A stretch of DNA of 64,000 nucleotides from Candidatus Latescibacterota bacterium (lineage in GTDB: Bacteria; Latescibacterota; UBA2968), in NCBI GenBank assembly GCA_965198115.1, contig OZ240241.1:2880001-2944000 (forward strand), in the 5' to 3' direction. The notes below the pieces were generated by a model. That model was not told where the DNA came from, ran no database searches, and was given only the letters and a program-made list of their open reading frames with translations. This document shows, in pieces, positions 1-64,000 of the stretch; positions within the stretch are counted from its first letter, which is position 1, and each line of letters starts with the position of its first letter. The translations under genes and the position numbers were made by a program.

Positions 1-118
1 CCAGAGAGACCCGTAGGAGGGTCCAGTCGCTCCGCCACGAGCCTCAGTGGGCCAGACATGGGTAGCTTTCGTTACATGTATATATAGATTAATTAATTAA
101 TCAACTATTTCTTGACTA

Positions 119-291
119 AGTGCATGGTTTAATAAATATTATTACGTATGTCCTGAACATTATTTGTAGCTTATGTTCTCCTTCAAAAGGAGGAGAACAA
201 TGCCAAGACGTTCGCCTTATGTGGTGCTACTGTCTGAGAAGGAACGGGTCGACCTCGAGCGAATGGCTGGACAATATACGTTACCGTATTA
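119..291 (+). mobile_element. Truncated left-end fragment of IS630-B (includes first ~30 codons of transposase)
   Basis: Near-identical to 31829-32001 (gtgcatggtt...atgccaagacgttcgccttatgtgg...), with several substitutions at both fragment edges. Confidence 0.9.
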
Positions 292-775
292 CGACCGTGC
301 GACCGTCTGGCGTTTTGACTGGTCTCATTTCCTTCACCCGCATCGAGATCGGATAGCGTCCAGCGTATTTGATGAAGTCCGTAAGGCGGATCAGTATCGA
401 TCGTTCAGGCTGACTCACGGTGACGCCGGCGGCGGCGGCGAGCTGCAGTAACTCGTGGTCGCCAGCGTCTTTCACGCCGACGTAGATATCGTTCTTGACG
501 AGCGCATGCGCTTTGGTAGGGTCCTCCCAAACTCGATGCCGCCTGATGTACATCCCCTTCAGTAGGCACTCCAAGGCTATTCCGAGGAGCATGGCTTCGA
601 CGCGCGCCAGTGGGTCCATCGCGTTATCGAATGGTTGCACCTTGGCCTTCACCGCCATCGCTGCGGCCAGTAGGTCTTTCGCAGATACCTGCCAAGCGGC
701 AGGATTCTCGCCCGCGTTGCCATACGCCCACTTCAGGAAGTCAACTATCGGAGGATTGCTCTCGTCCAATTCCAT
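281..775 (-). CDS. HEPN-like domain protein, 3' end probably clipped by the IS630-B fragment
   Basis: GAGG RBS before ATG; motifs LLGIALECLLKG, GDHELLQLA, FIKYAGRYP match the HEPN (E..K, H.L..L, RYP) pattern. Confidence 0.55.
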   Translation of the reverse strand: MELDESNPPIVDFLKWAYGNAGENPAAWQVSAKDLLAAAMAVKAKVQPFDNAMDPLARVEAMLLGIALECLLKGMYIRRHRVWEDPTKAHALVKNDIYVGVKDAGDHELLQLAAAAGVTVSQPERSILIRLTDFIKYAGRYPISMRVKEMRPVKTPDGRTVVIR

Positions 776-1111
776 TTCCTCTATACCTGCGCGTGCCGCC
801 CCTTCACGGCGTGGCTTTTTGCAGGACTCTCAGGACTTGACCCGAGATATATTGGCAATGCGTCCACTATGATCCCCTCATCAGATCCCTCTTTCTGAAG
901 GGGAATCCATTGGACCTTCGAAGACGTCGGTGGACCGATCTGCTGATAGCGGCGCTCCGACCGCTACGAGTAATGGACTAAGCATCCCCCCACGCTCGTA
1001 AGCCGCATCGAGGGTTCTCCAACGCTCGGAGCGCCACGCGTTGTCATAGCCGAGTTCCGACAGCAGCACCTTGATAACACCCCGAAGCAAGAACTCGCCG
1101 GTGAAGATGAA

Positions 1112-1919
1112 AGGGACATTCTGGCCTGCGAGACTTATCGGGGCACCTTTCACTACAACAAGCAGCGCTTTACGACGGACCCTGTCACGGGAATCAAGAA
1201 AAGACAACCCAAGCCTCGGTCTGAATGGGTCTCGTGCACCGTACCCAGAATCATCGAGGACGCTCTGTGGAAGAAGGCCCAGTCTGCCTCAAAGGATGGA
1301 CGCAAGTCTCAGGGCGTCCGCACCGACGCGACCGAATATCTGTTGGGCAAGCTCCTCCGTTGCGGAGTCTGTCACGAAGAAGGCCGAGATTACCGCGGTG
1401 AGGGACGCGTGATCTATGGCCAACGGTCGAACCTGATCGACGGACGCCTCTACTGCAACGCCAAATACAATCAGTTCGGTAAGAGGTGCAGCGCGCCCAG
1501 CCAAAAAATCTCCGATGTGAACACGCGAGTTTGTAGACAGGTTCATCGGATGTTAATGAAGCCCGTGAAAATCTTGCAGATCTGGCAGTCACAGTTCGAT
1601 TCGGGTGACGCAGAGGCGATGGCACAGCGACTCGAAAAGCTACGAAAGAAGAGGGACGGTCTTACCGGACAGCTTGAGAGGGCAGACGATGCGTATGTGT
1701 CCGGGCCGCTGACGGGTACCCGGTATCAGAAGCAAGTGGACAGGATCCAAGCAGAAGGCGTGCACCTGGATCAAGAGATTCATCAGATAACTGCCAAGCT
1801 GGATGCGCGCGAGGGGGCCGACGCACTTAAGGATAGTCTCGCCCACGCGCTGACGTTTGCGGGCGATGGCATCCTCTCGCTAGTCGATGTCGACGATACG
1901 GTTCCATCTTTTCTCGTAA
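1112..1919 (+). pseudogene. Large serine recombinase, central fragment (recombinase domain end, Zn ribbon, coiled coil); N-terminal catalytic domain missing; interrupted by IS256-A
   Basis: Open frame RDILACETYRGTFHYNK...EWVSCTVPRIIEDALWKKAQ...YLLGKLLRCGVC...YC...C followed by a coiled coil. Confidence 0.85.
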
Positions 1920-3307
1920 GGTGTTGTGCCTATCGTAGTTGAAACTTAGAGGGCTCCAAACTTACGTTGGGTAGACGTGTAGGAGCGTATACCCGTAAGA
2001 AAGGAGCCCAGATGGAGAAGCTATTTGTAGGCGATGGTGAAGTCAAGGTTGAGGGCGATGTCATCGATTTGGAGACGCGTTTGTCGGTGATCCAGGCGTT
2101 GATCCCGTTGGGTCTGGAGGCAGTGGCAGACCTCCTCCAGCAGGAGGTCGAGCAGCTCGCAGGCGTTCGGTATGCGCGCAAAGGTTCGGAGCAGGCGCAT
2201 CGTCGGTGGGGAAGCCAGAAGGGATCCGTGTATCTGATGGACCAGAAGCTCCCGTTAGACGTTCCCCGGGTGCGCGACGTCGAGGCCGACGCAGAGGTTT
2301 CCCTGGCTGCATACCGGGCTCTACAGACGCCCAAGAAGACGGACGAGGGGCTGTTGCTTCGTGTTCTCAAGGGGATCTCGTGCCGCAACTACAAGGCCTG
2401 TGCCGAATCGGTTCCAGAAGCGTTTGGTATCTCAGCGTCCTCCGTCTCGCGGCGGTTCATCAAAGCCACCGCGAAGAAGCTGAAGCAGTTCCAGGAGCGT
2501 CCCCTCGACGACTACGGCTTCGTGACCCTGTTCATTGACGGAAAGAGCTTTGCCGACGAAGAGATCGTGATCGCTCCGGGGGTCACGATGGACGGCCAGA
2601 AGATCCCCCTGGGCTTCGTCGAATCGGCGACGGAGAACGAACGGATCTGCCGCCAGCTGATCCAGGACCTCATCCGGAGAGGCCTGTGCTACGACCAGGG
2701 CCTTCTCGTTGTGCTTGACGGCTCAAAGGGACTCCGCAGTGCTGTCACCAAAGCCCTCAAAGGGTATGTGCGCGTGCATCGCTGTCAGTGGCACAAGCGC
2801 GAGAATGTCGTCAGCTATCTCCCGGAGAGGGAACGTCCAAGAGTTCGACGGAAGCTCCAGAAAGCCTATGACTGCGACACCTACGAGGAGGCAAAGGCCG
2901 CACTCGAATCACTTAAACCCGAACTGAAGCTGATGAATCAGTCTGCCGTAACGAGCCTCGAGGAAGGCCTGGAGGAAACCCTGACCCTCCACCGGCTGGG
3001 TATGCTCCCATTCCTGAAACGAAGCTTCCGAACCACCAACTGCATCGAAGCCCTCAACAGCAGGACCGGCGAGCTCACTCGGAAGGTCAGACGCTGGAAC
3101 AACTCTCCCCAGAGACACAGATGGGTGGCTGCCGCACTCCTCGACATCGAACCTCGCCTGCGACGCGTGAGCGGATACAAACATCTTCCCCTACTCAGGC
3201 AAGCACTGAACAAAAATCTGAATCTCGACAACGAACAGAATGCTCAAAAGAGAGCCTGACCAAACTACGGGGCCCGATGAGTTTTCAACTGACTATGGGA
3301 CTTGACC
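1920..3307 (+). mobile_element. IS256-family element A, copy 1 (1388 bp)
   Basis: Imperfect IRs ggtgttgtgcctatcgtagttgaaac / gttttcaactgactatgggacttgacc; tctcgtaa duplicated at 1912-1919 and 3310-3317; near-identical inverted copy at 6414-7801. Confidence 0.95.
2012..3259 (+). CDS. IS256 (Mutator) family transposase
   Basis: FIDGK, LVVLDG, RCQWHK, RTTNCIE motifs; AAGGAG RBS before ATG 2012. Confidence 0.95.
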   Translation: MEKLFVGDGEVKVEGDVIDLETRLSVIQALIPLGLEAVADLLQQEVEQLAGVRYARKGSEQAHRRWGSQKGSVYLMDQKLPLDVPRVRDVEADAEVSLAAYRALQTPKKTDEGLLLRVLKGISCRNYKACAESVPEAFGISASSVSRRFIKATAKKLKQFQERPLDDYGFVTLFIDGKSFADEEIVIAPGVTMDGQKIPLGFVESATENERICRQLIQDLIRRGLCYDQGLLVVLDGSKGLRSAVTKALKGYVRVHRCQWHKRENVVSYLPERERPRVRRKLQKAYDCDTYEEAKAALESLKPELKLMNQSAVTSLEEGLEETLTLHRLGMLPFLKRSFRTTNCIEALNSRTGELTRKVRRWNNSPQRHRWVAAALLDIEPRLRRVSGYKHLPLLRQALNKNLNLDNEQNAQKRA

Positions 3308-3511
3308 TCTCTCGTAAAGAATAGAAGCTACTCAGATCTTCAGCTGAAGCAGTTTCGAATGCGCAAGGCCATCATCCACGCCTGTGTCGAGCGAATTCAT
3401 CTACATCCAGGGGGCGAGATGGTTTTGGATTACCGGGTGAATCCCCGTAAACTCTCGGCAGGTTTTCGGTCTGTCGACAGTCTTAAACATCAAAGTTGTA
3501 CTAAGACGCTA
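3308..3511 (+). pseudogene. C-terminal continuation of the large serine recombinase; interrupted again by IS630-A and may end at TGA ~4744
   Basis: Joins the 1112-1919 frame across the duplication (PSFLV|KNRSY...RKAIIHACVERIHL, a typical LSR C-terminal motif). Confidence 0.7.
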
Positions 3512-4679
3512 GTGTCACGTCCCGCGTATAAGCTTCAAAAGTTTATGGACTTTCTCGAGGATTGAATCTGCCGTGGCGGTCCAGACGAAGGGTGTAGAAT
3601 TCTCGTTGTAGTGATCAGTGAATTTCTTGATGCAGGCGATCAGGTCCTTGACGCTTCTGAAGGTGCCTCGTCGAATGGCTCTTTGGGTGATGATACCGAA
3701 CCAGATCTCTACCTGGTTCAGCCAGGAGGCATATGTTGGTGTGTAGTGCACGTGATATCGTTTCCGTGAGGCGAGCCAACGCTTGACGTTCGGGTGCTTG
3801 TGCGTGCCGTAATTATCGACGACCAGATGGATGTCGAGATCCTTTGGGACGTTCTTGTCGATGTGCTTGAGGAACTGAAGGAACTCTTTGTTGCGGTGTC
3901 TGGGCTTGCACTGAGTCAGAACTTTGCCGGATGCGATGTTGAGCGCTGCAAAGAGGGTGGTCGTGCCGTTCCGGATATAGCTGTGAGTGACGCCCTCGAC
4001 GTATCCGAGACCCAAAGGAAGAATCGGTTGTGTCCGTTCGAGTGCTTGAATCTGGCTCTTCTCGTCTACACAGAGCACCATCGCGTTGTCCGGTGGGTTC
4101 AGGTATAGACCGACGATATCCCTGACTTTCTCGACGAAGAAGGGATCGTTCGACAGTTTGAAGTGCTTCTGTCGATGCGGTTGCAGTCCAAAAGCTTTCC
4201 ATACACGTTGAACCGAGGACTTGGAGAGCCCCGTCTCGTCGGCCATCGAACGACAGGTCCAGTGGGTGGCACCCTTCGGTTGCTTCTTGAGCGTCTTGTA
4301 GATGAGGGAGGAGATCTCTTCGTCGCTGACCGACCGTGGCCCTCCAGGACGCAATTCGTCATACAGTCCCATCAAGCCTTGCTCGCAGAAGCGACGACGC
4401 CACTTGCCGACAGACGCTCCGGACAACCCGACTCGTTCCGCGATCTCCTGATTGGTCAGACCGCAATCGCTCATCAAGACGATCTTCGCGCGACGCACCA
4501 AAGCGTGAGACATGCTACGCGAACGAGACAATGACTCGAGTTGATCGTGGACCTCATCACTGATGTTCAGTGGCTGTAACGGACGACCTCTAGCCATCGG
4601 TTCCTCCCAAGAATGAGTGCTTGAGGAACCATACGACAGAATCGAATATTTTTCTAGTTATTCCTGGGACGTGACACTA
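3510..4679 (-). mobile_element. IS630-family element A, copy 1
   Basis: Perfect IRs tagtgtcacgtccc / gggacgtgacacta in a CTAG target; near-identical to 27691-28860. Confidence 0.95.
3515..4597 (-). CDS. IS630 family transposase
   Basis: HTH N-terminus; VDEKSQIQAL, VVDNYGTHK, SWLNQVEIWF DDE motifs. Confidence 0.95.
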   Translation of the reverse strand: MARGRPLQPLNISDEVHDQLESLSRSRSMSHALVRRAKIVLMSDCGLTNQEIAERVGLSGASVGKWRRRFCEQGLMGLYDELRPGGPRSVSDEEISSLIYKTLKKQPKGATHWTCRSMADETGLSKSSVQRVWKAFGLQPHRQKHFKLSNDPFFVEKVRDIVGLYLNPPDNAMVLCVDEKSQIQALERTQPILPLGLGYVEGVTHSYIRNGTTTLFAALNIASGKVLTQCKPRHRNKEFLQFLKHIDKNVPKDLDIHLVVDNYGTHKHPNVKRWLASRKRYHVHYTPTYASWLNQVEIWFGIITQRAIRRGTFRSVKDLIACIKKFTDHYNENSTPFVWTATADSILEKVHKLLKLIRGT

Positions 4680-4730
4680 GTTAGAAGTTTAAAGGGGGTT
4701 GAAGCGGAGATAAGTGTTCGGGTAGACACC

Positions 4731-4890
4731 CGAACAATAACCTGATGTTCTTTCGCCATTTATAATTACTCCTAAGTAAACTTTATTTCACCAGTTCCGT
4801 AGGCTTGGTGGTAGGAAGTTCGATTGTTTCGGACGATACGCAAAGCCCTGGGCAAGCCAGGTTATCAGGACGGGAAGGCGCCGTCCGTTT
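4731..4890. repeat. 160-bp repeat X; inverted copy at 35226-35385 and partial copies at 35526-35569, 35939-35997, 4993-5009
   Basis: Direct comparison: 2 mismatches in 160 bp against the reverse complement of 35226-35385. Confidence 0.9.
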
Positions 4891-4892
4891 CC

Positions 4893-4950
4893 AACCGCTT
4901 TGAGCGGTTCACAAGTTTTCAAGCCTCCGGCTTTGCCGGAGGTCATGACT
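4893..4950 (+). mobile_element. Isolated IS200/IS605-like end (two hairpins), no transposase
   Basis: Hairpins aaccgct-ttg-agcggtt and cctccggc-ttt-gccggagg followed by tcatgact, resembling IS200-type right ends as I recall them. Confidence 0.5.
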
Positions 4951-5031
4951 CTCCCGCAGATCGTTCTCACGAAACACCACGTAAACTTTGGGCATTTATA
5001 ATTACTCCTTTAACCGTTTACGATTCAGGAG

Positions 5032-6405
5032 GAGCTCAGGTCAATAGGTGTGTAAAAGAAATCAGGCGGCCATCTTCCCGGCTTCGACCTGCGGTTCGGT
5101 TGAGTGTTTCTGATCGTAGACTTGTTGTAGCAAGTGTGGCGCGGTGAGTTTCCTGAATCGGCTCTCTGCGACCTTGAGCGTACGCCAGATGAGAGCCGTG
5201 GCGTTCCTGACTTTCTTGAATCGCCTGGCGGCGTTTGTGCGAAGCCGAACGGAAGCAAAGGGGCTCTCGACGACGTTCGTGGTTCTCAGGTGTTTCCAGT
5301 GTTCCTTCGGGAAGTCGTAGAACGTGACCATCCGATCCCAGTCTCTTTCGAGCGTCTCCACGGCGGCAGGGAACTGTGAGCGATACCGTGCGGCAAAGCG
5401 TTTCCGGAGCTTCTCGGCCTCCTTTTTCGTGCCGGCATAGGGGATCTGGACGAGCAGTGCGCGGGCTTCAGCCTGTGCACGCTTGGCGACCTTGTCGAGC
5501 ACGTTGAGGATCTTGTGGTTCCAGCACCGTTGTTGCCGGCTCTCTGGCCAGACCTGATCAACGGCCGCCCAGATGCCCATATTCCCGTCCGCGGCGATCA
5601 GGACAGGATGTTCGAGCCCGCGATCCCGGAGATCCCGGAGCACCGTGAGCCAGGATTCTGTAGACTCTCGATAACCGGGTTCTATCGCCAGGATCTCCTT
5701 GCTGCCGTCGCTCATCGCGCCGATCACGACCAGCAGACACGCCTTCTCGCGCTCGAGCCCGGCTTTGACGTAGATGCCATCAGCCCAGGCGTAGACCAGT
5801 TCGCGATTATCCAGACGCCTTTCTTTCCAGTCCTGGAAGTCGACCTCCCACTTCCCTCGAAGACGAGCGATCGAGGTCGGCGAAAGCGGCGCGCCATCAC
5901 CGAGCAGCGCACGCAAAGACAACTCGAAGTCGCCCTGGGAGAGACCGTGGAGATAAAGGTCGGGAAGCAGATCTCCAATGGCCCTGGTTCTCCGGGCGAA
6001 CAGGGGGAGGATGCGGCTTTCAAACCGCTCTTCCAGACCACGAATCCGGGGACGCCGGACCTTGATCGTTCCGCAGCTCGTCGAGAGACGCCGGGGCTTG
6101 CCGTAGCCGTTCCTGTAGCCCCTGGAGCTATCGACCTCGGCTCGGCGCTCATACCACGACCGGCCCAAGAACGCGGTCGCCTCCTCCTCCAGAATGGACT
6201 GGAACCGGCCCTGGATCTCTTCACGGATCCAATCGTCAACCGTCTCCCACGTCGGCATGGACTTCAATGGGGCTCTATGCGTATGTTCCTTCACGGCGAT
6301 CCTCCTTCCCAACCGGGCCTCTCACCCGGTTTTGTGTGAATCAACTATCTCACGGGAAGGGTAGGGTCGCCCTTTCTCTTTTTCCACACCTTTTGATTAT
6401 AGTTC
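5032..6405 (-). mobile_element. IS256-family element B, copy 1 (1374 bp); matching TSD not adjacent
   Basis: Same ends as the copies at 36160-37533 and 60205-61578; right flank is caagcaga, left flank unrelated. Confidence 0.95.
5062..6294 (-). CDS. IS256 family transposase
   Basis: YRNGY, WADGIY, QRCWNHK, RTTNVVES motifs; GGAGG RBS before GTG. Confidence 0.95.
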   Translation of the reverse strand: MKEHTHRAPLKSMPTWETVDDWIREEIQGRFQSILEEEATAFLGRSWYERRAEVDSSRGYRNGYGKPRRLSTSCGTIKVRRPRIRGLEERFESRILPLFARRTRAIGDLLPDLYLHGLSQGDFELSLRALLGDGAPLSPTSIARLRGKWEVDFQDWKERRLDNRELVYAWADGIYVKAGLEREKACLLVVIGAMSDGSKEILAIEPGYRESTESWLTVLRDLRDRGLEHPVLIAADGNMGIWAAVDQVWPESRQQRCWNHKILNVLDKVAKRAQAEARALLVQIPYAGTKKEAEKLRKRFAARYRSQFPAAVETLERDWDRMVTFYDFPKEHWKHLRTTNVVESPFASVRLRTNAARRFKKVRNATALIWRTLKVAESRFRKLTAPHLLQQVYDQKHSTEPQVEAGKMAA

Positions 6406-6413
6406 CAAGCAGA

Positions 6414-7801
6414 GGTCAAGTCCCATAGTCAGTTGAAAACTCATCGGGCCCCGTAGTTTGGTCAGGCTCTCTTTTGAGCATTCTGTTCGTTGTCGAGATT
6501 CAGATTTTTGTTCAGTGCTTGCCTGAGTAGGGGAAGATGTTTGTATCCGCTCACGCGTCGCAGGCGAGGTTCGATGTCGAGGAGTGCGGCAGCCACCCAT
6601 CTGTGTCTCTGGGGAGAGTTGTTCCAGCGTCTGACCTTCCGAGTGAGCTCGCCGGTCCTGCTGTTGAGGGCTTCGATGCAGTTGGTGGTTCGGAAGCTTC
6701 GTTTCAGGAATGGGAGCATACCCAGCCGGTGGAGGGTCAGGGTTTCCTCCAGGCCTTCCTCGAGGCTCGTTACGGCAGACTGATTCATCAGCTTCAGTTC
6801 GGGTTTAAGTGATTCGAGTGCGGCCTTTGCCTCCTCGTAGGTGTCGCAGTCATAGGCTTTCTGGAGCTTCCGTCGAACTCTTGGACGTTCCCTCTCCGGG
6901 AGATAGCTGACGACATTCTCGCGCTTGTGCCACTGACAGCGATGCACGCGCACATACCCTTTGAGGGCTTTGGTGACAGCACTGCGGAGTCCCTTTGAGC
7001 CGTCAAGCACAACGAGAAGGCCCTGGTCGTAGCACAGGCCTCTCCGGATGAGGTCCTGGATCAGCTGGCGGCAGATCCGTTCGTTCTCCGTCGCCGATTC
7101 GACGAAGCCCAGGGGGATCTTCTGGCCGTCCATCGTGACCCCCAGAGCGATCACGATCTCTTCGTCGGCAAAGCTCTTTCCGTCAATGAACAGGGTCACG
7201 AAGCCGTAGTCGTCGAGGGGACGCTCCTGGAACTGCTTCCGCTTCTTCGCGGTGGCTTTGATGAACCGCCGCGAGACGGAGGACGCTGAGATACCAAACG
7301 CTTCTGGAACCGATTCGGCACAGGCCTTGTAGTTGCGGCACGAGATCCCCTTGAGAACACGAAGCAACAGCCCCTCGTCCGTCTTCTTGGGCGTCTGTAG
7401 AGCCCGGTATGCAGCCAGGGAAACCTCTGCGTCGGCCTCGACGTCGCGCACCCGGGGAACGTCTAACGGGAGCTTCTGGTCCATCAGATACACGGATCCC
7501 TTCTGGCTTCCCCACCGACGATGCGCCTGCTCCGAACCTTTGCGCGCATACCGAACGCCTGCGAGCTGCTCGACCTCCTGCTGGAGGAGGTCTGCCACTG
7601 CCTCCAGACCCAACGGGATCAACGCCTGGATCACCGACAAACGCGTCTCCAAATCGATGACATCGCCCTCAACCTTGACTTCACCATCGCCTACAAATAG
7701 CTTCTCCATCTGGGCTCCTTTCTTACGGGTATACGCTCCTACACGTCTACCCAACGTAAGTTTGGAGCCCTCTAAGTTTCAACTACGATAGGCACAACAC
7801 C
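6414..7801 (-). mobile_element. IS256-family element A, copy 2
   Basis: Inverted copy of 1920-3307; 8-bp TSD caagcaga at 6406-6413 and 7802-7809. Confidence 0.95.
6462..7709 (-). CDS. IS256 family transposase
   Basis: Differs from 2012-3259 by 2 aa. Confidence 0.95.
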   Translation of the reverse strand: MEKLFVGDGEVKVEGDVIDLETRLSVIQALIPLGLEAVADLLQQEVEQLAGVRYARKGSEQAHRRWGSQKGSVYLMDQKLPLDVPRVRDVEADAEVSLAAYRALQTPKKTDEGLLLRVLKGISCRNYKACAESVPEAFGISASSVSRRFIKATAKKRKQFQERPLDDYGFVTLFIDGKSFADEEIVIALGVTMDGQKIPLGFVESATENERICRQLIQDLIRRGLCYDQGLLVVLDGSKGLRSAVTKALKGYVRVHRCQWHKRENVVSYLPERERPRVRRKLQKAYDCDTYEEAKAALESLKPELKLMNQSAVTSLEEGLEETLTLHRLGMLPFLKRSFRTTNCIEALNSRTGELTRKVRRWNNSPQRHRWVAAALLDIEPRLRRVSGYKHLPLLRQALNKNLNLDNEQNAQKRA

Positions 7802-7824
7802 CAAGCAGATTCGGGCGCCCTTTA
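7802..7824 (+). pseudogene. 23-bp internal sliver of the S8 protease gene (KQIRAPF) between two IS elements
   Basis: Links in frame to 9458 (PF|SDFTYVV) and to 36064 on the minus strand (LCD|KQIR). Confidence 0.8.
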
Positions 7825-9455
7825 GCCTGAATCATGCATGAATTTGAGTTTAGGTTGTTTTGGAGTGATGTGATCACGCACAGGATTTGTTCTCGGCTTC
7901 TTCGGATGTCCAAGGTCCCGTAAGCGGTCTCTACGAGTCGCAAGAGTCACGATTTTCGTCCGGAACAGGTGTTGTTTTGCGACGTGTACATAGCTGTCCC
8001 CGGTATAGATCGGCGTTGTTACTGCGTGTTCGTTTCGAGCCTGGTGATGATTGACACCAAGACGTTTTTGAGTGGATACGATGTTGGAAAATGGAATCGG
8101 ATTCTTCGTGCGCTTTCAATGACTCTCGCGCCGATTTTGAGGAAACGGTTCTGTATCGTGTTGACCTGAGGTTTGGTCCACGCGGTGCCCTTGAGTCCCT
8201 GTGATCGGAGTGCGTGAAGCAAGGCGTATGCAGCACTGTGTAGAAAGAGTCGGAACTGGTTGGCTTCAAACTTGTGGCACGATGTTCGATCGGAGTGAAG
8301 GAATGTTTTGTGGTCCTTGATGAAGCCTTCCGTGCGTCCCCTTGCGCAGTAGATACGATCATAGATAAAGCCGTCTCGATTACTCTGTAAATTGGTCACG
8401 CGGTATCTTGGATTTGCTTCGCCGTTTGTGACTTCAGCCTTGTGAATGATCCGGCGAGGCTGCCGGTAGGTGCCAGCCTGATATGAGAAGGATGAGAACA
8501 AGCGAATCGTCTCCTTATGCTCGCTCAGACGTAGCGCTTGGTCCATCAGGTTTTGTCCAGCCGCTTTGAGCTTGGAGTTGGCGCCCTGGCCCAGAACGTA
8601 GTAGATACCGTTGTCTTCGCAGAAATCGTGCATCTCTGGTGAGCTGAACTTTGAGTCTGCGCGAACGATGATCTCCACGTTTGGCCAAGATCCGCGTAGG
8701 TGTTCCACCAAGCGCTTGAGAATAGAAACGACCTGTTTACCGTTCGTCGGATGCCCGGGTCTCAAGATCGTCGTAATGAGCTTGCCGCTTTGGCCTTCAT
8801 AGATATGTAGCGGCATATAGCAGTGTTCATTGTAATACGCGTTGAAGAGTGAAAATTGTTGCGCACCGTGCGTTGGGTCATCCGTGTCGTCGATATCGAG
8901 AATGATGCTTGGGGGTGCCTGGTCATACGATGCGATGAACCCGTCTACAAAAGCCCGTGCGAGCCGATACAAATCCGAGCGTCGCACATCATTCTCAAGT
9001 CGTGTCATCGTTGATTGGCTCCCGAGATCAGGACCGGAAAGAGGAAGCCGATCGCAGGCAGCCTTGACGCCCGGATCGTGGCGCAAATCATCACAATCGA
9101 CGGCATCTTCATAGCCGCAAGCGATCTGAAAAACACGCTGCTTCACAAGATCCAAAAGCGTGTGATCGATATAGCTTGGGTGACGACGATCTCGCAAAGC
9201 ATCTACCATTCTGGCGATCAATCCCATCTGAGACTCAAGGGCGCGAAGCAACAGAACTCCACCGTCACTCCTGACGGCGCCACCGGCAAAATCAGCCTCA
9301 ACTACCTTGCCCGAAATGCTTGCGAATGGTAACCGGATCTGACTAGGTTCTATCACGGTAGTTCCTTCCAAGTGTTGTTTTGATGTGTCAGCCCTAATGT
9401 AGGGAAAAACAAACACTTGTACAAGGAGACTACCTTTTTTATGCATAATTCAGGC
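7825..9455 (-). mobile_element. IS1380-family element
   Basis: IRs gcctgaatcatgcat / atgcataattcaggc, flanked by TA. Confidence 0.9.
8019..9356 (-). CDS. IS1380 family transposase
   Basis: SDGGVLLL, GYEDAVD, LDIDDTDD, VRADS, YCARG.E..IK motifs. Confidence 0.93.
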   Translation of the reverse strand: MIEPSQIRLPFASISGKVVEADFAGGAVRSDGGVLLLRALESQMGLIARMVDALRDRRHPSYIDHTLLDLVKQRVFQIACGYEDAVDCDDLRHDPGVKAACDRLPLSGPDLGSQSTMTRLENDVRRSDLYRLARAFVDGFIASYDQAPPSIILDIDDTDDPTHGAQQFSLFNAYYNEHCYMPLHIYEGQSGKLITTILRPGHPTNGKQVVSILKRLVEHLRGSWPNVEIIVRADSKFSSPEMHDFCEDNGIYYVLGQGANSKLKAAGQNLMDQALRLSEHKETIRLFSSFSYQAGTYRQPRRIIHKAEVTNGEANPRYRVTNLQSNRDGFIYDRIYCARGRTEGFIKDHKTFLHSDRTSCHKFEANQFRLFLHSAAYALLHALRSQGLKGTAWTKPQVNTIQNRFLKIGARVIESARRIRFHFPTSYPLKNVLVSIITRLETNTQ

Positions 9456-9457
9456 TA

Positions 9458-11337
9458 GTGACTTTACCTACGTAGTGCTTTTGACCGAGTCCCGGGCGAG
9501 AAGGGCGATGGGTCTCGACCACGTTAGGTGGGTTGGACACCTCCCGCTCTACGCGAGACTGCGAACGAATGAGAAGCTGGTTCCTGGAACAGACAGGATA
9601 AACGGTGTATACACTGTCGAGTTTTTCGAAACTCGACATTTCGGGAGGCGGAGGCGCGATCTCGTTGCAGCGGGAGCGCATATCTTGAATCACGACAGTC
9701 GAACACACACGTCCATCATCCATCTCCAGAACCCATCTACTCGGGTCCTGAGCAGAATATCGGGAATCCACGGGGTCCAAATCGTTCGACAGCGATCCAG
9801 AAAACGATTCTGCAATAACGTGGCTACGCGGCTGATGAAGACAAAGGAGATTGTGTCACCCCTCGATCTGAGCGGAGAAGGTGAAATCATCTCGATTTGT
9901 GATTCTGGTTTGGATACGGGCGACATGAGCGACATGCATCCTGATTTCGAGGACCGTGTGATCGATATCAAGGGTTATCCAGTCAACCCATCGAATAGTC
10001 CTGAGGTTTCGAATGTGGGACATGATGATGGAGAAGATGACAGGAGCGATGGACACGGTACACACGTAGCCGGTTCGGCACTGGGTGCAGGTGTGGCGAG
10101 CATGAAAGACAAAGGCCGCCGTCGGCCGATCCGTGGTCTGGCGTACAAGGCACAGCTGGTTTTCCAGGCCGTCGAGCAGTTCGTCGAATGGAAGGATCCT
10201 GAGAATCTAGAGAAATATGGGCCCTACATGGTCTACGGGTGGCCAGACGACATGACCAAACTGCTGGAGTATGGTTTTTCTACTTGGGGAGCGAGAGCCC
10301 ATTCCTTTTCGATTGGAGGCGTCGAGCCCGGAGTCTACGACGTGGATTGTCGCAGAGTCGATAAGTTCGTCTGGGATCACAAAGAGGTGTGCATCGTGGC
10401 GGCCGTTGGGAACGACGGCCAGCAGGGGAAGAAGGGCATGATCAAAGAAAGAAGCGTGACTTCCCCGGCGTGTGCGAAGAACTGTATCGCCGTGGGTGCA
10501 AGCGAAACTCGGCGACGGCACTTCAAAAAGAAGACTTACGGTGATACCTGGGACGATTACTCGAAGGCGCCCTACAAGAACGCACAGATGGCCGATAAAC
10601 CCGATCAAGTCGCGGCTTTCAGTAGCCGTGGTCCTACCAACGACGATCGAGTCAGGCCGGATCTCGTTGCACCTGGGACATTTATTCTTTCAACACGGTC
10701 TCGCGTTCTTCCAAAGCACGAACACGGATACGGCAAATACAGAAACAAGCAGTATTTCTACCTTCACGGTACAAGCATGTCCACGCCCCTCGTGAGCGGG
10801 GCTGCCGCCGTGATGCGCGAGTACCTGAGGGAATACTGGGGTATCGATGATCCGAGTGCGGCCCTCGTAAAGGCCAGCCTGATCTATGGGGCAAAGAAGT
10901 CCCTTCGGCACGTCAAAAGGGACGAGGTGTGCGACAATCATCAGGGGTACGGCGTGATCAACCTCGATGCATCTGTCTCTGCAGTTGCTTACTACGATGT
11001 CCGAGAACGTTTGGAGACTGGGGAGTTCTATGAGTTCGAGATAAATGTTCGGTCTTCCCGCAGACCGCTGCGCATCGTGATGGCCTATACCGACTACCCT
11101 GGGGAAACACTGATCAACAATCTGAACTTGGAGTTGATCCCACCATCTGGGGATGAGACGCACTTCGGGGGCAATGGGCCCGGGCCCGACACGACAAACA
11201 ACGTGGAAGTCATCCACATCAAGAAGCCGCGCCGAGGAACGTGGACGTTGAGAGTTATGGCCGCGGAAGTAAAGAAAGGACGACAGGACTTCGCCCTCGT
11301 ATTCGGCGGACGCGCAGAGGACGTAACACCCGGCTGA
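9458..11337 (+). pseudogene. S8 subtilisin-family serine peptidase (KP-43-like), catalytic and C-terminal part; 5' end detached
   Basis: Triad CDSGLDTG, GHGTHVAGS, GTSMSTP; FSSRGPT.D.R..PD; C-terminal beta domain (NNVE). Confidence 0.9.
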
Positions 11338-11347
11338 TGGACCTACC

Positions 11348-14290
11348 GTGAACAGTTTGCAGCCCACAGAAGCCGGCTCCGGGCAAGGGCACTGGCTCAC
11401 GTTCGACGTGACTGACGGAATGTCAGGGGCGACGGTGTTCGCCACGGTCGAGGGTCCAGACGGTCGTCTCTGGTTCGGGACACAGACCGGAGGCGTCTCT
11501 ATCTACGACGGGGCAGGGTTCGAAAAGCTGGGTGTGGTGGATGGGTTGCCAGACGCCGAGGTGCGGGCCCTGGTCGTCGGGAAAGACGACCACCTGTGGA
11601 TTGGGACCAAAGGTGGTGTGGCCCTTTGGGATGGGACGCGTGTCTCGGTCCCCGAATGGCTGCGTCCGGCATTGGGGCATTTCGTCCGATGTGTTCTCCT
11701 AGTTGGGGACGAGGTCTGGCCCGGCACGGAGGCCGGGCTGATGCTTTGCGGCACATCGGGTTCGACCCTGGTGGGCGTGGAACAAGGTCTCCCCGACCGC
11801 GAAGTACACTCCCTTTTGCGCGATTCAGACGGCACCACCTGGGTGGGGACCGACGCGGGTCTCGGCAGGTTTTCGAAACACCCATCGTCCGGTATCACGA
11901 TCGAGTCATCGGTGGGCGACGTGTCGGTCAGGAGCCTCATGCGGGATTCGGCTGGACGTCTTGTGGTTGGCACGTTCGGGTCGGGTCTTCACGTTCTGGG
12001 CGATAAACACCGTGTGTTCCGTACGGAGGACGGTCTGGCGTCCGATCAGATTCTGTGCACGGTGGAGGATAGTGAAGGGTCGATGTGGATCGGAACCTGG
12101 GGAAGTGGCCTTTCCCGGTTTCGTGACGGCGCGTTCCAGACGCTGACGACCGCTGACGGCCTCGCGCAGAATGACGTCTGGTCCGCCTATCAGGATCGAG
12201 AAGGACAGCTGTGGTTCGGAACCTGGGGGAGCGGCGTCAGCCGCTACGGTGGCCCTGTCTTCCGGACTTTTTCGACGCCGCAGGGCCTCGCAAGCAGCGA
12301 TGTTTGGTGCACGGCCGAGGATCGAGACGGACTGCTGTGGTTCGGGACCTGGGGAGGTGGGCTTTTTGCCTTCGATGGGGCGGGTTTCGTCAGATACTCG
12401 ACCGAAGACGGGTTGCCCAGCCTGGATGTCGTCTGCCTGCTCGTAGATCGCGACGGAATCCTATGGGTTGGCACGGTCGGGGGTCTGGCGTGCTTCGATG
12501 GTGAGACATTCAAGACATTCAAAGTCGACGACGGGTTGGTCGACGACGAGGTCGTTGCACTGGCCGAGGATAGGGACGGAGGTCTATGGATCGGCACTGG
12601 TCTGGGAGCGTGCCGTTACGATGGAAGCTCGTTCGAAACGCTTACATCACCCGATGGCCCCGGGGACAAGGAGACTTCCGGTGTGCTGGCGGACTCGAGT
12701 GGTCGGGTCTGGTTTGCGACCGATTTCGGTGTCAGCTGTCTGAAGGAGGGGTCGTTCCGCACGTACACGACGGCGAACGGGCTGGGCAGCAACACGGCAT
12801 ATGCGCTGGCCGAAGATGAAAGCGGGACGATCTGGCTGACGACGTCGGGGGGGCTGGGATGCCTCGAGGATGATCGTTTTAGAAACGTCACGGCCGAACA
12901 GGGGTTGGCCCATACTGCTGCGTATGGTGTGATGAGCGGTCCTGGGGGCAAACTGTGGGTTACGACGCTGGGGGGCGGTGTCAGCGTTTTCGACGGCGAT
13001 ACATTCCAGACGCTGACCCGGGACGATGGTCTGGCCAGCAACGTGGTCATGGACATCCTGACCGACCGATCCGGGAACACCTGGTTCTGCACGCCTCGAG
13101 GTGTGACGCGCTTTCTACAGCCTGCCGAGTCGGCGCCCAGGGTCCGAATCGAGGCGCTGGTCGCGGATCGGAGATACGAGAGTCCGTCGAGTGCGGTTAT
13201 CCCGCACAGCATCGAGCTCATCGCGTTCGAAGTGGGTGGCGTCAGTCTGAAGACGAGACCGGGCGCGCTCGTCTATCGCTACCGTCTGAGCGGCCACGAC
13301 GACGAATGGCATTCGACACGCAGCCGGCGAATCGAGTTTTCCGGCGTCTCGGAAGGTGCCTACCGCTTCGAAGTCCTGGCGGTCGACCGGGACCTCTGCT
13401 ATTCGCCCGAACCGGCCGTGCTTGAGATCGAGGTTTCACGCGATCAGCGGGATGTGCGGATCGACGAGCTCGAACGACGGGTCGCGGAACGGACCGAGCA
13501 GCTGGAGCTCGCGCACCGGGATCTGGAGGCGTCACAGCAGGCTTTGATCAACGAGTTGGAGCGAGAACTGAACACGGCCAGAGAGATGCAACTCAGGCTG
13601 ATGCCGTCGGAAAAGCCCGAGGTGTTGGGTCTGGATGTCGCCGGACGCTGTGTCCCGGCCTCACAGGTGGGCGGCGACTTTTACCAGTACTATCCGATGC
13701 CGAGGGGGCGGTTCGCGGTGACGCTCGCCGACGTGTGCGGGCACGCGATGGCGGCGGCGATTCCCGCCGTGATGTTCAGCGGGATTTTGGAGAACGAAAC
13801 GCGTCGGGGTGGCAGGGTGGAGCATCTGTTCGGGAACCTGAATCAGACACTCCTCGGAGTCCTGGAACCCAGGACGTTCATCTGCTGTTGTGTCGGTGAA
13901 TACGATACGATGTCCGGAATCATGCGGGTGATCAACACGGGGTGCCCGTTCCCGTTTCACTTCCGATCGCGGACCGGTGACCTCGCTGAGCTGGAGGTCG
14001 CTCATTATCCGCTGGGCGTGAGATCTGAAACGAGCTTCGATGCGCAGACGGTCCAGATGGAGGTGGGAGATTATCTCATTCTGCACTCGGATGGGCTGGC
14101 AGAGACGAGCGACGCCCGTGGGGAGGTCCTCGGTTTCGACCGAATGGCGGAGCTGACGCGCGAAGGGTGCGTCTCGGGTCTGGATGCGCCGAGCCTGGTC
14201 GAACACATGATGTCTTCGGTCGAATCTTTCGGGGCTGGCAGCTCACAGGAGGACGATCGAACGGTTCTGGTCGTGAAGGTGACGGATTGA
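11348..14290 (+). CDS. Two-component-regulator beta-propeller + Y_Y_Y domain + coiled coil + PP2C/SpoIIE phosphatase
   Basis: Repeated DG L....V....D..G.LWFGT units; YRYRLSGHD; VGGDFY, ADVCGH, HSDGL, DDRT. Confidence 0.9.
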   Translation: MNSLQPTEAGSGQGHWLTFDVTDGMSGATVFATVEGPDGRLWFGTQTGGVSIYDGAGFEKLGVVDGLPDAEVRALVVGKDDHLWIGTKGGVALWDGTRVSVPEWLRPALGHFVRCVLLVGDEVWPGTEAGLMLCGTSGSTLVGVEQGLPDREVHSLLRDSDGTTWVGTDAGLGRFSKHPSSGITIESSVGDVSVRSLMRDSAGRLVVGTFGSGLHVLGDKHRVFRTEDGLASDQILCTVEDSEGSMWIGTWGSGLSRFRDGAFQTLTTADGLAQNDVWSAYQDREGQLWFGTWGSGVSRYGGPVFRTFSTPQGLASSDVWCTAEDRDGLLWFGTWGGGLFAFDGAGFVRYSTEDGLPSLDVVCLLVDRDGILWVGTVGGLACFDGETFKTFKVDDGLVDDEVVALAEDRDGGLWIGTGLGACRYDGSSFETLTSPDGPGDKETSGVLADSSGRVWFATDFGVSCLKEGSFRTYTTANGLGSNTAYALAEDESGTIWLTTSGGLGCLEDDRFRNVTAEQGLAHTAAYGVMSGPGGKLWVTTLGGGVSVFDGDTFQTLTRDDGLASNVVMDILTDRSGNTWFCTPRGVTRFLQPAESAPRVRIEALVADRRYESPSSAVIPHSIELIAFEVGGVSLKTRPGALVYRYRLSGHDDEWHSTRSRRIEFSGVSEGAYRFEVLAVDRDLCYSPEPAVLEIEVSRDQRDVRIDELERRVAERTEQLELAHRDLEASQQALINELERELNTAREMQLRLMPSEKPEVLGLDVAGRCVPASQVGGDFYQYYPMPRGRFAVTLADVCGHAMAAAIPAVMFSGILENETRRGGRVEHLFGNLNQTLLGVLEPRTFICCCVGEYDTMSGIMRVINTGCPFPFHFRSRTGDLAELEVAHYPLGVRSETSFDAQTVQMEVGDYLILHSDGLAETSDARGEVLGFDRMAELTREGCVSGLDAPSLVEHMMSSVESFGAGSSQEDDRTVLVVKVTD

Positions 14291-15831
14291 GAGTCAAGCT
14301 CCTCCAGATCACCGACCTGCATCTTTCGGATCGAGCCGACACGCCAGCAGCCGAGGCCCTCCGATGGGCGATCGATACGGCGAACACGCTGGTACCCGAT
14401 CTGGTCGCATTCACTGGAGATATGACGACCCACGGCACGGCCGAATCCGCCACCCGATTTCTCGAGCGGGCGGAGGGATTGACCGTTCCGTGGGTCTTCA
14501 CGCCCGGCAACGCGGAGTTGCGGTCGGACGGGGCGATGTCCGTCCTGGCGGAATGTGTGCTCCGCCAATCGATCGACGTCGGGGGCATCCGGTTCCTGTT
14601 GCCCGACACGTCGACGGGGCGGTTCACTCCCAAGGATCGCGCCTGGATGGATGCGGTCGATCGATCGGAGGATTGTCCGATCGTCCTCCTGACGCACTAT
14701 CCCACAGACACCTTGGACGTGGATTCACGCGAGTGGGTTACGGCGTGGTTGGCCGGTCGGCCTGTGGAGCTTTACCTGGCGGGTCACCGCCATTTCACTC
14801 GGTCGCGGTCGGTGGGTGGGTGCCAGGAGGTGATCACGCGTGGTCTGGATCCGGACAAGGCGTTCGGCGGTCCGCCAGGTATCAGTGTGTTCGAGCGAGG
14901 CGACGGTCGCTGGATCGAGGAGGCGATCGCGTGGCCCCACGGAAACGATCTTCTCCCGGCGGATACCGACCATTCGCCCGTTGGATGGTCGATTCACGGC
15001 GATCCGACCGACGCCGTCGTCGAAACGTATGACTTCGGGCTCAACGTGCTCGAGCTTCGGCCACGCGAGCCGGACTATGATTTCGACACAACGCTGTCAG
15101 AGCTGTCCCGTCTTCGCGAAGACCGACCGCTGTATCTGTCGTGGCACTTGCCCAGTCTGAACTGGGATGATGAAACCCACGCGGTACGCGGAGGGGACGA
15201 CATAAGCCGTCAGGTGGAACACGGACGACAGTGTGGCGTCGACGCATTCACGATCCACGTGCCCCAGGCTCGGGCGGACCGGATGTTCGACGGCGATGAA
15301 CCATCGGGTGTGTGGACGGCCTTCCTGGAGTACTACGATCGGCTGTTTCGCGACGCTGTGACGGACGGGATCCGCTTGTCGATCGAGAACGTACACAATG
15401 CGCCGGGAACCCCGCGAGATCGAGCGGAACGGAAGTTCGCGACTGAAATCGGAGAATACCTGGCCTGGATCGATTCGGTTCGATCCGAGATCGGATCGAT
15501 TGCGTGCGTCGGCGCCCACTTCGATGTCGGCCACGCCCGTAACAATGGCGATTTCGGAAATATCCAACCTCTGGGAGACTGGTATTCGCGCGTCGGATCG
15601 CTGGTCACGGGCTATCACATCCATCAGGTGCGGCCGCACGAGGATACGGGCAAGCTGACGAACCATCGCGACATCATCTCTCTGTATGACCGAACGATCA
15701 GTTACGCCGGGTTCCTCTACGCGTGGTCGAACCGACTCATCAACCGGGCACCCCTGTTCGTCGAGGTTCGTGACCCGGAGGAGCGACGCAGGACGACTCG
15801 GTTGTTGGAGCGACACTTTGCCGAAGGGTAG
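14287..15831 (+). CDS. Metallophosphoesterase fused to a xylose-isomerase-like TIM barrel
   Basis: ITDLH, FTGD, PGNAE, THYP, AGHRH; then SIENVH, HFDVGHA, YHIHQ, FVE. Confidence 0.75.
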   Translation: MRVKLLQITDLHLSDRADTPAAEALRWAIDTANTLVPDLVAFTGDMTTHGTAESATRFLERAEGLTVPWVFTPGNAELRSDGAMSVLAECVLRQSIDVGGIRFLLPDTSTGRFTPKDRAWMDAVDRSEDCPIVLLTHYPTDTLDVDSREWVTAWLAGRPVELYLAGHRHFTRSRSVGGCQEVITRGLDPDKAFGGPPGISVFERGDGRWIEEAIAWPHGNDLLPADTDHSPVGWSIHGDPTDAVVETYDFGLNVLELRPREPDYDFDTTLSELSRLREDRPLYLSWHLPSLNWDDETHAVRGGDDISRQVEHGRQCGVDAFTIHVPQARADRMFDGDEPSGVWTAFLEYYDRLFRDAVTDGIRLSIENVHNAPGTPRDRAERKFATEIGEYLAWIDSVRSEIGSIACVGAHFDVGHARNNGDFGNIQPLGDWYSRVGSLVTGYHIHQVRPHEDTGKLTNHRDIISLYDRTISYAGFLYAWSNRLINRAPLFVEVRDPEERRRTTRLLERHFAEG

Positions 15832-15893
15832 TGTACCCAGTTGCCGTGTTCGGTCGTGGTCGTATCAAACCAAGGTGCAATGAGGGATCGCAG

Positions 15894-16311
15894 ATGAGCG
15901 CGTTCAACCGGGCGAAGGACATCAAGGTGGGTGTGATCGGCTACGGCGGGGCATTCAACATGGGGCGTACGCACCTGACGGATATGCAAGCAGCGGGGAT
16001 GACGCCGGTGGCGGTCGCCGAGCTCGATGCGGAACGTTTGGAAGTCGCGACGGAGGAGTTTCCCGGCATTCAACCTTACCGTTCGGTGACCCGGATGCTC
16101 AACACGTCCGATGTGAACCTGGTCGTGTTGAGCACGCCGCACAACACGCACTCGAGGCTAGCGCTTCAGTGTCTGCGCGCTGGACGACACGTGATCAGCG
16201 AGAAGCCGCTGGCCATCAGAACGAGTGACTGCGACACGATGATTCGGGAGGCGAAAAAGCGAAGGTTGATGTTGACGACCTACCACAACCGGCACTGGGA
16301 CGGCTGTGTAC
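15894..16311 (+). pseudogene. Gfo/Idh/MocA oxidoreductase, N-terminal half truncated by IS3
   Basis: VGVIGYG, STPHNTH, HVISEKP, YHNRHWD, then IS3 sequence; remainder absent. Confidence 0.88.
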
Positions 16312-16379
16312 TGTCCAGCGCCCCGGGGTTTTCTTGGACACTCCGTTGACCTACAGTAGGTCGAAAAGGAGGGTCCACC

Positions 16380-16763
16380 ATGAACAAGGCTACCAGGGGA
16401 TCGGTTGGGGCGGAGCGAGCGAGAGCGAGCGGAGGCCCAGCCGATCCAAGCGCGACTTCGCAGGGTCGTTTCTCCGTGAAGAAGAAGGCCGAAGCCGTAT
16501 TACGTGTGATGCGTGGCGAGAGCCTCGACAGCGTCTCTCGCGATCTGGGAGTAACGGCAGCTAAATTGAGCGAGTGGCGCGATCAGTTCCACTCTGGCGC
16601 CCAGGCCGCACTACGCTCTCGTCCGAGCGACGAGCGTGACGAGAGGGTCAAGGACCTCCAGGCGAAGATTGGCGAGCTCACGATGGACAACGAGCTGCTG
16701 CAACAAAGAATCGATCGTCTGGAAGCCCGCCGCCCTTTGGCGCATCGGAGGTCGCGGAAATGA
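16380..16763 (+). CDS. IS3 family transposase OrfA
   Basis: HTH (KKAEAVLRVMRGES..VSRDLGV), LQAKIGELTMDNELL zipper. Confidence 0.9.
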   Translation: MNKATRGSVGAERARASGGPADPSATSQGRFSVKKKAEAVLRVMRGESLDSVSRDLGVTAAKLSEWRDQFHSGAQAALRSRPSDERDERVKDLQAKIGELTMDNELLQQRIDRLEARRPLAHRRSRK

Positions 16764-17653
16764 GTGAGGTCCTTTCGCCCTCCACGGGGAGACGCTACAG
16801 CATTAAACGCGTGTGCAAAGTGTTGCAGATACCCCGTTCCACGGTGCACAGCCAGCTTCGTCGTTCATCCGTAACCGATCTTCGGCAACCCCGGAAGCGA
16901 GGCCCGGTCGGAGCGGGTACCGATGAGGAATTGGTCTCCCTCATTCAGCAGGAGATCGACGCGTCACCCTTCCACGGCGAAGGATACCGCAAGATCTGGG
17001 CCAGGCTTCGCTTTCACGGTATGCGGACGTCAAAGGATCGGGTCCGCCGGTTGATGCGTGAAAACGGGCTCCAGGCGCGTCCAGGACGGCGTCGCGAACG
17101 ACGAGCCCACGATGGCACGATTACGACCGAGAAGCCCGATCAGATGTGGGGCACCGACCTGACTGTGACGCCCACGGTCGACGAGGGCAGAGCCTCCGTG
17201 TTTATCGCGATCGACCACTGCACGTGCGAGTGTGTGGGCATTCACGCCTCCAAGACGGCCAACCGCTTTGAGGCTCTCGAGCCGATCCGACAGGGCATCC
17301 GTGAACACTTCGGGGGCTTCGAAGAAAACATCGCCGAAGGACTGGAGCTCCGACACGATCACGGGTCACAATACGTCTCTGACGACTTCCAGAACGAGAT
17401 CGCATTCCTCGGCGTCCAAACATCGCCGAGTTTCGTGCGTGAGCCAGAAGGCAACGGATGCGCCGAGCGGTTCATCCGTACCCTCAAAGAAAACCTCCTG
17501 TGGGTTAGACACTTCAGTACCATCGAAGACCTGCGCCTCGCACTCCTTGAGTTTCGGGACAGATACAACCACAGGTGGATCATCGAACGTCACGGCTACA
17601 AGACGCCCGAACAGGCTAGAAACGCACTCACGGCAACTCGAAAGGCCGCCTGA
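16760..17653 (+). CDS. IS3 family transposase OrfB (rve integrase core)
   Basis: GYRKIWA, WGTD, HDHGSQY, NGCAERFIRTLKE. Confidence 0.93.
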   Translation: MSEVLSPSTGRRYSIKRVCKVLQIPRSTVHSQLRRSSVTDLRQPRKRGPVGAGTDEELVSLIQQEIDASPFHGEGYRKIWARLRFHGMRTSKDRVRRLMRENGLQARPGRRRERRAHDGTITTEKPDQMWGTDLTVTPTVDEGRASVFIAIDHCTCECVGIHASKTANRFEALEPIRQGIREHFGGFEENIAEGLELRHDHGSQYVSDDFQNEIAFLGVQTSPSFVREPEGNGCAERFIRTLKENLLWVRHFSTIEDLRLALLEFRDRYNHRWIIERHGYKTPEQARNALTATRKAA

Positions 17654-17693
17654 ATACACTCACCCGAGTGTCCAGACAACCGCGGGCTTTACA

Positions 17694-17783
17694 CTCCTTT
17701 CTTACGGGTACACGCTCTCATACGCGTACCCACAACGTAAGTTTGGAGCCCTTTAAGTTTCAACTACGATAGGCACCTCAACC
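17694..17783 (-). mobile_element. Mutated ~90-bp copy of the IS256-A left end
   Basis: Aligns to ~7715-7801 (ctcctttcttacgggta...gtttcaactacgataggcac) with clustered substitutions and indels. Confidence 0.85.
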
Positions 17784-18229
17784 GGTGTTCGGATGCAGAT
17801 CGATTGTACAGAACCGTTGAATGATCAGAAACAGCCGATCGGAACTCTCCAGCTTGGCGATCTGTTCTTCAAACCGAAAGTGTTCCAGGATGTTGAGCGC
17901 CCGGGTTGAGAACCCTTGATGTACTGCGTGAGATTGGCCGCGATGTCATCGGGATCGTCGCGGAGCGTCTCGAACGTAAATGGGCTTGTGTTGTGGAAAT
18001 CCAGTCCCGTGACGCGATTCAGGAGCGGCTCGATGCTGGTGACCTTGCCACCCTTCAGCTTTTCAGCCCGCTTGAGCACCCGGTCTTTCGTTGGCTGCAA
18101 AACGCAATCGAGGCGTCTCAACACCGTCAATGGCAGCATCACGTCTTTGTATTGATTCGGCCGGTAGGGCCCTCGCAGCAGATCCGCGACCGACCAGATA
18201 AAGCTGACTTTCTCACCCCAGTTGTTCAT
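17784..18229 (-). pseudogene. hsdM: Type I restriction-modification methyltransferase N-terminus, frameshifted and truncated
   Basis: FIWSVADLLRG.Y....Y..VMLPLTVLRRLDCVL..TK; frameshift near 17910 then ...LFLIIQRFCTIDLHP, cut by the IS256-A fragment. Confidence 0.88.
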
Positions 18230-18252
18230 TCTCGCTACACAGTTCTGTTTTC

Positions 18253-18582
18253 TTACTCCCAGCCCCCTGCCCAATGTCTGAACGCCTCGACCCATTCCCA
18301 ACCTTCGGGTGGCGGGTCGGGCACGTTCAGATCCAGAAGCCGAATACGCTGTTTCTCTTTCCCCCGCCGACAGACAGCCACGATGTCGTCACCGCCGGTG
18401 AGATCTACTTTATCGACTTTGACGGGCAGCCCAAGAACTTCGACTTCAAACGGAAAGGACACGTGTTCTTCAACGGCGTAGAACAGGGATGTTGCCTGTT
18501 CGGCCTCGCCGTAGGCATCTACGGTCCCTTCTTCTACCAATCGATCGAGTTCGGCTGCCGAAGGTTTGCGACGTTTACCCAT
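18253..18582 (-). CDS. CcbP-like (calcium-binding protein family) small protein
   Basis: VDAYGEAEQ...FPF..VLG..V.V...CRRG...DL...PPPEG.EWVEAFRHW family pattern. Confidence 0.6.
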   Translation of the reverse strand: MGKRRKPSAAELDRLVEEGTVDAYGEAEQATSLFYAVEEHVSFPFEVEVLGLPVKVDKVDLTGGDDIVAVCRRGKEKQRIRLLDLNVPDPPPEGWEWVEAFRHWAGGWE

Positions 18583-18595
18583 ATTTCGCCCCAGT

Positions 18596-21103
18596 CTATA
18601 TCGAACGCCCGAACGATTGAAGTGCTTCCTGGTCGTATTCAAGAGTAAGCTCGTTCAGTTCTTTTGCCGCCGCTTCGTCCGAATCAGCGACCTCGTATCT
18701 CATCGAGGCGTAGCCTTTCATTCGCTTTTGGAACATTCTCCCCAGCATCGGAACCTTGAGATCCACGTAGTCATAAATGCGATCATCCGCCTTCCCTCGA
18801 TAGGCGCGATGGAGCCTCCCGGCGTATTGGACGAGCGTACCTCTCCAGGCAATCGGCATCGCGAGGAAGAGCGTGTCCAGGCGGGGATCATCGAAGCCCT
18901 CACCGGTGAAACGTCCAGTCGAAATCACGAGCCGCTCTTCGTCGTCGGACAAATCGGCGAGTCGATCAAGAGCTTCGCGCCTCTTTTGGGTACCCATCCC
19001 GCCTTGTAGTACGACCAGGTTCGGGGTCATCCCCTCGAGTCGATCCGCGAGGAATTGCAGATGATCTCTTCTCTCAGTCAGAACCAGAGGAGATCGACCT
19101 TCCTCCAAAGCTCGGATGACGTCGTCCAGGATCATCTCATTCCGTTTCGGGTCCAGGGCAAGGCGCTGATAGATGTGTTGTATTCCCGTGCGAGTCCCAT
19201 CTACATCAATTGAGAAGGACGTCTCACGGACAAAGAGCCGATGTCGAAAAAAACCCCGTACAGCTTGATCCTTGCGATCGAAGGAATATCGGATCGGTCC
19301 AAGATAGTAGTGGAGAATCGGGTGGTGGCCGTCGCGCCGGATTGGAGTCGCCGTTAAACCCGTTAAATGCTTTGCCCTGACCTCTTTCAGAACTTTTTCA
19401 AAAGAGACAGCTGGAATATGATGACACTCGTCAACGATCACGTTGCCATACCTTCCAGCAAACTCAGACAGATCCTTCCTGCGCGCCAGACTTTGGATCA
19501 TCGCCACATCCACCAGCCCTGTCTGTTTTCGCCTCCCACCGCCAATCTGACCAATTTCCTTCACATCAAGGCCCAGAAAAACCGCAAGCTGTTCGCGCCA
19601 TTGATCCAGAAGCTGCGTTCGATGTACGAGAACTAACGTGGCTCGTTTCCGTTCCGCGATCAGGTGGATACCGACGACGGTCTTGCCCATCCCGGGCACT
19701 GCAACGAAGACTCCGATGTCAGATCCCAATATCACATCGGCAGCTCTTTTCTGAGCGGCGGTCAACTCTCCTTGAAAGGCAACATCGATCCGCTCACCTG
19801 CTGTCTGTCGATCTTCGATCCTAAGCGTAATGTCGTGAGTCGCAAGCAGCTCCTCAAGATCGAATAAACAGCCTCGGGGCAGCGCCACGGCTTCGGACAG
19901 ATCTTCAGCACAGGTGATGACTCGAGGAGTCAACGCGGTAGACAGTCGCAGAGATTGCCTTTTGTAGAACTCTGGGTTCTGGAAAGCCGCCAACCGTTTG
20001 ATCTGATTGATCAGGGAAGAGGGCAAACCCGACTTTTCTACAAGAACACCCCGATCCAGATCGGCCCGAACACTCTTGGGCAAAGGATCCTCAATCGAGA
20101 CGATCTGTGGCCCTTCTTGAGATCGCGCGGTCTTATCCCCGGGTTCATCGGACAAAGACGGGATCTGTACGCCGATAATTCGGCCTTCTTGGGATGCCAT
20201 CTCGGCCAACGCCTCAACCCGTGAACGTGGCAAACGGTCCAAGGAGGCGAGATAGCCCCATTGATCCTCGTAGGGCGCCCATCTGTTGTCGACAAACACT
20301 GTGTTCCCAGCGCGCCTCGCCTCATACTGAAGCGGCAGGGCGATCAGGTTCCCGAATCCGCCTCGCGGCATCGTATCCTGGCTGGGAAACAGACGGTCGT
20401 AGGAAGCCATCGATATCTGGTGTCTTTGCGTCATCGTCTGCGTGATCAAATAGCAGCCCATTTTTCTCGCTGACGCTGCGGATACACACTCCTCAAAGAA
20501 GAACCAGACGTGTGCCCCCTTCCCCGATCGAGATCGTTCAACCGCGGGAGTCATCCCAAGCTTGATAGAAGTCTCCAGAAAGGAGGAAACATCGTCTGCC
20601 CAGGCCTTGCCATCGAAATCAATCGCCAAAATAGCGCAGGTGTCGTCTTCCAGCAGCGGATAGACTCCAACGACGTGACGCCCCTGCAGATGGTCCTTGA
20701 TAACTTGGTCGGTCACGGGAAGGAATGCTTGATTCGGACACTCTCCGCACCTTACCCGAGGTTTATCGCAGACACCGTGCACCCATTCGTTACCGCACGC
20801 TGGGGCGTACCCAATCGATTGTTTCCGCTGGTTTCGCCAGAATTTGGGGAAGACATCCATCCGACCTCGAAAGAGCGAGCGAAAGAGGGTAATCTTCTCT
20901 TGGTTTGATCGGGGCGATGCTACTTTGTGGGGGAGGGCTTCGACAGTTGGGCCAGACAGGGAAAGCGAGGTCAACTTATCCTGTAGTTCTGCCAGACGTC
21001 CGACGAGTAAGCGTTTCTCGGCATCGATGTCCGCGAGACGGGCTTTTTCGTCACGGATCTTCTGGATCAGAGTGGCCTTGTCAAGGGAAGTCAACGGACA
21101 CAC
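18596..21103 (-). CDS. iee: AEP primase-polymerase fused to SF2 (DExH) helicase; IS-excision enhancer (IEE)/TOTE-primase homolog
   Basis: LFRGR.DV, C.NEW...C.KP...C.EC, AIDFD, ERSRSGKGAHVW, SYDRLFP.QD.MP.GGFGNLIALPLQ, AAF.NPEFY, GKT, DECHH, GLTATP.RRDG, GEGFD, QYAGRLHR. Confidence 0.85.
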   Translation of the reverse strand: MCPLTSLDKATLIQKIRDEKARLADIDAEKRLLVGRLAELQDKLTSLSLSGPTVEALPHKVASPRSNQEKITLFRSLFRGRMDVFPKFWRNQRKQSIGYAPACGNEWVHGVCDKPRVRCGECPNQAFLPVTDQVIKDHLQGRHVVGVYPLLEDDTCAILAIDFDGKAWADDVSSFLETSIKLGMTPAVERSRSGKGAHVWFFFEECVSAASARKMGCYLITQTMTQRHQISMASYDRLFPSQDTMPRGGFGNLIALPLQYEARRAGNTVFVDNRWAPYEDQWGYLASLDRLPRSRVEALAEMASQEGRIIGVQIPSLSDEPGDKTARSQEGPQIVSIEDPLPKSVRADLDRGVLVEKSGLPSSLINQIKRLAAFQNPEFYKRQSLRLSTALTPRVITCAEDLSEAVALPRGCLFDLEELLATHDITLRIEDRQTAGERIDVAFQGELTAAQKRAADVILGSDIGVFVAVPGMGKTVVGIHLIAERKRATLVLVHRTQLLDQWREQLAVFLGLDVKEIGQIGGGRRKQTGLVDVAMIQSLARRKDLSEFAGRYGNVIVDECHHIPAVSFEKVLKEVRAKHLTGLTATPIRRDGHHPILHYYLGPIRYSFDRKDQAVRGFFRHRLFVRETSFSIDVDGTRTGIQHIYQRLALDPKRNEMILDDVIRALEEGRSPLVLTERRDHLQFLADRLEGMTPNLVVLQGGMGTQKRREALDRLADLSDDEERLVISTGRFTGEGFDDPRLDTLFLAMPIAWRGTLVQYAGRLHRAYRGKADDRIYDYVDLKVPMLGRMFQKRMKGYASMRYEVADSDEAAAKELNELTLEYDQEALQSFGRSI

Positions 21104-21104
21104 C

Positions 21105-21230
21105 TATTCGGCAGGTTTCTCGCGGCGCTCCCTGACCTCTCGAAGCACATCCACGATCTCATCTCGAGTCAGATCCAACCTCACGCCCTCGACATCCAGC
21201 GGCGAGCTCGAGGGATTCGCCGTTCGCAGG
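21105..21230 (-). pseudogene. Possible C-terminal remnant of a Phd/YefM-type antitoxin
   Basis: Minus-strand translation SSPLDVEGVRLDLTRDEIVDVLREVRERR, with no start codon. Confidence 0.35.
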
Positions 21231-21546
21231 ATTGAACTCCTGCCCGTCACGTCTTCTGATCCGGACCTCTCCTTCCCGACGAGCCCGATCGAGCAGGGAT
21301 GCCAGGGTTTTGCCTTGCTTCTGAGTATGTGACAACAGTCATCGGTCAGCCTTCAAATGTGCCAGGCAATGAGCTCGCATCTGTGGCCAGTGCGTGTCCT
21401 GCCGTCGTCTAGAGGCAAAAATCCAGCGCCAGGACGGCCTGAGAAGGGTCTTTGACCGTTTCACCCGGTAAGCGACAGGTTTCAGTCGATGATCTCCTAG
21501 CGAGTTTGGACTTCAGGTCCGTTCATTGGTTGAGTTGCCTTCGATG

Positions 21547-22095
21547 TCAATCAGGGGGAGACCACCGCAAGACTCCCATCTTCCCAGGGTGTGCAGCTTG
21601 CGCCTTAGTATGCCACTCAAAACCGACTTCGACCGGCACCTTCAATTCGCGAGCAATCCAGAGGGTCGTCTCCCACGCCCTATGAGAATCGAGGCCCTGT
21701 ATGGACAGATCCAACTTCGGAATGTATTTGAATCCTCGAGAACTTTCGTTGCCCTCCAAAAGGTTGGCCCTTGACACCTGCTGCATCTTCTCGACTCCCA
21801 GGACCTCCGCCGCCTTGATGTGGGCAAATTTCACGAGTTCATTCCACTTGGGAGGCACCGCATCATTCCCGAACTTTGCCCGCAAGACCCTTGTATGGCG
21901 AAGATTCTCTGGGTGGTCCGGGTCCAACTCAATCCCGCTCCGCTGATTCCCAGTCGTCCTGGGCTGACCGTTCGCGTTCTGGTGATAAAAGTCCAACAGG
22001 CGGTCAATAACGGATGCCTCCGTATCAACGAAAGGCTCCGCAATCTTCTTCAATCGACCATACGTTTCATCCGAAATCTGAATCGTCTGTGTCAT
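21547..22095 (-). CDS. Hypothetical protein with SeqA/RHH-like N-terminus (resembles proteins annotated SepA family)
   Basis: MTQTIQISDETYGRLKKIAEPFVDT..SVIDRLLD; C-terminal SIQG...V.FEW..K..AAHPG. Confidence 0.5.
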   Translation of the reverse strand: MTQTIQISDETYGRLKKIAEPFVDTEASVIDRLLDFYHQNANGQPRTTGNQRSGIELDPDHPENLRHTRVLRAKFGNDAVPPKWNELVKFAHIKAAEVLGVEKMQQVSRANLLEGNESSRGFKYIPKLDLSIQGLDSHRAWETTLWIARELKVPVEVGFEWHTKAQAAHPGKMGVLRWSPPD

Positions 22096-22169
22096 CGCCG
22101 GCCCCCAGAATACTGATATTAATAATGTAGATTGATATATAAATATCATACTACATGAGATATGTGTAG

Positions 22170-22545
22170 ATGTCAACCCCTCAGACCCATTCCTATCGCA
22201 AACTCTTGCAAGTCGTCCAAGTTACCCTGACCGAAGGCCGGCTTCGTGCCGAACAGGCCGTCGAACGCGAGCGGTTGACGACGTATCACGAGGTGGGGCA
22301 CCAAATTCATCAACATCTGACAGAATCAGGCGAAGGCGGAACCTACGGCGAGCGGCTCTTTCTAAGCCTGGCTGGTGACCTCGAAATCGCCGAGCAACTC
22401 CTTCGTGATGCGGTAAACGTGTATCGTTGGCATCCTAATTTCCCACGCGCGTGGGAAATTAGGATGGACCCATTACCGAATCCTCCTTCGTCTTCCATCC
22501 AAAGATGATCGCGATCGACTCGAAAAGGAGGCTGCCGCGGGCGGA
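22170..22545 (+). pseudogene. DUF1016 (YhcG) N-terminal domain, frameshifted and truncated
   Basis: YHEVGHQI...YGERLFLSLA.DL; alternate frame gives LGWTHYRILL. Confidence 0.7.
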
Positions 22546-22582
22546 TGGACAAACGGCCCTTTCCCCTCGCATTATCTTGCTT

Positions 22583-22701
22583 CTGTCCAGTTGAGGCGTA
22601 CCCTAGCCTGGCGTCAGGGACGGGGCGCTGAGGCGTCAGAATAGAGTTCTCATTTGGATTGATGGACACATCCCGTCCAGGGTTATAGAGTTCTTCCTGA
22701 C
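22583..22701 (+). promoter_or_regulatory. Tn21/Tn501-type resolution (res) site
   Basis: gttgaggcgtaccctagcctggcgtcag...gcgtcagaataga...ggttatagagttcttcctgaca resembles the Tn21 res as I recall it, and lies directly before a tnpR start. Confidence 0.7.
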
Positions 22702-22724
22702 AGATTGGATTCAGCAGGGACGCC

Positions 22725-22787
22725 TTGCCCGATCAGCGCATCGGCTATGTCCGGGTGAGCAGCTTCGACCAGAACCCGGAACGCCAA
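22725..22787 (+). pseudogene. tnpR: First 21 codons of a Tn3-family resolvase
   Basis: TTG-PDQRIGYVRVSSFDQNPERQ. Confidence 0.85.
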
Positions 22788-22861
22788 GTTGAGTTGTGTC
22801 CAGGTTCGAGAAGGACGCCCATCCAGGGAGGCTGGAGACGTTGAAGAAGGAGACGATCGCA

Positions 22862-23467
22862 ATGATCGGCAGCCGCGCCTTTACTGCATTGATGGTGGGA
22901 TGGCTATTGACGAACGCCGTTCAGGCAGAGCCGCGGCCCGGCGACATCGCCGGCGTATATCCGTCGGCAGGGCCGGGTGACCGTACGTTGTACGCGATAG
23001 CGCGGGTGAACCCGGGAGCCGGTCCCGCGACGACGAGGTCCGGGGAGTCGATCATTCAGGTCTTCGTCACCGGCAGGGACCGCCGCGTCGAAGGGACTGC
23101 CAGTCACTACTTTGCGGTGCCGCGGGATGTATCCACGGGCGTGCGACTCGACGCGCTCCACTCGGCACCGGGTCCCAATCACTTTATCCAAATTGACGGC
23201 CGGGAGTACGCGCTCCAACGGATTATGGTCGGGGTACGGGAGGGCCACCTGCGTCTTGAAGGGGCGGTTCTGGTACGCACCGGCTTCTTACCAATGATAA
23301 TGCGTGGACGGATCGAGCTTCGGCTGGACTCGGCCCTGAACCCCGGCGGGACCGCAGACGAGATGACGGCCAAGGCGTTGGAAGACACGACACGGGCCGA
23401 CAAAATCAGTCGTGAAGGCTATGAGAAGGCGCTACGAGACTACCAAACAAGAAGAGCGCGAGAGTGA
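22862..23467 (+). CDS. Hypothetical exported protein
   Basis: AAGGAG RBS; signal peptide MIGSRAFTALMVGWLLTNAVQA. Confidence 0.6.
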   Translation: MIGSRAFTALMVGWLLTNAVQAEPRPGDIAGVYPSAGPGDRTLYAIARVNPGAGPATTRSGESIIQVFVTGRDRRVEGTASHYFAVPRDVSTGVRLDALHSAPGPNHFIQIDGREYALQRIMVGVREGHLRLEGAVLVRTGFLPMIMRGRIELRLDSALNPGGTADEMTAKALEDTTRADKISREGYEKALRDYQTRRARE

Positions 23468-23547
23468 ATGGGCCTTAGCGTACGATTTTTCCCGTTTCGT
23501 GAGGTGACCCCACCTCAACCCCCATAACAAAGCGCCCGGACGGTGCC

Positions 23548-23874
23548 GTGATGCTGCGCATGCCCTTCGAGTTTCCCGACGGAGATCGCTTCCCTATCCA
23601 CGTTTCGGAACTCGGGTCCGGTGGATTGCGCCTTTCCGACCAGGGCCATACGCTCATGCACATCAGTTACGATCACGACATTGATTCGTTCCTGGAAGGC
23701 ACCCGTGGCCAGCTCATCGAGCGCACCATGGCCGAGACCGGCCTTGAATGGGACGGAGACGCATTCTGCGTCGATACTCCAATCGATAGGCTTCCTGATG
23801 CGATCTTTCGTTTAGGTCAAGTGTTGACCAGGGTTTACGACCTGATTGCCCTTCCAAGTGTTGTTTTGTGTTAA
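23548..23874 (+). pseudogene. DUF1828-like domain fragment
   Basis: PF.FPDGD.F.I......LRLSD.GHTLM.IS pattern; both ends appear truncated. Confidence 0.55.
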
Positions 23875-24620
23875 GGGTCAGCCGAAGGAGTCCATAGCCC
23901 CCACCTTCCGTGACTCTGGCCACCGAAGTGTTGCTGCAAGTTTCTGAATTTGCCGTAGGGTGGTTATGTCCCTCTGCGTCTTCTCAAAAGCTTCCTTCGC
24001 GTGGTGCTCGACGCTGGCAAGACTCACGCGAAGATTCCTGATGATCGGATCGAGATTGTCCTCGGTGATCTCTGACTCGGAAAGAATAGTTGACGCCGGA
24101 CACGCTCTATCCACGTGCTTCTGCATAGCCTCTCTGTCCTTGATCTTCCCGCCGTCCGAAATCGGTCCCGAGACGTAGATCCCTCTCTCACGTCGATGCG
24201 TGTAGACCCCTTTCTGGGTGCGATGTTCGTAGTGTGAGACGACGTTCGGGGTGGTTTGATTATGGGCTCTGAGCGGGCTTAACTTTGCCCTTCTGTGCGG
24301 GTTTTCGAGGACCTCGACGAGGTTCCGAACCCAGAGGACGTCAAGACCGATCCTTGAGCCCGGTCCAGACTGCGGGATACCTCGCAGATCAAGTTACCGA
24401 CCTCCGCAAGGAGCGAAGCGTCGCGAGAGCCACTACCTCATCAATTGGGCAATGTGACGCATGCTTTTCATCAGTGATGTCGTCAACAACTGCTGATACG
24501 GGGCTTCGGGAGCTTTTTCCGCATAGAGCCTCCACGGGTCATACTGACCTTGATATACCTAAATAGTACCGTAAATTTAAGAAATAAATTCACTCCTATT
24601 GAGTATAGGAATATACCTAC

Positions 24621-25424
24621 ATGAAAGAAAGAACGACGATCGGCGATCGAGTAAGGAAGGCAAGGGAGCGGTCTGGTCTTGCCTCCTCGCAGGCAGCCTT
24701 GGCCAAGAGGCTAAGAGTGACACCGAAGCAAGTCTCTGTATGGGAAAACGCCACCAACCTTGAATGGAGAACCTTGGAGCGGATTGCGAGCGCGCTGGAG
24801 ACTACGCCAGAAGACATCGTCAATGAGGGGATTACGGCACGGTTCAGGACGGAGTTCGAGGAGCTGCTGGAGAGTCGTAAACGATCGGTCACGGCGCGTT
24901 GGCTTGACGGGATTTACCCAGATCCCGAAGGGAGAAAGATAAACCTGACTGAGAACAACCTACTGATAGCTCTGGACGCCGATTTGCTGGATTGGCCCCC
25001 CGAAGAGTCAGGTGGCTATTCTGACCGTATCGCTGGCGTCACCCGCCGATATTGCAGTCAGGTTCAGAAGGCAGCATGGTCCGATGCTCGCAAAGCCGAG
25101 ATGATCGAGACAATCGTCAGCATTGGCACTAAACACTTTGCGGAAGCAAGAGAGAGAGGGATTTCGCTCGATGCCATCACAGCCCACTTGGCGGCAGACA
25201 GGAAGGAAGAGACGAAGCAGCTAAGAGGATTGGTCTCCCGGATGACAGAAGACAAGGAGATGCTGGATGTCGTCGATTGGTTATCGAGTGATAAGCGGTA
25301 CGTGAGGCTTCTGAAGACTTTGGGCAACCTACCAAAGGATCTCAACGATGCGGACCTGGGAGTGATAGCTCAGGGGCTTCGCGGCATTCTTAGGATGATC
25401 AAGCAACTGAAACGGCCCAGCTAA
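24621..25424 (+). CDS. XRE-family HTH transcriptional regulator (phage-type repressor)
   Basis: IGDRVRKARE...SQAALAKRLRVTPKQVSVWEN...TLERIASALET. Confidence 0.85.
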   Translation: MKERTTIGDRVRKARERSGLASSQAALAKRLRVTPKQVSVWENATNLEWRTLERIASALETTPEDIVNEGITARFRTEFEELLESRKRSVTARWLDGIYPDPEGRKINLTENNLLIALDADLLDWPPEESGGYSDRIAGVTRRYCSQVQKAAWSDARKAEMIETIVSIGTKHFAEARERGISLDAITAHLAADRKEETKQLRGLVSRMTEDKEMLDVVDWLSSDKRYVRLLKTLGNLPKDLNDADLGVIAQGLRGILRMIKQLKRPS

Positions 25425-25463
25425 CCGGAAAGACATGCAACGCGACATCCACAGACCGAAATC

Positions 25464-25724
25464 GTGATGCCAAATTCAAGACCAAAACTCGATGAGTACA
25501 TGAAGGAGGAAGGAAACGCCCTCCTCGACGGCGAGAGACTCTTGGCTCCCGAGCAGGTGATGGCTCGTCTTGGGATCACAAAGAGGCAGCTCAACGAACT
25601 ACATAGGGGCGAGAATCCGCGGGGTCTGTATCTGCCGGCTTACAGGCTGGGGAAGAAGACAATCCGTTACCGGCTGAAGGATGTGCTGCGGCTGGAATGG
25701 GAGGCGATGAAGGAGTGTAGCTGA
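25464..25724 (+). CDS. Excisionase-like HTH protein
   Basis: LLAPEQVMARLGIT...LPAYRLGKKTIRYRLKDV; convergent with the integrase. Confidence 0.75.
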   Translation: MMPNSRPKLDEYMKEEGNALLDGERLLAPEQVMARLGITKRQLNELHRGENPRGLYLPAYRLGKKTIRYRLKDVLRLEWEAMKECS

Positions 25725-25799
25725 CCGAATTTAAGTCAGCTTGGATTACTATAGGTCGATGGGACGGCAACACTCAACTGGCTGCCGCAAAAGCCAGCG

Positions 25800-27029
25800 T
25801 CAATACGGAAGCCTATCCATTGGATGCTGCTCGGGTTCGATGTAGTGGAGATACTGCATCGTCGTGTTTAGGCTGGCGTGGCCCATCCGCTTCTGGAGCG
25901 TTGTAGGGTCTACGCCGTTGCGGAGGGCCATCGTCGCGTATGTGTGTCTGAGAGAGTAGACGGTAATTTCTGGATCGATTTTCTCCGCACGGATCATCAG
26001 TGAAAAGGCCTTTTGCGGTGCAGCTTGGGAAAGCGGCCTCTTCCGGTAGCCCTTTCTCCTCGAATCCCCACCAGGCATCACGAACGGCCCGAGCATTCCC
26101 TCATCCTCCTGCCGTTTACATTCCTCTTGAAGATAGTCGACAAAGCTCAGCTTGATATCTAACCGACGGGCTTCGCTATCTTTGGGCACCCAAGTCTCGC
26201 CTGTTTCCTCGCAAGCGGATCTGTGGATGTCGATTATTCCACCCCTCCGATCGATTGCATCCCATCTGAGCCAGCACATTTCTTCATCCCTCAGTCCCGC
26301 GTAGAGCCCAAGTCTGACTACTGTGGGCAGGCTGCCACTTATTCTCGTCCGATAGTTCAAGGAAGCGTCTAGGATGTATTTTGCTTCTTCTTCGGTGAGG
26401 ACCCTACGCTCCTTGGACTTCCTTGGCTGGCGAATCTTAACTTGCCGTGCCGGGTTCTCAGAAAGCATTCCGAGTCTAATGGCCTGGTCGAGCAAGAGTC
26501 TGAGTTTGGTGTGGTAGTGATAAACACTCCAATCCGAGTAGTTCCTCCTGAGCTGGGCTAAATAATTTGACACATCATGCGTGGTGAGCTCCCTGAGATC
26601 TGGATGATGGGTTCCGAGCCACTCCAATACCTGCCCGGCAAGACTTATGTGGTTCTTGTAAGACTTCCTTCCTACTCCACCTTTACCCACATCTGCTGCA
26701 TAGTCCTCATAGGCTCGCAGGATTTCTTGATAGCCCGTCTTCTGGAGGGTGGCTCTTGAGTTTCTCTTTGCAGTTTCCAGATATCCTCTGAAGACGGTGC
26801 CGGCTTCTTCCTTCTTTATCCAGCCCCTCTCAATCCACTCCTGAATGTCAGCTTCTACAGCCAGGCCCGTCCGAGCTGCGGCCTCCAATCTCCCAACTTG
26901 AGTCTTGAGGGCATTGGCTTCTGCCTTGAGCTTTGCATACTTGGCCTTCTTTACTGACTTACCATTGAGCTTCAAATAATAGGACACTCGCCAGTTGTTC
27001 CTGGCGGGGAATTTATGGACGGAAGCCAT
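25800..27029 (-). CDS. Tyrosine recombinase/integrase
   Basis: AGLRDEE, PK, YSLRHTYAT, MGHAS..TT..Y catalytic residues; adjacent to tRNA 3' end. Confidence 0.95.
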   Translation of the reverse strand: MASVHKFPARNNWRVSYYLKLNGKSVKKAKYAKLKAEANALKTQVGRLEAAARTGLAVEADIQEWIERGWIKKEEAGTVFRGYLETAKRNSRATLQKTGYQEILRAYEDYAADVGKGGVGRKSYKNHISLAGQVLEWLGTHHPDLRELTTHDVSNYLAQLRRNYSDWSVYHYHTKLRLLLDQAIRLGMLSENPARQVKIRQPRKSKERRVLTEEEAKYILDASLNYRTRISGSLPTVVRLGLYAGLRDEEMCWLRWDAIDRRGGIIDIHRSACEETGETWVPKDSEARRLDIKLSFVDYLQEECKRQEDEGMLGPFVMPGGDSRRKGYRKRPLSQAAPQKAFSLMIRAEKIDPEITVYSLRHTYATMALRNGVDPTTLQKRMGHASLNTTMQYLHYIEPEQHPMDRLPY

Positions 27030-27039
27030 CTTGAAATCC

Positions 27040-27075
27040 CTATGTAACCCTCTATGTAACCCTCTATGTAACCCT
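27040..27075. repeat. Three perfect tandem 12-bp repeats (ctatgtaaccct); probable integrase arm-type sites
   Basis: Seen directly; 10 bp upstream of the integrase start. Confidence 0.8.
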
Positions 27076-27212
27076 AAACAACACGTATAGATGGGTTTTC
27101 TAAAGTATCAATGGGTGCTAATGTGTATACCTTATTGTAGCCAATTGGTTAGTCGTGAGCAAGAGATCTGTGCTTGGCTTAGGTGGATAAACCTTTATAA
27201 TTGGGCAAAATT

Positions 27213-27248
27213 AACCCCGTAGAGCGTCTCAGCTTCTACGGGGGTTTT
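27213..27248 (-). terminator. Hairpin downstream of tRNA-Val
   Basis: aaccccgtaga...tctacgggggtt, followed on the minus strand by a T-run. Confidence 0.6.
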
Positions 27249-27324
27249 GGTGGGCGATACCGGACTCGAACCAGTGACTTCCTGCTTGTAGAGCAGGCGC
27301 CCAAACCAGCTGAGCTAATCACCC
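27248..27324 (-). tRNA. tRNA-Val(TAC), with non-canonical positions
   Basis: GGGTGAT/ATCGCCC acceptor + ACCA; CCTGC-TCTACAA-GCAGG anticodon arm; GGTTCGAGTCC T-arm. Confidence 0.88.
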
Positions 27325-27690
27325 TTTGAGCATTGGGGGGCATACCGATCCCATTCTGGTGGCTGGGTCTGGGCTTGCGTCAGGCTGTGCCCTAGTGTCG
27401 TGGGCAGTTGGGACAGTGTTTCAGACCGACTGGAAGGAATCGCTCAGGAATTTTCGTCCAGACTCTCACTCTATCCAGCTCATATCTTCGCCGCGCACCA
27501 GAAAGGAGCGGTCGTCATAGCGACCGGGCCGCTCGACCTGAATGACGCCGTCTTCCACTGCGACGTCTAGGGGATTGGCCCGGGTCTGCAGAGGCAGCAT
27601 GACGCGCTCGTGGACGCGTGCTGACTCGTAAACGGCCATCATGATTTCGAGGGCGGCCCGGCCGTATTTCGCCTCTCCCGGATAGTCCAC

Positions 27691-28860
27691 TAGTGTCACG
27701 TCCCGCGTATAAGCTTCAAAAGTTTATGGACTTTCTCGAGGATTGAATCTGCCGTGGCGGTCCAGACGAAGGGTGTAGAATTCTCGTTGTAGTGATCAGT
27801 GAATTTCTTGATGCAGGCGATCAGGTCCTTGACGCTTCTGAAGGTGCCTCGTCGAATGGCTCTTTGGGTGATGATACCGAACCAGATCTCTACCTGGTTC
27901 AGCCAGGAGGCATATGTTGGTGTGTAGTGCACGTGATATCGTTTCCGTGAGGCGAGCCAACGCTTGACGTTCGGGTGCTTGTGCGTGCCGTAATTATCGA
28001 CGACCAGATGGATGTCGAGATCCTTTGGGACGTTCTTGTCGATGTGCTTGAGGAACTGAAGGAACTCTTTGTTGCGGTGTCTGGGCTTGCACTGAGTCAG
28101 AACTTTGCCGGATGCGATGTTGAGCGCTGCAAAGAGGGTGGTCGTGCCGTTCCGGATATAGCTGTGAGTGACGCCCTCGACGTATCCGAGACCCAAAGGA
28201 AGAATCGGTTGTGTCCGTTCGAGTGCTTGAATCTGGCTCTTCTCGTCTACACAGAGCACCATCGCGTTGTCCGGTGGGTTCAGGTATAGACCGACGATAT
28301 CCCTGACTTTCTCGACGAAGAAGGGATCGTTCGACAGTTTGAAGTGCTTCTGTCGATGCGGTTGCAGGCCAAAAGCTTTCCATACACGTTGAACCGAGGA
28401 CTTGGAGAGCCCCGTCTCGTCGGCCATCGAACGACAGGTCCAGTGGGTGGCACCCTTCGGTTGCTTCTTGAGCGTCTTGTAGATGAGGGAGGAGATCTCT
28501 TCGTCGCTGACCGACCGTGGCCCTCCAGGACGCAATTCGTCATACAGTCCCATCAAGCCTTGCTCGCAGAAGCGACGACGCCACTTGCCGACAGACGCTC
28601 CGGACAACCCGACTCGTTCCGCGATCTCCTGATTGGTCAGACCGCAATCGCTCATCAAGACGATCTTCGCGCGACGCACCAAAGCGTGAGACATGCTACG
28701 CGAACGAGACAATGACTCGAGTTGATCGTGGACCTCATCACTGATGTTCAGTGGCTGTAACGGACGACCTCTAGCCATCGGTTCCTCCCAAGAATGAGTG
28801 CTTGAGGAACCATACGACAGAATCGAATATTTTTCTAGTTATTCCTGGGACGTGACACTA
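27691..28860 (-). mobile_element. IS630-family element A, copy 2
   Basis: Same IRs, CTAG target. Confidence 0.95.
27696..28778 (-). CDS. IS630 family transposase
   Basis: Identical protein to 3515-4597. Confidence 0.95.
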   Translation of the reverse strand: MARGRPLQPLNISDEVHDQLESLSRSRSMSHALVRRAKIVLMSDCGLTNQEIAERVGLSGASVGKWRRRFCEQGLMGLYDELRPGGPRSVSDEEISSLIYKTLKKQPKGATHWTCRSMADETGLSKSSVQRVWKAFGLQPHRQKHFKLSNDPFFVEKVRDIVGLYLNPPDNAMVLCVDEKSQIQALERTQPILPLGLGYVEGVTHSYIRNGTTTLFAALNIASGKVLTQCKPRHRNKEFLQFLKHIDKNVPKDLDIHLVVDNYGTHKHPNVKRWLASRKRYHVHYTPTYASWLNQVEIWFGIITQRAIRRGTFRSVKDLIACIKKFTDHYNENSTPFVWTATADSILEKVHKLLKLIRGT

Positions 28861-29930
28861 GTTCTCCCCTTATCCAGGCGCAGATGGCATTGGCCTGGCG
28901 CACGAAGGTGTCGCCATAACCGCCCTCTCCCTCGTCGGAAGGTACTTCCTGCCAGCCAGCCCGTCCTGGCTCCATGTATTTGAGGCTGTCGCCGGCGAGC
29001 TCCATCATGCCATCGGTGCCGTAGATGCTGCAATTGATGCCGCCCCAACCACTCAATTCATTTTCGATGACGCCTTCAACGCCATCGGGGTAGCCGATGA
29101 TGCCGGAACAGCGGTCTTCGACCCGGTGGCCGAAGAGATAGTGGTCGGTCTTGCGCTCGACAGAGCCCATGACCCACTCGGGTTCTGGGTCGCCGAGGAC
29201 GAAGAGCTGGCAGTCCAGGCAGTGCGTACCCCAATTGAGCATGCCCTGGATCACGGTGGACCAGAGCCGGCGCGGCTCACCGATGGCTCCGTCGGCCAGC
29301 AAGCGGCGCGCCTCGTTCCAGCACGAGTAGAAGCGGCGCTGGTGCCCAATGGCGAGCTTAACTTCATTGCGCTGGCAAGCGACGATCATCTCGTCGGCCT
29401 CTCCGAGAGAGCAGGCCATGGGCTTCTCGCTGACGATGGCTCGGGGGCGACGTGCGGCGGCAGCGATCGTCATAGGGGCATGCTGGGGATCCCAGGAGCA
29501 GACGCTGACGATGTCGAGTTGTTCCTTGTCGAGCATCTCGCGATAGTCGAGGTATTGGGACTGGACCTCGAAGTCCCGCGCGTATTCGGCCAGGGCCTGG
29601 GGATGGGTATCAGCAATGGCGACGATCTCAGTGTGTTCGCACTCGCGCCAGCCACGGCCGTGCTCGCGGGCGATGCGGCCGCTGGCGATGACGCCTACGC
29701 GAAATCTGTCACTCACATCATTTTCCTCCAAAGTGGGAAGGGATTAGCGCGAAAGACCTTAGGACGCATTCAGGCTGCGATGGTAGGCAGAAATTACGGC
29801 ACTGTCAAAGCCGAGTCGGATCTTGCGGTGGGACAGTCCGTTGACCAGACGCTTTTATCATTCCTAGACTTGCATTTACTTGGTTGCTGCGGTCACCCAC
29901 AAGATCCGAGAGAAGAGCGAGGAGAAAGTC

Positions 29931-30866
29931 ATGGATATCAGCTTTTCCACGACGGCGGGTGCGGAAAATACGTGGAGTCTGGAGGAGTGTGCCACGTGGG
30001 CGAAGGAGCACGACTTCGACTGCGTGCGGCTCACGGACAGCGGGGTCCTGGATTCGGAGCTGGTTCTGAAGCAAGGACGGGCGGATGAGGTGAAGGAGAC
30101 GCTGGCCGGACGCGATCTCTACTTGTCCTGCATCTCCGCTCACTGCAATCTGCTCGACGACGACGCCGAGATCCGAGAGGCGGAGTCGACGCGGCTGCTC
30201 CGGGCGATCCAGACGGCACGGGCGGTGGATTGTCCGGTCATCATCTGCGGCAGTGGGGCGCCGGTGAGGAACGGGCAGTTCTACGGCATGTACTCGTCGC
30301 CGCCGGGAAATGCGTCTGACCGCACCGATGAGCTCGTGGATCGGTACAGCGAGATGTTCGCGCCGATTGCGCGCGCCGCCGAGGAGAACGACATCAGGAT
30401 TGCCCACGACGTGGCGGTGCGCATGGGCAACATCGGCTGCAATCCGGAGATGTGGGACCGCCTACTGCACGCAGTGCCGTCCGATCACATCGGGCTGTCG
30501 TGCGATCCGTCTCACTGGGTGTGGATGATGATCATGCCAGCCGAGGACGTGATCCGCGAATATGCCGGAAAGTGGTACTTCGCCGACGTGAAGGATTGCG
30601 AGGTGAGCTGGCGCATGCTCTACCGCCAGGGCATTATCGGCAACTGGTGGTGGCAGTACCGCGTGCCCGGTCGCGGCGATCTGGACTGGGCCAAGATCAC
30701 GGGTGCCCTCATAGAGTCGGGGTACGACTATGTGCTCTGCGTGGAGAACGAGGACCGGGGCATGCCGGGCCTCGAGGGGCTCGCCTACGGCTGCCGGCAT
30801 CTGCGGGGCTTGCTGCTCAGCCGCGAAGGGCACGAAGCGCCGAGAATTCCCTGGCTGATCCGCTAA
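29931..30866 (+). CDS. Sugar phosphate isomerase/epimerase (AP endonuclease 2 TIM barrel)
   Basis: DPSHW, DVKD, RVPGRGDLDW, CVENED. Confidence 0.85.
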   Translation: MDISFSTTAGAENTWSLEECATWAKEHDFDCVRLTDSGVLDSELVLKQGRADEVKETLAGRDLYLSCISAHCNLLDDDAEIREAESTRLLRAIQTARAVDCPVIICGSGAPVRNGQFYGMYSSPPGNASDRTDELVDRYSEMFAPIARAAEENDIRIAHDVAVRMGNIGCNPEMWDRLLHAVPSDHIGLSCDPSHWVWMMIMPAEDVIREYAGKWYFADVKDCEVSWRMLYRQGIIGNWWWQYRVPGRGDLDWAKITGALIESGYDYVLCVENEDRGMPGLEGLAYGCRHLRGLLLSREGHEAPRIPWLIR

Positions 30867-30967
30867 TGAGTCGGCCGCCGATCCTCTTCCCTGCATCACA
30901 TTGCCATCTATCAACTGAGCTTTCGCTCACGGATGTCCAGAGCTATTAAACCGTTGGGAGGTGGGAG

Positions 30968-31831
30968 ATGGATCGAGTGAGGGTTGGCGTCATCGGGTGC
31001 GGGCACCACGGAAGGGTACACCTCAAGAACTACGTGGAGATTCCCGAGTCCGAGCTGGTCGCGCTCGCGGAGGTGAACCCGGAACGCGCGCGCGAGGCGG
31101 CGGAGTTCGACGTGCCGCACCACTACACGGATTTCCGCGAGATGCTACAGCGGCACACACTGGACGTCGTGAGCGTCGTGACGCCTCCGGTGGCACACCG
31201 TGACGCCGCGGTGGCGGCCTTCGGGGCGGGCGCGAACGTACTAGTGGACAAGCCGTTGGCAATGGACCTCTCCCAGGCGAAGGATATTGTCTGTGCCGCC
31301 AAAGGCGAGCGAAAGCTTCTCTCTATGTGCCTGCAGTTCCGCTGGGATGCAGAGGTGCGTGCGGTGCGCCAGTTTATCGCCGAGGGTAAGCTGGGTCAGG
31401 CATATCATACCCGGATCCTCAGCGGCCACATCATGAATATCCCCGGGTACGGGGTCTTCCATCGGCGCGACCAATCAGGTGGCGGCGTGCTTCACAGCAC
31501 GACGGTTCATTTACTTGACGCGATCCTCTGGGTCCTGGGCAACCCCGAGCCCGTGCGTGCCTCGGGTGCGAACTACCAGAAGGTCAGCAAGATGAAAACT
31601 CCTCTTGTAACCTGGCCCGGGGGCGTCGAGGCGTGCGACATTGAGGACTTCAATCTCGGCCTAGTGCACTTCGCGGACGGATCCACCATGGCGCTCGAGA
31701 GCAATTGGCTGACCCACCCCGGTCCCGCGAGTCCCTATGCACAGATCCTGGGCGACTGGGGCGTGGCGAGGCTGGGTCCTCTGTGTATCGAGCTGGAGGA
31801 CGGTGACAGGATCGTGGATGTTGCGCCTTAG
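30968..31831 (+). pseudogene. Gfo/Idh/MocA oxidoreductase, C-terminus probably clipped by IS630-B
   Basis: VGVIGCG, VLVDKP, GGGVL...VHLLD; stop codon supplied by the IS end. Confidence 0.75.
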
Positions 31832-33093
31832 TGCATGGTTGCATAAACATTATTACGTATGTCCTGAACATTATTTGTAGCTTATGTTCTCCTTCAAAAG
31901 GAGGAGAACAATGCCAAGACGTTCGCCTTATGTGGTGCTACTGTCTGAGAAGGAACGGGTCGACCTCGAGCGAATGGCTGGACAATATACGTTATCGTAT
32001 TATCAAGTGATCCGATCGAAAATCGTGCTTCTCGCCGCCGAGGGATTATCCAACAAGATTATCGCCCAACGGTTGGATGTCCCGCGTCCGATCGTAAGCA
32101 AATGGCGTAAGCGCTTTTTCGAAGAGCGTCTTTCGGGACTCGAAGATAGATCTCGTCCCGGGCGCCCGCCCGGTTTTCCCCCCTCAGGTGGTCGTTCAGA
32201 TCAAGGCGCTGGCGTGTGAACTACCGAGCGAGAGCGGGATACCGCTCTCGCGGTTCAGCTGTTCCGAGATTGCCGCCGAGGCAGTGCAAAGGGGCTTCGT
32301 TGCCAAGATCAGCGGCGCCACTGTCTGGCGCTGGTTGAACGAGGACGCGATTCGTCCTTGGTATCATCGCTCCTGGATTTTCCCACGGGACCCGGACTTC
32401 CAAACCAAAGCAGGTAGAGTCCTTGATCTGTATCACCGCCAATGGCAAGGAAAGCCTTTAGGGCCGAGGGAATATGTACTTTCTGCCGACGAAAAGACCA
32501 GTATTCAAGCACGAGCTCGCAAGCACGTTACCCTACCGCCAGCCTCGAACAGAGCGGCACGCGTTGAACACGAATACGAGCGGAAAGGAGCCCTGGCCTA
32601 TCTGGCTGCTCTCGACGTGCACAATGGTCGAATCTTCGGTCTCTGTGAGTCTTCTTCGGGTATCGAGCCCTTCAACCGGCTCCTGAGCCTGATCATGAGC
32701 CGGAAACCCTATTGCTCGGCAAAGAAAGTCTACCTCATCGTGGATAATGGCTCCTCGCACCGAGGGCAAACATGCATCGACCGTATCCAGGGGAAGTGGC
32801 CAAACATCCACCCCGTTCACCTTCCGATCCACGCAAGCTGGCTCAATCAGATCGAGATCTACTTCTCGATCCTCAAACGCAAGGCTCTGACACCTATCGA
32901 ATTTGCATCGCTCGAAGAGCTTGAGGCAAGAATCCTCGGTTTTCAGGAACGCTACGGACGTATCGCCACACCCTTCAAATGGAAGTTCACACGAACAGAT
33001 CTCGCGGAGATGATCGACAAACTCAGGTTCTACGATACGCCCTTGGCAAAGTCTGCTTAGAATACGTCACCGTATTTGCGAACAGGAGTACTA
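31829..33093 (+). mobile_element. IS630-family element B (split transposase)
   Basis: Ends tagtgcatgg.../...ggagtacta; TA at both sides. Confidence 0.88.
31911..33060 (+). CDS. IS630 transposase in two ORFs (31911-32219, 32188-33060), probable programmed frameshift at TTTTCCCCCC 32174-32183
   Basis: HTH ORF followed by DDE ORF (ADEKTSIQAR, VDNGSSH, SWLNQIEIYF). Confidence 0.85.
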
Positions 33094-33130
33094 AGGTAAG
33101 CGGTACAGGCCGCGACTATCCGGTATCACA

Positions 33131-33410
33131 TCACTCACTGAGCAATGTATTCACTGGATCCTGCTTCGCGGCTCGAGCGGCCTGAAATCCGATTGTAAGC
33201 ACGGCGATGCCGATGCTTATGACACCGCTTAGCACGAATGGCATGGGCCCAACGGCAACACGAAAGGCGAAGTCTTCAAGCCAGCGATCCATAATCCACC
33301 ACCCCAACGGCCACGCGACCACGTTCGCGATAATCACCGGTCGCATGAATTCACCGCAGAGCATGAGAACGATGTTCGATTCCGACGCACCGATCACTTT
33401 GCGGATTCCG
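33131..33410 (-). pseudogene. MacB/FtsX-type ABC permease, C-terminal fragment
   Basis: GIRKVIGAS...IANVVAWP...WLEDFAFR...QAARAAKQDPVNTL. Confidence 0.85.
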
Positions 33411-33649
33411 GTTGTGACACGTAGCATGATCCTGAGACCGCGCTGCGAGCGTGAACGTTTCGTAGACTCAGTCTCGGCCATCAGAGAAGATTCCGGCGCC
33501 CACCCAAATCGGTTCACTGTCGTCCCTACATCCCTATAGCACATTCGTCTCATTCAGGAAACCAGAATACGGCATCCCTTGTCTATAATCGTAGTGCGTC
33601 AGAACTGATCAGAGCCACATTCATCACAGCTGACGAACACCCTATTAGA

Positions 33650-33789
33650 ATGCTCTCCAACTACTTCAAAGTCGCCTGGCGATACCTGCTACGCGACAAG
33701 GTGATCAGTTTAATCAGCGTGACGAGCCTGTCTCTGGGCATCGGATGCGCAATCCTCGTCTTCCTCGTGCTCCAGAATGAGCAGGGCAC
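33650..33789 (+). pseudogene. MacB/FtsX-type ABC permease, N-terminal fragment cut by ISL3
   Basis: MLSNYFKVAWRYLLRDK..SLISVTSLSLGIGCAILVFL. Confidence 0.85.
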
Positions 33790-35189
33790 GGGTTTCTCAA
33801 CGGTGAAACTATAGAATGACAAGGTCATAGATCGTTCCCTACGCTTGGTTGTGTGTGTAGGACAATCAAAGCGAAGGGGGTGCGACCTATGACCGGGAGC
33901 AGATTACTATCGAAACTGCTGAGATTCAAGGGGTTCCGTGTTGTCAGCTGGTGGTTTGAGGGGAGAAGCTGTTTCGTCATCGCCGTAAAGCCACATAAGA
34001 ATGGTTGTTGTTGTCCGGAGTGCGGCCGTCGAGGTAAAATCGTCCGCACAATGCCCCATCCGCGTCGGTGGCGTGACATTCCGGTGTGCGGGTGGAGGGT
34101 CTGGCTTCTCTACCATCCTCGGGAGATTCGGTGTCCTACCCACGGTCGTGTGGTCGAGGAGATTCCGTGGGCGGAGCGGTTCTCTCGGGTGACGTATCGC
34201 TTCGAGTATGCCATGCTGCGCTACTGCCAGACCATGACGCAGAAGGCGGCGTCCGAGTTACTGCGCATCTCTGCCTCGACGCTGTCGGATCTCCTTCACC
34301 GATCCATCACGCGGCTTCGTGAAGGTCATCGTATCCGAGGGCTCAAAACCATCGGGATCGACGAGATCTCCTACGCCAAGCGTCACAGGTACGCCACGCT
34401 CGTTTACGATCTGGACCGCTCCTGCGTGGTGTGGGTTGGCCGCGGCAGGGCGCGTAAAACGATCGATCGGTTTTTCACAGAGGCTCTCAGTCCCTACCAG
34501 AGATCCAAGATCGAGTGGGCCTGCTGCGACATGAGCGAAGCTTACATCGGAGCCATCCAGGAACACTGTCCGAATGCCAAGCTGGTCCTCGATCGCTTTC
34601 ACATCGTCAAGGCTCTCAATGCCGCCGTTGACGAGGTCCGTAAGGACCAGTGGCGTAAAGCTGCCCCGGATGAGCGCAAAGCCATGAAGGGCCTCCGATG
34701 GCTCCTCTACCGGCACTCAGCGACACGCTCCAGAGGGGATACTCGGACACTCAAAGCACTGGAGAAGGCGAACTACCGAATCTATAGAGCCTGGAGACTC
34801 AAGGACGAGTTCGAGCAGTTCTGGGAATACAAAGCGCCCTGGGCTGCCGAACGCTTCCTGAAATGCTGGACGACGTCCGCACTCAGAAGTCGACTTGAAC
34901 CCCTGCGAAAGTTCGTCAGGACCCTGCGACAGCACTTCTTCGGCGTCCTCGCATTCGTGAACACGCGTCTTACCAACGCCATCGCCGAAGGCCTCAACCG
35001 AATCGTCCAAATCGTCAAGAACCGAGCCAGCGGATTCCGCACACTCGACGCATTCAACGATATGATCTTCCTTACCGTCGGAGACATAAACATCCCTGAG
35101 CAGATTCCGAAGAGGTTCCGCACACTCTAACCGCGCCCCCATGCCAGGAACCACGGCACCTTCACCCACTTCATCTCGTTGAGAGATCC
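33790..35189 (+). mobile_element. ISL3-family element (no TSD)
   Basis: IRs gggtttctcaacg / cgttgagagatcc. Confidence 0.88.
33889..35130 (+). CDS. ISL3 family transposase
   Basis: CPECG Zn finger, IGIDEIS, CDMS..Y, DRFHIV, TNA.AEGLN. Confidence 0.95.
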   Translation: MTGSRLLSKLLRFKGFRVVSWWFEGRSCFVIAVKPHKNGCCCPECGRRGKIVRTMPHPRRWRDIPVCGWRVWLLYHPREIRCPTHGRVVEEIPWAERFSRVTYRFEYAMLRYCQTMTQKAASELLRISASTLSDLLHRSITRLREGHRIRGLKTIGIDEISYAKRHRYATLVYDLDRSCVVWVGRGRARKTIDRFFTEALSPYQRSKIEWACCDMSEAYIGAIQEHCPNAKLVLDRFHIVKALNAAVDEVRKDQWRKAAPDERKAMKGLRWLLYRHSATRSRGDTRTLKALEKANYRIYRAWRLKDEFEQFWEYKAPWAAERFLKCWTTSALRSRLEPLRKFVRTLRQHFFGVLAFVNTRLTNAIAEGLNRIVQIVKNRASGFRTLDAFNDMIFLTVGDINIPEQIPKRFRTL

Positions 35190-36055
35190 GGATATAGCCA
35201 AAAATAAAGAAGTAATATTTCACGAAAACGGACGGCGCCTTCCCGTCCTGATAACCTAGCTTGCCCAGGGCTTTGCGTATCGTCCGAAACAATCGAACTT
35301 CCTACCACCAAGCCTACGGAACTGGTGAAATAAAGTTTACTTAGGAGTAATTATAAATGGCGAAAGAACTTCAGGTTATTGTTCGTGAGCAGATTCCGAA
35401 GAGGTTCCGCACACTCTAACCGCGCCCCCATGCCAGGAACCACGGCACCTTCACCCACTTCATCTCGTTGAGAGATCCAGATATAGCCAAAATAAAGAAG
35501 TATTTATGAACAAACCTTGCCCGCGCCAAGCCTACGGAACTGGTGAAATAAAGTTTACTTAGGAGTAATCGGGTTCCGTGCCGACTCTTAGCCCGTCCAA
35601 GTAGTCTGCCCATTCCTGCCCCAGCTGCGTCTTATTTGTCATAAGCCACGCATATTTAGGCGCCCTCTTTATCGACGGAAAGCTTTATTCTCCCATGTTC
35701 CCCAGACAAGACAGGGGGCCGTGGAAGGGTGACGCGTCGATCTCCTGCTGAATGAGGGAGACCAATTCCTCATCGGTACCCGCTCCGACCGGGCCTCGCT
35801 TCCGGGGTTGCCGAAGATCGGTTACGGATGAACGACGAAGCTGGCTGTGCACCGTGGAACGGGGTATCTGCAACACTTTGCACACGCGTTTAAGCTGTAG
35901 CGTCTCCCCGTGGAGGGCGAAAGGGTGCCATTCCCGCGCCAAGCCTACGGAACTGGTGAAATAAAGTTTACTTAGGAGTAATTATAAATGGCGAAAGTGG
36001 ACCCCGAACCCGAACAGGAAAAATAAAGAAGTATTTATGAACAAACCTTGAGCTC
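35190..36055. repeat. Patchwork of short duplicated segments (repeat X pieces, ISL3 end, IS3 piece, IS256-B tip)
   Basis: Most pieces match other places in this window; see findings. Confidence 0.85.
35718..35924 (-). mobile_element. Internal 207-bp fragment of the IS3 element
   Basis: Reverse complement of 16771-16978 with a 1-bp deletion. Confidence 0.9.
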
Positions 36056-36159
36056 TATGCTTGTCGCACAGTCGTCTGAGCGGAGTCAACCAGGACTTTT
36101 TTACCGGCCCATCGAACTGTACCAGGTAGTGGTGCTTGACCGCTGTAGGTATCCTTTCG

Positions 36160-37533
36160 GAGTTCAGGTCAATAGGTGTGTAAAAGAAATCAGGCGGCCA
36201 TCTTCCCGGCTTCGACCTGCGGTTCGGTTGAGTGTTTCTGATCGTAGACTTGTTGTAGCAAGTGTGGCGCGGTGAGTTTCCTGAATCGGCTCTCTGCGAC
36301 CTTGAGCGTACGCCAGATGAGAGTCGTGGCGTTCCTGACTTTCTTGAATCGCCTGGCGGCGTTTGTGCGAAGCCGAACGGAAGCAAAGGGGCTCTCGACG
36401 ACGTTCGTGGTTCTCAGGTGTTTCCAGTGTTCCTTCGGGAAGTCGTAGAACGTGACCATCCGATCCCAGTCTCTTTCGAGCGTCTCCACGGCGGCAGGGA
36501 ACTGTGAGCGATACCGTGCGGCAAAGCGTTTCCGGAGCTTCTCGGCCTCCTTTTTCGTGCCGGCATAGGGGATCTGGACGAGCAGTGCGCGGGCTTCAGC
36601 CTGTGCACGCTTGGCGACCTTGTCGAGCACGTTGAGGATCTTGTGGTTCCAGCACCGTTGTTGCCGGCTCTCTGGCCAGACCTGATCAACGGCCGCCCAG
36701 ATGCCCATATTCCCGTCCGCGGCGATCAGGACAGGATGTTCGAGCCCGCGATCCCGGAGATCCCGGAGCACCGTGAGCCAGGATTCTGTAGACTCTCGAT
36801 AACCGGGTTCTATCGCCAGGATCTCCTTGCTGCCGTCGCTCATCGCGCCGATCACGACCAGCAGACACGCCTTCTCGCGCTCGAGCCCGGCTTTGACGTA
36901 GATGCCATCAGCCCAGGCGTAGACCAGTTCGCGATTATCCAGACGCCTTTCTTTCCAGTCCTGGAAGTCGACCTCCCACTTCCCTCGAAGACGAGCGATC
37001 GAGGTCGGCGAAAGCGGCGCGCCATCACCGAGCAGCGCACGCAAAGACAACTCGAAGTCGCCCTGGGAGAGACCGTGGAGATAAAGGTCGGGAAGCAGAT
37101 CTCCAATGGCCCTGGTTCTCCGGGCGAACAGGGGGAGGATGCGGCTTTCAAACCGCTCTTCCAGACCACGAACCCGGGGACGCCGGACCTTGATCGTTCC
37201 GCAGCTCGTCGAGAGACGCCGGGGCTTGCCGTAGCCGTTCCTGTAGCCCCTGGAGCTATCGACCTCGGCTCGGCGCTCATACCACGACCGGCCCAAGAAC
37301 GCGGTCGCCTCCTCCTCCAGAATGGACTGGAACCGGCCCTGGATCTCTTCACGGATCCAATCGTCAACCGTCTCCCACGTCGGCATGGACTTCAATGGGG
37401 CTCTATGCGTATGTTCCTTCACGGCGATCCTCCTTCCCAACCGGGCCTCTCACCCGGTTTTGTGTGAATCAACTATCTCACGGGAAGGGTAGGGTCGCCC
37501 TTTCTCTTTTTCCACACCTTTTGATTATAGCTC
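36160..37533 (-). mobile_element. IS256-family element B, copy 2
   Basis: 8-bp TSD tcctttcg at 36152-36159 and 37534-37541. Confidence 0.95.
36190..37422 (-). CDS. IS256 family transposase
   Basis: Near-identical to 5062-6294. Confidence 0.95.
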   Translation of the reverse strand: MKEHTHRAPLKSMPTWETVDDWIREEIQGRFQSILEEEATAFLGRSWYERRAEVDSSRGYRNGYGKPRRLSTSCGTIKVRRPRVRGLEERFESRILPLFARRTRAIGDLLPDLYLHGLSQGDFELSLRALLGDGAPLSPTSIARLRGKWEVDFQDWKERRLDNRELVYAWADGIYVKAGLEREKACLLVVIGAMSDGSKEILAIEPGYRESTESWLTVLRDLRDRGLEHPVLIAADGNMGIWAAVDQVWPESRQQRCWNHKILNVLDKVAKRAQAEARALLVQIPYAGTKKEAEKLRKRFAARYRSQFPAAVETLERDWDRMVTFYDFPKEHWKHLRTTNVVESPFASVRLRTNAARRFKKVRNATTLIWRTLKVAESRFRKLTAPHLLQQVYDQKHSTEPQVEAGKMAA

Positions 37534-38177
37534 TCCTTTCGTCTTCATTGTCGTAGGCGGGATGCCAGTGCGTGTCACCAGTAGCGTCGAGTCGTGGGCG
37601 ATTGGTGTCGATCGTACGATGCCCAACTCTGATCTTGTAGAGGTCGGTGATGTCTTCGGTCGGGTAGAGGCGCCCAATCCGTCGAACTTCATCCCGCGTC
37701 GTCTTCATCAACACGAACGCGTCGTACTCGATCTCCGCCGCGTGGAAATCTGCGTAAAGGTCTTCTCGCTCTTCCTCCGTACAGAACACCTTGAGGGTTC
37801 GCGTACGTCTGGGCACAATGCCTCCTCGGGGGCGGGGCACTCGTGAACATAACCGCGCGTTTTGCCAACCAATCTAACCCCATTGACTCGAAACGTATAG
37901 TGCGGGCCGGGGGCGATTTCCAATTCTGACGGCGAAGCTCGTCATCGGCGACGCATCGCCTTTTGGTTGTGCCCGAGGATACCAAGTCGCTGAATTCGTA
38001 AAAGCTCGCCCGTCACCTGGATACTGGACGATCAAGCAGCGTGAGATCGCGAAAGTGTCCGTTGCCACACCACCGTCTTTCAACGGAACGAAGGTCCGTC
38101 CTCACGAGCAAAGAAAGGGGACCCTCCAAGCATCTTTTTTCGGCAGAGGATGCGTGAAAGACTGCCGATAGAAAAGT

Positions 38178-39973
38178 ATGGCTAACTGTCTTAAGCACAG
38201 GATGTTGCGCGGCATGCTCGATCTGCAGATCCGGTCGATATTGGCCGTATCCCTCCTCGCCGTGGTCACACTGGCCGAAAAGACTCCAGGCTCCGCGTCG
38301 CAACCCGTCGTCATCTCCATACGCGGGTCGGAGTATTACACCGATCTCGGATCGACCCACGGAATCGCTCTCGGAGACACGCTGGAGATCGTCGATCCGG
38401 AAACACGGCGACTGAAAGCGGTCGTCAGCGTCCTCCTCCTGTATTCGGGTCATTCCGTCACACGACCGGAGTGGTCGGACGAGACGAGGTCGATTGAGCT
38501 TCTAGACCACGTCCGCCGACCCACGAAGCTCGTGGAGGCTCCCATCTCCCCCGAGGGAACGGATGACCCCGTCATCGTGGCCACAGTCGAAGGATCGCTG
38601 GAGTCACTGTCCGATCGTCTGAAGACCCACGGGCCCGGTGCTTTAGATCAGAACGGGTGGACGGCCTTGCACTTTGCCGCCGCCAGAGGTTTCCTCGACA
38701 AGATGGAACTCCTCCTGGCCGCCTCAGCTCCGACCGATGTCGCCGATCACGATGGTTACACGCCTATTATCGCCGCGATCGGTCACAGACAGAAGGCGGC
38801 TGTTTTGCGCTTGATTCGGGCGGGCGCCAATGTGTCAACGAGAACGAGGGAGGGTCACACGGGGCTTCACTATGCGGCGCTCCTCGATCAGCCCGACATC
38901 ATCGGGGCCCTGATCGAGGCCGGCGCCTCGGTCGAGTCGAGAGCGGAGAACAACCAGACGCCGCTGCTCGCGGCGGCGGCGGGGGGGAGTCTGAAGGCGG
39001 TGCGTGCCCTGTTGAACAGGGGTGCGAATCCGATGGCCGAGAGGAAGCGCGGAGGCGCACTGGCCGCTGCCGCCATGTCCGGCAACCGAAGAGTCGTCGA
39101 ACTCCTTCTCGCCCGGAAGCTGAACCAGAAGACGAAAGACCTGAGCCTGGCGGCCGCAGCGTCGAAGGGCAGGCTCTACATCGTGAGGCACCTGCTTGCC
39201 AAGGGGGCTGACCCGTCCTTCGTGACCACACACGAGAAGGAGCGCCTGCCCGTCACCTTCCTGGCCACGGGCGCGGGCTACGAATCGACGGCCATTGCGC
39301 TCGTCGACCACGGAGCGAACATCCGAGCAACCGATCCAAACAATGGGAACCTTCTGCATCTTGCGTCGATCGTCGGCCTGCCCGCGCTCGCCCGTCGACT
39401 CGTCGATGACGGTCTGCGCGTGAACACCCCCCTGACGGCGGCCACTCCCCACTTCACCTCGCCGCAAGCGAGGGGCACACGAAAGTTGCCGAACTTCTCC
39501 TCTCCTCGAGCGCAGACCTCGAAGCCGCCAACGAAAACGGCGATACGCCGTTGCTGTCCGCGTCGTCCGCCGGACACACGAATGTGGTCCGAATGCTCCT
39601 TTCGCACGGAGCGGACGTCAAGGCACGAAACTCAAATCACGCCACGGCCCTGATCCTCGCCGACACAGAACCTCGATTCCTGATCGTAGAAGGTCCACTG
39701 CCGGAGACCATTCTGGACTACGACACCAGTGCGCCAGAAATCATTAGGGCCCTGCTTCTGTCCGGCGCGAACCCGAACGCACAGAACTTGACTGGCCAGA
39801 CCGCGCTACAGGTTGCGGCTGTGTTCGGAGACGCTACGTCGGCGAAAATGCTCGTCGACGCTCGAACCAAGCTGAATCTCCGGGATTCGAACGGGCGCAC
39901 TGCGTGGGAAACCGCCCAGACTTTCTGGCCCGACGGCGGCGCCAAGATGCTGTTCGGAAGCCTCCTCCAGTAA
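38178..39973 (+). pseudogene. Exported ankyrin-repeat protein, frameshifted near 39430-39450
   Basis: G.TALH.AA..G repeats; ankyrin pattern continues in another frame (LHLAASEGHTKVAELLL...GDTPLLSASSAGH). Confidence 0.8.
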
Positions 39974-40109
39974 TCTCCACGAACCACCAGAACTCCACCC
40001 ACCAACCCACCAACCCGAACAGATCCATTTGCGCAGCCCCCGGCTTAGGCCTTTCTTCTTCGTGCCCGACGATCCATAGGATCCCCGCAAACCTTCGCAG
40101 AGGTCGGAA

Positions 40110-40457
40110 ATGGCAACCATCGTGGTCATGGACGATGAACCCTCGGCCCGTAATGCAATCAAGAGAATCCTACTAAAAGCGGGTCACGAAGTACTGGACT
40201 TCGAAGACGCTACGCCGGCGCTGTCGGACGTCGACTTCGGAGCGATCGACCTGGCCGTCATCGACCTTCAAATGCCCACCTCGGGCTACGACGCGATCGA
40301 GGAGATCAGAGATCGTGGTCATACCGACCTCCCCATCATCGTCGTCAGCGCCCACGTCGATCTCGTGCTCACCCCGGACGTCCTCGACGTCCAGGGCATC
40401 GTGCGTAAACCCTTCTCCGTCGCCCAGATCACCGAAGCCGTCGACGCGCTCCTCTGA
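40110..40457 (+). CDS. Single-domain response regulator (CheY-like receiver)
   Basis: VMDDE, IDLQMP, VSA, KPF. Confidence 0.9.
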   Translation: MATIVVMDDEPSARNAIKRILLKAGHEVLDFEDATPALSDVDFGAIDLAVIDLQMPTSGYDAIEEIRDRGHTDLPIIVVSAHVDLVLTPDVLDVQGIVRKPFSVAQITEAVDALL

Positions 40458-40483
40458 CCCAACCTATCGTGAACAGTAGCAAA

Positions 40484-40514
40484 AACGGGTCACGTCGCTC
40501 TGACGTAACCCGTT
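40484..40514. terminator. Hairpin between convergent genes
   Basis: aacgggtcacgtc-gctct-gacgtaacccgtt. Confidence 0.55.
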
Positions 40515-40595
40515 CGTTGTTTCTACTGTGTCTGGTTCGGCTATCTCATCGCGGTCATCAGTTCGCGATCAGAAATCGCTCCCACCGTCGATCGT

Positions 40596-41654
40596 CTACC
40601 CCGAAGTCGCTTCGCTATTGGCCGCCTGTAGAAGGGCTCTCATGTAGGCGATCGAATACGCCATCCCCGCACGATGACCACCTCCGAGCATCTTCGGAAT
40701 GTGATCGGGAATGATGGCACCGTCGAACTTCACTTCCCTCAGCGCCTTCATCGCCTCGTACATATCCATGTATCCATTGTCTATCAGGGTTTCGGTGCAG
40801 ACGTCCGGCAACGGACTCGAAACGTTTCGGAAATGGATCTTGAACAGCTTGTTACGCTCCCCGAAATAGCGAATGGCCCCGGTACGTCGACACCCATTCC
40901 CACTTCACCTCCCTCGAGCCAGCAGCCGATACAGAGACACACCCCGATGTTCGGACTGTCGGCGATCTCCATCGCGCGTTTATACGTCGAAGGTGCCGAA
41001 GATGCATCGCGGGACACCTCCCAGGGAGTAGACGGGTGGGTCATCCGGATGAATGCCGATGTAGACACCGGCTTCTTCGGCAACCGGCGCTATCCTCCGA
41101 ATCATGTACTCGTAGTTCTCCCATAGCTCTTCTTCCGCATACTCACACCCATGGGTCAGCTCACCCTCGAACTGCATATCCGACCATCGCCCTCTGGCGG
41201 TCTTCAGATCGATCGAGCGGGCATCCATTCCCCCTCGCCCCGTGGCGCGGCCCGACTCCCAGATCCCGTTTCCCATGTGTGCATAGGTGTTGTAGGGAAT
41301 GCCGGCCTCGCCCAGATTCTGGATGAAAGCCGCGAATTCATCGACCTTCTGATCTCGACCCGGCAGGTTGAGCGTCACCTCCGGCATGTTGTGTACACTG
41401 CGGTTCGCGATGCGGTAAATCTGTAAACCGAACCCTTCGAATCTTTCCCTCAGTCGCTTGTAATACTCTGCGTTCTGGTTGGCCTGATCCGAGACCCCAA
41501 CCATCATCCATTCGATGCCCAGCTGCTGCATGAACTGCAGGTCTTCGTCCGACGCGTCGTCGCCCGACTGGGCGGCCAGTTGAATGCCTTCGTGCGTCGA
41601 GTGGAACCCCGGAACGCAGCGAAGGGCATAGGATCTATCCATCTTTGACATCAT
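40596..41654 (-). pseudogene. uxuA: Mannonate dehydratase (UxuA) family, two frameshifts
   Basis: IHPDDPP, IHFRNV, IIPDHIP, AYSIAYMRAL spread over three frames (breaks ~40985 and ~40880). Confidence 0.8.
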
Positions 41655-41717
41655 TTCGCTCCATAGACTAGGAAAAGAGTCAAGAAGACATTGACGCCGT
41701 CATCTGTCTTCTGTCCT

Positions 41718-42860
41718 CTACTTCAACGCCTTCTCTATCCACACCAGGTTTGCCAATGGCATAATGCCATAGTTGTAAAAGGACAAGCGTCCGACCCCGC
41801 AGCTTTTCACCACTTCAACCTCACTGGCCAACTCCTCAGCCGAACGTGCTGCGGGCTGATAAGCCTGAAGCCCGATCGTCAATCGGGAGGGATCTCCGGC
41901 TCCCTTCGCAGCCTCACGCACACGCGCACGAATGTCATCGAGATCCGATGTGTAGGCCAGAATCTCGAACGCATCGGCGACATCCAGAAGGGAATCGAAT
42001 GGCGTGCCCGTCGATATCGGATCTCCCATCCCCAGGTAGGACAGGATCGCGCCCGCAGCTTCTTTCACTTCGGCAACTAGGGTCGATACGACGCGCTGAC
42101 GCATCGTGATCAGTCGACGCAGCTGATCTGATTCAGATATCAAACCATCGGGATCGTCCGAGGAATCTCCCGTCGTTAGAATCGTCCGAAGTCGAGCGTC
42201 CACTTCCGACCGCAGCACATCGAAATCGATCCCTTCGGTCTCTGCTTCGTCGCGACACGCATTGCAGAAGCAAAGTGAATGCAAAAAGCTCCCACCCCGT
42301 CCCAAATTAACACCCACCTTTGGATGGTAGTGTCGATGGCCGGCAGGTCCATAACAAAGCGATTCACATTCCAGAACGGAGATGCCGTATCGCGATAGGT
42401 TGGCCGCGAGCGCGACAGCGTAATCTCGGACACGTGGATTGGCCGGGCAGAGTTGGCTGGTCGACACATCGCCCGTCGCGTGAACTTGCGCGCATTCGGG
42501 ATGTTTCAGCGCCAGCTCGGTGTTGTGCAGGAACACGGTCCACGCAACCAGATCGAGCCCCGCTTTAGCGATCGCTTCCGCGCACGTCGCCCACCAATCG
42601 TGCTCTTGCATCCAGGGCGAGACGAGCGCGTCCAGGGGAAGCGGCGATTCTGGTTGAAAGTAGACAGCGGCTCTCGGGGACCTCAGCAACACCTCTCCGG
42701 ACAGGTGGGGCCGCAGCATTTCGAAACTGTGATAGGCGGAGGCTAGACTGACCGCCTCCAGACCCGTGTCCCGAATCCGACGCACCGCCTCAGCGGGATC
42801 CTCCTCGATCAGATCCCACGGATAGGTCCAGATGGTTGAAGCGGGTGCACTCAGGGTAAT
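41718..42860 (-). CDS. Hypothetical TIM-barrel (glycoside-hydrolase-like) protein; start uncertain
   Basis: WTYPWDL...SLASAYHS...LCPANP.VRDY...SFYNYG. Confidence 0.6.
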   Translation of the reverse strand: MTLSAPASTIWTYPWDLIEEDPAEAVRRIRDTGLEAVSLASAYHSFEMLRPHLSGEVLLRSPRAAVYFQPESPLPLDALVSPWMQEHDWWATCAEAIAKAGLDLVAWTVFLHNTELALKHPECAQVHATGDVSTSQLCPANPRVRDYAVALAANLSRYGISVLECESLCYGPAGHRHYHPKVGVNLGRGGSFLHSLCFCNACRDEAETEGIDFDVLRSEVDARLRTILTTGDSSDDPDGLISESDQLRRLITMRQRVVSTLVAEVKEAAGAILSYLGMGDPISTGTPFDSLLDVADAFEILAYTSDLDDIRARVREAAKGAGDPSRLTIGLQAYQPAARSAEELASEVEVVKSCGVGRLSFYNYGIMPLANLVWIEKALK

Positions 42861-42986
42861 AGACCTCTCTGCGTGTGTTGTTGGGAACGCTGACCGACAC
42901 TTCCCCTCACGTTCGTTCGGGGCAGGCTTCCGCTCAGCGGTGTTTCTGCTTCACCCAACGGACAACGCTGGGTGAGGCCACCTACT

Positions 42987-44102
42987 TCAGCCCGTAAGGG
43001 TCTGCCTCAAACCCTGGGCCACAAGCCGGTCTTCCCCGTCGTTCAGCGTGTGGACACAGACGTTCAGCGTATTGTCGTTTGCTTTTTGAACACGGATCCT
43101 GGAGTCACCTTCGTAGAGTTCGTCGACCACCTGATCCGCCGACTTCCCCAGCGACGCTGTATCGAACACAACGTGACACGTCACGCTCGGATGTCTCGGG
43201 GTTTCCACCTTCTTGGTTTCGATCACGTTCGGGGCGCCCTCGAGTCCGTTGGCGATCGTCGCAATGCGTGCGTCGTATTCGGCAAACCGCGCATCGTGGT
43301 CCATCGAGAACCAATCCTCGATCCCTGTCAGAAGTCCGACGATCTCCTGCGTGTCAAGCTTCATCGCACGGCCGAGGGGCCTTTCACTCAAAAAGCCGTG
43401 GGCCCGCGCAGCCTCCACGAGATCCTTCCGACCGCACACGAACCCTGCTGATTGCGGAGCCCCCACGTATTTCCCCCCGAAACAGACCAGATCTCCAGAG
43501 TGCGCCATCTCCTTGAAGTAACTCAGTGGCCAGATTCGTGAGGCCGCGTCGACGATCACCGGAACACCCTTCCCCCTCGCGACACGAACCGTGTCGCTCA
43601 AAGACAACTCGTCCGGCTCCGGGTGCTGCTGCACGAAATAAGCAACGGCTACGGTTTCCGGCCCAATTGCGTCCTCCAACTGAGCTGCGGTCGCACCCGA
43701 CTTGTCTCCGAACGTGATGAGATGCCCGCCTCCGATGGTGTACGCTCTGTCGAATCCGTAACGCTGGACCTCCTGCAACAGAACCTCAGTCTTCATCCCC
43801 GTCGTATCCGGCAACTGTGTCTGCTTTTCCTTGTCGTTTCCGGTCATGCACGCAGCCGCACTCAGAGCCAGCGCCGCGTAGCCACCCGACGTGATGTAGG
43901 CTGCTTCGACCCCGAGCAACTCGGCGATTCTGGCTCCCGAAGCGTCAATCAGTTCCTGAAGGTCGATCCACGTATACTCCACGGCTTCCATCGCACGTTT
44001 GACCGACTCGGTCGGTGTGGATCCACCGTGGCTCGTCGTGTTGCCTGCGGCGTTGATCACCGGACGAACGCCGAGCCTCGCATAGATGCTATCATTGGAC
44101 AT
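42987..44102 (-). CDS. SelA-like PLP-dependent enzyme (DgaE-type amino-sugar ammonia lyase family)
   Basis: LGVRPVINAAG, VIVDAAS, FGGKY.GAPQSAG, GRAMK. Confidence 0.8.
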   Translation of the reverse strand: MSNDSIYARLGVRPVINAAGNTTSHGGSTPTESVKRAMEAVEYTWIDLQELIDASGARIAELLGVEAAYITSGGYAALALSAAACMTGNDKEKQTQLPDTTGMKTEVLLQEVQRYGFDRAYTIGGGHLITFGDKSGATAAQLEDAIGPETVAVAYFVQQHPEPDELSLSDTVRVARGKGVPVIVDAASRIWPLSYFKEMAHSGDLVCFGGKYVGAPQSAGFVCGRKDLVEAARAHGFLSERPLGRAMKLDTQEIVGLLTGIEDWFSMDHDARFAEYDARIATIANGLEGAPNVIETKKVETPRHPSVTCHVVFDTASLGKSADQVVDELYEGDSRIRVQKANDNTLNVCVHTLNDGEDRLVAQGLRQTLTG

Positions 44103-44278
44103 CGAGACCTCCTCCTGTACGCTCCCGGACACAGCTGATCGGTATCTGTGCCTTGCCTATCTGGCGAGTGGTCCCATGGTGTGTTCTCGAATGGCTCGTG
44201 TCAAACGAGCCCTCCCCTTCGAACGAAAGGGACCGATCTCTCTGGACTTCCCCCATCCCCCACCGGATCTTTCAGCCC

Positions 44279-45280
44279 GTGGGGAAATTGGACATCTATG
44301 AACAGGCCTGTCGCAGGGGGACCGACTGGCTACTTGGATGGACGGGCCCGGACGGATCGGTGGGTCCCGTTCAAGACCGACTGTTCTATTATCGCTTGCC
44401 GTGGACGTTCGCGCTTATGGGCGAAACCACTGCGTGTGCGAGGATCCTTGATTGGATTCACCAACACATGTTCACACGCGAGGGAGCCTTCGAAAGTCTC
44501 TCTCCACAGGGGCTCTTCGGATCCCGCTACGGCTCGTATCCTCTGGCCTGCCTCCTCGTCGGGGCCTCGCTCCAGCAGCGCTACGACATCGTTTATCCCG
44601 GCACGACCCATCTGGTCGAATGGCAGAACCCATCGACGGGTGGATTCTTCAACACCCTGCCCCCGGAGAGCAGCGATCAGGACCTGTTCCCGACCGCCCA
44701 GGCCGGAATGGCGCTCCTTCAAGTCGGCCAGACGGAGGCGGCTGCGAAAGCGGGCGGCTGGTTCCGGCGCCTCTGGGATGCCCAACCCGATGTCGACAAC
44801 AAACTCTATGCGGTGTGGGACGAGAGCGGCTTGGTCACAGACTTCGCCGAGGATCAAGCTCAGGACTACGTCACCCAGAAGGATCACCCGTGGCAGTATC
44901 ACTACAACGGGGGAATCGCCGCGGCTTTCCTCACGAAACTCCATCTGGCCACGGGAGGAGCGGAGTGGCTCAACCTCGCCCGGAAATTTCAGGCCTTTTC
45001 CACGACGACGGACGAATGCCAGTTTCAGTCCGCGCAGGTCTGCAAATCAGGATGGGGATCGGGTCTGCTGTATACGGCAACCGGAGAGACGAGCTATCGG
45101 GATTGGACGTTTCGGCTCGGGGACTGGTTCGTCGAGCGGCAGTTGGACGACGGCCACTGGGAAAACACCAAATTTTGGAACCCTGACCCAACCGTCGCGG
45201 ACAACATTGAACTCACGGCGGAATTCGTGATGCATCTGTCCCACATCATCGCACATCTATCGGCTGACTGTCAGGAGTGA
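44279..45280 (+). CDS. Hypothetical (alpha/alpha)-barrel protein (prenyltransferase/cyclase-like)
   Basis: WL.....DGS, WQNP.TGGF, RQLDDGHW repeats. Confidence 0.55.
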   Translation: MGKLDIYEQACRRGTDWLLGWTGPDGSVGPVQDRLFYYRLPWTFALMGETTACARILDWIHQHMFTREGAFESLSPQGLFGSRYGSYPLACLLVGASLQQRYDIVYPGTTHLVEWQNPSTGGFFNTLPPESSDQDLFPTAQAGMALLQVGQTEAAAKAGGWFRRLWDAQPDVDNKLYAVWDESGLVTDFAEDQAQDYVTQKDHPWQYHYNGGIAAAFLTKLHLATGGAEWLNLARKFQAFSTTTDECQFQSAQVCKSGWGSGLLYTATGETSYRDWTFRLGDWFVERQLDDGHWENTKFWNPDPTVADNIELTAEFVMHLSHIIAHLSADCQE

Positions 45281-46515
45281 GTGTGAAAATCGACCGAGCC
45301 CGATTTCTCGAAGAGGGGTATATCATCCTTCGCGGGGTTGTTCCGCCCGACCAACTGGAAACGGTTCGGGCCAGCTACGAGACCCTCGTCAAAAAGCAGA
45401 AGACGATATGGGCAGCGAACCGTGGTCCCGAGGATCCTCCCGGCGGGGTATGGGAAACCTCCAGACAGCCTCGTCTTGGCCTTCACCTGAAGCCCCTGGT
45501 CGATCATCACGATGCGCGATCGGCGCCGGCCATCGAAGTCTGGCTGCACGAGAACACGGCTGGCGCCACCAGCGAGCTCATGGGTGTAGAGGATGCGGCC
45601 CTCACCGAGATGATGCTGATGTGCAGCCCGCCCTATCGAGACTTCGGACCCGCCCACTGGCACCGGGATCTGTCACCGCCTTACTGCGCCCCCCTTCAGG
45701 GCTACACCGACGACATCGCCGAATCAGGACCGCGCTACGTTCAATGGAACCTCTCACTCTACGACGACGATGTCCTGTGGGTCGTCCCCGGAACCCACCT
45801 CCGCATCAACTCCGGCGAGGAGAACCAACAGCTGATCGAGGACCGCAACGCTCCGATGCCGGGCGGTGTCCAGACTCATCTCAAGGCGGGTGACGGTGTC
45901 GCCTACATCCTTCCCATCCTGCATTGGGGAAGCAACTACAGCACGCGTTTGCGACGTTGCATCCACGGCGGATTCTCGACGTTCACGGCATACGAGCATA
46001 GAAGTTACATCGACACGCTTTCGCAGGGAGCCCAGGACACGTTCCAGCGCTGGATTCAACGAAGCGACGCAATGCAGGATCGAACGGAAGCGGTCTTGCG
46101 AGCGGCGATCGCCAAAAACGGAGCCGCGTATCACGCCGAGCTCGACAAACTGCATCCTGGACGGAAAGAGAAAGGCAAGCTCCTCTCGACCGTCTACCTG
46201 AGCAAAACCGCCCGACGGATCTATCACCTCAGGTGCACGGACTTCGACACGCTGCCCGAAGCCACACAAGGAGAGGCCACTCGCCCCCACCCCATCACGC
46301 TGCAGTGGGGACGGCCTCTCGCCGATCGGTTTTCCAAAGCGGACGCCGAAGCGCTTTGGAACCGATTCAAACCTGTCGACGACGCCTTGCAGGCGGATGA
46401 GGAGCAAACCGACCCGGGGTTCCAGGGCACGACGTCCCGTTACTTCTTCAACGAGATGCCGCGGGATCTGAGTGTGGATCGATTCGTCGCCGGCTGGAAT
46501 ACCCAAGCAGCTTGA
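45277..46515 (+). CDS. Phytanoyl-CoA dioxygenase (PhyH) family protein
   Basis: FLEEGYIIL, WHRD, VVPGTH, LHWG. Confidence 0.85.
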   Translation: MSVKIDRARFLEEGYIILRGVVPPDQLETVRASYETLVKKQKTIWAANRGPEDPPGGVWETSRQPRLGLHLKPLVDHHDARSAPAIEVWLHENTAGATSELMGVEDAALTEMMLMCSPPYRDFGPAHWHRDLSPPYCAPLQGYTDDIAESGPRYVQWNLSLYDDDVLWVVPGTHLRINSGEENQQLIEDRNAPMPGGVQTHLKAGDGVAYILPILHWGSNYSTRLRRCIHGGFSTFTAYEHRSYIDTLSQGAQDTFQRWIQRSDAMQDRTEAVLRAAIAKNGAAYHAELDKLHPGRKEKGKLLSTVYLSKTARRIYHLRCTDFDTLPEATQGEATRPHPITLQWGRPLADRFSKADAEALWNRFKPVDDALQADEEQTDPGFQGTTSRYFFNEMPRDLSVDRFVAGWNTQAA

Positions 46516-46526
46516 CGGAGTGCGTG

Positions 46527-47435
46527 ATGAGCCGAGCCGAAGACGCCTACGACCGACTGAAGGGACCGGTGGTCCCCATCAACATCTGCTTCAACGAGGA
46601 TGGAACTGTCGATGAGAACGCCGTCGCGGGCTATGTCGACTGGCTGTGCGATCAGGGTGTTCCGATCTTGCTGCTTACAGCTGGGAGCAGCGAATACGGT
46701 GCCCTCTCCGACAAGGATGTCTACGGTCTGACGCAAACGATCGCAGAAGTCAACGAAGGTCGATCGTTGTTCGTCACATCCACGCGCTTCTGGAATACGG
46801 CCGACGTGAGAGCGTTCCTCGTCCACGCCGACCGTGTCGGCGCAGACGCTGTGAAGGTCCAGATTGGCAACCTGACGCCCTACTCGAAGGACGCCCTGCT
46901 CACCTATTTCGACCGGATCGAAGACGCGAGCGACATCCCCCTTTTACTCTGGACGATCGGGGCACCGGTCTTCCCCGTAGAAGCTGTGGCCGAGCTGGCC
47001 GGACGCCCCAACATCATCGGGATGAAAAACGATGCCGATCAGTTCTACGGCTACTACGACTATATCCGCGCATCCCAGGGTCAAACATTCGGTGTGCTGA
47101 GTGGGGGACAGTTGCGCAATTTCGTTTTCGGCCATCAGATCGGGTCGACGGGCTATCTCTGTAGCATCGCCCCCTTTAGACCGGATCTCGCACTCGAATT
47201 CTATGGGCTCGTCGAACGGAGAGACTATGATGCGGCGTGGAAGTTCGTGGAGCGATTCGAGGACCCGTGGCTACAATGGGCGATCGAGCAGGGGTGGCTG
47301 CCAGCGATCAAGACGGCCATCCACGTGAGCGGACATTATCCAAACAATCTTCTTTCGCCACCCAACCCCTTGCCCCCACCGGATCTCGTCGGCCGAACAC
47401 GGAAAAAGATCGAGGAAATATTCGGTGCACGCTGA
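46527..47435 (+). CDS. Dihydrodipicolinate synthase (DapA)-like aldolase
   Basis: FNEDGTVD, AGSSEY..LS, NIIGMKND. Confidence 0.85.
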   Translation: MSRAEDAYDRLKGPVVPINICFNEDGTVDENAVAGYVDWLCDQGVPILLLTAGSSEYGALSDKDVYGLTQTIAEVNEGRSLFVTSTRFWNTADVRAFLVHADRVGADAVKVQIGNLTPYSKDALLTYFDRIEDASDIPLLLWTIGAPVFPVEAVAELAGRPNIIGMKNDADQFYGYYDYIRASQGQTFGVLSGGQLRNFVFGHQIGSTGYLCSIAPFRPDLALEFYGLVERRDYDAAWKFVERFEDPWLQWAIEQGWLPAIKTAIHVSGHYPNNLLSPPNPLPPPDLVGRTRKKIEEIFGAR

Positions 47436-47462
47436 GATCGAGCCTCATTACCTTGGTGAGCG

Positions 47463-48191
47463 ATGTCTAACACCGCTGAATCAACACACCCCGCATTGAC
47501 CTTCGAGCAGATCCAGCACTTCCGGCATTGCGGCTATCTCAAACTCGGAACGCTCTCACAGGAGCGCGTCGACCGCCTCAAAACCGCGATCTGGAAAGAC
47601 ATCGAGAACGAGGTCGAACCCATCGTAAGAAACAAGGCGGGAAGGGTCGTCAGAATCTCGGACGTCGTCGATCGCGACCCGATCTTCCTGGAAACGGCCG
47701 CTTGCCCACAGGTCACCGAATGCTTGTCTTGCATACTCGGTCCCAACATCTATCTGGTGAAAAACAGACACAACCACGCCACCCTGAGGACCTCGGGCGA
47801 AACGTACGATCGTCTCCACCGGGACGTCCTTCAGTGGTCGCGTACACTTTTCACAATTATCTTCTACCTCGAGGAAACGACAGTTGCCAATGGTTGTACG
47901 TATTTTGTCCCCGGGTCGCATCACTTCCCGGGCATCGAAGGCAGGATCGGCGACGATCCGTGGACGGCGACGATCTCCGAACAGGCTATACCTTTGCCCA
48001 TGCCTGCCGGTGGAATGCTGCTGATCGATAGCATGGTGATGCATCGGGCTGGAAACAACACGACCGACGACACGCGGATGAGTATGACGATAGGCTACCA
48101 CAGCGTCGACGAAATCTCGGACATTCGTGATCCCAAACGCGTCCTCATAGCCGGTGAGGACCTCTACAGCGGGAACGACAGGAGCAAGTGA
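47463..48191 (+). CDS. PhyH family dioxygenase
   Basis: LHRD, NGCT.FVPGSH, MHRAG.N. Confidence 0.88.
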   Translation: MSNTAESTHPALTFEQIQHFRHCGYLKLGTLSQERVDRLKTAIWKDIENEVEPIVRNKAGRVVRISDVVDRDPIFLETAACPQVTECLSCILGPNIYLVKNRHNHATLRTSGETYDRLHRDVLQWSRTLFTIIFYLEETTVANGCTYFVPGSHHFPGIEGRIGDDPWTATISEQAIPLPMPAGGMLLIDSMVMHRAGNNTTDDTRMSMTIGYHSVDEISDIRDPKRVLIAGEDLYSGNDRSK

Positions 48192-48224
48192 ACTTACCCG
48201 TCGGAGAGACGGTGGGCTGTGTCC

Positions 48225-48488
48225 TTATGCATACCGCTCTCTCTTCCACGCCTCGTACTTCTCACGCATGCACCGTGCACACGGTCGAAACCCGGCCGCG
48301 ATCGCGTCCTCTTCAGTCGCGAAGAAAACCCGCTGTTGGGTGTAGTGACCCTTCGAGATCCAGTAGCGGGCTCCCGGACAGTCCAGTCGACCGTAGATCT
48401 TCGTTCGCCGATGTCCACCTAGACGGCCAGGCTCCGTGCTCTCGTACGTCTGACCGTCGCCCCCCACCAGCCGATAGAGCTTCTTCAT
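48225..48488 (-). CDS. Ada metal-binding domain protein
   Basis: IYGRLDC...RVFF..EEDAIAAGFRPCARC. Confidence 0.85.
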   Translation of the reverse strand: MKKLYRLVGGDGQTYESTEPGRLGGHRRTKIYGRLDCPGARYWISKGHYTQQRVFFATEEDAIAAGFRPCARCMREKYEAWKRERYA

Positions 48489-48624
48489 CTTCCCTCCGAT
48501 CGTCGGTCAACCGCTGTCATTCCTGCAATCGACCTTGACATCCACGTCATAAATTGACTCATTGGACGATCGTTGAATCTTTCATAAATACCAGTGAAAA
48601 CAAGCGATAAGGACGCGTTGTATC

Positions 48625-50637
48625 GTGTCTGCAGAACCCGCAACAGACCAGATTTCTGACCCGTCGATAGACGGGAGCCTTTCCGCTTTTTCCGTCAGGG
48701 CCATCGGGACGGGCCTCGTCCTCGCGGCCTGGATCACCGTCTGGCCGTCCTACACGAGCCTCGTCCTCCACTCGTCTCGGGCCGATCATTGCCATCTTCC
48801 CATGGCGATGCTCATCCCCTACACGTTCCTGCTCATCGTCAACAGCAGACTCGAACGCTGGGGCAAGCCTAACTTCTCACCTTCCGAACTCCTGACCATC
48901 TGTTGTATCGGACTCGTCTCCGCCTGTATGCAGGGCGAGTTCCTGCCCGTCTACCTGCTCGAGATGATCTCGATGCCCTACTACTTCGCGTCGCCCGAGA
49001 ATCGATTCGAAGAATTGCTCCTCCCCCACATGCCCAAATGGACGACGCTGACCGATCGCAGCGTCGCCGAGGGCTTCTTCGAGGGTGTCCTTCCCGGAAC
49101 CCCTTTCCCCTGGGAGGCGTGGCTCTACCCGATCTTCGGGTGGGGTGCCCTGATCGCCGCCATCCTCTGCTTCAACCTGTGCGTCAGCGTCCTGTTGAGA
49201 AAGCAATGGATGGAACACGAGCGCCTCGCTTTCCCGGTCGCGACCGCCTTGCTGGAGCTGACCGGTGTTTCTGGCACTCGGGGCACGCTTGCCACCCTGG
49301 CGAAGAACCGCAAGTTTCAGATGGGTTTCGGCCTGACGCTGGCGATCATCACCTGGAACGTCACTACGTGGTTCACCGTGGGCGCCCCGATGTTTCCGTT
49401 CCTCGCGGGTCGCTACGGTCGCCACGTGATTCCGCTGAGCACCGGCTTTCCGCCATTGATCACCACGTTCGTCCTGCTGACGTTCACCCTTGGGTATTTC
49501 ACGAAGCTCGAGGTGCTCTTCAGCATGTGGTTCTTCCACGTGCTGGCGAAGATCCAGATCGGTCTGTTCAACCGCTTCGGACTCGAAATCACCCACGGCA
49601 ATCCTTTCGGATCCTCTCATCCCGCCGTGGGATGGATGTCCTTCGGCGGTATGATCGTTTTCGTCTGCTGGGGTCTCTTTACGGCGCGCCATCACTTCAG
49701 CGAGGTCTTCCGCCGGGCCTTTCTCAACGACAAGTCCGTCGACGATTCCGACGAGCTCATGTCGTATCGCACGGCTGTCTGGCTGCTGCTCGGAGCTGGC
49801 GCTTTTATCATCCTCTGGTTGAACCTGGCCGGCCTCAGCCTGTTCCCGGCGCTCACGTTTTGCTTCGGCACCTTTGTCCTCTACCTCGGGCTCGCCCGCA
49901 TCCTGGTCGAGAGCGGACTCGTCTATCTGCGATCACCCATCAGTGCTCAGGCCTTTACCTGGCACATTTTCGGTATCGCCGGTCTGGGGCCGTCGGGTGC
50001 CACCGGGCTGACACTCGCCCACGCTTTTGTCGCCGACGGAAAGACATTCACGATGGCGCAGTTCGCCCACGTGCCCCGACTCGCGATGGGCATCACCAAG
50101 CGGAGCCGCAAATCAATCGCGCCGGCCGTGATGGGTGGATGCATCATCGGCGGTCTCGCCGCCATCGGGTTCATCCTCTACCAGGGTTACCACGTGATGG
50201 GAAGCTATAACTTCGGGACAGCCGCATTCAAGGGCGTCGGCTCCCTCAACGCCGTCGCGTTCGGACGTCTCGCGGTCGGTCGCATCCAGGACGGCACGTG
50301 GGGCACAGACTGGACCCGCATGCTCTTCCTCGGCATCGGTGGAACGTTCACCGCGCTCATCTACTACCTGCGCTACCAGTTCGTCGGGTTCCCGATCCAT
50401 CCGATCGGCTTCACCATCTCCGCCATGAACGAGATGCAGGACAACGCCTTCACGATCTTCCTCATCTGGTCGATCAAGAACCTGATCCTCAAGATTGGCG
50501 GTCTCGAAAGCTATCGCCGAAACGCCCCATTCTTCCTCGGCATGATGATGGGCTACATCGCCGGCGTGGCCCTCGGTGTCGTCACTGACTTCTTCTGGTT
50601 CCCGGGCGCGGGGCATGAAATTCACTGCGACCCCTAG
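48625..50637 (+). CDS. Multi-pass membrane protein, DUF6785/DUF6784-like (OPT-related)
   Basis: LRKQW.EHERLAFP, FPIHPIG, PFFLG.MMG; many TM helices. Confidence 0.75.
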   Translation: MSAEPATDQISDPSIDGSLSAFSVRAIGTGLVLAAWITVWPSYTSLVLHSSRADHCHLPMAMLIPYTFLLIVNSRLERWGKPNFSPSELLTICCIGLVSACMQGEFLPVYLLEMISMPYYFASPENRFEELLLPHMPKWTTLTDRSVAEGFFEGVLPGTPFPWEAWLYPIFGWGALIAAILCFNLCVSVLLRKQWMEHERLAFPVATALLELTGVSGTRGTLATLAKNRKFQMGFGLTLAIITWNVTTWFTVGAPMFPFLAGRYGRHVIPLSTGFPPLITTFVLLTFTLGYFTKLEVLFSMWFFHVLAKIQIGLFNRFGLEITHGNPFGSSHPAVGWMSFGGMIVFVCWGLFTARHHFSEVFRRAFLNDKSVDDSDELMSYRTAVWLLLGAGAFIILWLNLAGLSLFPALTFCFGTFVLYLGLARILVESGLVYLRSPISAQAFTWHIFGIAGLGPSGATGLTLAHAFVADGKTFTMAQFAHVPRLAMGITKRSRKSIAPAVMGGCIIGGLAAIGFILYQGYHVMGSYNFGTAAFKGVGSLNAVAFGRLAVGRIQDGTWGTDWTRMLFLGIGGTFTALIYYLRYQFVGFPIHPIGFTISAMNEMQDNAFTIFLIWSIKNLILKIGGLESYRRNAPFFLGMMMGYIAGVALGVVTDFFWFPGAGHEIHCDP

Positions 50638-50765
50638 AAAGAGCCTGTTGGCGGTAGGTGGTCGACAGTCGGCGGAACCGACGGCTTCGCCTCTATAGAC
50701 AGCAGTTCAGGGACCTGGTCCCCGAACGTTGATCAACGAAGATCGAGTCAATGGAAGGGTAGAGA

Positions 50766-51239
50766 ATGGCACCCACGGACGATCCAGGTCTCGACGCCAT
50801 CGTGACTCTGCGCGAAATCACGTCTGAAACCGTCGGCGCCGTCTGCCGTCTGAGTCGCACGCTGGAGCCGCCCCGAGACAAATACGTCGCCGACAACGCC
50901 TTTTCTATCGCCCAGGCCCATTTCGAGGAACACGCCTGGTTTCGCGCTGTCTACGCCGATGAAACACCTGTCGGGTTCGTGATGATCAGCGATCGCCCGG
51001 ACATTCCGGAGTATTTTCTCTGGCGGTTCATGATTGCCGGGGATCACCACGGCAAGGGCTACGGAAGGCGGGCGATCGAGCTTCTCGTCGAGCACGTCAA
51101 AACGAGACCGGGCGCGACGGAACTTCTGACCAGTTGCGGCCAGGGCGACGGAAGTCCTGAGGGATTCTATCTGAGGCTGGGGTTCGAACACGATGGGCAG
51201 ATGCACGGGAAGGAAATCGGCCTGACGCTGAAGTTCTGA
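50766..51239 (+). CDS. GNAT acetyltransferase (spermidine acetyltransferase-like)
   Basis: VADNAFSIAQA, WRFMI...GKGYGR, FYLRLGF. Confidence 0.88.
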   Translation: MAPTDDPGLDAIVTLREITSETVGAVCRLSRTLEPPRDKYVADNAFSIAQAHFEEHAWFRAVYADETPVGFVMISDRPDIPEYFLWRFMIAGDHHGKGYGRRAIELLVEHVKTRPGATELLTSCGQGDGSPEGFYLRLGFEHDGQMHGKEIGLTLKF

Positions 51240-51380
51240 TGCAGCCAGAGTGAGAAACGCGAAGGGCTACGCTATCTGCAGCGTAGCCCCAGGCTCTCGA
51301 GATTGTTAGCTATTACTGCCGCCCACCGGAAAACGGATAACGGACCCCGGACAACGTCCTCGCGCCGCAAACTGTTGACG

Positions 51381-51545
51381 CTACTTGTTGCGAGTCGATC
51401 GGTTCTGAATCCTCCGAGTCGCCGCAATCGCAGCCTTTTGAGACTTTCTGACCTTCTGATCGGACCCTTTCCCGAACGCGGGGATATCAGGTTTCCGTCC
51501 CTTTGATTTGGGCCCCTTCTGTTTTCTTCCCTTGCCTTTACCCAT
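51381..51545 (-). CDS. Small Lys/Arg-rich protein (54 aa), absent from the ORF track
   Basis: GAGGAAGGAG RBS; MGKGKGRKQKGPKSKGRKPDIPAFGKGSDQKVRKSQKAAIAATRRIQNRSTRNK*. Confidence 0.55.
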   Translation of the reverse strand: MGKGKGRKQKGPKSKGRKPDIPAFGKGSDQKVRKSQKAAIAATRRIQNRSTRNK

Positions 51546-51647
51546 CGCCTGTCTCCTTCCTCAATTTGGCAACGCCCGCAAGAAATAGGACCGTGCACCG
51601 AGGTGGCGGGTTTCAAGCTGCCTGTGCCCGCCGCCCTGAAGACGCTG

Positions 51648-53618
51648 CTAACGTTTTTCCTCGATCCGTTCCCGATGCCTCAAGATACTCGTTACGAGTC
51701 CCTCGGGCGACAACCCGACCTCTTCGAGCAGCATCTTCCTCGGGCCGTGCTCGATGAATCGATCGGGCAAACCCAGATTGACGACCTTCTGCCCGGCGCG
51801 CAACCGATCGCCCAGGTAGGAGGCAACGGATGCTCCAAAGCCACCCTCGATTGCGTTCTCCTCGACGGTAACGATCAGATCGTGTGTGTCGGCGACGGCC
51901 GAAAGCGCCGACACATCCATCGGCTTCACGAAACGGGCGTTGACGAGCGTCGCCTCGATGCCGTCCTCTTTTAGTCGACCCATCGCCTGCAGTGACATCT
52001 CAACCATCGTTCCCGACGCCAGAATGGCGACGTCGCGTCCCTCCGCAAGCATCTCCCACGACCCGATCGGAATCGTCTCCGGTGCACGCCCCTCTGTGGC
52101 GGGGCGTGGCACACTGTCTCGCGGATAGCGTATCGCGAATGGTCTATCCGATTGCTGGATCGCCGTGTAGAGCAGGTCTCGCAGCTCATCGCCATCCTTC
52201 GGCGCCGCGACGATGAAGTTCGGCACGCACATCAGATAAGACAGATCGATCGCCCCGTGATGCGTCGGACCATCTTCACCGACCAGACCCGCGCGATCGA
52301 GACAGAACGTCACCGGGATCGATTGGATTGCGACATCGTGAACGATCTGATCGTAGGCCCTCTGAAGAAAAGTCGAGTAAATCGCAGCCACGGGTCGGCC
52401 CCCTTCGAGCGCCATTCCGGCGGAGAACGTGACCGCGTGCTGTTCGGCGATTCCGACATCGAACGTGCGGTCGGGAAAAGCCTCCGCAAAACCGCTCAAA
52501 CCCGTTCCTTCGATCATCGCTGCCGTGATGGCACAAACCCGACTGTCGTCTGTGGCGATCTCCTGTAACGCCTCCCCAAATACGTCCTGGTATCTTGGCA
52601 AGGACGGCGTGCTCGACTTCGGTTTCGGGGGGCTCAGAGCGTGATACTTGGTAGACCCTGCACCGTAGGGATCTTCTGTCTCCTCCGAGATCGCGCCTTT
52701 TCCCTTGATCGTGTGAATGTGCAGCAACGTAGGCCCGGGCAGGTACTTGATGTTGTTCAGCGTATTCACGAGCTCGGGCAGGTCGTGACCATCGATCGGT
52801 CCGAAGTAGCGGAAACCCATTTCCTCGAACACGATGCCTGGCACAAGCATCCCCTTCAATCCCTCCTCGAATCCACTCAGCGCTCGCTGGACATTCTCAC
52901 CAACAACCGGAACGGTTCCCGCCAGATTCCAGACACCTTCCTTCACACGACGATACAAAGGGTCGTCGGTGATCCTCTGGCGGAATCGGTTGTAGGTCGG
53001 GTCTGAAATGATCCGTGTCAGGTATCGCGAGAGCCCCCCCACGTTGGGGGAGATCGACATCCGATTGTCGTTCAGTATCACCAGGATGTCGCTATCCGAC
53101 GCTCCCGCATTGTTGAGACCTTCGAGCGAAATGCCGCTCGTCATAGCCCCGTCACCGATCACGGCGACCACCTTACGCTTCTCGCCCAACAGATCCCGCA
53201 TCGCGGCAAACCCCAGGGCCGCCGAGATCGACGTCCCCGCGTGACCCACTCCAAACGTGTCGTAAGGGCTCTCGGATCGATTGGGAAACCCGCTGATCCC
53301 GTCCGCTTTTCGAATCTGCTTCAGCGCTTCTCTTCGTCCCGTCAGAACCTTGTGACCATAGGTTTGGTGTCCGACGTCCCACACGATGCGATCCTCCGGC
53401 GTGTCGAACACCGAGTGGAGCGCAACGGTCAATTCGTTCGCGCCCAGACTGGACCCGAAGTGGCCACCTACCGACGTCACCACCTCGATGATATAAGCCC
53501 TGAGCTCATCTGCAACCTGCTGGAGCTCGGAAAGATCGAGTTTCCGGAGATCGGCCGGCGATTGGATCGTTTCAAGCAAGGACGTGGGCTTTTCGGTATT
53601 CAATTCTCGATTCCCCAT
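51648..53618 (-). CDS. dxs: 1-deoxy-D-xylulose-5-phosphate synthase
   Basis: GGHFGSSLG, WDVGHQTY.HK, GDGAMT, DVGIAEQHAVT, DRAGLVGEDGPTHHG. Confidence 0.97.
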   Translation of the reverse strand: MGNRELNTEKPTSLLETIQSPADLRKLDLSELQQVADELRAYIIEVVTSVGGHFGSSLGANELTVALHSVFDTPEDRIVWDVGHQTYGHKVLTGRREALKQIRKADGISGFPNRSESPYDTFGVGHAGTSISAALGFAAMRDLLGEKRKVVAVIGDGAMTSGISLEGLNNAGASDSDILVILNDNRMSISPNVGGLSRYLTRIISDPTYNRFRQRITDDPLYRRVKEGVWNLAGTVPVVGENVQRALSGFEEGLKGMLVPGIVFEEMGFRYFGPIDGHDLPELVNTLNNIKYLPGPTLLHIHTIKGKGAISEETEDPYGAGSTKYHALSPPKPKSSTPSLPRYQDVFGEALQEIATDDSRVCAITAAMIEGTGLSGFAEAFPDRTFDVGIAEQHAVTFSAGMALEGGRPVAAIYSTFLQRAYDQIVHDVAIQSIPVTFCLDRAGLVGEDGPTHHGAIDLSYLMCVPNFIVAAPKDGDELRDLLYTAIQQSDRPFAIRYPRDSVPRPATEGRAPETIPIGSWEMLAEGRDVAILASGTMVEMSLQAMGRLKEDGIEATLVNARFVKPMDVSALSAVADTHDLIVTVEENAIEGGFGASVASYLGDRLRAGQKVVNLGLPDRFIEHGPRKMLLEEVGLSPEGLVTSILRHRERIEEKR

Positions 53619-53775
53619 TCTCGGTTCCCGGTTCCCGTGCCATTGTGAGTAAATGTAGGAAACCCGATCGAAGAGAGAAAGATCCTTAGCGTTTGGTTCC
53701 TGTGCGCAACATCCACATTTTTAGGCGTGTAATGGGGTACCTTTCTCTGTTTAACGTGCTTCGGAGGACTCGTGG

Positions 53776-54954
53776 ATGATCGATTTCGAAGACCGTGCCG
53801 TCAGTGATCTTCTCGAACTGCTGCCGATCCCCGGCCCGCCGGCAGGTGAGCGCGCGGTGGCCGAGCATCTTCGTGGTCGTCTGATTGCGCTCGGCGTACC
53901 CGCTACCCGCATTGTATCCGATCGGGCGCAGGACCAGAGCGAATACGGTGGCGACACGGGCAACCTCATCGTCCGCCTCGACGGCCGTGGACAGGGCGAA
54001 CGCTGGATGTTCAGTACGCATATGGACACCGTACCGGGAGCGGTCGGTACGCGACCTCGCATCGAGTCAGATGAGATCTCAAGCGATGTGGCCGACAAAG
54101 CATTGGGCGGCGACAACCGTGCCGGATGCGCTGTCGTCCTTCAAGTCGCGGAGGCGCTCATCGCACGCAACGGCGACCACGCCCCGGTTACCCTCGTTTT
54201 CTTCATTCAGGAAGAAGTCGGTCTCGTAGGAGCGCGAGGCCTCGATCTCGATCGAGTCGGAGAGCCACGTCCCACCTGCTGCTTCAACTTCGATGGGGGT
54301 GCACCCGACGAACTCGTCACTGCCGTCATCGGAACCGAAAGATTCAACATCGACGTCGAAGGCATTCCTGTTCACGCGGGATCACGCCCCGAACAGGGCA
54401 TCTCTGCCACAGCCATCGCGGCCGTGGCAATCGCCGATCTGGAACGCGGTGGCTGGAATGGTAAAATCATAAACGACGAGGGAGAGGGATCCGCCAACAT
54501 CGGAACGATCAGCGGCGGTACGGGGACTAACGTCGTCATGCCGAACCTCCACATCCTCGCCGAGGCGCGCTCGCACAGCCCCGAATTTCGCAAGACCATC
54601 ATCGAAACGTGGCGTGACACGTTCGAAGGCGCCGCCGCCACACTGACCAACACACACGGTCAACACGGCAGCGTCCGGTTTTCCTCTGGACCGACCTACG
54701 AGCCCTTTTCATTGCCTGACGATGCACCCGTCATACGAGTGGTCGAAGCCGCTGCTTCACGTTGTGGCTTCGAGACGACCAACGTCATCAACAACGGCGG
54801 CATGGACGCCAACTGGATCGTCGCTCACGGCATCCCGGCAGTCACGATCGGTGTCGGCCAGCGGAATGCGCACACCCCGGATGAGCGGCTCGACCTGTAT
54901 CGTTTCCGTACGGCTTGTCGACTCGCCGTCGCGATCGCTGAGTCGCACGACTGA
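53776..54954 (+). CDS. M20 family peptidase (peptidase T-like)
   Basis: THMDTV, LGGDNRAG, QEEVGLVGA, GGMDAN, AHTPDE. Confidence 0.9.
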   Translation: MIDFEDRAVSDLLELLPIPGPPAGERAVAEHLRGRLIALGVPATRIVSDRAQDQSEYGGDTGNLIVRLDGRGQGERWMFSTHMDTVPGAVGTRPRIESDEISSDVADKALGGDNRAGCAVVLQVAEALIARNGDHAPVTLVFFIQEEVGLVGARGLDLDRVGEPRPTCCFNFDGGAPDELVTAVIGTERFNIDVEGIPVHAGSRPEQGISATAIAAVAIADLERGGWNGKIINDEGEGSANIGTISGGTGTNVVMPNLHILAEARSHSPEFRKTIIETWRDTFEGAAATLTNTHGQHGSVRFSSGPTYEPFSLPDDAPVIRVVEAAASRCGFETTNVINNGGMDANWIVAHGIPAVTIGVGQRNAHTPDERLDLYRFRTACRLAVAIAESHD

Positions 54955-54977
54955 GGCATCCCGGTATACACGTCTCC

Positions 54978-55475
54978 GTGGGAAATGTTCACATTACATT
55001 TGCGGTCCTCTTTCTCGCCCTTCTCGTCGGCTGCGGCGGCACGTCAGTCGGTCCAGAGACCGACCTCGCCCGACAGGCACACGAAGCCGGGTTCTCGGTC
55101 TCGGAAAATATCGTGACGCTCAAACCGTTGGTCCTCTGCGCTCGAGACGGACTGGGCGAGCGGATCGTGATCGTAGCGACCGAAGTCATCATCGACCATC
55201 CCGATTCGAACATCCTGAATCCAGTTCCGCTGATCTACAGCAATATCACCGGAACCGGCGATTTCACCCGTACGGTGTATCAGGCTCAGCCGATCGAATT
55301 CACGGGTCAGCAACCCGGCCAGCCGATCCCTCAGGGCGCACGAACCGCCACCGTGCGGCTTCGATTCACGAACGTGGCTCACACTTTCACGTGCGATGTC
55401 ACAGTCCGCTGGTTGCTCGATGCGGAGAGCCGGGTAGAGGTGTTGCAGCGGTTTGTCGATGTGAACTGCGGATAG
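54978..55475 (+). CDS. Hypothetical lipoprotein
   Basis: Lipobox LLVGC after a hydrophobic stretch. Confidence 0.6.
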   Translation: MGNVHITFAVLFLALLVGCGGTSVGPETDLARQAHEAGFSVSENIVTLKPLVLCARDGLGERIVIVATEVIIDHPDSNILNPVPLIYSNITGTGDFTRTVYQAQPIEFTGQQPGQPIPQGARTATVRLRFTNVAHTFTCDVTVRWLLDAESRVEVLQRFVDVNCG

Positions 55476-55484
55476 AAAACCGAC

Positions 55485-56624
55485 CTACTGATGAGCCAGG
55501 AGAGTCGCCACGACCTTCTGAAAAACTTCCACGCCGCACTTTGATCCCGCGTGCTTGCCCGCTGTGCCGTTGTTCAGTTCGTAGAACGCGTGGGGGATGC
55601 CGAATCGCTTTGCCATCTGATAGCACAGGGTGTTCGGGCGATGGATGCTGGCGCGTTCGTGTGTGGACGGGGCATCCGTCCTCAGCCGCAGGGTATCGCA
55701 TAAGGCGTCGTAAAGACGTTTCTGCTCGGGATCCTGAAAAAGACCACGATCCTCGACCTCATACCATCCGTGATACGGATACTCGCTGTTGAGCTGCCAT
55801 CCCGTGTAAGCGTGGAAATTGATCCACAGTGCCGGCCGCTCGTCACGAATCCACGCCCAGAACAGCCGACTTTCGTGCGCCTCGGGTTCCTCGGCATCGG
55901 GATCTTCTCCGAACGCCTGATACATATCCATCCCCTCGGCATTGAAAGCGCTGTTTCCCGCCACGTTCCCGTCAGGATTCACGATCGGCACGACAAACAC
56001 CTCTGCCCCGTCACGGATCAGCCTGGCCTCCGGTATTCGTGAGAACACGAGATCCGCGATTCCCAGCGCCGCCCAAACGCCGCCGTGCTCGTGTGGGTGC
56101 TGTCCAGCGACGCAGAACACTTTCGGTTTCCCCGGTGTCCCTGCTCGGAGTCCGGTGATGTCACGCCCCTCGACCGTCTGCCCCACGCTGATTCTTTCAC
56201 AGCGATCGCCCCGGTCCACGCCATACTCTTCCAGACACGCCGCCACCTCGCTGTAGGGCGCCACGTAGGTTTCTGCCACACGCAGTCGCCCATCCTCCCC
56301 GACCGGAACACGAAACGTGATGTGCCCATCGTCACACTCCGGGAGTTGACCTCGAAGCGGGCGGTAGCGATGGAAGTCGACAGGCTTGATCCAGATCGTC
56401 GTCGGGAAGACCCGTCCGAATGTCGTCGGCTCACCGAACTTCGAGTCCCCATAAACATCGACCCTCACATCGGCTTCAGGCCCTTCATTCATCAGGTCGA
56501 AACAGAAGTAGCTGCCATATCCTGTTTGCTTGTCCGCTTCGACCTCAAAACGAAAATGTGCGTCGCCCAGCTGCTCAATGGCTTTGCTGTTTCCGCATTC
56601 GAAGTCGGTCGTGAGTGTGAGCAT
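55485..56624 (-). CDS. M14 zinc carboxypeptidase
   Basis: TDFECGN, GQHPHE, VPIVNPDG, INFHA. Confidence 0.88.
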   Translation of the reverse strand: MLTLTTDFECGNSKAIEQLGDAHFRFEVEADKQTGYGSYFCFDLMNEGPEADVRVDVYGDSKFGEPTTFGRVFPTTIWIKPVDFHRYRPLRGQLPECDDGHITFRVPVGEDGRLRVAETYVAPYSEVAACLEEYGVDRGDRCERISVGQTVEGRDITGLRAGTPGKPKVFCVAGQHPHEHGGVWAALGIADLVFSRIPEARLIRDGAEVFVVPIVNPDGNVAGNSAFNAEGMDMYQAFGEDPDAEEPEAHESRLFWAWIRDERPALWINFHAYTGWQLNSEYPYHGWYEVEDRGLFQDPEQKRLYDALCDTLRLRTDAPSTHERASIHRPNTLCYQMAKRFGIPHAFYELNNGTAGKHAGSKCGVEVFQKVVATLLAHQ

Positions 56625-56872
56625 AGGCGTTCTCACCCATCAGGCGTCAAGAAAGGCTGTCCGTGTTCACGCGACTGTAGAATAGAGACTCGGCCCGACG
56701 GGAGCAATCAAAGAGGCAAAGAACACGACCCGGAGCCGTGCAGCGGTTAGGTGGGCGGCGGTCCTCTGTCCTGTCTCCGCTTCTCTGAATCACGTTGGGC
56801 CCACCCCCCGATCTCCATATCATCTATGCTAGCGTCAATCTTGATCCATTAAAGTTACCCAGGAGGAGAACC

Positions 56873-57870
56873 GTGTTTTCGTTCGCACCCATCTGTTTTG
56901 TGCTGACCCTGAGTGTGGTGTCTTCGATCGCTGAGTCTCTCAGACCCGTCTCGACCTACTCCATCGTCGCCAGAGACTCCGTGACTGGCGAGCTCGGCGT
57001 GGCTGTCCAGTCCCACTGATTTTCTGTCGGACCCATCGTGCCTTGGGCAGCCTCCGGCGTGGGTGCCGTCGCAACGCAATCGCTCGTCGACCCGGCCTAC
57101 GGCCCTCTCGGCCTCGAACTGATGGCCAGGGGTCGGTCCGCGCCGGAAACGCTCAAGGGCCTTCTCGCGTCGGACTCCGGGGCCGATGTCCGGCAGGTTG
57201 CTGTCGTCGACGCATCTGGCAGAGTGGCTGCCCATACCGGAGCGCGCGCGATTTCTGCCGCAGGCCATCGAACAGGAGCTCAGTACTCCGTCCAGGCTAA
57301 CCTGATGGAAAACAGCACCGTGTGGGATGCCATGGCCGCCGCGTATGAGGGATCGACGGGTGACCACGCCGAACGTCTCCTGCTCGCGCTGGAGGCGGCA
57401 GAAAAAGAAGGCGGTGACATTCGGGGGCGTCAGTCTGCGGCCATGTTGATCGTGCGAGGGGAGACGACGGGGAAGTTCTGGGTCGATCGCATATTCGATC
57501 TGCGTGTCGAAGATCACCCGGAACCGTTACGGGAACTGAGAAGACTCGTTCAGCTTCAGCGCGCTTATCTCAAGCTGAACGAAGGCGACGAATGGCTCGA
57601 AAAGAACGACTTCGAAAAGGCGTTGGAAGCCTACCACAGCGCTACCGAGATCGTCCCCGACGCGGCAACCGGCGGTGAGGCCGCCTTTTGGGTGGGTGTC
57701 ACGCTCTTAAGCAGAAACCGGGAGTCGGAGGCTTTGCCCTATCTCCATCGTGCTCAGTCACAACGAAAAATGGGTCCAACTCATTCCGCGATTACCGGCG
57801 AGCGGTCTGCTGCCCGACGAGGCAGCGCTGATCGACAGGGTCACTCAATCGATGCGGGCACAGAGGTAAC
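56873..57870 (+). pseudogene. DUF1028 (Ntn-hydrolase-like) protein with TPR tail; in-frame TGA at 57017 and a late frameshift
   Basis: TYSIVARD..TGELGVAVQSH*FSVG..VPWA..GVGAVATQS; GGDIRGRQSAA; DLRVEDH. Confidence 0.85.
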
Positions 57871-58036
57871 CAGGCACTGTAAGACAGCTTGCGGCCCGGC
57901 AATTCCACCCCAACGGGCAAGAGCGACCATTGGGCGCTGCTCTGATTAATCAGAAACGGACGGCCATTCCTCGGTCCCTTGCTCGGCCGGGACACCCGAT
58001 ATACCTTCAGTCGAATCGAACGAGGGGGAGGCTCAC

Positions 58037-58804
58037 GTGTCGCTGACAGTCGCTGGCTACCAGATGGCTGTGACGCAGGATGTCGACTGCAACGTCCAAA
58101 AGCTCATCTCAGCCATCGAGCGAGCGGCCGGCAAAGGCGCCGACATTCTGCTCACACCCGAAGGGTCGCTCAGCGGCTACACGCCGACCTTCGACGTCGC
58201 CACCGTTGAGGCGGCACTCCACACGGTCACCCAAGCCGCGGTCGACCATCGAATCGGACTCGCCCTCGGCACCTGTTTCGTCGAGAAAGACGGAAACTGC
58301 TACAACCAGGTTCGCTTCTACAGGTCGGACGGCACATTCATCGGGTTCCACAGCAAAATCCTGCGTTGTGGCAGCCTCGACGACCCGCCGAAGGGAGAGA
58401 TCAACGATTACACAGCCACCGATCTTCGCACTTTCGATCTGTCGGGGCTCGAGGCAGGGAGCCTGATCTGCAACGACCTCTGGGCGAATCCCTGCTGCAC
58501 CCCCGTGCCCGATCCTCACCTGACGCAGCAGCTTTCGAACATGGGCGCCCGGATCGTGTTTCACGCAGTCAACGGCGGCAGGAACGGAGGGGAAGGCTCC
58601 AAGGTCGCCTGGCAGTATCACGAATCGAACCTTCGAATGAGAGTTCGCGCAGGCGGTCTCTGGCTCGTCACGGTAGACAGCGCCGAACCGATCACGATTC
58701 CGTGCTCGTCACCGTCCGGCGTGATCGACCCCGAGGGACGTTGGGCCTGTCAGACCGACGACACGGGCGAGGCGCTGTTCGTGCATCGCATTGACTTCAA
58801 CTGA
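58037..58804 (+). CDS. Carbon-nitrogen hydrolase (nitrilase family)
   Basis: TPEGSLSGY, HSK, LICNDLW (E-K-C triad). Confidence 0.88.
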   Translation: MSLTVAGYQMAVTQDVDCNVQKLISAIERAAGKGADILLTPEGSLSGYTPTFDVATVEAALHTVTQAAVDHRIGLALGTCFVEKDGNCYNQVRFYRSDGTFIGFHSKILRCGSLDDPPKGEINDYTATDLRTFDLSGLEAGSLICNDLWANPCCTPVPDPHLTQQLSNMGARIVFHAVNGGRNGGEGSKVAWQYHESNLRMRVRAGGLWLVTVDSAEPITIPCSSPSGVIDPEGRWACQTDDTGEALFVHRIDFN

Positions 58805-58814
58805 GGTGAATAGC

Positions 58815-59597
58815 GTGACCAACACCGAGGTCGATCCAGCGCAGATCGAATCGTGGGTCGAAGCTTTCAATCGCGACGGCTGTCTGTTCCTCGAGGACGT
58901 CCTGTCGGCAGAGCTGTGCGCCGAACTGCGTGACGACCTCGACAGGGCGATCGACGAACATCCAGAAATGAAGAACAAGAAGTCAGGCATGCATCTCGTG
59001 CCCCGAATGTTCGAGACGAGCCCAGCGAACCTGAGCCTGTTCGACTTCGAGCCCATTGTCTCCTTCGCCGAAGCGCTCGTGGCCGAAAACTGCCACGTCA
59101 TTCACAACAACTCCTTCAGAACGTACCCCGGAGGGGGCATCGTCCGCTGGCACCAGGACGACAAGCCCCATCTCCTCGTCACCGAGGGCGAACCACCCAA
59201 GAACATTCGACTGCCCGTGCTTGTTTTCACGTGCAACTACTACCTGACCGACGTGACCGAGCGTGAACACGGAGGCACCGAGGTCGTTCCCGGATCCCAC
59301 CTCTTCGGCGCACCCCCACCCGATGTCATCGAGGGCACCGAGTGGGAAGACCGTGTCCAATACAACCTTGGAAAAGCCGGAAGCGTCATCATGTTCAACA
59401 ACCAGGTGTGGCATCGTGGAGGCCCGAACCGCACGGAACGTACACGCTACATCACGCAGATCACCTATGGCCGGCGCATCATCGGCCACAAGTATCACCC
59501 GTTCATGAACTACACCATGCCCGAGCACGTTTACGCGGGGACCGACGAGCGAAAGAAGCGTCTTCTCGGGTTCCTCCCGAGTGGGGCGTACGGGTAG
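58815..59597 (+). CDS. PhyH family dioxygenase
   Basis: WHQD, GGTEVVPGSH, WHRGGPN. Confidence 0.88.
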   Translation: MTNTEVDPAQIESWVEAFNRDGCLFLEDVLSAELCAELRDDLDRAIDEHPEMKNKKSGMHLVPRMFETSPANLSLFDFEPIVSFAEALVAENCHVIHNNSFRTYPGGGIVRWHQDDKPHLLVTEGEPPKNIRLPVLVFTCNYYLTDVTEREHGGTEVVPGSHLFGAPPPDVIEGTEWEDRVQYNLGKAGSVIMFNNQVWHRGGPNRTERTRYITQITYGRRIIGHKYHPFMNYTMPEHVYAGTDERKKRLLGFLPSGAYG

Positions 59598-59688
59598 GTC
59601 GAATCATCGAAAAACGAAGAATTCCATCATTCCGACAGTCCTGGCCCTCGGCTGCTGGGTGCAGGCAACACGACACCAGGAGAAATGA

Positions 59689-60159
59689 ATGAGCGAATCC
59701 CAACAAACACCGGACACGTCGGGACCCGACCTGAGACAGCGGCCACCCCGAAGCCCTCGGGTCCGCCTGGGAGGTTATGTCATTCTGCCGCGCATGTTTG
59801 ACAAGGGCCGTGCCACCATCTCCGGACAGAATGGGGAATACCGCTACGCGTGCCCCATAGACCAACACTTTCTCAGCTATGCCGGCATCGACCCGGACCA
59901 GTTGAGAGAAGAACTCGCCGCCGGTAAGGGCGATTCCGGCATCCTCGAGTGGGTTCAGGCAAATGCCAAGCACAAACGGGCACCGTGGGAGATCGGCCAG
60001 TGGTCCGCCTATCACGAAGCCCGCGTTCCCGCCGACTATGAAACTCGTGAATATTTCAACGAACTGCACAAGGCGGCGAGTGTGCTGCGCGAAGACATCA
60101 CTACCTGGTTCGAATTACTCGACCTGGACGACCACGTCACGTTCGGCGGAAGAGCGTGA
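59689..60159 (+). CDS. DUF5069-like protein
   Basis: DL..RPPRSPR..LGGY..LPRM.DK.RA...G..GEY.Y.CP.D. Confidence 0.75.
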   Translation: MSESQQTPDTSGPDLRQRPPRSPRVRLGGYVILPRMFDKGRATISGQNGEYRYACPIDQHFLSYAGIDPDQLREELAAGKGDSGILEWVQANAKHKRAPWEIGQWSAYHEARVPADYETREYFNELHKAASVLREDITTWFELLDLDDHVTFGGRA

Positions 60160-60204
60160 GGATCGAAGAAGCGGTTCCTGTAGCACCTTTCTCGTTTCAG
60201 TGGT

Positions 60205-61578
60205 GAGCTATAATCAAAAGGTGTGGAAAAAGAGAAAGGGCGACCCTACCCTTCCCGTGAGATAGTTGATTCACACAAAACCGGGTGAGAGGCCCGGTTG
60301 GGAAGGAGGATCGCCGTGAAGGAACATACGCATAGAGCCCCATTGAAGTCCATGCCGACGTGGGAGACGGTTGACGATTGGATCCGTGAAGAGATCCAGG
60401 GCCGGTTCCAGTCCATTCTGGAGGAGGAGGCGACCGCGTTCTTGGGCCGGTCGTGGTATGAGCGCCGAGCCGAGGTCGATAGCTCCAGGGGCTACAGGAA
60501 CGGCTACGGCAAGCCCCGGCGTCTCTCGACGAGCTGCGGAACGATCAAGGTCCGGCGTCCCCGGGTTCGTGGTCTGGAAGAGCGGTTTGAAAGCCGCATC
60601 CTCCCCCTGTTCGCCCGGAGAACCAGGGCCATTGGAGATCTGCTTCCCGACCTTTATCTCCACGGTCTCTCCCAGGGCGACTTCGAGTTGTCTTTGCGTG
60701 CGCTGCTCGGTGATGGCGCGCCGCTTTCGCCGACCTCGATCGCTCGTCTTCGAGGGAAGTGGGAGGTCGACTTCCAGGACTGGAAAGAAAGGCGTCTGGA
60801 TAATCGCGAACTGGTCTACGCCTGGGCTGATGGCATCTACGTCAAAGCCGGGCTCGAGCGCGAGAAGGCGTGTCTGCTGGTCGTGATCGGCGCGATGAGC
60901 GACGGCAGCAAGGAGATCCTGGCGATAGAACCCGGTTATCGAGAGTCTACAGAATCCTGGCTCACGGTGCTCCGGGATCTCCGGGATCGCGGGCTCGAAC
61001 ATCCTGTCCTGATCGCCGCGGACGGGAATATGGGCATCTGGGCGGCCGTTGATCAGGTCTGGCCAGAGAGCCGGCAACAACGGTGCTGGAACCACAAGAT
61101 CCTCAACGTGCTCGACAAGGTCGCCAAGCGTGCACAGGCTGAAGCCCGCGCACTGCTCGTCCAGATCCCCTATGCCGGCACGAAAAAGGAGGCCGAGAAG
61201 CTCCGGAAACGCTTTGCCGCACGGTATCGCTCACAGTTCCCTGCCGCCGTGGAGACGCTCGAAAGAAACTGGGATCGGATGGTCACGTTCTACGACTTCC
61301 CGAAGGAACACTGGAAACACCTGAGAACCACGAACGTCGTCGAGAGCCCCTTTGCTTCCGTTCGGCTTCGCACAAACGCCGCCAGGCGATTCAAGAAAGT
61401 CAGGAACGCCACGGCTCTCATCTGGCGTACGCTCAAGGTCGCAGAGAGCCGATTCAGGAAACTCACCGCGCCACACTTGCTACAACAAGTCTACGATCAG
61501 AAACACTCAACCGGACCGCAGGTCGAAGCCGGGAAGATGGCCGCCTGATTTCTTTTACACACCTATTGACCTGAGCTC
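60205..61578 (+). mobile_element. IS256-family element B, copy 3 (intergenic)
   Basis: 8-bp TSD tcagtggt at 60197-60204 and 61579-61586. Confidence 0.95.
60316..61548 (+). CDS. IS256 family transposase
   Basis: Near-identical to the other B copies. Confidence 0.95.
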   Translation: MKEHTHRAPLKSMPTWETVDDWIREEIQGRFQSILEEEATAFLGRSWYERRAEVDSSRGYRNGYGKPRRLSTSCGTIKVRRPRVRGLEERFESRILPLFARRTRAIGDLLPDLYLHGLSQGDFELSLRALLGDGAPLSPTSIARLRGKWEVDFQDWKERRLDNRELVYAWADGIYVKAGLEREKACLLVVIGAMSDGSKEILAIEPGYRESTESWLTVLRDLRDRGLEHPVLIAADGNMGIWAAVDQVWPESRQQRCWNHKILNVLDKVAKRAQAEARALLVQIPYAGTKKEAEKLRKRFAARYRSQFPAAVETLERNWDRMVTFYDFPKEHWKHLRTTNVVESPFASVRLRTNAARRFKKVRNATALIWRTLKVAESRFRKLTAPHLLQQVYDQKHSTGPQVEAGKMAA

Positions 61579-61617
61579 TCAGTGGTTCATCCCGCATACT
61601 CGGTAAGGAGCACGATC

Positions 61618-63243
61618 GTGTCTGAACCCATCCTGCTCACCGATGAGCAGATGCAACAGTTCATCGTAGACGGCTATCTCGTCTTCCGTCCATCCGTGCC
61701 AGACGACCTGCACGGCGTGATCTACGAGAAGCTGAATCGAATCATCGACAACGAAATTAACCCCGGGAACAACGTCCTGCCCCGGGTGCCAGAAATGCGG
61801 CACATCCTGAATTGTCCCGAAGTGCGTGGCGCTCTTATCAGCGTTCTCGGCCCGGACTACCTCGAGCACCCCCATCGCTTCTGCCATCCCCTCAAACCTG
61901 CCGAGGAGATACCGTCAGAGCAGGAACGGGAGCAGAAACTGCAGAAGAATTGTCATCAGGATGGCTACACACCCCTTGGCCATCCCCGTTATCACTACCT
62001 GCGATATGCCCGCATCATGTACTATCCGCAGGACTCCCCCGTCGAAATCGGTCCCACGCACGTCATTCCCGGTACACAGTATCACAAAGGACTGACCGAC
62101 GAGGATCGTTCACGCGCGATGCCCGTCGCGGGCGAAGCCGGTACCGTCTCCCTCACACATTTCGACGTCGGACACGCCGCGGGCGTCAGCATCCTGAAGC
62201 GTCACCGCCACATGATCAAGTTCATCTACATGCGTGCATCGGAACCGACGCGGCCCACGTGGCGATGTAGCAACACGACGTGGAAGAAACCGAGCACGTT
62301 CGAGTCCGCCCACGATCTCGATCTTGTCTGGGGGCACTGCTGGGATTGGGTGTGCGGGAAGCGCGACCGTTACGAAACCGTGAAGTCGGGCGCCCCCTCT
62401 GTGTCCGCATCGGTCGAAACACTGATCGAAGGTCTTCAACCGGACGCGGACCTGGGGACACGTCTCTCATCGGTGCAGGAACTGGCTCGATCGGGTCCAA
62501 AGGCCGCAGACGCGGTTCGCCGACTGACGGGCTTCCTCGGCGACGGCCCAAAAGCACTCCGGATCGCCTCCACCTATGCCCTCGGGGCGATCGGCGAACC
62601 CGCGATCGATGCCCTCGTCGACAACCTTCGCCAGGCGGGCCAGCGTGAAGCCGACAACGATCCTCCGGAACCCTGGTCGGAAGGCGCGATCTCGATGGAG
62701 GACGCCGCCCACGCACTCGCCGCCGTCGGCCCACCCGGCATTCCGGCGCTCATATCTCTTCTCGATCGACACGAACACGAATGGACACGCATCAATGCCG
62801 CCTTCGCGCTCGGCGAAATGGACTCGCACGCCGCCGGGGCCGTCCCCGCCCTTCTCGACTGTCTGAACGACGCTTCGCATCGCGTTGTCCGAACCGTTGT
62901 CGACGCACTCGGAAACATCCGCAGCGACGTACCGATCGAACCGATCGCCGAATTCCTCTCCACGACCCGCCCCGGATGGGACACGGAGGAGCTGCATCGA
63001 TGGTGGCGACCCGTCGACCAGGTACGCACCAACGCGGCGACCGTTTTCGCCAAGTGGGGTCCCGATGCCAGCTCCGCCGAACCAGACCTGACGACAGCCC
63101 TCGACGACCCGTGCGGCCACGTCAGCTCGTTTGCGCTCAACGCTCTTCAGCGACTCGGAACGCCGACCGCCGATCGAGCCGCAATCGATTTTCTGATGTC
63201 ACAACGCTGGGACGCGTCCATCGACCACGAACGATTGTTCTGA
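61618..63243 (+). CDS. PhyH dioxygenase fused to HEAT (PBS-lyase-like) repeats
   Basis: CHQDG, GPTHVIPGT, DVGH; then R..AA.ALG repeats. Confidence 0.8.
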   Translation: MSEPILLTDEQMQQFIVDGYLVFRPSVPDDLHGVIYEKLNRIIDNEINPGNNVLPRVPEMRHILNCPEVRGALISVLGPDYLEHPHRFCHPLKPAEEIPSEQEREQKLQKNCHQDGYTPLGHPRYHYLRYARIMYYPQDSPVEIGPTHVIPGTQYHKGLTDEDRSRAMPVAGEAGTVSLTHFDVGHAAGVSILKRHRHMIKFIYMRASEPTRPTWRCSNTTWKKPSTFESAHDLDLVWGHCWDWVCGKRDRYETVKSGAPSVSASVETLIEGLQPDADLGTRLSSVQELARSGPKAADAVRRLTGFLGDGPKALRIASTYALGAIGEPAIDALVDNLRQAGQREADNDPPEPWSEGAISMEDAAHALAAVGPPGIPALISLLDRHEHEWTRINAAFALGEMDSHAAGAVPALLDCLNDASHRVVRTVVDALGNIRSDVPIEPIAEFLSTTRPGWDTEELHRWWRPVDQVRTNAATVFAKWGPDASSAEPDLTTALDDPCGHVSSFALNALQRLGTPTADRAAIDFLMSQRWDASIDHERLF

Positions 63244-63283
63244 TGTCCTATGCACGGATCCTCCATCGAACCAAGGAGCCCGA

Positions 63284-64000
63284 ATGACCGGCCCCGAACC
63301 CCCGCGCCATCTGACCATCGCAGGTAACGGCATCGTCTCGTCGGCCTCCCCGCGGGCAGCCGCCGTCGGCCTGCGTGTGTTGCAGGACGGTGGCAATGCC
63401 TTCGACGCGGCCATCGCGACCGCATCGATCGAATGGCTCACACTTCCAGGATCGTGCGGTCTCGGTGGTGATATGTTCGCCGTCCTCCACGACGCAAAGA
63501 GCGATCGCATCAACGGCAGCGGCGTGGCGGGATCGAAGGCCAGCCAGGAGCGATACACGGCCGGGGGCGCAACCAAGATGCCGCTCCAGGGGTGGCATGC
63601 CGCCGCAGTGCCAGGGGCGCCGCACGCGTATGCCACTCTGAATCGCGAGTTCGGCTCCCGTCCCCTGTCAGAACTCCTCGCCACCGCCATCGACTACGCC
63701 GAGAGCGGCATCGTCGCGTGTGACACCGTGGCTGGCGCCATCTCGGGATCCGCGAAGAAACTCGGCCAATTCAAAGACTCGGCAGAACAGTATCTGCCGG
63801 GCGGAAGGCCGCCTGCCCGCGGTGAGCGTTGGCCAGCACCAAATCTCGCCCGCTCGATCCGAGCCCTCGCAGAAGAAGGCGCAGAGCCGTTCTACAAAGG
63901 TGCCATCGCTGAAGAGATCGTCCGAGCTTCGGATGCCGATGACGGACCTTTCACGATCGACGACTTTTCTGGACACGAAACGGACGTTTACGACCCTCCC
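63284..64000 (+). CDS. ggt: Gamma-glutamyltransferase family protein (runs off window)
   Basis: GLRVLQDGGNAFDAAIA...SCGLGGDMF...INGSG...VPGA...FYKGAIAEEIV. Confidence 0.88.
   Translation, partial: MTGPEPPRHLTIAGNGIVSSASPRAAAVGLRVLQDGGNAFDAAIATASIEWLTLPGSCGLGGDMFAVLHDAKSDRINGSGVAGSKASQERYTAGGATKMPLQGWHAAAVPGAPHAYATLNREFGSRPLSELLATAIDYAESGIVACDTVAGAISGSAKKLGQFKDSAEQYLPGGRPPARGERWPAPNLARSIRALAEEGAEPFYKGAIAEEIVRASDADDGPFTIDDFSGHETDVYDPP

What the first reader, a model, noticed from the sequence alone, without database searches (positions are those of the whole stretch)
18596..21103. Apparently intact IEE-type PrimPol-helicase in a region showing its predicted footprints
Seen: an 835-aa ORF with AEP motifs (DFD, SRSG.GAH, GNLIALP), a 4-Cys cluster and a full DExH helicase. 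It is uninterrupted while most island neighbours are fragments. Established: this architecture is that of the IS-excision enhancer of E. coli O157 (SpLE1 element). IEE promotes IS excision and IS-adjacent deletions and has error-prone polymerase and microhomology end-joining activity. My match is from recalled motifs, not an alignment. Also seen in this window: IS copies lacking TSDs beside truncated genes, mutated short copies of IS ends, and mosaic junctions. Inference: an IEE homolog in a distant, IS-rich lineage may work with resident transposases to write templated patchwork DNA at IS-end breaks, acting as a genome-scrambling system. The causal link is a hypothesis.
Basis: partly seen in the sequence, partly recalled or inferred. 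Interest (0 to 1): 0.85.

Follow-up and report, generated by a model that had tools for sequence, protein, structure and literature searches.

The report
Ordinary IEE homolog in IS-flooded genome
This intact gene is a common relative of the E. coli insertion-sequence excision enhancer (a polymerase fused to an ATP motor) on a decaying tRNA island, and the scars around it are likely ordinary damage from about 900 insertion-sequence pieces, not footprints of this enzyme.

Summary
The 835-aa ORF is real. It is 45% identical over 760 aa to E. coli Sakai IEE, with all ten tested active-site positions kept or family-typical. The family is very common, and this scan has reported it on other DNA. The gene is cargo of a decaying tRNA-Val integrative island.

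The 'footprints' do not point to it. The TSD-less IS3 beside the truncated gene marks one end of a ~17-kb inversion between two IS copies. The 'mutated IS end' is an exact copy of a sister element's end. IS256 copies keep their TSD in 143 of 183 cases, against 29 of 41 in iee-negative relatives. Local duplications occur in 8 of 1186 IS flanks and 8 of 1200 control windows. Copy-out IS families are not more broken than others.

One patchwork (35200-36159) is in the assembly and stays unexplained. Its junctions lack the ≥4-bp microhomology IEE needs in vitro, and the genome also encodes LigD. Verdict: new member of a known family; scrambling hypothesis not supported.

The parts
18596..21103 (-). 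iee-family gene, 835 aa: Cys4 cluster + AEP (PF22548) + SF2 DECH ATPase
18253..18642 (-). CcbP-like small ORF (PF11535), conserved directly downstream of iee homologs
   Evidence: 24.5 bits, cut-off 21.5; 16 of 84 homolog loci; 60% identical to the G062 copy
17825..18301 (-). 5' fragment of a type I restriction-modification hsdM
21104..21340 (-). frameshifted remnant of a small gene upstream of iee; looks like a Phd/YefM antitoxin (label recalled, no family hit sought)
21547..22176 (-). uninterrupted ORF over the NCBIfam NF047386 cut-off (SepA family)
22170..22508 (+). DUF1016_N (YhcG) fragment
23548..23874 (+). DUF1828 fragment
24621..25424 (+). XRE-type HTH regulator of the integration module
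25464..25724 (+). small ORF beside the integrase, likely excisionase (inferred from position; no family hit)
25800..27029 (-). tyrosine integrase; module 24081-27324 has a 98-99% copy at genome 7.29 Mb
27248..27324 (-). tRNA-Val(TAC), island attachment site
   Evidence: the iee homolog of G062 sits between tRNA-Val(TAC) 3'-end repeats
16314..17693 (+). IS3-family element; its two 15-bp flanks are swapped with those of an inverted copy at genome 2877717-2879096 (inversion end)
15831..16313 (+). 5' part of a Gfo/Idh/MocA gene; the rest lies left of the partner IS, and both parts carry the DGCVL-coding target duplication
17694..17783 (.). end of an IS256 sister element split by the IS3 insertion and inversion; not a mutated copy
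35200..36159 (.). patchwork between ISL3 and IS256: repeated A+T-rich modules, a 103-bp ISL3 end, a 207-bp internal IS3 piece, a 31-bp repeat piece and 112 bp with no second copy in the genome
4681..5031 (.). second array of the same A+T-rich modules, with a 64-bp hairpin element present in about 50 copies, between IS630 and IS256

Best explanation
The ORF is an intact IEE-family AEP polymerase-SF2 ATPase fusion carried on a decaying integrative island at tRNA-Val, and it likely works like E. coli IEE if expressed, while the scars around it are likely the ordinary product of a recent IS explosion rather than of this enzyme. Shown: domain order, active-site residues, island anatomy, IS load (12.3% of the genome in 12 families), and the inversion that explains the local TSD loss and split gene. 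Inferred from E. coli IEE: an error-prone Mn2+-preferring polymerase, with an ATPase domain that holds DNA ends together, would pair ends or switch a primer at ≥4-bp microhomology after a copy-out transposase nicks. That would delete IS copies, mostly cleanly, rather than insert patchwork. Inferred for the scars: insertion of ISs into ISs, RecA recombination between near-identical copies and short-homology deletions in dispensable DNA. Three substitutions at near-invariant helicase positions suggest this copy may already be drifting.
For: Family: 45% identity over 760 aa to ECs_1305. E. coli IEE's best hit in G000 is this gene (652 bits, next 79.7), and the AEP tree splits the IEE type from TPR-AEPs with 100/100 support. 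Y128, D142, D144, S171, G176, H178, D216, K451 and R735 map to identical residues; Q175 maps to K, as in 14 of 119 homologs.

Commonness: 8000 of 8000 scored candidates hit; 580 of 601 pattern matches confirmed in GTDB genomes.

Cargo context: 24 of 84 homolog loci have a tRNA within 6 kb, 10 of them with a repeated tRNA tail in the fetched stretch, and G062 adds one more. Neighbours are AbiE/TA systems, integrases and resolvases. Only 2 of 84 loci hit this genome's transposases.

Scars: reciprocal 15-bp flank swap and split gene; further reciprocal pairs for ISL3 and IS256; intact recA. TSD kept in 143/183 vs 29/41, Fisher p=0.31. Unexplained internal breaks 94 in 581 pieces (copy-out families) vs 54 in 337 (others), p=1.0. 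Local duplications 8/1186 vs 8/1200. IS1 activation alone gave inversions, deletions, nested ISs and complex rearrangements in E. coli, in a paper that never mentions IEE (PMC12065110, passages).
Against: No activity or expression was tested; IEE function is shown only for the E. coli protein. 4 of 13 measurable IS-internal junctions have ≥4 bp microhomology against 1.9% expected. That fits IEE-type joining, though also ordinary slippage. About 34 runs with two or more non-terminus junctions exist genome-wide. The 35200-36159 patch needs local duplication plus distant pieces, which simple deletion does not give. No iee-negative genome with a comparable IS load was available, and whole-genome mosaic counts could be made only for G000.
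Confidence: 0.75

Rival explanations
1. One reading: the IEE homolog acts with resident copy-out transposases and writes templated patchwork at IS-end breaks across the genome.
For: Active-site residues intact. Hundreds of ISL3, IS256 and IS3 copies are present, families listed as circle-forming by Chandler et al.. One multi-piece patch lies between ISL3 and IS256. Microhomology ≥4 bp in 4 of 13 IS-internal junctions.
Against: No enrichment at IS flanks or in copy-out families. TSD loss as in iee-negative relatives. The patch junctions overlap by -1, 0, -2 and -8 bp, while IEE did not extend 0- or 2-nt substrates in vitro (PMC9943667 section 18). The outcomes described for IEE are excision and deletion. 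G038 is iee+ with 0 IS256 and 1 ISL3 match.
Confidence: 0.07
2. The 35200-36159 patch was made by another end-joining route, for example the genome's own LigD capturing fragments at a transposon-made double-strand break, or by successive duplication and deletion.
For: A 778-aa LigD with polymerase, phosphoesterase and ligase domains, each over its cut-off, is encoded at genome 5.92 Mb. Blunt or non-templated junctions fit NHEJ (established knowledge). Cut-and-paste IS630 copies are abundant.
Against: No Ku was found in this complete genome. This is one event, with no way to assign the enzyme.
Confidence: 0.3
3. The patch is partly an assembly or amplification artefact in a repeat-dense region.
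For: The region is built of short repeats between two high-copy ISs. A contig of a second sample (X3) joins 35307 to 35939 without the 631-bp middle.
Against: A contig of X1 crosses the patch-specific junction at 35519/35520 at a depth like its flanks (30 and 36 letters on either side, so borderline). The X3 joint shares 59 letters on both sides and may itself be a collapse through the repeat.
Confidence: 0.15
4. This copy is an incipient pseudogene: the frame is open but the ATPase half is no longer under selection.
For: 7 deviations at 248 columns ≥95% conserved; the median is 2, and only 2 of 119 homologs have as many. P469V, V774D and G802R are at columns conserved in 117-118 of 118. 13 vs 5 listed changes at ≥80% columns against sister P0003 (13 vs 4 counted, binomial p=0.049). 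The gene upstream is frameshifted.
Against: All catalytic residues are kept. Total lineage-specific changes are equal (29 vs 24, p=0.58). The homolog set was chosen by closeness to this protein. In E. coli IEE, end joining does not need ATP hydrolysis.
Confidence: 0.25
5. The family's main selected role is defence or conflict with mobile DNA on genomic islets, and IS excision is a by-product.
For: Neighbours of 84 homologs are AbiE, TA, methylase and integrase genes, with no conserved transposase. Here it precedes an hsdM. Pfam files the domain under TOTE conflict systems.
Against: Islets collect all kinds of cargo. No anti-phage test is known to me from the searches run.
Confidence: 0.25

Closest known systems
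IEE, IS-excision enhancer of E. coli O157:H7 Sakai (ECs_1305, NP_309332.1; Z1568-like AEP + SF2; Calvo et al. 2023, PMC9943667; Chandler et al., 10.1101/2023.06.07.543989)
   Same: Full-length collinear homolog (45% over 760 aa); same four Cys, AEP motifs A/B/C, Walker A Lys and Arg finger; carried on an integrative element near its integrase.
   Different: 49 aa longer (acidic C-tail, longer N-terminal coil); P469V, V774D and G802R at near-invariant sites; followed by a CcbP-like gene and an hsdM fragment instead of SpLE1 cargo; resident ISs are mostly ISL3, IS256, IS630, ISAzo13, IS1380 and IS1182; activity untested.
Pfam PF22548 AEP-TOTE, including TPR-AEP / CRISPR-associated PrimPol (PDB 7NQD-7NQF; NF040561)
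   Same: Same AEP domain family: 313.7 bits, weak hits to 7NQD/7NQF.
   Different: No TPR domain, fused to SF2; 97.5 bits against the NF040561 cut-off of 200; the TPR-AEPs of relatives are 26-28% identical and form a separate clade.
IS expansion with IS-IS recombination (e.g. laboratory IS1 activation, PMC12065110)
   Same: Near-identical IS copies (about 99.5%), nested insertions, inversions with swapped target duplications, split genes.
   Different: Natural genome with 12 high-copy families and a private set of A+T-rich modules found in none of 40 relatives.

Membership tests
IEE (Z1568-like AEP-SF2 fusion) | N-terminal AEP domain of the PF22548 type fused to a C-terminal SF2 domain, about 790-840 aa | tested here: met
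IEE (Z1568-like AEP-SF2 fusion) | AEP catalytic residues D142, D144, H178, D216 and Y128, S171, G176 (as listed in PMC9943667 section 15) | tested here: met
   D162, D164, H198, D236, Y148, S191, G196
IEE (Z1568-like AEP-SF2 fusion) | SF2 Walker A K451, DExH, arginine finger R735 | tested here: met
   K474, DECH 558, R763; but P469V, V774D and G802R at near-invariant columns
IEE (Z1568-like AEP-SF2 fusion) | Orthology: best match of E. coli IEE in the genome and grouping with it in a tree | tested here: met
   (652 bits vs 79.7; split from TPR-AEPs 100/100; midpoint root, 26 rows)
IEE (Z1568-like AEP-SF2 fusion) | Located on an integrative element | tested here: met
   tRNA-Val, integrase and XRE gene 3.5-6 kb upstream; far att site not found
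IEE (Z1568-like AEP-SF2 fusion) | Transposase-dependent stimulation of IS excision; polymerase, ATPase and MMEJ activity | not testable with these tools
   needs bench assays
IEE-driven genome scrambling (proposed) | Excess TSD loss, breaks or patchwork at copy-out IS ends over controls | tested here: not met
IEE-driven genome scrambling (proposed) | Patch junctions with ≥4 bp microhomology | tested here: not met
   four patch-specific junctions: -1, 0, -2, -8 bp; IS-internal deletions elsewhere 4 of 13
TPR-AEP / CRISPR-associated PrimPol (TOTE proper) | TPR domain; NF040561 above cut-off | tested here: not met

The most novel reading that the evidence does not exclude
In a genome flooded with ISL3, IS256 and IS3 copies, the IEE homolog, possibly with its conserved small CcbP-like partner, occasionally template-switches during copy-out transposition. 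It would stitch local and distant 30-200-bp pieces into IS-flank patchworks such as 35200-36159, a bacterial counterpart of templated-insertion repair.
Probability: 0.07. Interest if true: 0.75.

Novelty: new member of a known kind. Interest (0 to 1): 0.2.

Why it matters
As it stands the gene is one more member of a very common, partly characterised family. Its modest value is as a test case. The genome holds hundreds of ISL3 and IS256 copies, two families predicted to respond to IEE because they form circles but not among those reported as tested in the review read here. It also carries a conserved downstream small gene not discussed in the papers read. If the scrambling model were true, it would link a known enzyme to templated insertions in bacteria, but the controls run here do not favour it.

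Tried and rejected
TSD loss as an IEE footprint: rejected (143/183 vs 29/41). With exact matches only, G000 gives 132/183 plus one offset. Of 60 fetched relative loci I dropped 10 G036 ISL3 copies whose ends could not be defined, 6 G017 copies with a single sister and 5 loci with no sister.

'Mutated IS ends': rejected.

Parent element of the A+T-rich modules: none found. No exact match of one module in GTDB contigs or IMG/VR; only the 64-bp hairpin piece matched in 40 relatives; Rfam found only the tRNA; the small ORFs at the RBS-ATG motif are 9-41 aa with no common frame. No reverse transcriptase and no Ku in the genome.

Runs: no contig of X1, X2 or X3 covered 35557-35667. X2 also lacked cover on flanking DNA that X1 covers, so the hole proves nothing. 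The X1 contig over iee has depth 7.4, against 18-22 for contigs at 35200-36187; depth is no share of cells, so a subpopulation island is only a guess. RNA runs X11 and X14 laid nothing on the gene; their shares are small, so this is no evidence on expression.

Other: no far att site of the island was found. No repeat patchwork in 20 kb around three other iee genes of the class. No structure model was obtained, so the effect of the three substitutions is unmodelled. Literature searches for templated insertions at bacterial ISs (1 irrelevant hit), TOTE, long IS3 target duplications and CcbP in defence islands found nothing relevant in the held library. Supplements were not read.

Full report
OBSERVATION. 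The ORF at 18596-21103 is on the minus strand, 835 aa, without a stop. Pfam gives AEP-TOTE PF22548 at residues 69-298 (313.7 bits, cut-off 27) and ResIII/DEAD/Helicase_C behind it. A 4707-nt contig of run X1, which may be the source sample, matches 17790-22460 with no difference. The window lies in a single-contig genome of 8.43 Mb, which has one copy of the gene.

FAMILY. I fetched the annotated E. coli Sakai iee, ECs_1305. The two proteins align at 45% over 760 aa. In an alignment with 119 homologs, the E. coli residues that Calvo et al. name (PMC9943667, section 15) map to Y148, D162, D164, S191, G196, H198, D236, K474 and R763. Q175 maps to K195, as in 14 homologs, and the four cysteines are conserved in 118 of 119. 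E. coli IEE finds this gene as its best hit in the genome (652 bits, next 79.7). A 26-row AEP tree separates the IEE type from the TPR-AEP PrimPols of relatives with full support. In the host's class it is patchy, 5 of 132 genomes, which fits horizontal gain. This scan has reported IEE homologs on other DNA several times.

SIGNS OF DRIFT. The protein departs from 7 of 248 columns that are ≥95% conserved; the median is 2 and only 2 of 119 homologs reach 7. P469V (motif I), V774D and G802R are at columns fixed in 117-118 of 118. Against its 84%-identical sister P0003 it has more changes at conserved columns (13 vs 4 counted, p=0.049) but not overall (29 vs 24). This is a hint, not proof, of relaxed selection.

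CONTEXT. The gene lies on an island anchored at tRNA-Val(TAC) 27248-27324, with an integrase and an XRE regulator. That module has a 98-99% copy at 7.29 Mb. The cargo is part intact (SepA-family and CcbP-like ORFs) and part broken (hsdM, DUF1016_N, DUF1828, an antitoxin-like remnant). Among 84 homolog loci, the CcbP-like gene follows iee directly in 16, and 24 have a tRNA within 6 kb, 10 of them with a repeated tRNA tail. The common neighbours are AbiE/TA systems, integrases and resolvases. In G062, of the same class, iee and the CcbP-like gene sit in a 4.7-kb islet between tRNA-Val(TAC) 3'-end repeats. Only 2 of 84 loci hit this genome's transposases.

IS LOAD. Twelve IS families cover 12.3% of the genome in 937 pieces, with full copies about 99.5% identical. 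They include ISL3, IS256, IS630, IS3, IS1380, ISAzo13 and IS1182. First-look candidates were 318 for IS256 and 291 for ISL3, against at most 30 and 13 in 40 relatives. G038 carries iee with 0 and 1 matches.

FOOTPRINT 1, MISSING TSDs. ISL3 keeps a duplication in 179 of 221 full copies and IS256 in 143 of 183, allowing one mismatch or a small offset. In six iee-negative relatives, IS256 keeps it in 29 of 41 copies (dropped rows are listed under Tried and rejected), Fisher p=0.31. The IS3 element at 16314-17693 has its two 15-bp flanks swapped with an inverted copy at genome 2877717-2879096, so the ~17 kb between them is inverted. The 'truncated' oxidoreductase gene continues beyond the partner, and both parts carry the duplicated DGCVL codons. 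Other reciprocal pairs exist, and recA is intact.

FOOTPRINT 2, MUTATED IS ENDS. 17694-17783 is identical to a sister IS256 end at 7132652-7132741, and its continuation lies at the other inversion end. It only looked mutated against the wrong subfamily.

FOOTPRINT 3, MOSAICS. Two arrays of A+T-rich modules lie at 4681-5031 and 35200-36159. Related pieces occur at about ten places in the genome and were not found in 40 relatives, GTDB contigs or IMG/VR. The second array holds local repeats, an ISL3 end, an internal IS3 piece and 112 bp without a donor. It is the only multi-piece case: short local duplications occur in 8 of 1186 IS flanks and 8 of 1200 windows far from ISs. Unexplained internal breaks are equally frequent in the circle-forming families that Chandler et al. 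list (94 in 581 pieces) and in the others (54 in 337). Four patch-specific junctions overlap by -1, 0, -2 and -8 bp, whereas IEE extended substrates with 4 and 6 nt of homology but not 0 or 2 (PMC9943667, section 18). Against my reading, 4 of 13 IS-internal junctions have ≥4 bp of microhomology where 1.9% is expected, and 34 runs with several non-terminus junctions exist genome-wide. These fit IEE-type joining as well as ordinary slippage. The genome encodes a full LigD but no Ku. Contigs of public runs neither prove nor remove the patch: X1 crosses one patch junction, and X3 skips the middle through a 59-bp repeat.

MECHANISM. By homology the protein likely acts as E. coli IEE does: an error-prone polymerase with a DNA-dependent ATPase that does not unwind, pairing ends or switching a primer at short homology after a transposase nick, and so deleting the IS. 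The products described are excisions and deletions, not insertions. The scars are sufficiently explained by nested insertion, recombination between copies and deletion, as seen after IS1 activation in E. coli (PMC12065110, passages, no mention of IEE).

PAPERS SEEN. Chandler et al. bioRxiv 2023: parts 1-4 of 5 of the text. PMC9943667: abstract, sections 15, 18 and the first part of 19. PMC8860574 and PMC12065110: passages. Kusumoto 2011: only as cited. No supplements.

VERDICT. New member of a known family on an ordinary island. The genome-scrambling link is not supported (about 7%). One odd patchwork remains open. Interest 0.2.

Noticed in passing
window 16314-17693 and 14 other full copies in G000: Two-ORF IS3-family element whose target duplication is 13-15 bp (exact in 9 of 15 full copies, swapped between partners in 4 more) and whose ends are asymmetric, one lacking the terminal TG.
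   Followed up: partly
window 18253-18642: CcbP-like small gene directly downstream of iee in 16 of 84 homolog loci; possible partner, not discussed in the papers read.
   Followed up: partly
window 4681-5031, 35200-36159; genome 105.5, 120.7, 302.5, 600.2, 1344.6, 3946.9, 5682.0, 7767.5, 7829.9 kb: Private family of A+T-rich modules (an RBS-ATG motif, a 22-bp hairpin in an ~80-bp CTAG-flanked unit, an AAAATAAA ISL3 hotspot) recombined in different orders; origin unknown.
   Followed up: partly
window 24081-27324; genome 7290888-7295500: Integrase module and tRNA-Val(TAC) are duplicated; the window's tRNA differs in its 5' half, and tRNA tails also lie at 7128698 and 7724732.
   Followed up: partly
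genome 2870558-2872531 (L185), about 7.5 kb left of the window: Array of 20 tRNA genes on one strand, likely of mobile origin.
   Followed up: no
window 4887-4950: 64-bp double-hairpin element in about 50 copies, resembling IS200/IS605 ends (label recalled); also in three relatives.
   Followed up: no
window 22552-23521: Stretch with a resolvase-like 5' remnant (label recalled), matched by very many contigs in several runs, with a 769-bp copy at genome 5.66 Mb.
   Followed up: no
L174:1408-3744 (genome 5.92 Mb): Full LigD in a genome where no Ku was found; a LigD polymerase domain above cut-off occurs in 6 of 41 genomes searched.
   Followed up: partly
whole genome G000: Extreme IS load (12.3%, 937 pieces) against its relatives, and 8.4 Mb against 3.6-6.5 Mb.
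   Followed up: partly

What the first reader, a model, noticed from the sequence alone, without database searches (positions are those of the whole stretch)
35097..36063. ~900-bp patchwork built from 10-210 bp copies of IS sequence and of the opposite breakpoint
Order of pieces: (1) ISL3 end plus flank, 35097-35215; (2) inverted X, 35226-35385 = 4731-4890; (3) ISL3 end plus flank again, 35386-~35503; (4) X piece, 35526-35569; (5) ~150 bp unassigned, whose minus strand reads QEWADYLDGL like a P4-type integrase tail; (6) inverted IS3 piece, 35718-35924 = 16771-16978; (7) X piece, 35939-35997; (8) aaaaataaagaagtatttatgaacaaaccttg, 36019-36050, repeating ~35490-35519; (9) IS256-B tip gagctc. The novel junction cccgcgcc|aagcctacgg itself occurs twice, so newly joined DNA was re-copied. 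Copies carry point errors. This pattern fits serial template switching (FoSTeS/MMBIR-like), which is rarely described in bacteria.
Basis: partly seen in the sequence, partly recalled or inferred. Interest (0 to 1): 0.8.

Follow-up and report, generated by a model that had tools for sequence, protein, structure and literature searches.

The report
Multi-round DNA patchwork beside transposon ends
This ~860-base stretch is a patchwork of short copies of distant genes, transposon pieces and a local repeat at one end of a 31-kb inversion; it was likely built in several rounds of sloppy DNA copying at transposon ends, possibly by an IS-excision-enhancer polymerase whose gene lies 14 kb away.

Summary
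The patchwork is in the assembly as described, with corrections. It is the right breakpoint of a ~31-kb inversion that split an S8 protease gene. Before the flip it was likely contiguous with window 4683-5031. 'X' is a genome-specific AT-rich repeat (11 loci) that itself carries 24- and 21-bp exact copies from distant intact genes. The second ISL3 end is a different ISL3 subtype, not a local re-copy. Contigs of other sponge-type metagenome samples hold the older junctions and simpler alleles, so the block grew in several episodes. The youngest part (363-bp insert between 50-bp repeats; the 35385/86 join) has no independent support. Similar gene-snippet scars occur at about two dozen other sites in this IS-overloaded genome. 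The window encodes the genome's only AEP-TOTE protein, 45% identical to E. coli IS-excision enhancer (IEE), a microhomology-using polymerase; RT, Ku, Cas1 and Piwi were not found. Best reading: serial templated copying tied to copy-out IS ends, IEE the likeliest enzyme (untested). Against: only 1 of 8 junctions here shows microhomology. Template switching is known in E. coli; an IEE link to multi-snippet insertions was not found in my searches.

The parts
33789..35199 (+). ISL3 copy 1 (transposase 33853-35130); left tip about 10 bp short; right end sits on the A-rich target in X motif A2
35200..35231 (+). Tail of X motif A2 plus a 6-nt filler (35226-35231) relative to the older A2 allele seen in run X7
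35232..35255 (-). 24-bp exact copy from inside an intact single-copy gene at genome 5352473-5352496 (GrpB-like by my recall, not scanned)
35256..35276 (+). 21-bp copy from inside an intact gene at genome 632122-632142 (enolase-superfamily by my recall); 21/21 in two other X copies, 20/21 here; abuts the 24-mer with no overlap
35277..35385 (+). X core, motif B' (RBS-like plus ATG) and first part of motif C; inverted copy of window 4731-4840
35386..35488 (+). Last 103 bp of a second ISL3, of a subtype with 11 copies; blunt join to X at 35385/86
35489..35519 (+). Tail of X motif A1 (target of the second ISL3)
35520..35569 (+). 50-bp direct repeat, copy 1 (6-nt filler plus 44 bp of X core)
35570..35684 (-). 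115 bp with no donor found in this genome; 35594-35619 identical to an integrase gene tail of another bacterium
35685..35715 (-). 31-bp copy of the leader (RBS region) of replication-initiator-like gene remnants; very deep in the metagenome runs
35718..35924 (-). 207-bp internal piece of the IS3 transposase region, with a private 1-nt deletion
35925..35932 (+). 8-nt filler, no local template found in 33789-36200
35933..35997 (+). 50-bp direct repeat, copy 2, running on into X motif B'
35998..36051 (+). X motif A1; the B'|A1 join also exists at genome 7767518-7767595
36051..36056 (.). GAGCTC, duplicated 6-bp tip of the IS256 at 5032-6405: right inversion breakpoint, 2-nt overlap with A1
36057..36158 (-). 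Native fragment of a split S8 protease gene (about residues 89-122 of homologues)
36159..37533 (-). IS256-family element inserted in the protease gene, 8-bp target duplication
37535..37816 (-). 5' part of the split S8 protease gene
4683..5031 (-). Other half of the X cluster (spacer, B, 64-bp IS200-like end, snippets, B', C): left inversion breakpoint
5032..6405 (-). IS256-family element whose tip marks the inversion; its target repeat matches the one at 36057-36064 at 7 of 8 bases
9454..11337 (+). 3' part of the split S8 protease gene, now on the opposite strand
18596..21103 (-). IS-excision-enhancer (IEE) homologue, AEP primase-polymerase plus SF2 helicase; candidate enzyme

Best explanation
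The block is a patchwork on an inversion breakpoint that was likely built in several rounds, in each of which a DNA end freed at a copy-out transposon tip would have copied short stretches from unrelated templates before rejoining, with the nearby IEE-type polymerase as the likeliest enzyme. Shown: the piece map, intact donors, the split protease and the duplicated IS256 tip, two independent ISL3 insertions, simpler alleles in other samples, and an intact IEE homologue. Inferred order: (1) an AT-rich A-B-C repeat unit gains 24- and 21-bp gene copies and is duplicated and shuffled; (2) an IS256 tip is joined to the A1/spacer boundary, inverting ~31 kb; (3) ISL3 inserts into A1 and into A2; (4) most of one ISL3 is lost or bypassed, leaving 103 bp; (5) a 363-bp multi-piece insert is added, with synthesis resuming 50 bp back and repeating the junction. 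The enzyme, the template-switch chemistry and the exact order are inferred. The result is most likely a non-functional scar.
For: Donors of the 24-, 21- and 35-bp pieces are intact genes, so the pieces were copied, not moved. In 300 shuffles of the 165-bp X stretch, 1 reached an exact genome match of 21 or more and none reached 24. The inversion junction is host flank plus 6 bases of IS256 tip, then a switch with a 2-nt overlap: this is the shape of the flank-primed strand switch proposed for IEE during copy-out (bioRxiv 2023.06.07.543989, parts 1-4 of 5 read), which lists IS3, IS256 and ISL3 among circle-forming families. Window 18596-21103 is 45% identical over 760 aa to E. coli IEE with D/D, H, D and Walker-A K kept; it is the only PF22548 match in this genome and none was found in same-genus G001. 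IEE is an error-prone, slippage-prone polymerase (PMC9943667, passages); the fillers include a GG run extension and an ACGG repeat. Genome-wide, 11 of 23 abutting-copy junctions with 0-6 nt overlap have 2 or more nt (16.5% expected, p about 5e-4). 28 non-genic sites carry 23-263 bp copies of distant single-copy genes.
Against: In this block only 1 of 8 non-transposon junctions has microhomology; IEE needed 4 bp or more in vitro and gave no product at 2 (bioRxiv review, part 3). E. coli IEE is known for excision and local deletions, not for copying from megabases away. The control is weak: before a post-hoc repeat filter, G026 (no PF22548 match) had 6 gene-to-intergenic copies and 6 tight junctions per 2.8 Mb against 9/10/12 and 5/7/18 in three equal slices of this genome; only after the filter is it 0 against 3/4/5, and G026 also has about ten times less high-copy repeat. 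A search for IS-excision scars was uninformative. Only 2 differences are private, against about 0.2 expected from IS copies (Poisson p about 0.02 by my arithmetic, confounded by age). No read or contig spans the youngest part.
Confidence: 0.55

Rival explanations
1. Transposon bookkeeping only: IS-flanked or flank-carrying segments were duplicated into an AT-rich insertion hot spot, then trimmed by repeated adjacent deletion and IS excision until only 20-200 bp remnants were left. No snippet-scale template switching is needed.
For: About 13% of the genome is in 8-copy-or-more repeats, with about 240 ISL3 and 140 IS256B copies. X is hit by ISL3, two IS630 types and an IS200-like element. The 21-bp donor lies 37 bp from an IS256. 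Insertion-deletion-excision cycles and composite duplications are shown experimentally (PMC8860574, PMC12065110, passages).
Against: The 24- and 35-bp donors lie 3.4 and 2.3 kb from the nearest high-copy repeat, and donors overall are not enriched near IS (2 of 28 within 300 bp, 5.9% expected). Each snippet would need several selected-free steps. A 50-bp repeat around a multi-piece insert is not a target duplication of these IS (7-9 bp for IS256B).
Confidence: 0.2
2. Capture of free short DNA fragments (SPDIR-like patches or end-joining at IS-made breaks), including fragments from other cells or lost elements.
For: Blunt or filler junctions dominate here (7 of 8). 115 bp has no donor in this genome, and part of it matches an integrase tail from elsewhere. 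SPDIR uses intragenomic or external single strands (bioRxiv 2024.07.02.601687, passages).
Against: SPDIR needs microhomology at both ends and is very rare when RecJ is present; two recJ genes pass the family cut-off. No Ku was found. Ligation does not explain re-copying of the 50-bp junction.
Confidence: 0.14
3. The youngest part (35570-35932 and the 35385/86 join) is an assembly or library chimera laid over a real, simpler X allele.
For: 0 of 4 runs laid cover 35561-35654, and no listed piece spans the block or these joins (the piece table was cut).
Against: The older joins are bridged in other samples (X5, X7). The genome is one contig whose IS copies differ privately at only 0.29 per kb. 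The runs are short-read contigs of possibly different strains, and the tool warns that a hole proves nothing.
Confidence: 0.07
4. X is a dedicated acquisition locus (spacer-, cassette- or cDNA-like) that stores gene fragments, perhaps to make antisense RNA.
For: 6 of 7 gene-derived pieces at X loci lie antisense on the strand where motif B reads RBS-ATG. Motif C has a 9-bp hairpin (z about -3).
Against: No RVT_1, group II RT, Cas1 or Piwi match, and no integron integrase over cut-off. No repeat-spacer periodicity. The strand bias is not significant (two-sided 0.125, my arithmetic). X motifs were found in 0 of 52 other genomes of the order, and no Rfam match. Snippet scars also occur away from X.
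Confidence: 0.04

Closest known systems
MMBIR / FoSTeS long-distance template switching (E. coli stress-induced amplification; PMC3161906, passages seen)
   Same: Several novel junctions in one rearrangement, copied inserts with intact donors, small duplications at inversion ends.
   Different: There junctions had 3-30 bp microhomology and inserts came from nearby; here most joins are blunt or have fillers, donors are megabases away today, and the block grew in several episodes at IS ends.
IS-excision enhancer (IEE, E. coli ECs_1305) strand-switch deletions (PMC9943667 passages; bioRxiv 2023.06.07.543989 parts 1-4)
   Same: Full-length homologue in the window; breakpoints at circle-forming IS families; flank plus a few IS-tip bases then a switch; slippage-like fillers.
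   Different: Described products are excisions and local deletions; multi-donor insertions and a 31-kb inversion were not among the products in what I read.
SPDIR microindels (Acinetobacter baylyi; bioRxiv 2024.07.02.601687, passages)
   Same: Short patches identical to distant chromosomal or foreign DNA.
   Different: Single patches anchored by microhomology at both ends; here chains of patches with duplications, and RecJ is present.
Insertion-deletion-excision (IDE) cycles (PMC8860574, passages)
   Same: IS plus IEE bring unrelated sequences together and leave novel joins.
   Different: IDE removes intervening DNA from one locus; here donors remain intact elsewhere.
Polymerase-theta templated insertions of eukaryotes (recalled; not tested)
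   Same: Chains of short templated inserts and fillers at a break.
   Different: No Pol-theta family link was tested; the candidate here is an AEP-helicase.

Membership tests
MMBIR/FoSTeS complex rearrangement | Inserts are copies; donors remain intact | tested here: met
MMBIR/FoSTeS complex rearrangement | Microhomology (2-15 bp) at most junctions | tested here: not met
   1 of 8 in this block; enriched genome-wide, 11 of 23
MMBIR/FoSTeS complex rearrangement | All junctions arise in one event | tested here: not met
   intermediate alleles in runs X4-X7; only the 363-bp insert may be one event
MMBIR/FoSTeS complex rearrangement | Raised mutation rate in copied tracts | tested here: inconclusive
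   2 private differences in about 715 bp against 0.29 per kb
IEE protein family | N-terminal AEP domain plus C-terminal SF2 helicase, about 790 aa, full-length similarity to ECs_1305 | tested here: met
   45% identity over 760 aa, E=0
IEE protein family | Catalytic D142/D144, H178, D216 and K451 kept | tested here: met
   aligned to D162/D164, H198, D236, K474 (residue numbers)
IEE protein family | Polymerase and end-joining activity; raises IS excision | not testable with these tools
   genomic proxy was uninformative
IEE-type rearrangement scar | Breakpoint at the tip of a circle-forming IS | tested here: met
   IS256 tip at 36051-36056 and ISL3 ends
IEE-type rearrangement scar | Depends on an iee gene | tested here: inconclusive
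   one control genome, confounded by IS load
SPDIR | Microhomology anchors at both ends of one patch | tested here: not met
   24|21 join is blunt; the A2 side has a filler
CRISPR / RT / integron acquisition locus | Cas1, reverse transcriptase or IntI in the genome | tested here: not met
Discrete mobile element | Block recurs intact elsewhere | tested here: not met
   only the self hit is full length; 0 of 40 relatives

The most novel reading that the evidence does not exclude
In a natural, IS-overloaded symbiont an IEE-family primase-polymerase-helicase acts like a bacterial polymerase theta: it diverts transposon copy-out intermediates onto distant genes and foreign DNA and writes chains of 20-260 bp templated inserts at dozens of sites, of which this block is one of the densest records.
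Probability: 0.3. Interest if true: 0.75.

Novelty: new variant of a known kind. Interest (0 to 1): 0.45.

Why it matters
If IEE writes these scars, its role extends from removing IS elements to copying gene fragments across the genome, which gives a named, assayable enzyme for templated insertions in bacteria and a route to new chimeric sequence during the IS-burst stage of symbiont genomes. The signature (abutting copies of single-copy genes near IS tips) can be counted in any closed genome. If IEE is not involved, the block is a dense but ordinary rearrangement scar with no function of its own.

Tried and rejected
X motif C pattern: 0 matches in genome contigs and metagenome contigs; motif B pattern only in this genome, 1 of 53. 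The 115-bp orphan piece: no match in viral contigs, plasmids, phages or metagenome contigs; one 22-nt pattern hit in genome contigs, about 0.07 expected by chance by my arithmetic, and conserved integrase codons raise that, so L189 shows the kind of donor, not the donor. No sigma-70-like promoter in 35150-36200. No Rfam match at E up to 1 in 5 loci. RT, Ku, Cas1, Piwi not found; IntI not over cut-off. RepA_C (PF04796) hits only genome 8425233; the 31-bp piece is tied to that family only by a shared N-terminal motif in the remnants. blastn of the IEE gene against E. coli genomes found nothing; the protein comparison did. The IS-excision-scar scan mostly returned empty paralogous sites. A first idea that 36052-36157 was a captured snippet was wrong: it is native gene. 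Strand co-orientation of neighbouring snippets held in 4 of 5 clusters, too few to use. The control covers 2.8 of 4.08 Mb of G026 only. Earlier scan notes for this genome concern an unrelated peptide cluster. Supplements of the papers were not opened; those of the IEE papers may list junction sequences that bear on the novelty claim.

Full report
Setting. The window lies in a single-contig 8.43-Mb genome (59% GC) with 13% of its bases in 21-mers of 8 or more copies: about 240 ISL3, 140 IS256B and many IS630, IS3, IS1380 and IS200-like copies. Of 8 public runs listed for the stretch, one is labelled sponge metagenome, with a small share that I did not lay; the habitat is therefore only a hint.

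Observation. The block as a whole matches only itself and 0 of 40 relatives. Four details change. ISL3 ends at 35199 and the 'flank' is X. The second ISL3 end belongs to an 11-copy subtype (225 copies have the common allele), so it records a second insertion. The adjacent IS256 begins at 36159/60. Most 'errors' are shared alleles.

What X is. X is an AT-rich family found at 11 loci of this genome and, by a motif-B pattern, in 0 of 52 other genomes of the order. It has three motifs: A, B (RBS-like plus ATG) and C (9-bp hairpin, z about -3). Older copies run A-B or A-B-C (genome 7829871, 1344610; contigs of run X7). The version in the mosaic carries, right after A2, a 24-bp exact copy from inside a gene at 5352473 and a 21-bp copy from a gene at 632122, abutting with no overlap; a third locus carries a 35-bp copy (34/35) from a gene at 7352252. 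All three donor genes are intact open frames. In 300 shuffles of this 165-bp stretch, 1 gave an exact genome match of 21 or more and none gave 24. So X is itself an older patchwork.

The inversion. Full-length homologues of the S8 protease (about 760 aa) align in three parts: residues 1-88 to 37816-37553 (minus), 94-122 to 36137-36051 (minus) and 126 onward to 9460-11310 (plus) (5 of 5 homologues tested). The IS256 at 5032-6405 is followed by an 8-bp target repeat that matches the 8 bases beside GAGCTC at 36057-36064 at 7 of 8 positions. Hence that IS256 had inserted in the gene, and a ~31-kb inversion then joined its tip to the A1/spacer boundary of X, duplicating 6 bp of tip with a 2-nt overlap. 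The unbroken A1-spacer-B join survives in contigs of X6 and X7. Before the flip the mosaic and 4683-5031 were likely one cluster (inference).

Independent data. laid short-read contigs of 5 runs (X4 and X6 are one sample and X4 may be the source; X5 is another sample of that study; X7 and X8 are other studies). With the rule of 31 letters on both sides: X5 bridges 35231/32, 35255/56 and 35997/98; X7 bridges 35231/32 only; X4 bridges 35520/21 with the 6-nt filler. The 36051/52 join is held by X4 (30 letters on the short side) and X5 (18), short of the rule. One X5 contig joins 35200-35307 to 35939-36069, skipping 631 bp: a simpler allele. No run covers 35561-35654, and no listed piece crosses 35385/86 (the table was cut). 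The older layers are therefore real and the block grew stepwise; the youngest layer is unverified.

The youngest layer. 35570-35932 (363 bp) sits between two identical 50-bp repeats that include the novel 6-nt filler. It holds 115 bp with no donor found in this genome, 26 bp of which are identical to an integrase gene tail in L189; 31 bp from the leader of replication-initiator-like remnants; a 2-nt G extension; 207 bp of IS3 with a private deletion; and an 8-nt filler. Copying out to several templates and resuming 50 bp upstream explains this shape in one event (inference).

Junctions. Of 8 joins that are not plain IS ends, 3 are blunt, 4 have 2-8 nt fillers and 1 has a 2-nt overlap. That is not the classical MMBIR pattern of 3-30 bp reported in E. 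coli (PMC3161906, passages). Genome-wide, of 54 distinct abutting-copy junctions that passed a repeat filter, 20 had gaps of 1-11 nt and 11 had overlaps of 7-15 nt and were set aside; of the other 23, 11 had overlaps of 2 or more against 16.5% expected (p about 5e-4).

Not unique in this genome. 28 non-genic sites (26 after merging three copies of one snippet) carry 23-263 bp copies of distant single-copy genes; a few are probably conserved paralogue motifs. Clear multi-piece cases lie at genome 998940, 3938199, 4160510 and 856795. Acceptors lie within 300 bp of a high-copy repeat in 11 of 28 cases against 19.7% expected; donors do not (2 of 28). The control was 2.8 of 4.08 Mb of G026 (same order, no PF22548 match): raw counts were similar (6 against 9, 10, 12; tight junctions 6 against 5, 7, 18), its hits looked like palindromic repeats, and after a filter chosen afterwards the counts were 0 against 3, 4, 5. 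This cannot separate IEE from IS load.

Candidate enzyme. No RVT_1, group II RT, Ku, Cas1 or Piwi was found, no integron integrase passed its cut-off, and two recJ genes did. Window 18596-21103 encodes the genome's only PF22548 protein (14 of 53 genomes of the order have a match, 3 of them at this strength). It is 45% identical over 760 aa to E. coli IEE with all named catalytic residues kept. IEE is an error-prone AEP polymerase with slippage and microhomology end-joining of 4 bp or more (PMC9943667, passages), needs an active transposase, and is proposed to let the flank-primed strand switch template during copy-out (bioRxiv 2023.06.07.543989, parts 1-4 of 5). The inversion junction has the predicted anatomy. 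That IEE made these scars is inferred only.

Novelty. Template switching, SPDIR (bioRxiv 2024.07.02.601687, passages), IDE cycles (PMC8860574, passages) and complex IS-driven rearrangements (PMC12065110, passages) are all described in bacteria; RT-based end-joining was seen as a search listing only. Searches returned no paper whose listing links IEE to multi-donor templated insertions in a natural genome; the library lacks most subscription papers. Verdict: a real, multi-episode rearrangement scar, a new variant of a known kind, made more interesting by its recurrence across the genome and by a named candidate enzyme. Interest 0.45.

Noticed in passing
window 18596-27029: Integrated island with a tyrosine integrase (25800-27029), an HTH regulator, an ORF with an NCBIfam SepA-family hit (21547-22176) and the IEE homologue, echoing the integrase-linked setting of iee in E. 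coli SpLE1.
   Followed up: partly
window 4952-5011 (minus); L029, L030; genome 120740: X motif B reads as RBS plus the same start, M[SP]K[VI]YVVFRE, in four diverged copies, each cut short; the original gene or element is unidentified.
   Followed up: partly
window 35232-35924; L028: 6 of 7 gene-derived pieces at X loci are antisense on the + strand, and neighbouring snippets are co-oriented in 4 of 5 clusters, including two donors 5 kb apart on opposite strands (genome 3938199); a transcription-linked template is possible but not significant.
   Followed up: partly
genome C1 998400-999250, 3938199-3938266, 4160503-4160631, 856641-857250: Other multi-piece patchworks made of copies from distant single-copy genes, several with blunt joins.
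   Followed up: partly
window 5032-9456: Three different IS inserted within about 25 bp of the same protease gene; two IS256 types reused the same 8-bp target.
   Followed up: yes
genome C1 7767518-7767762: A1 head joined directly to a 168-bp flank that elsewhere (7707811-7707978) abuts an ISL3: a candidate clean ISL3 excision scar.
   Followed up: partly
window 33131-33788: ABC-permease gene remnants on both strands beside the truncated left tip of ISL3, suggesting another imprecise IS-end rearrangement.
   Followed up: no
window 35682-35717: This short leader has depth of thousands in all four runs laid, with many different flanks, so it belongs to an element common in that community.
   Followed up: partly
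genome-wide: Many intergenic clusters of short palindromic repeats, and 75 Y1 transposase matches.
   Followed up: no
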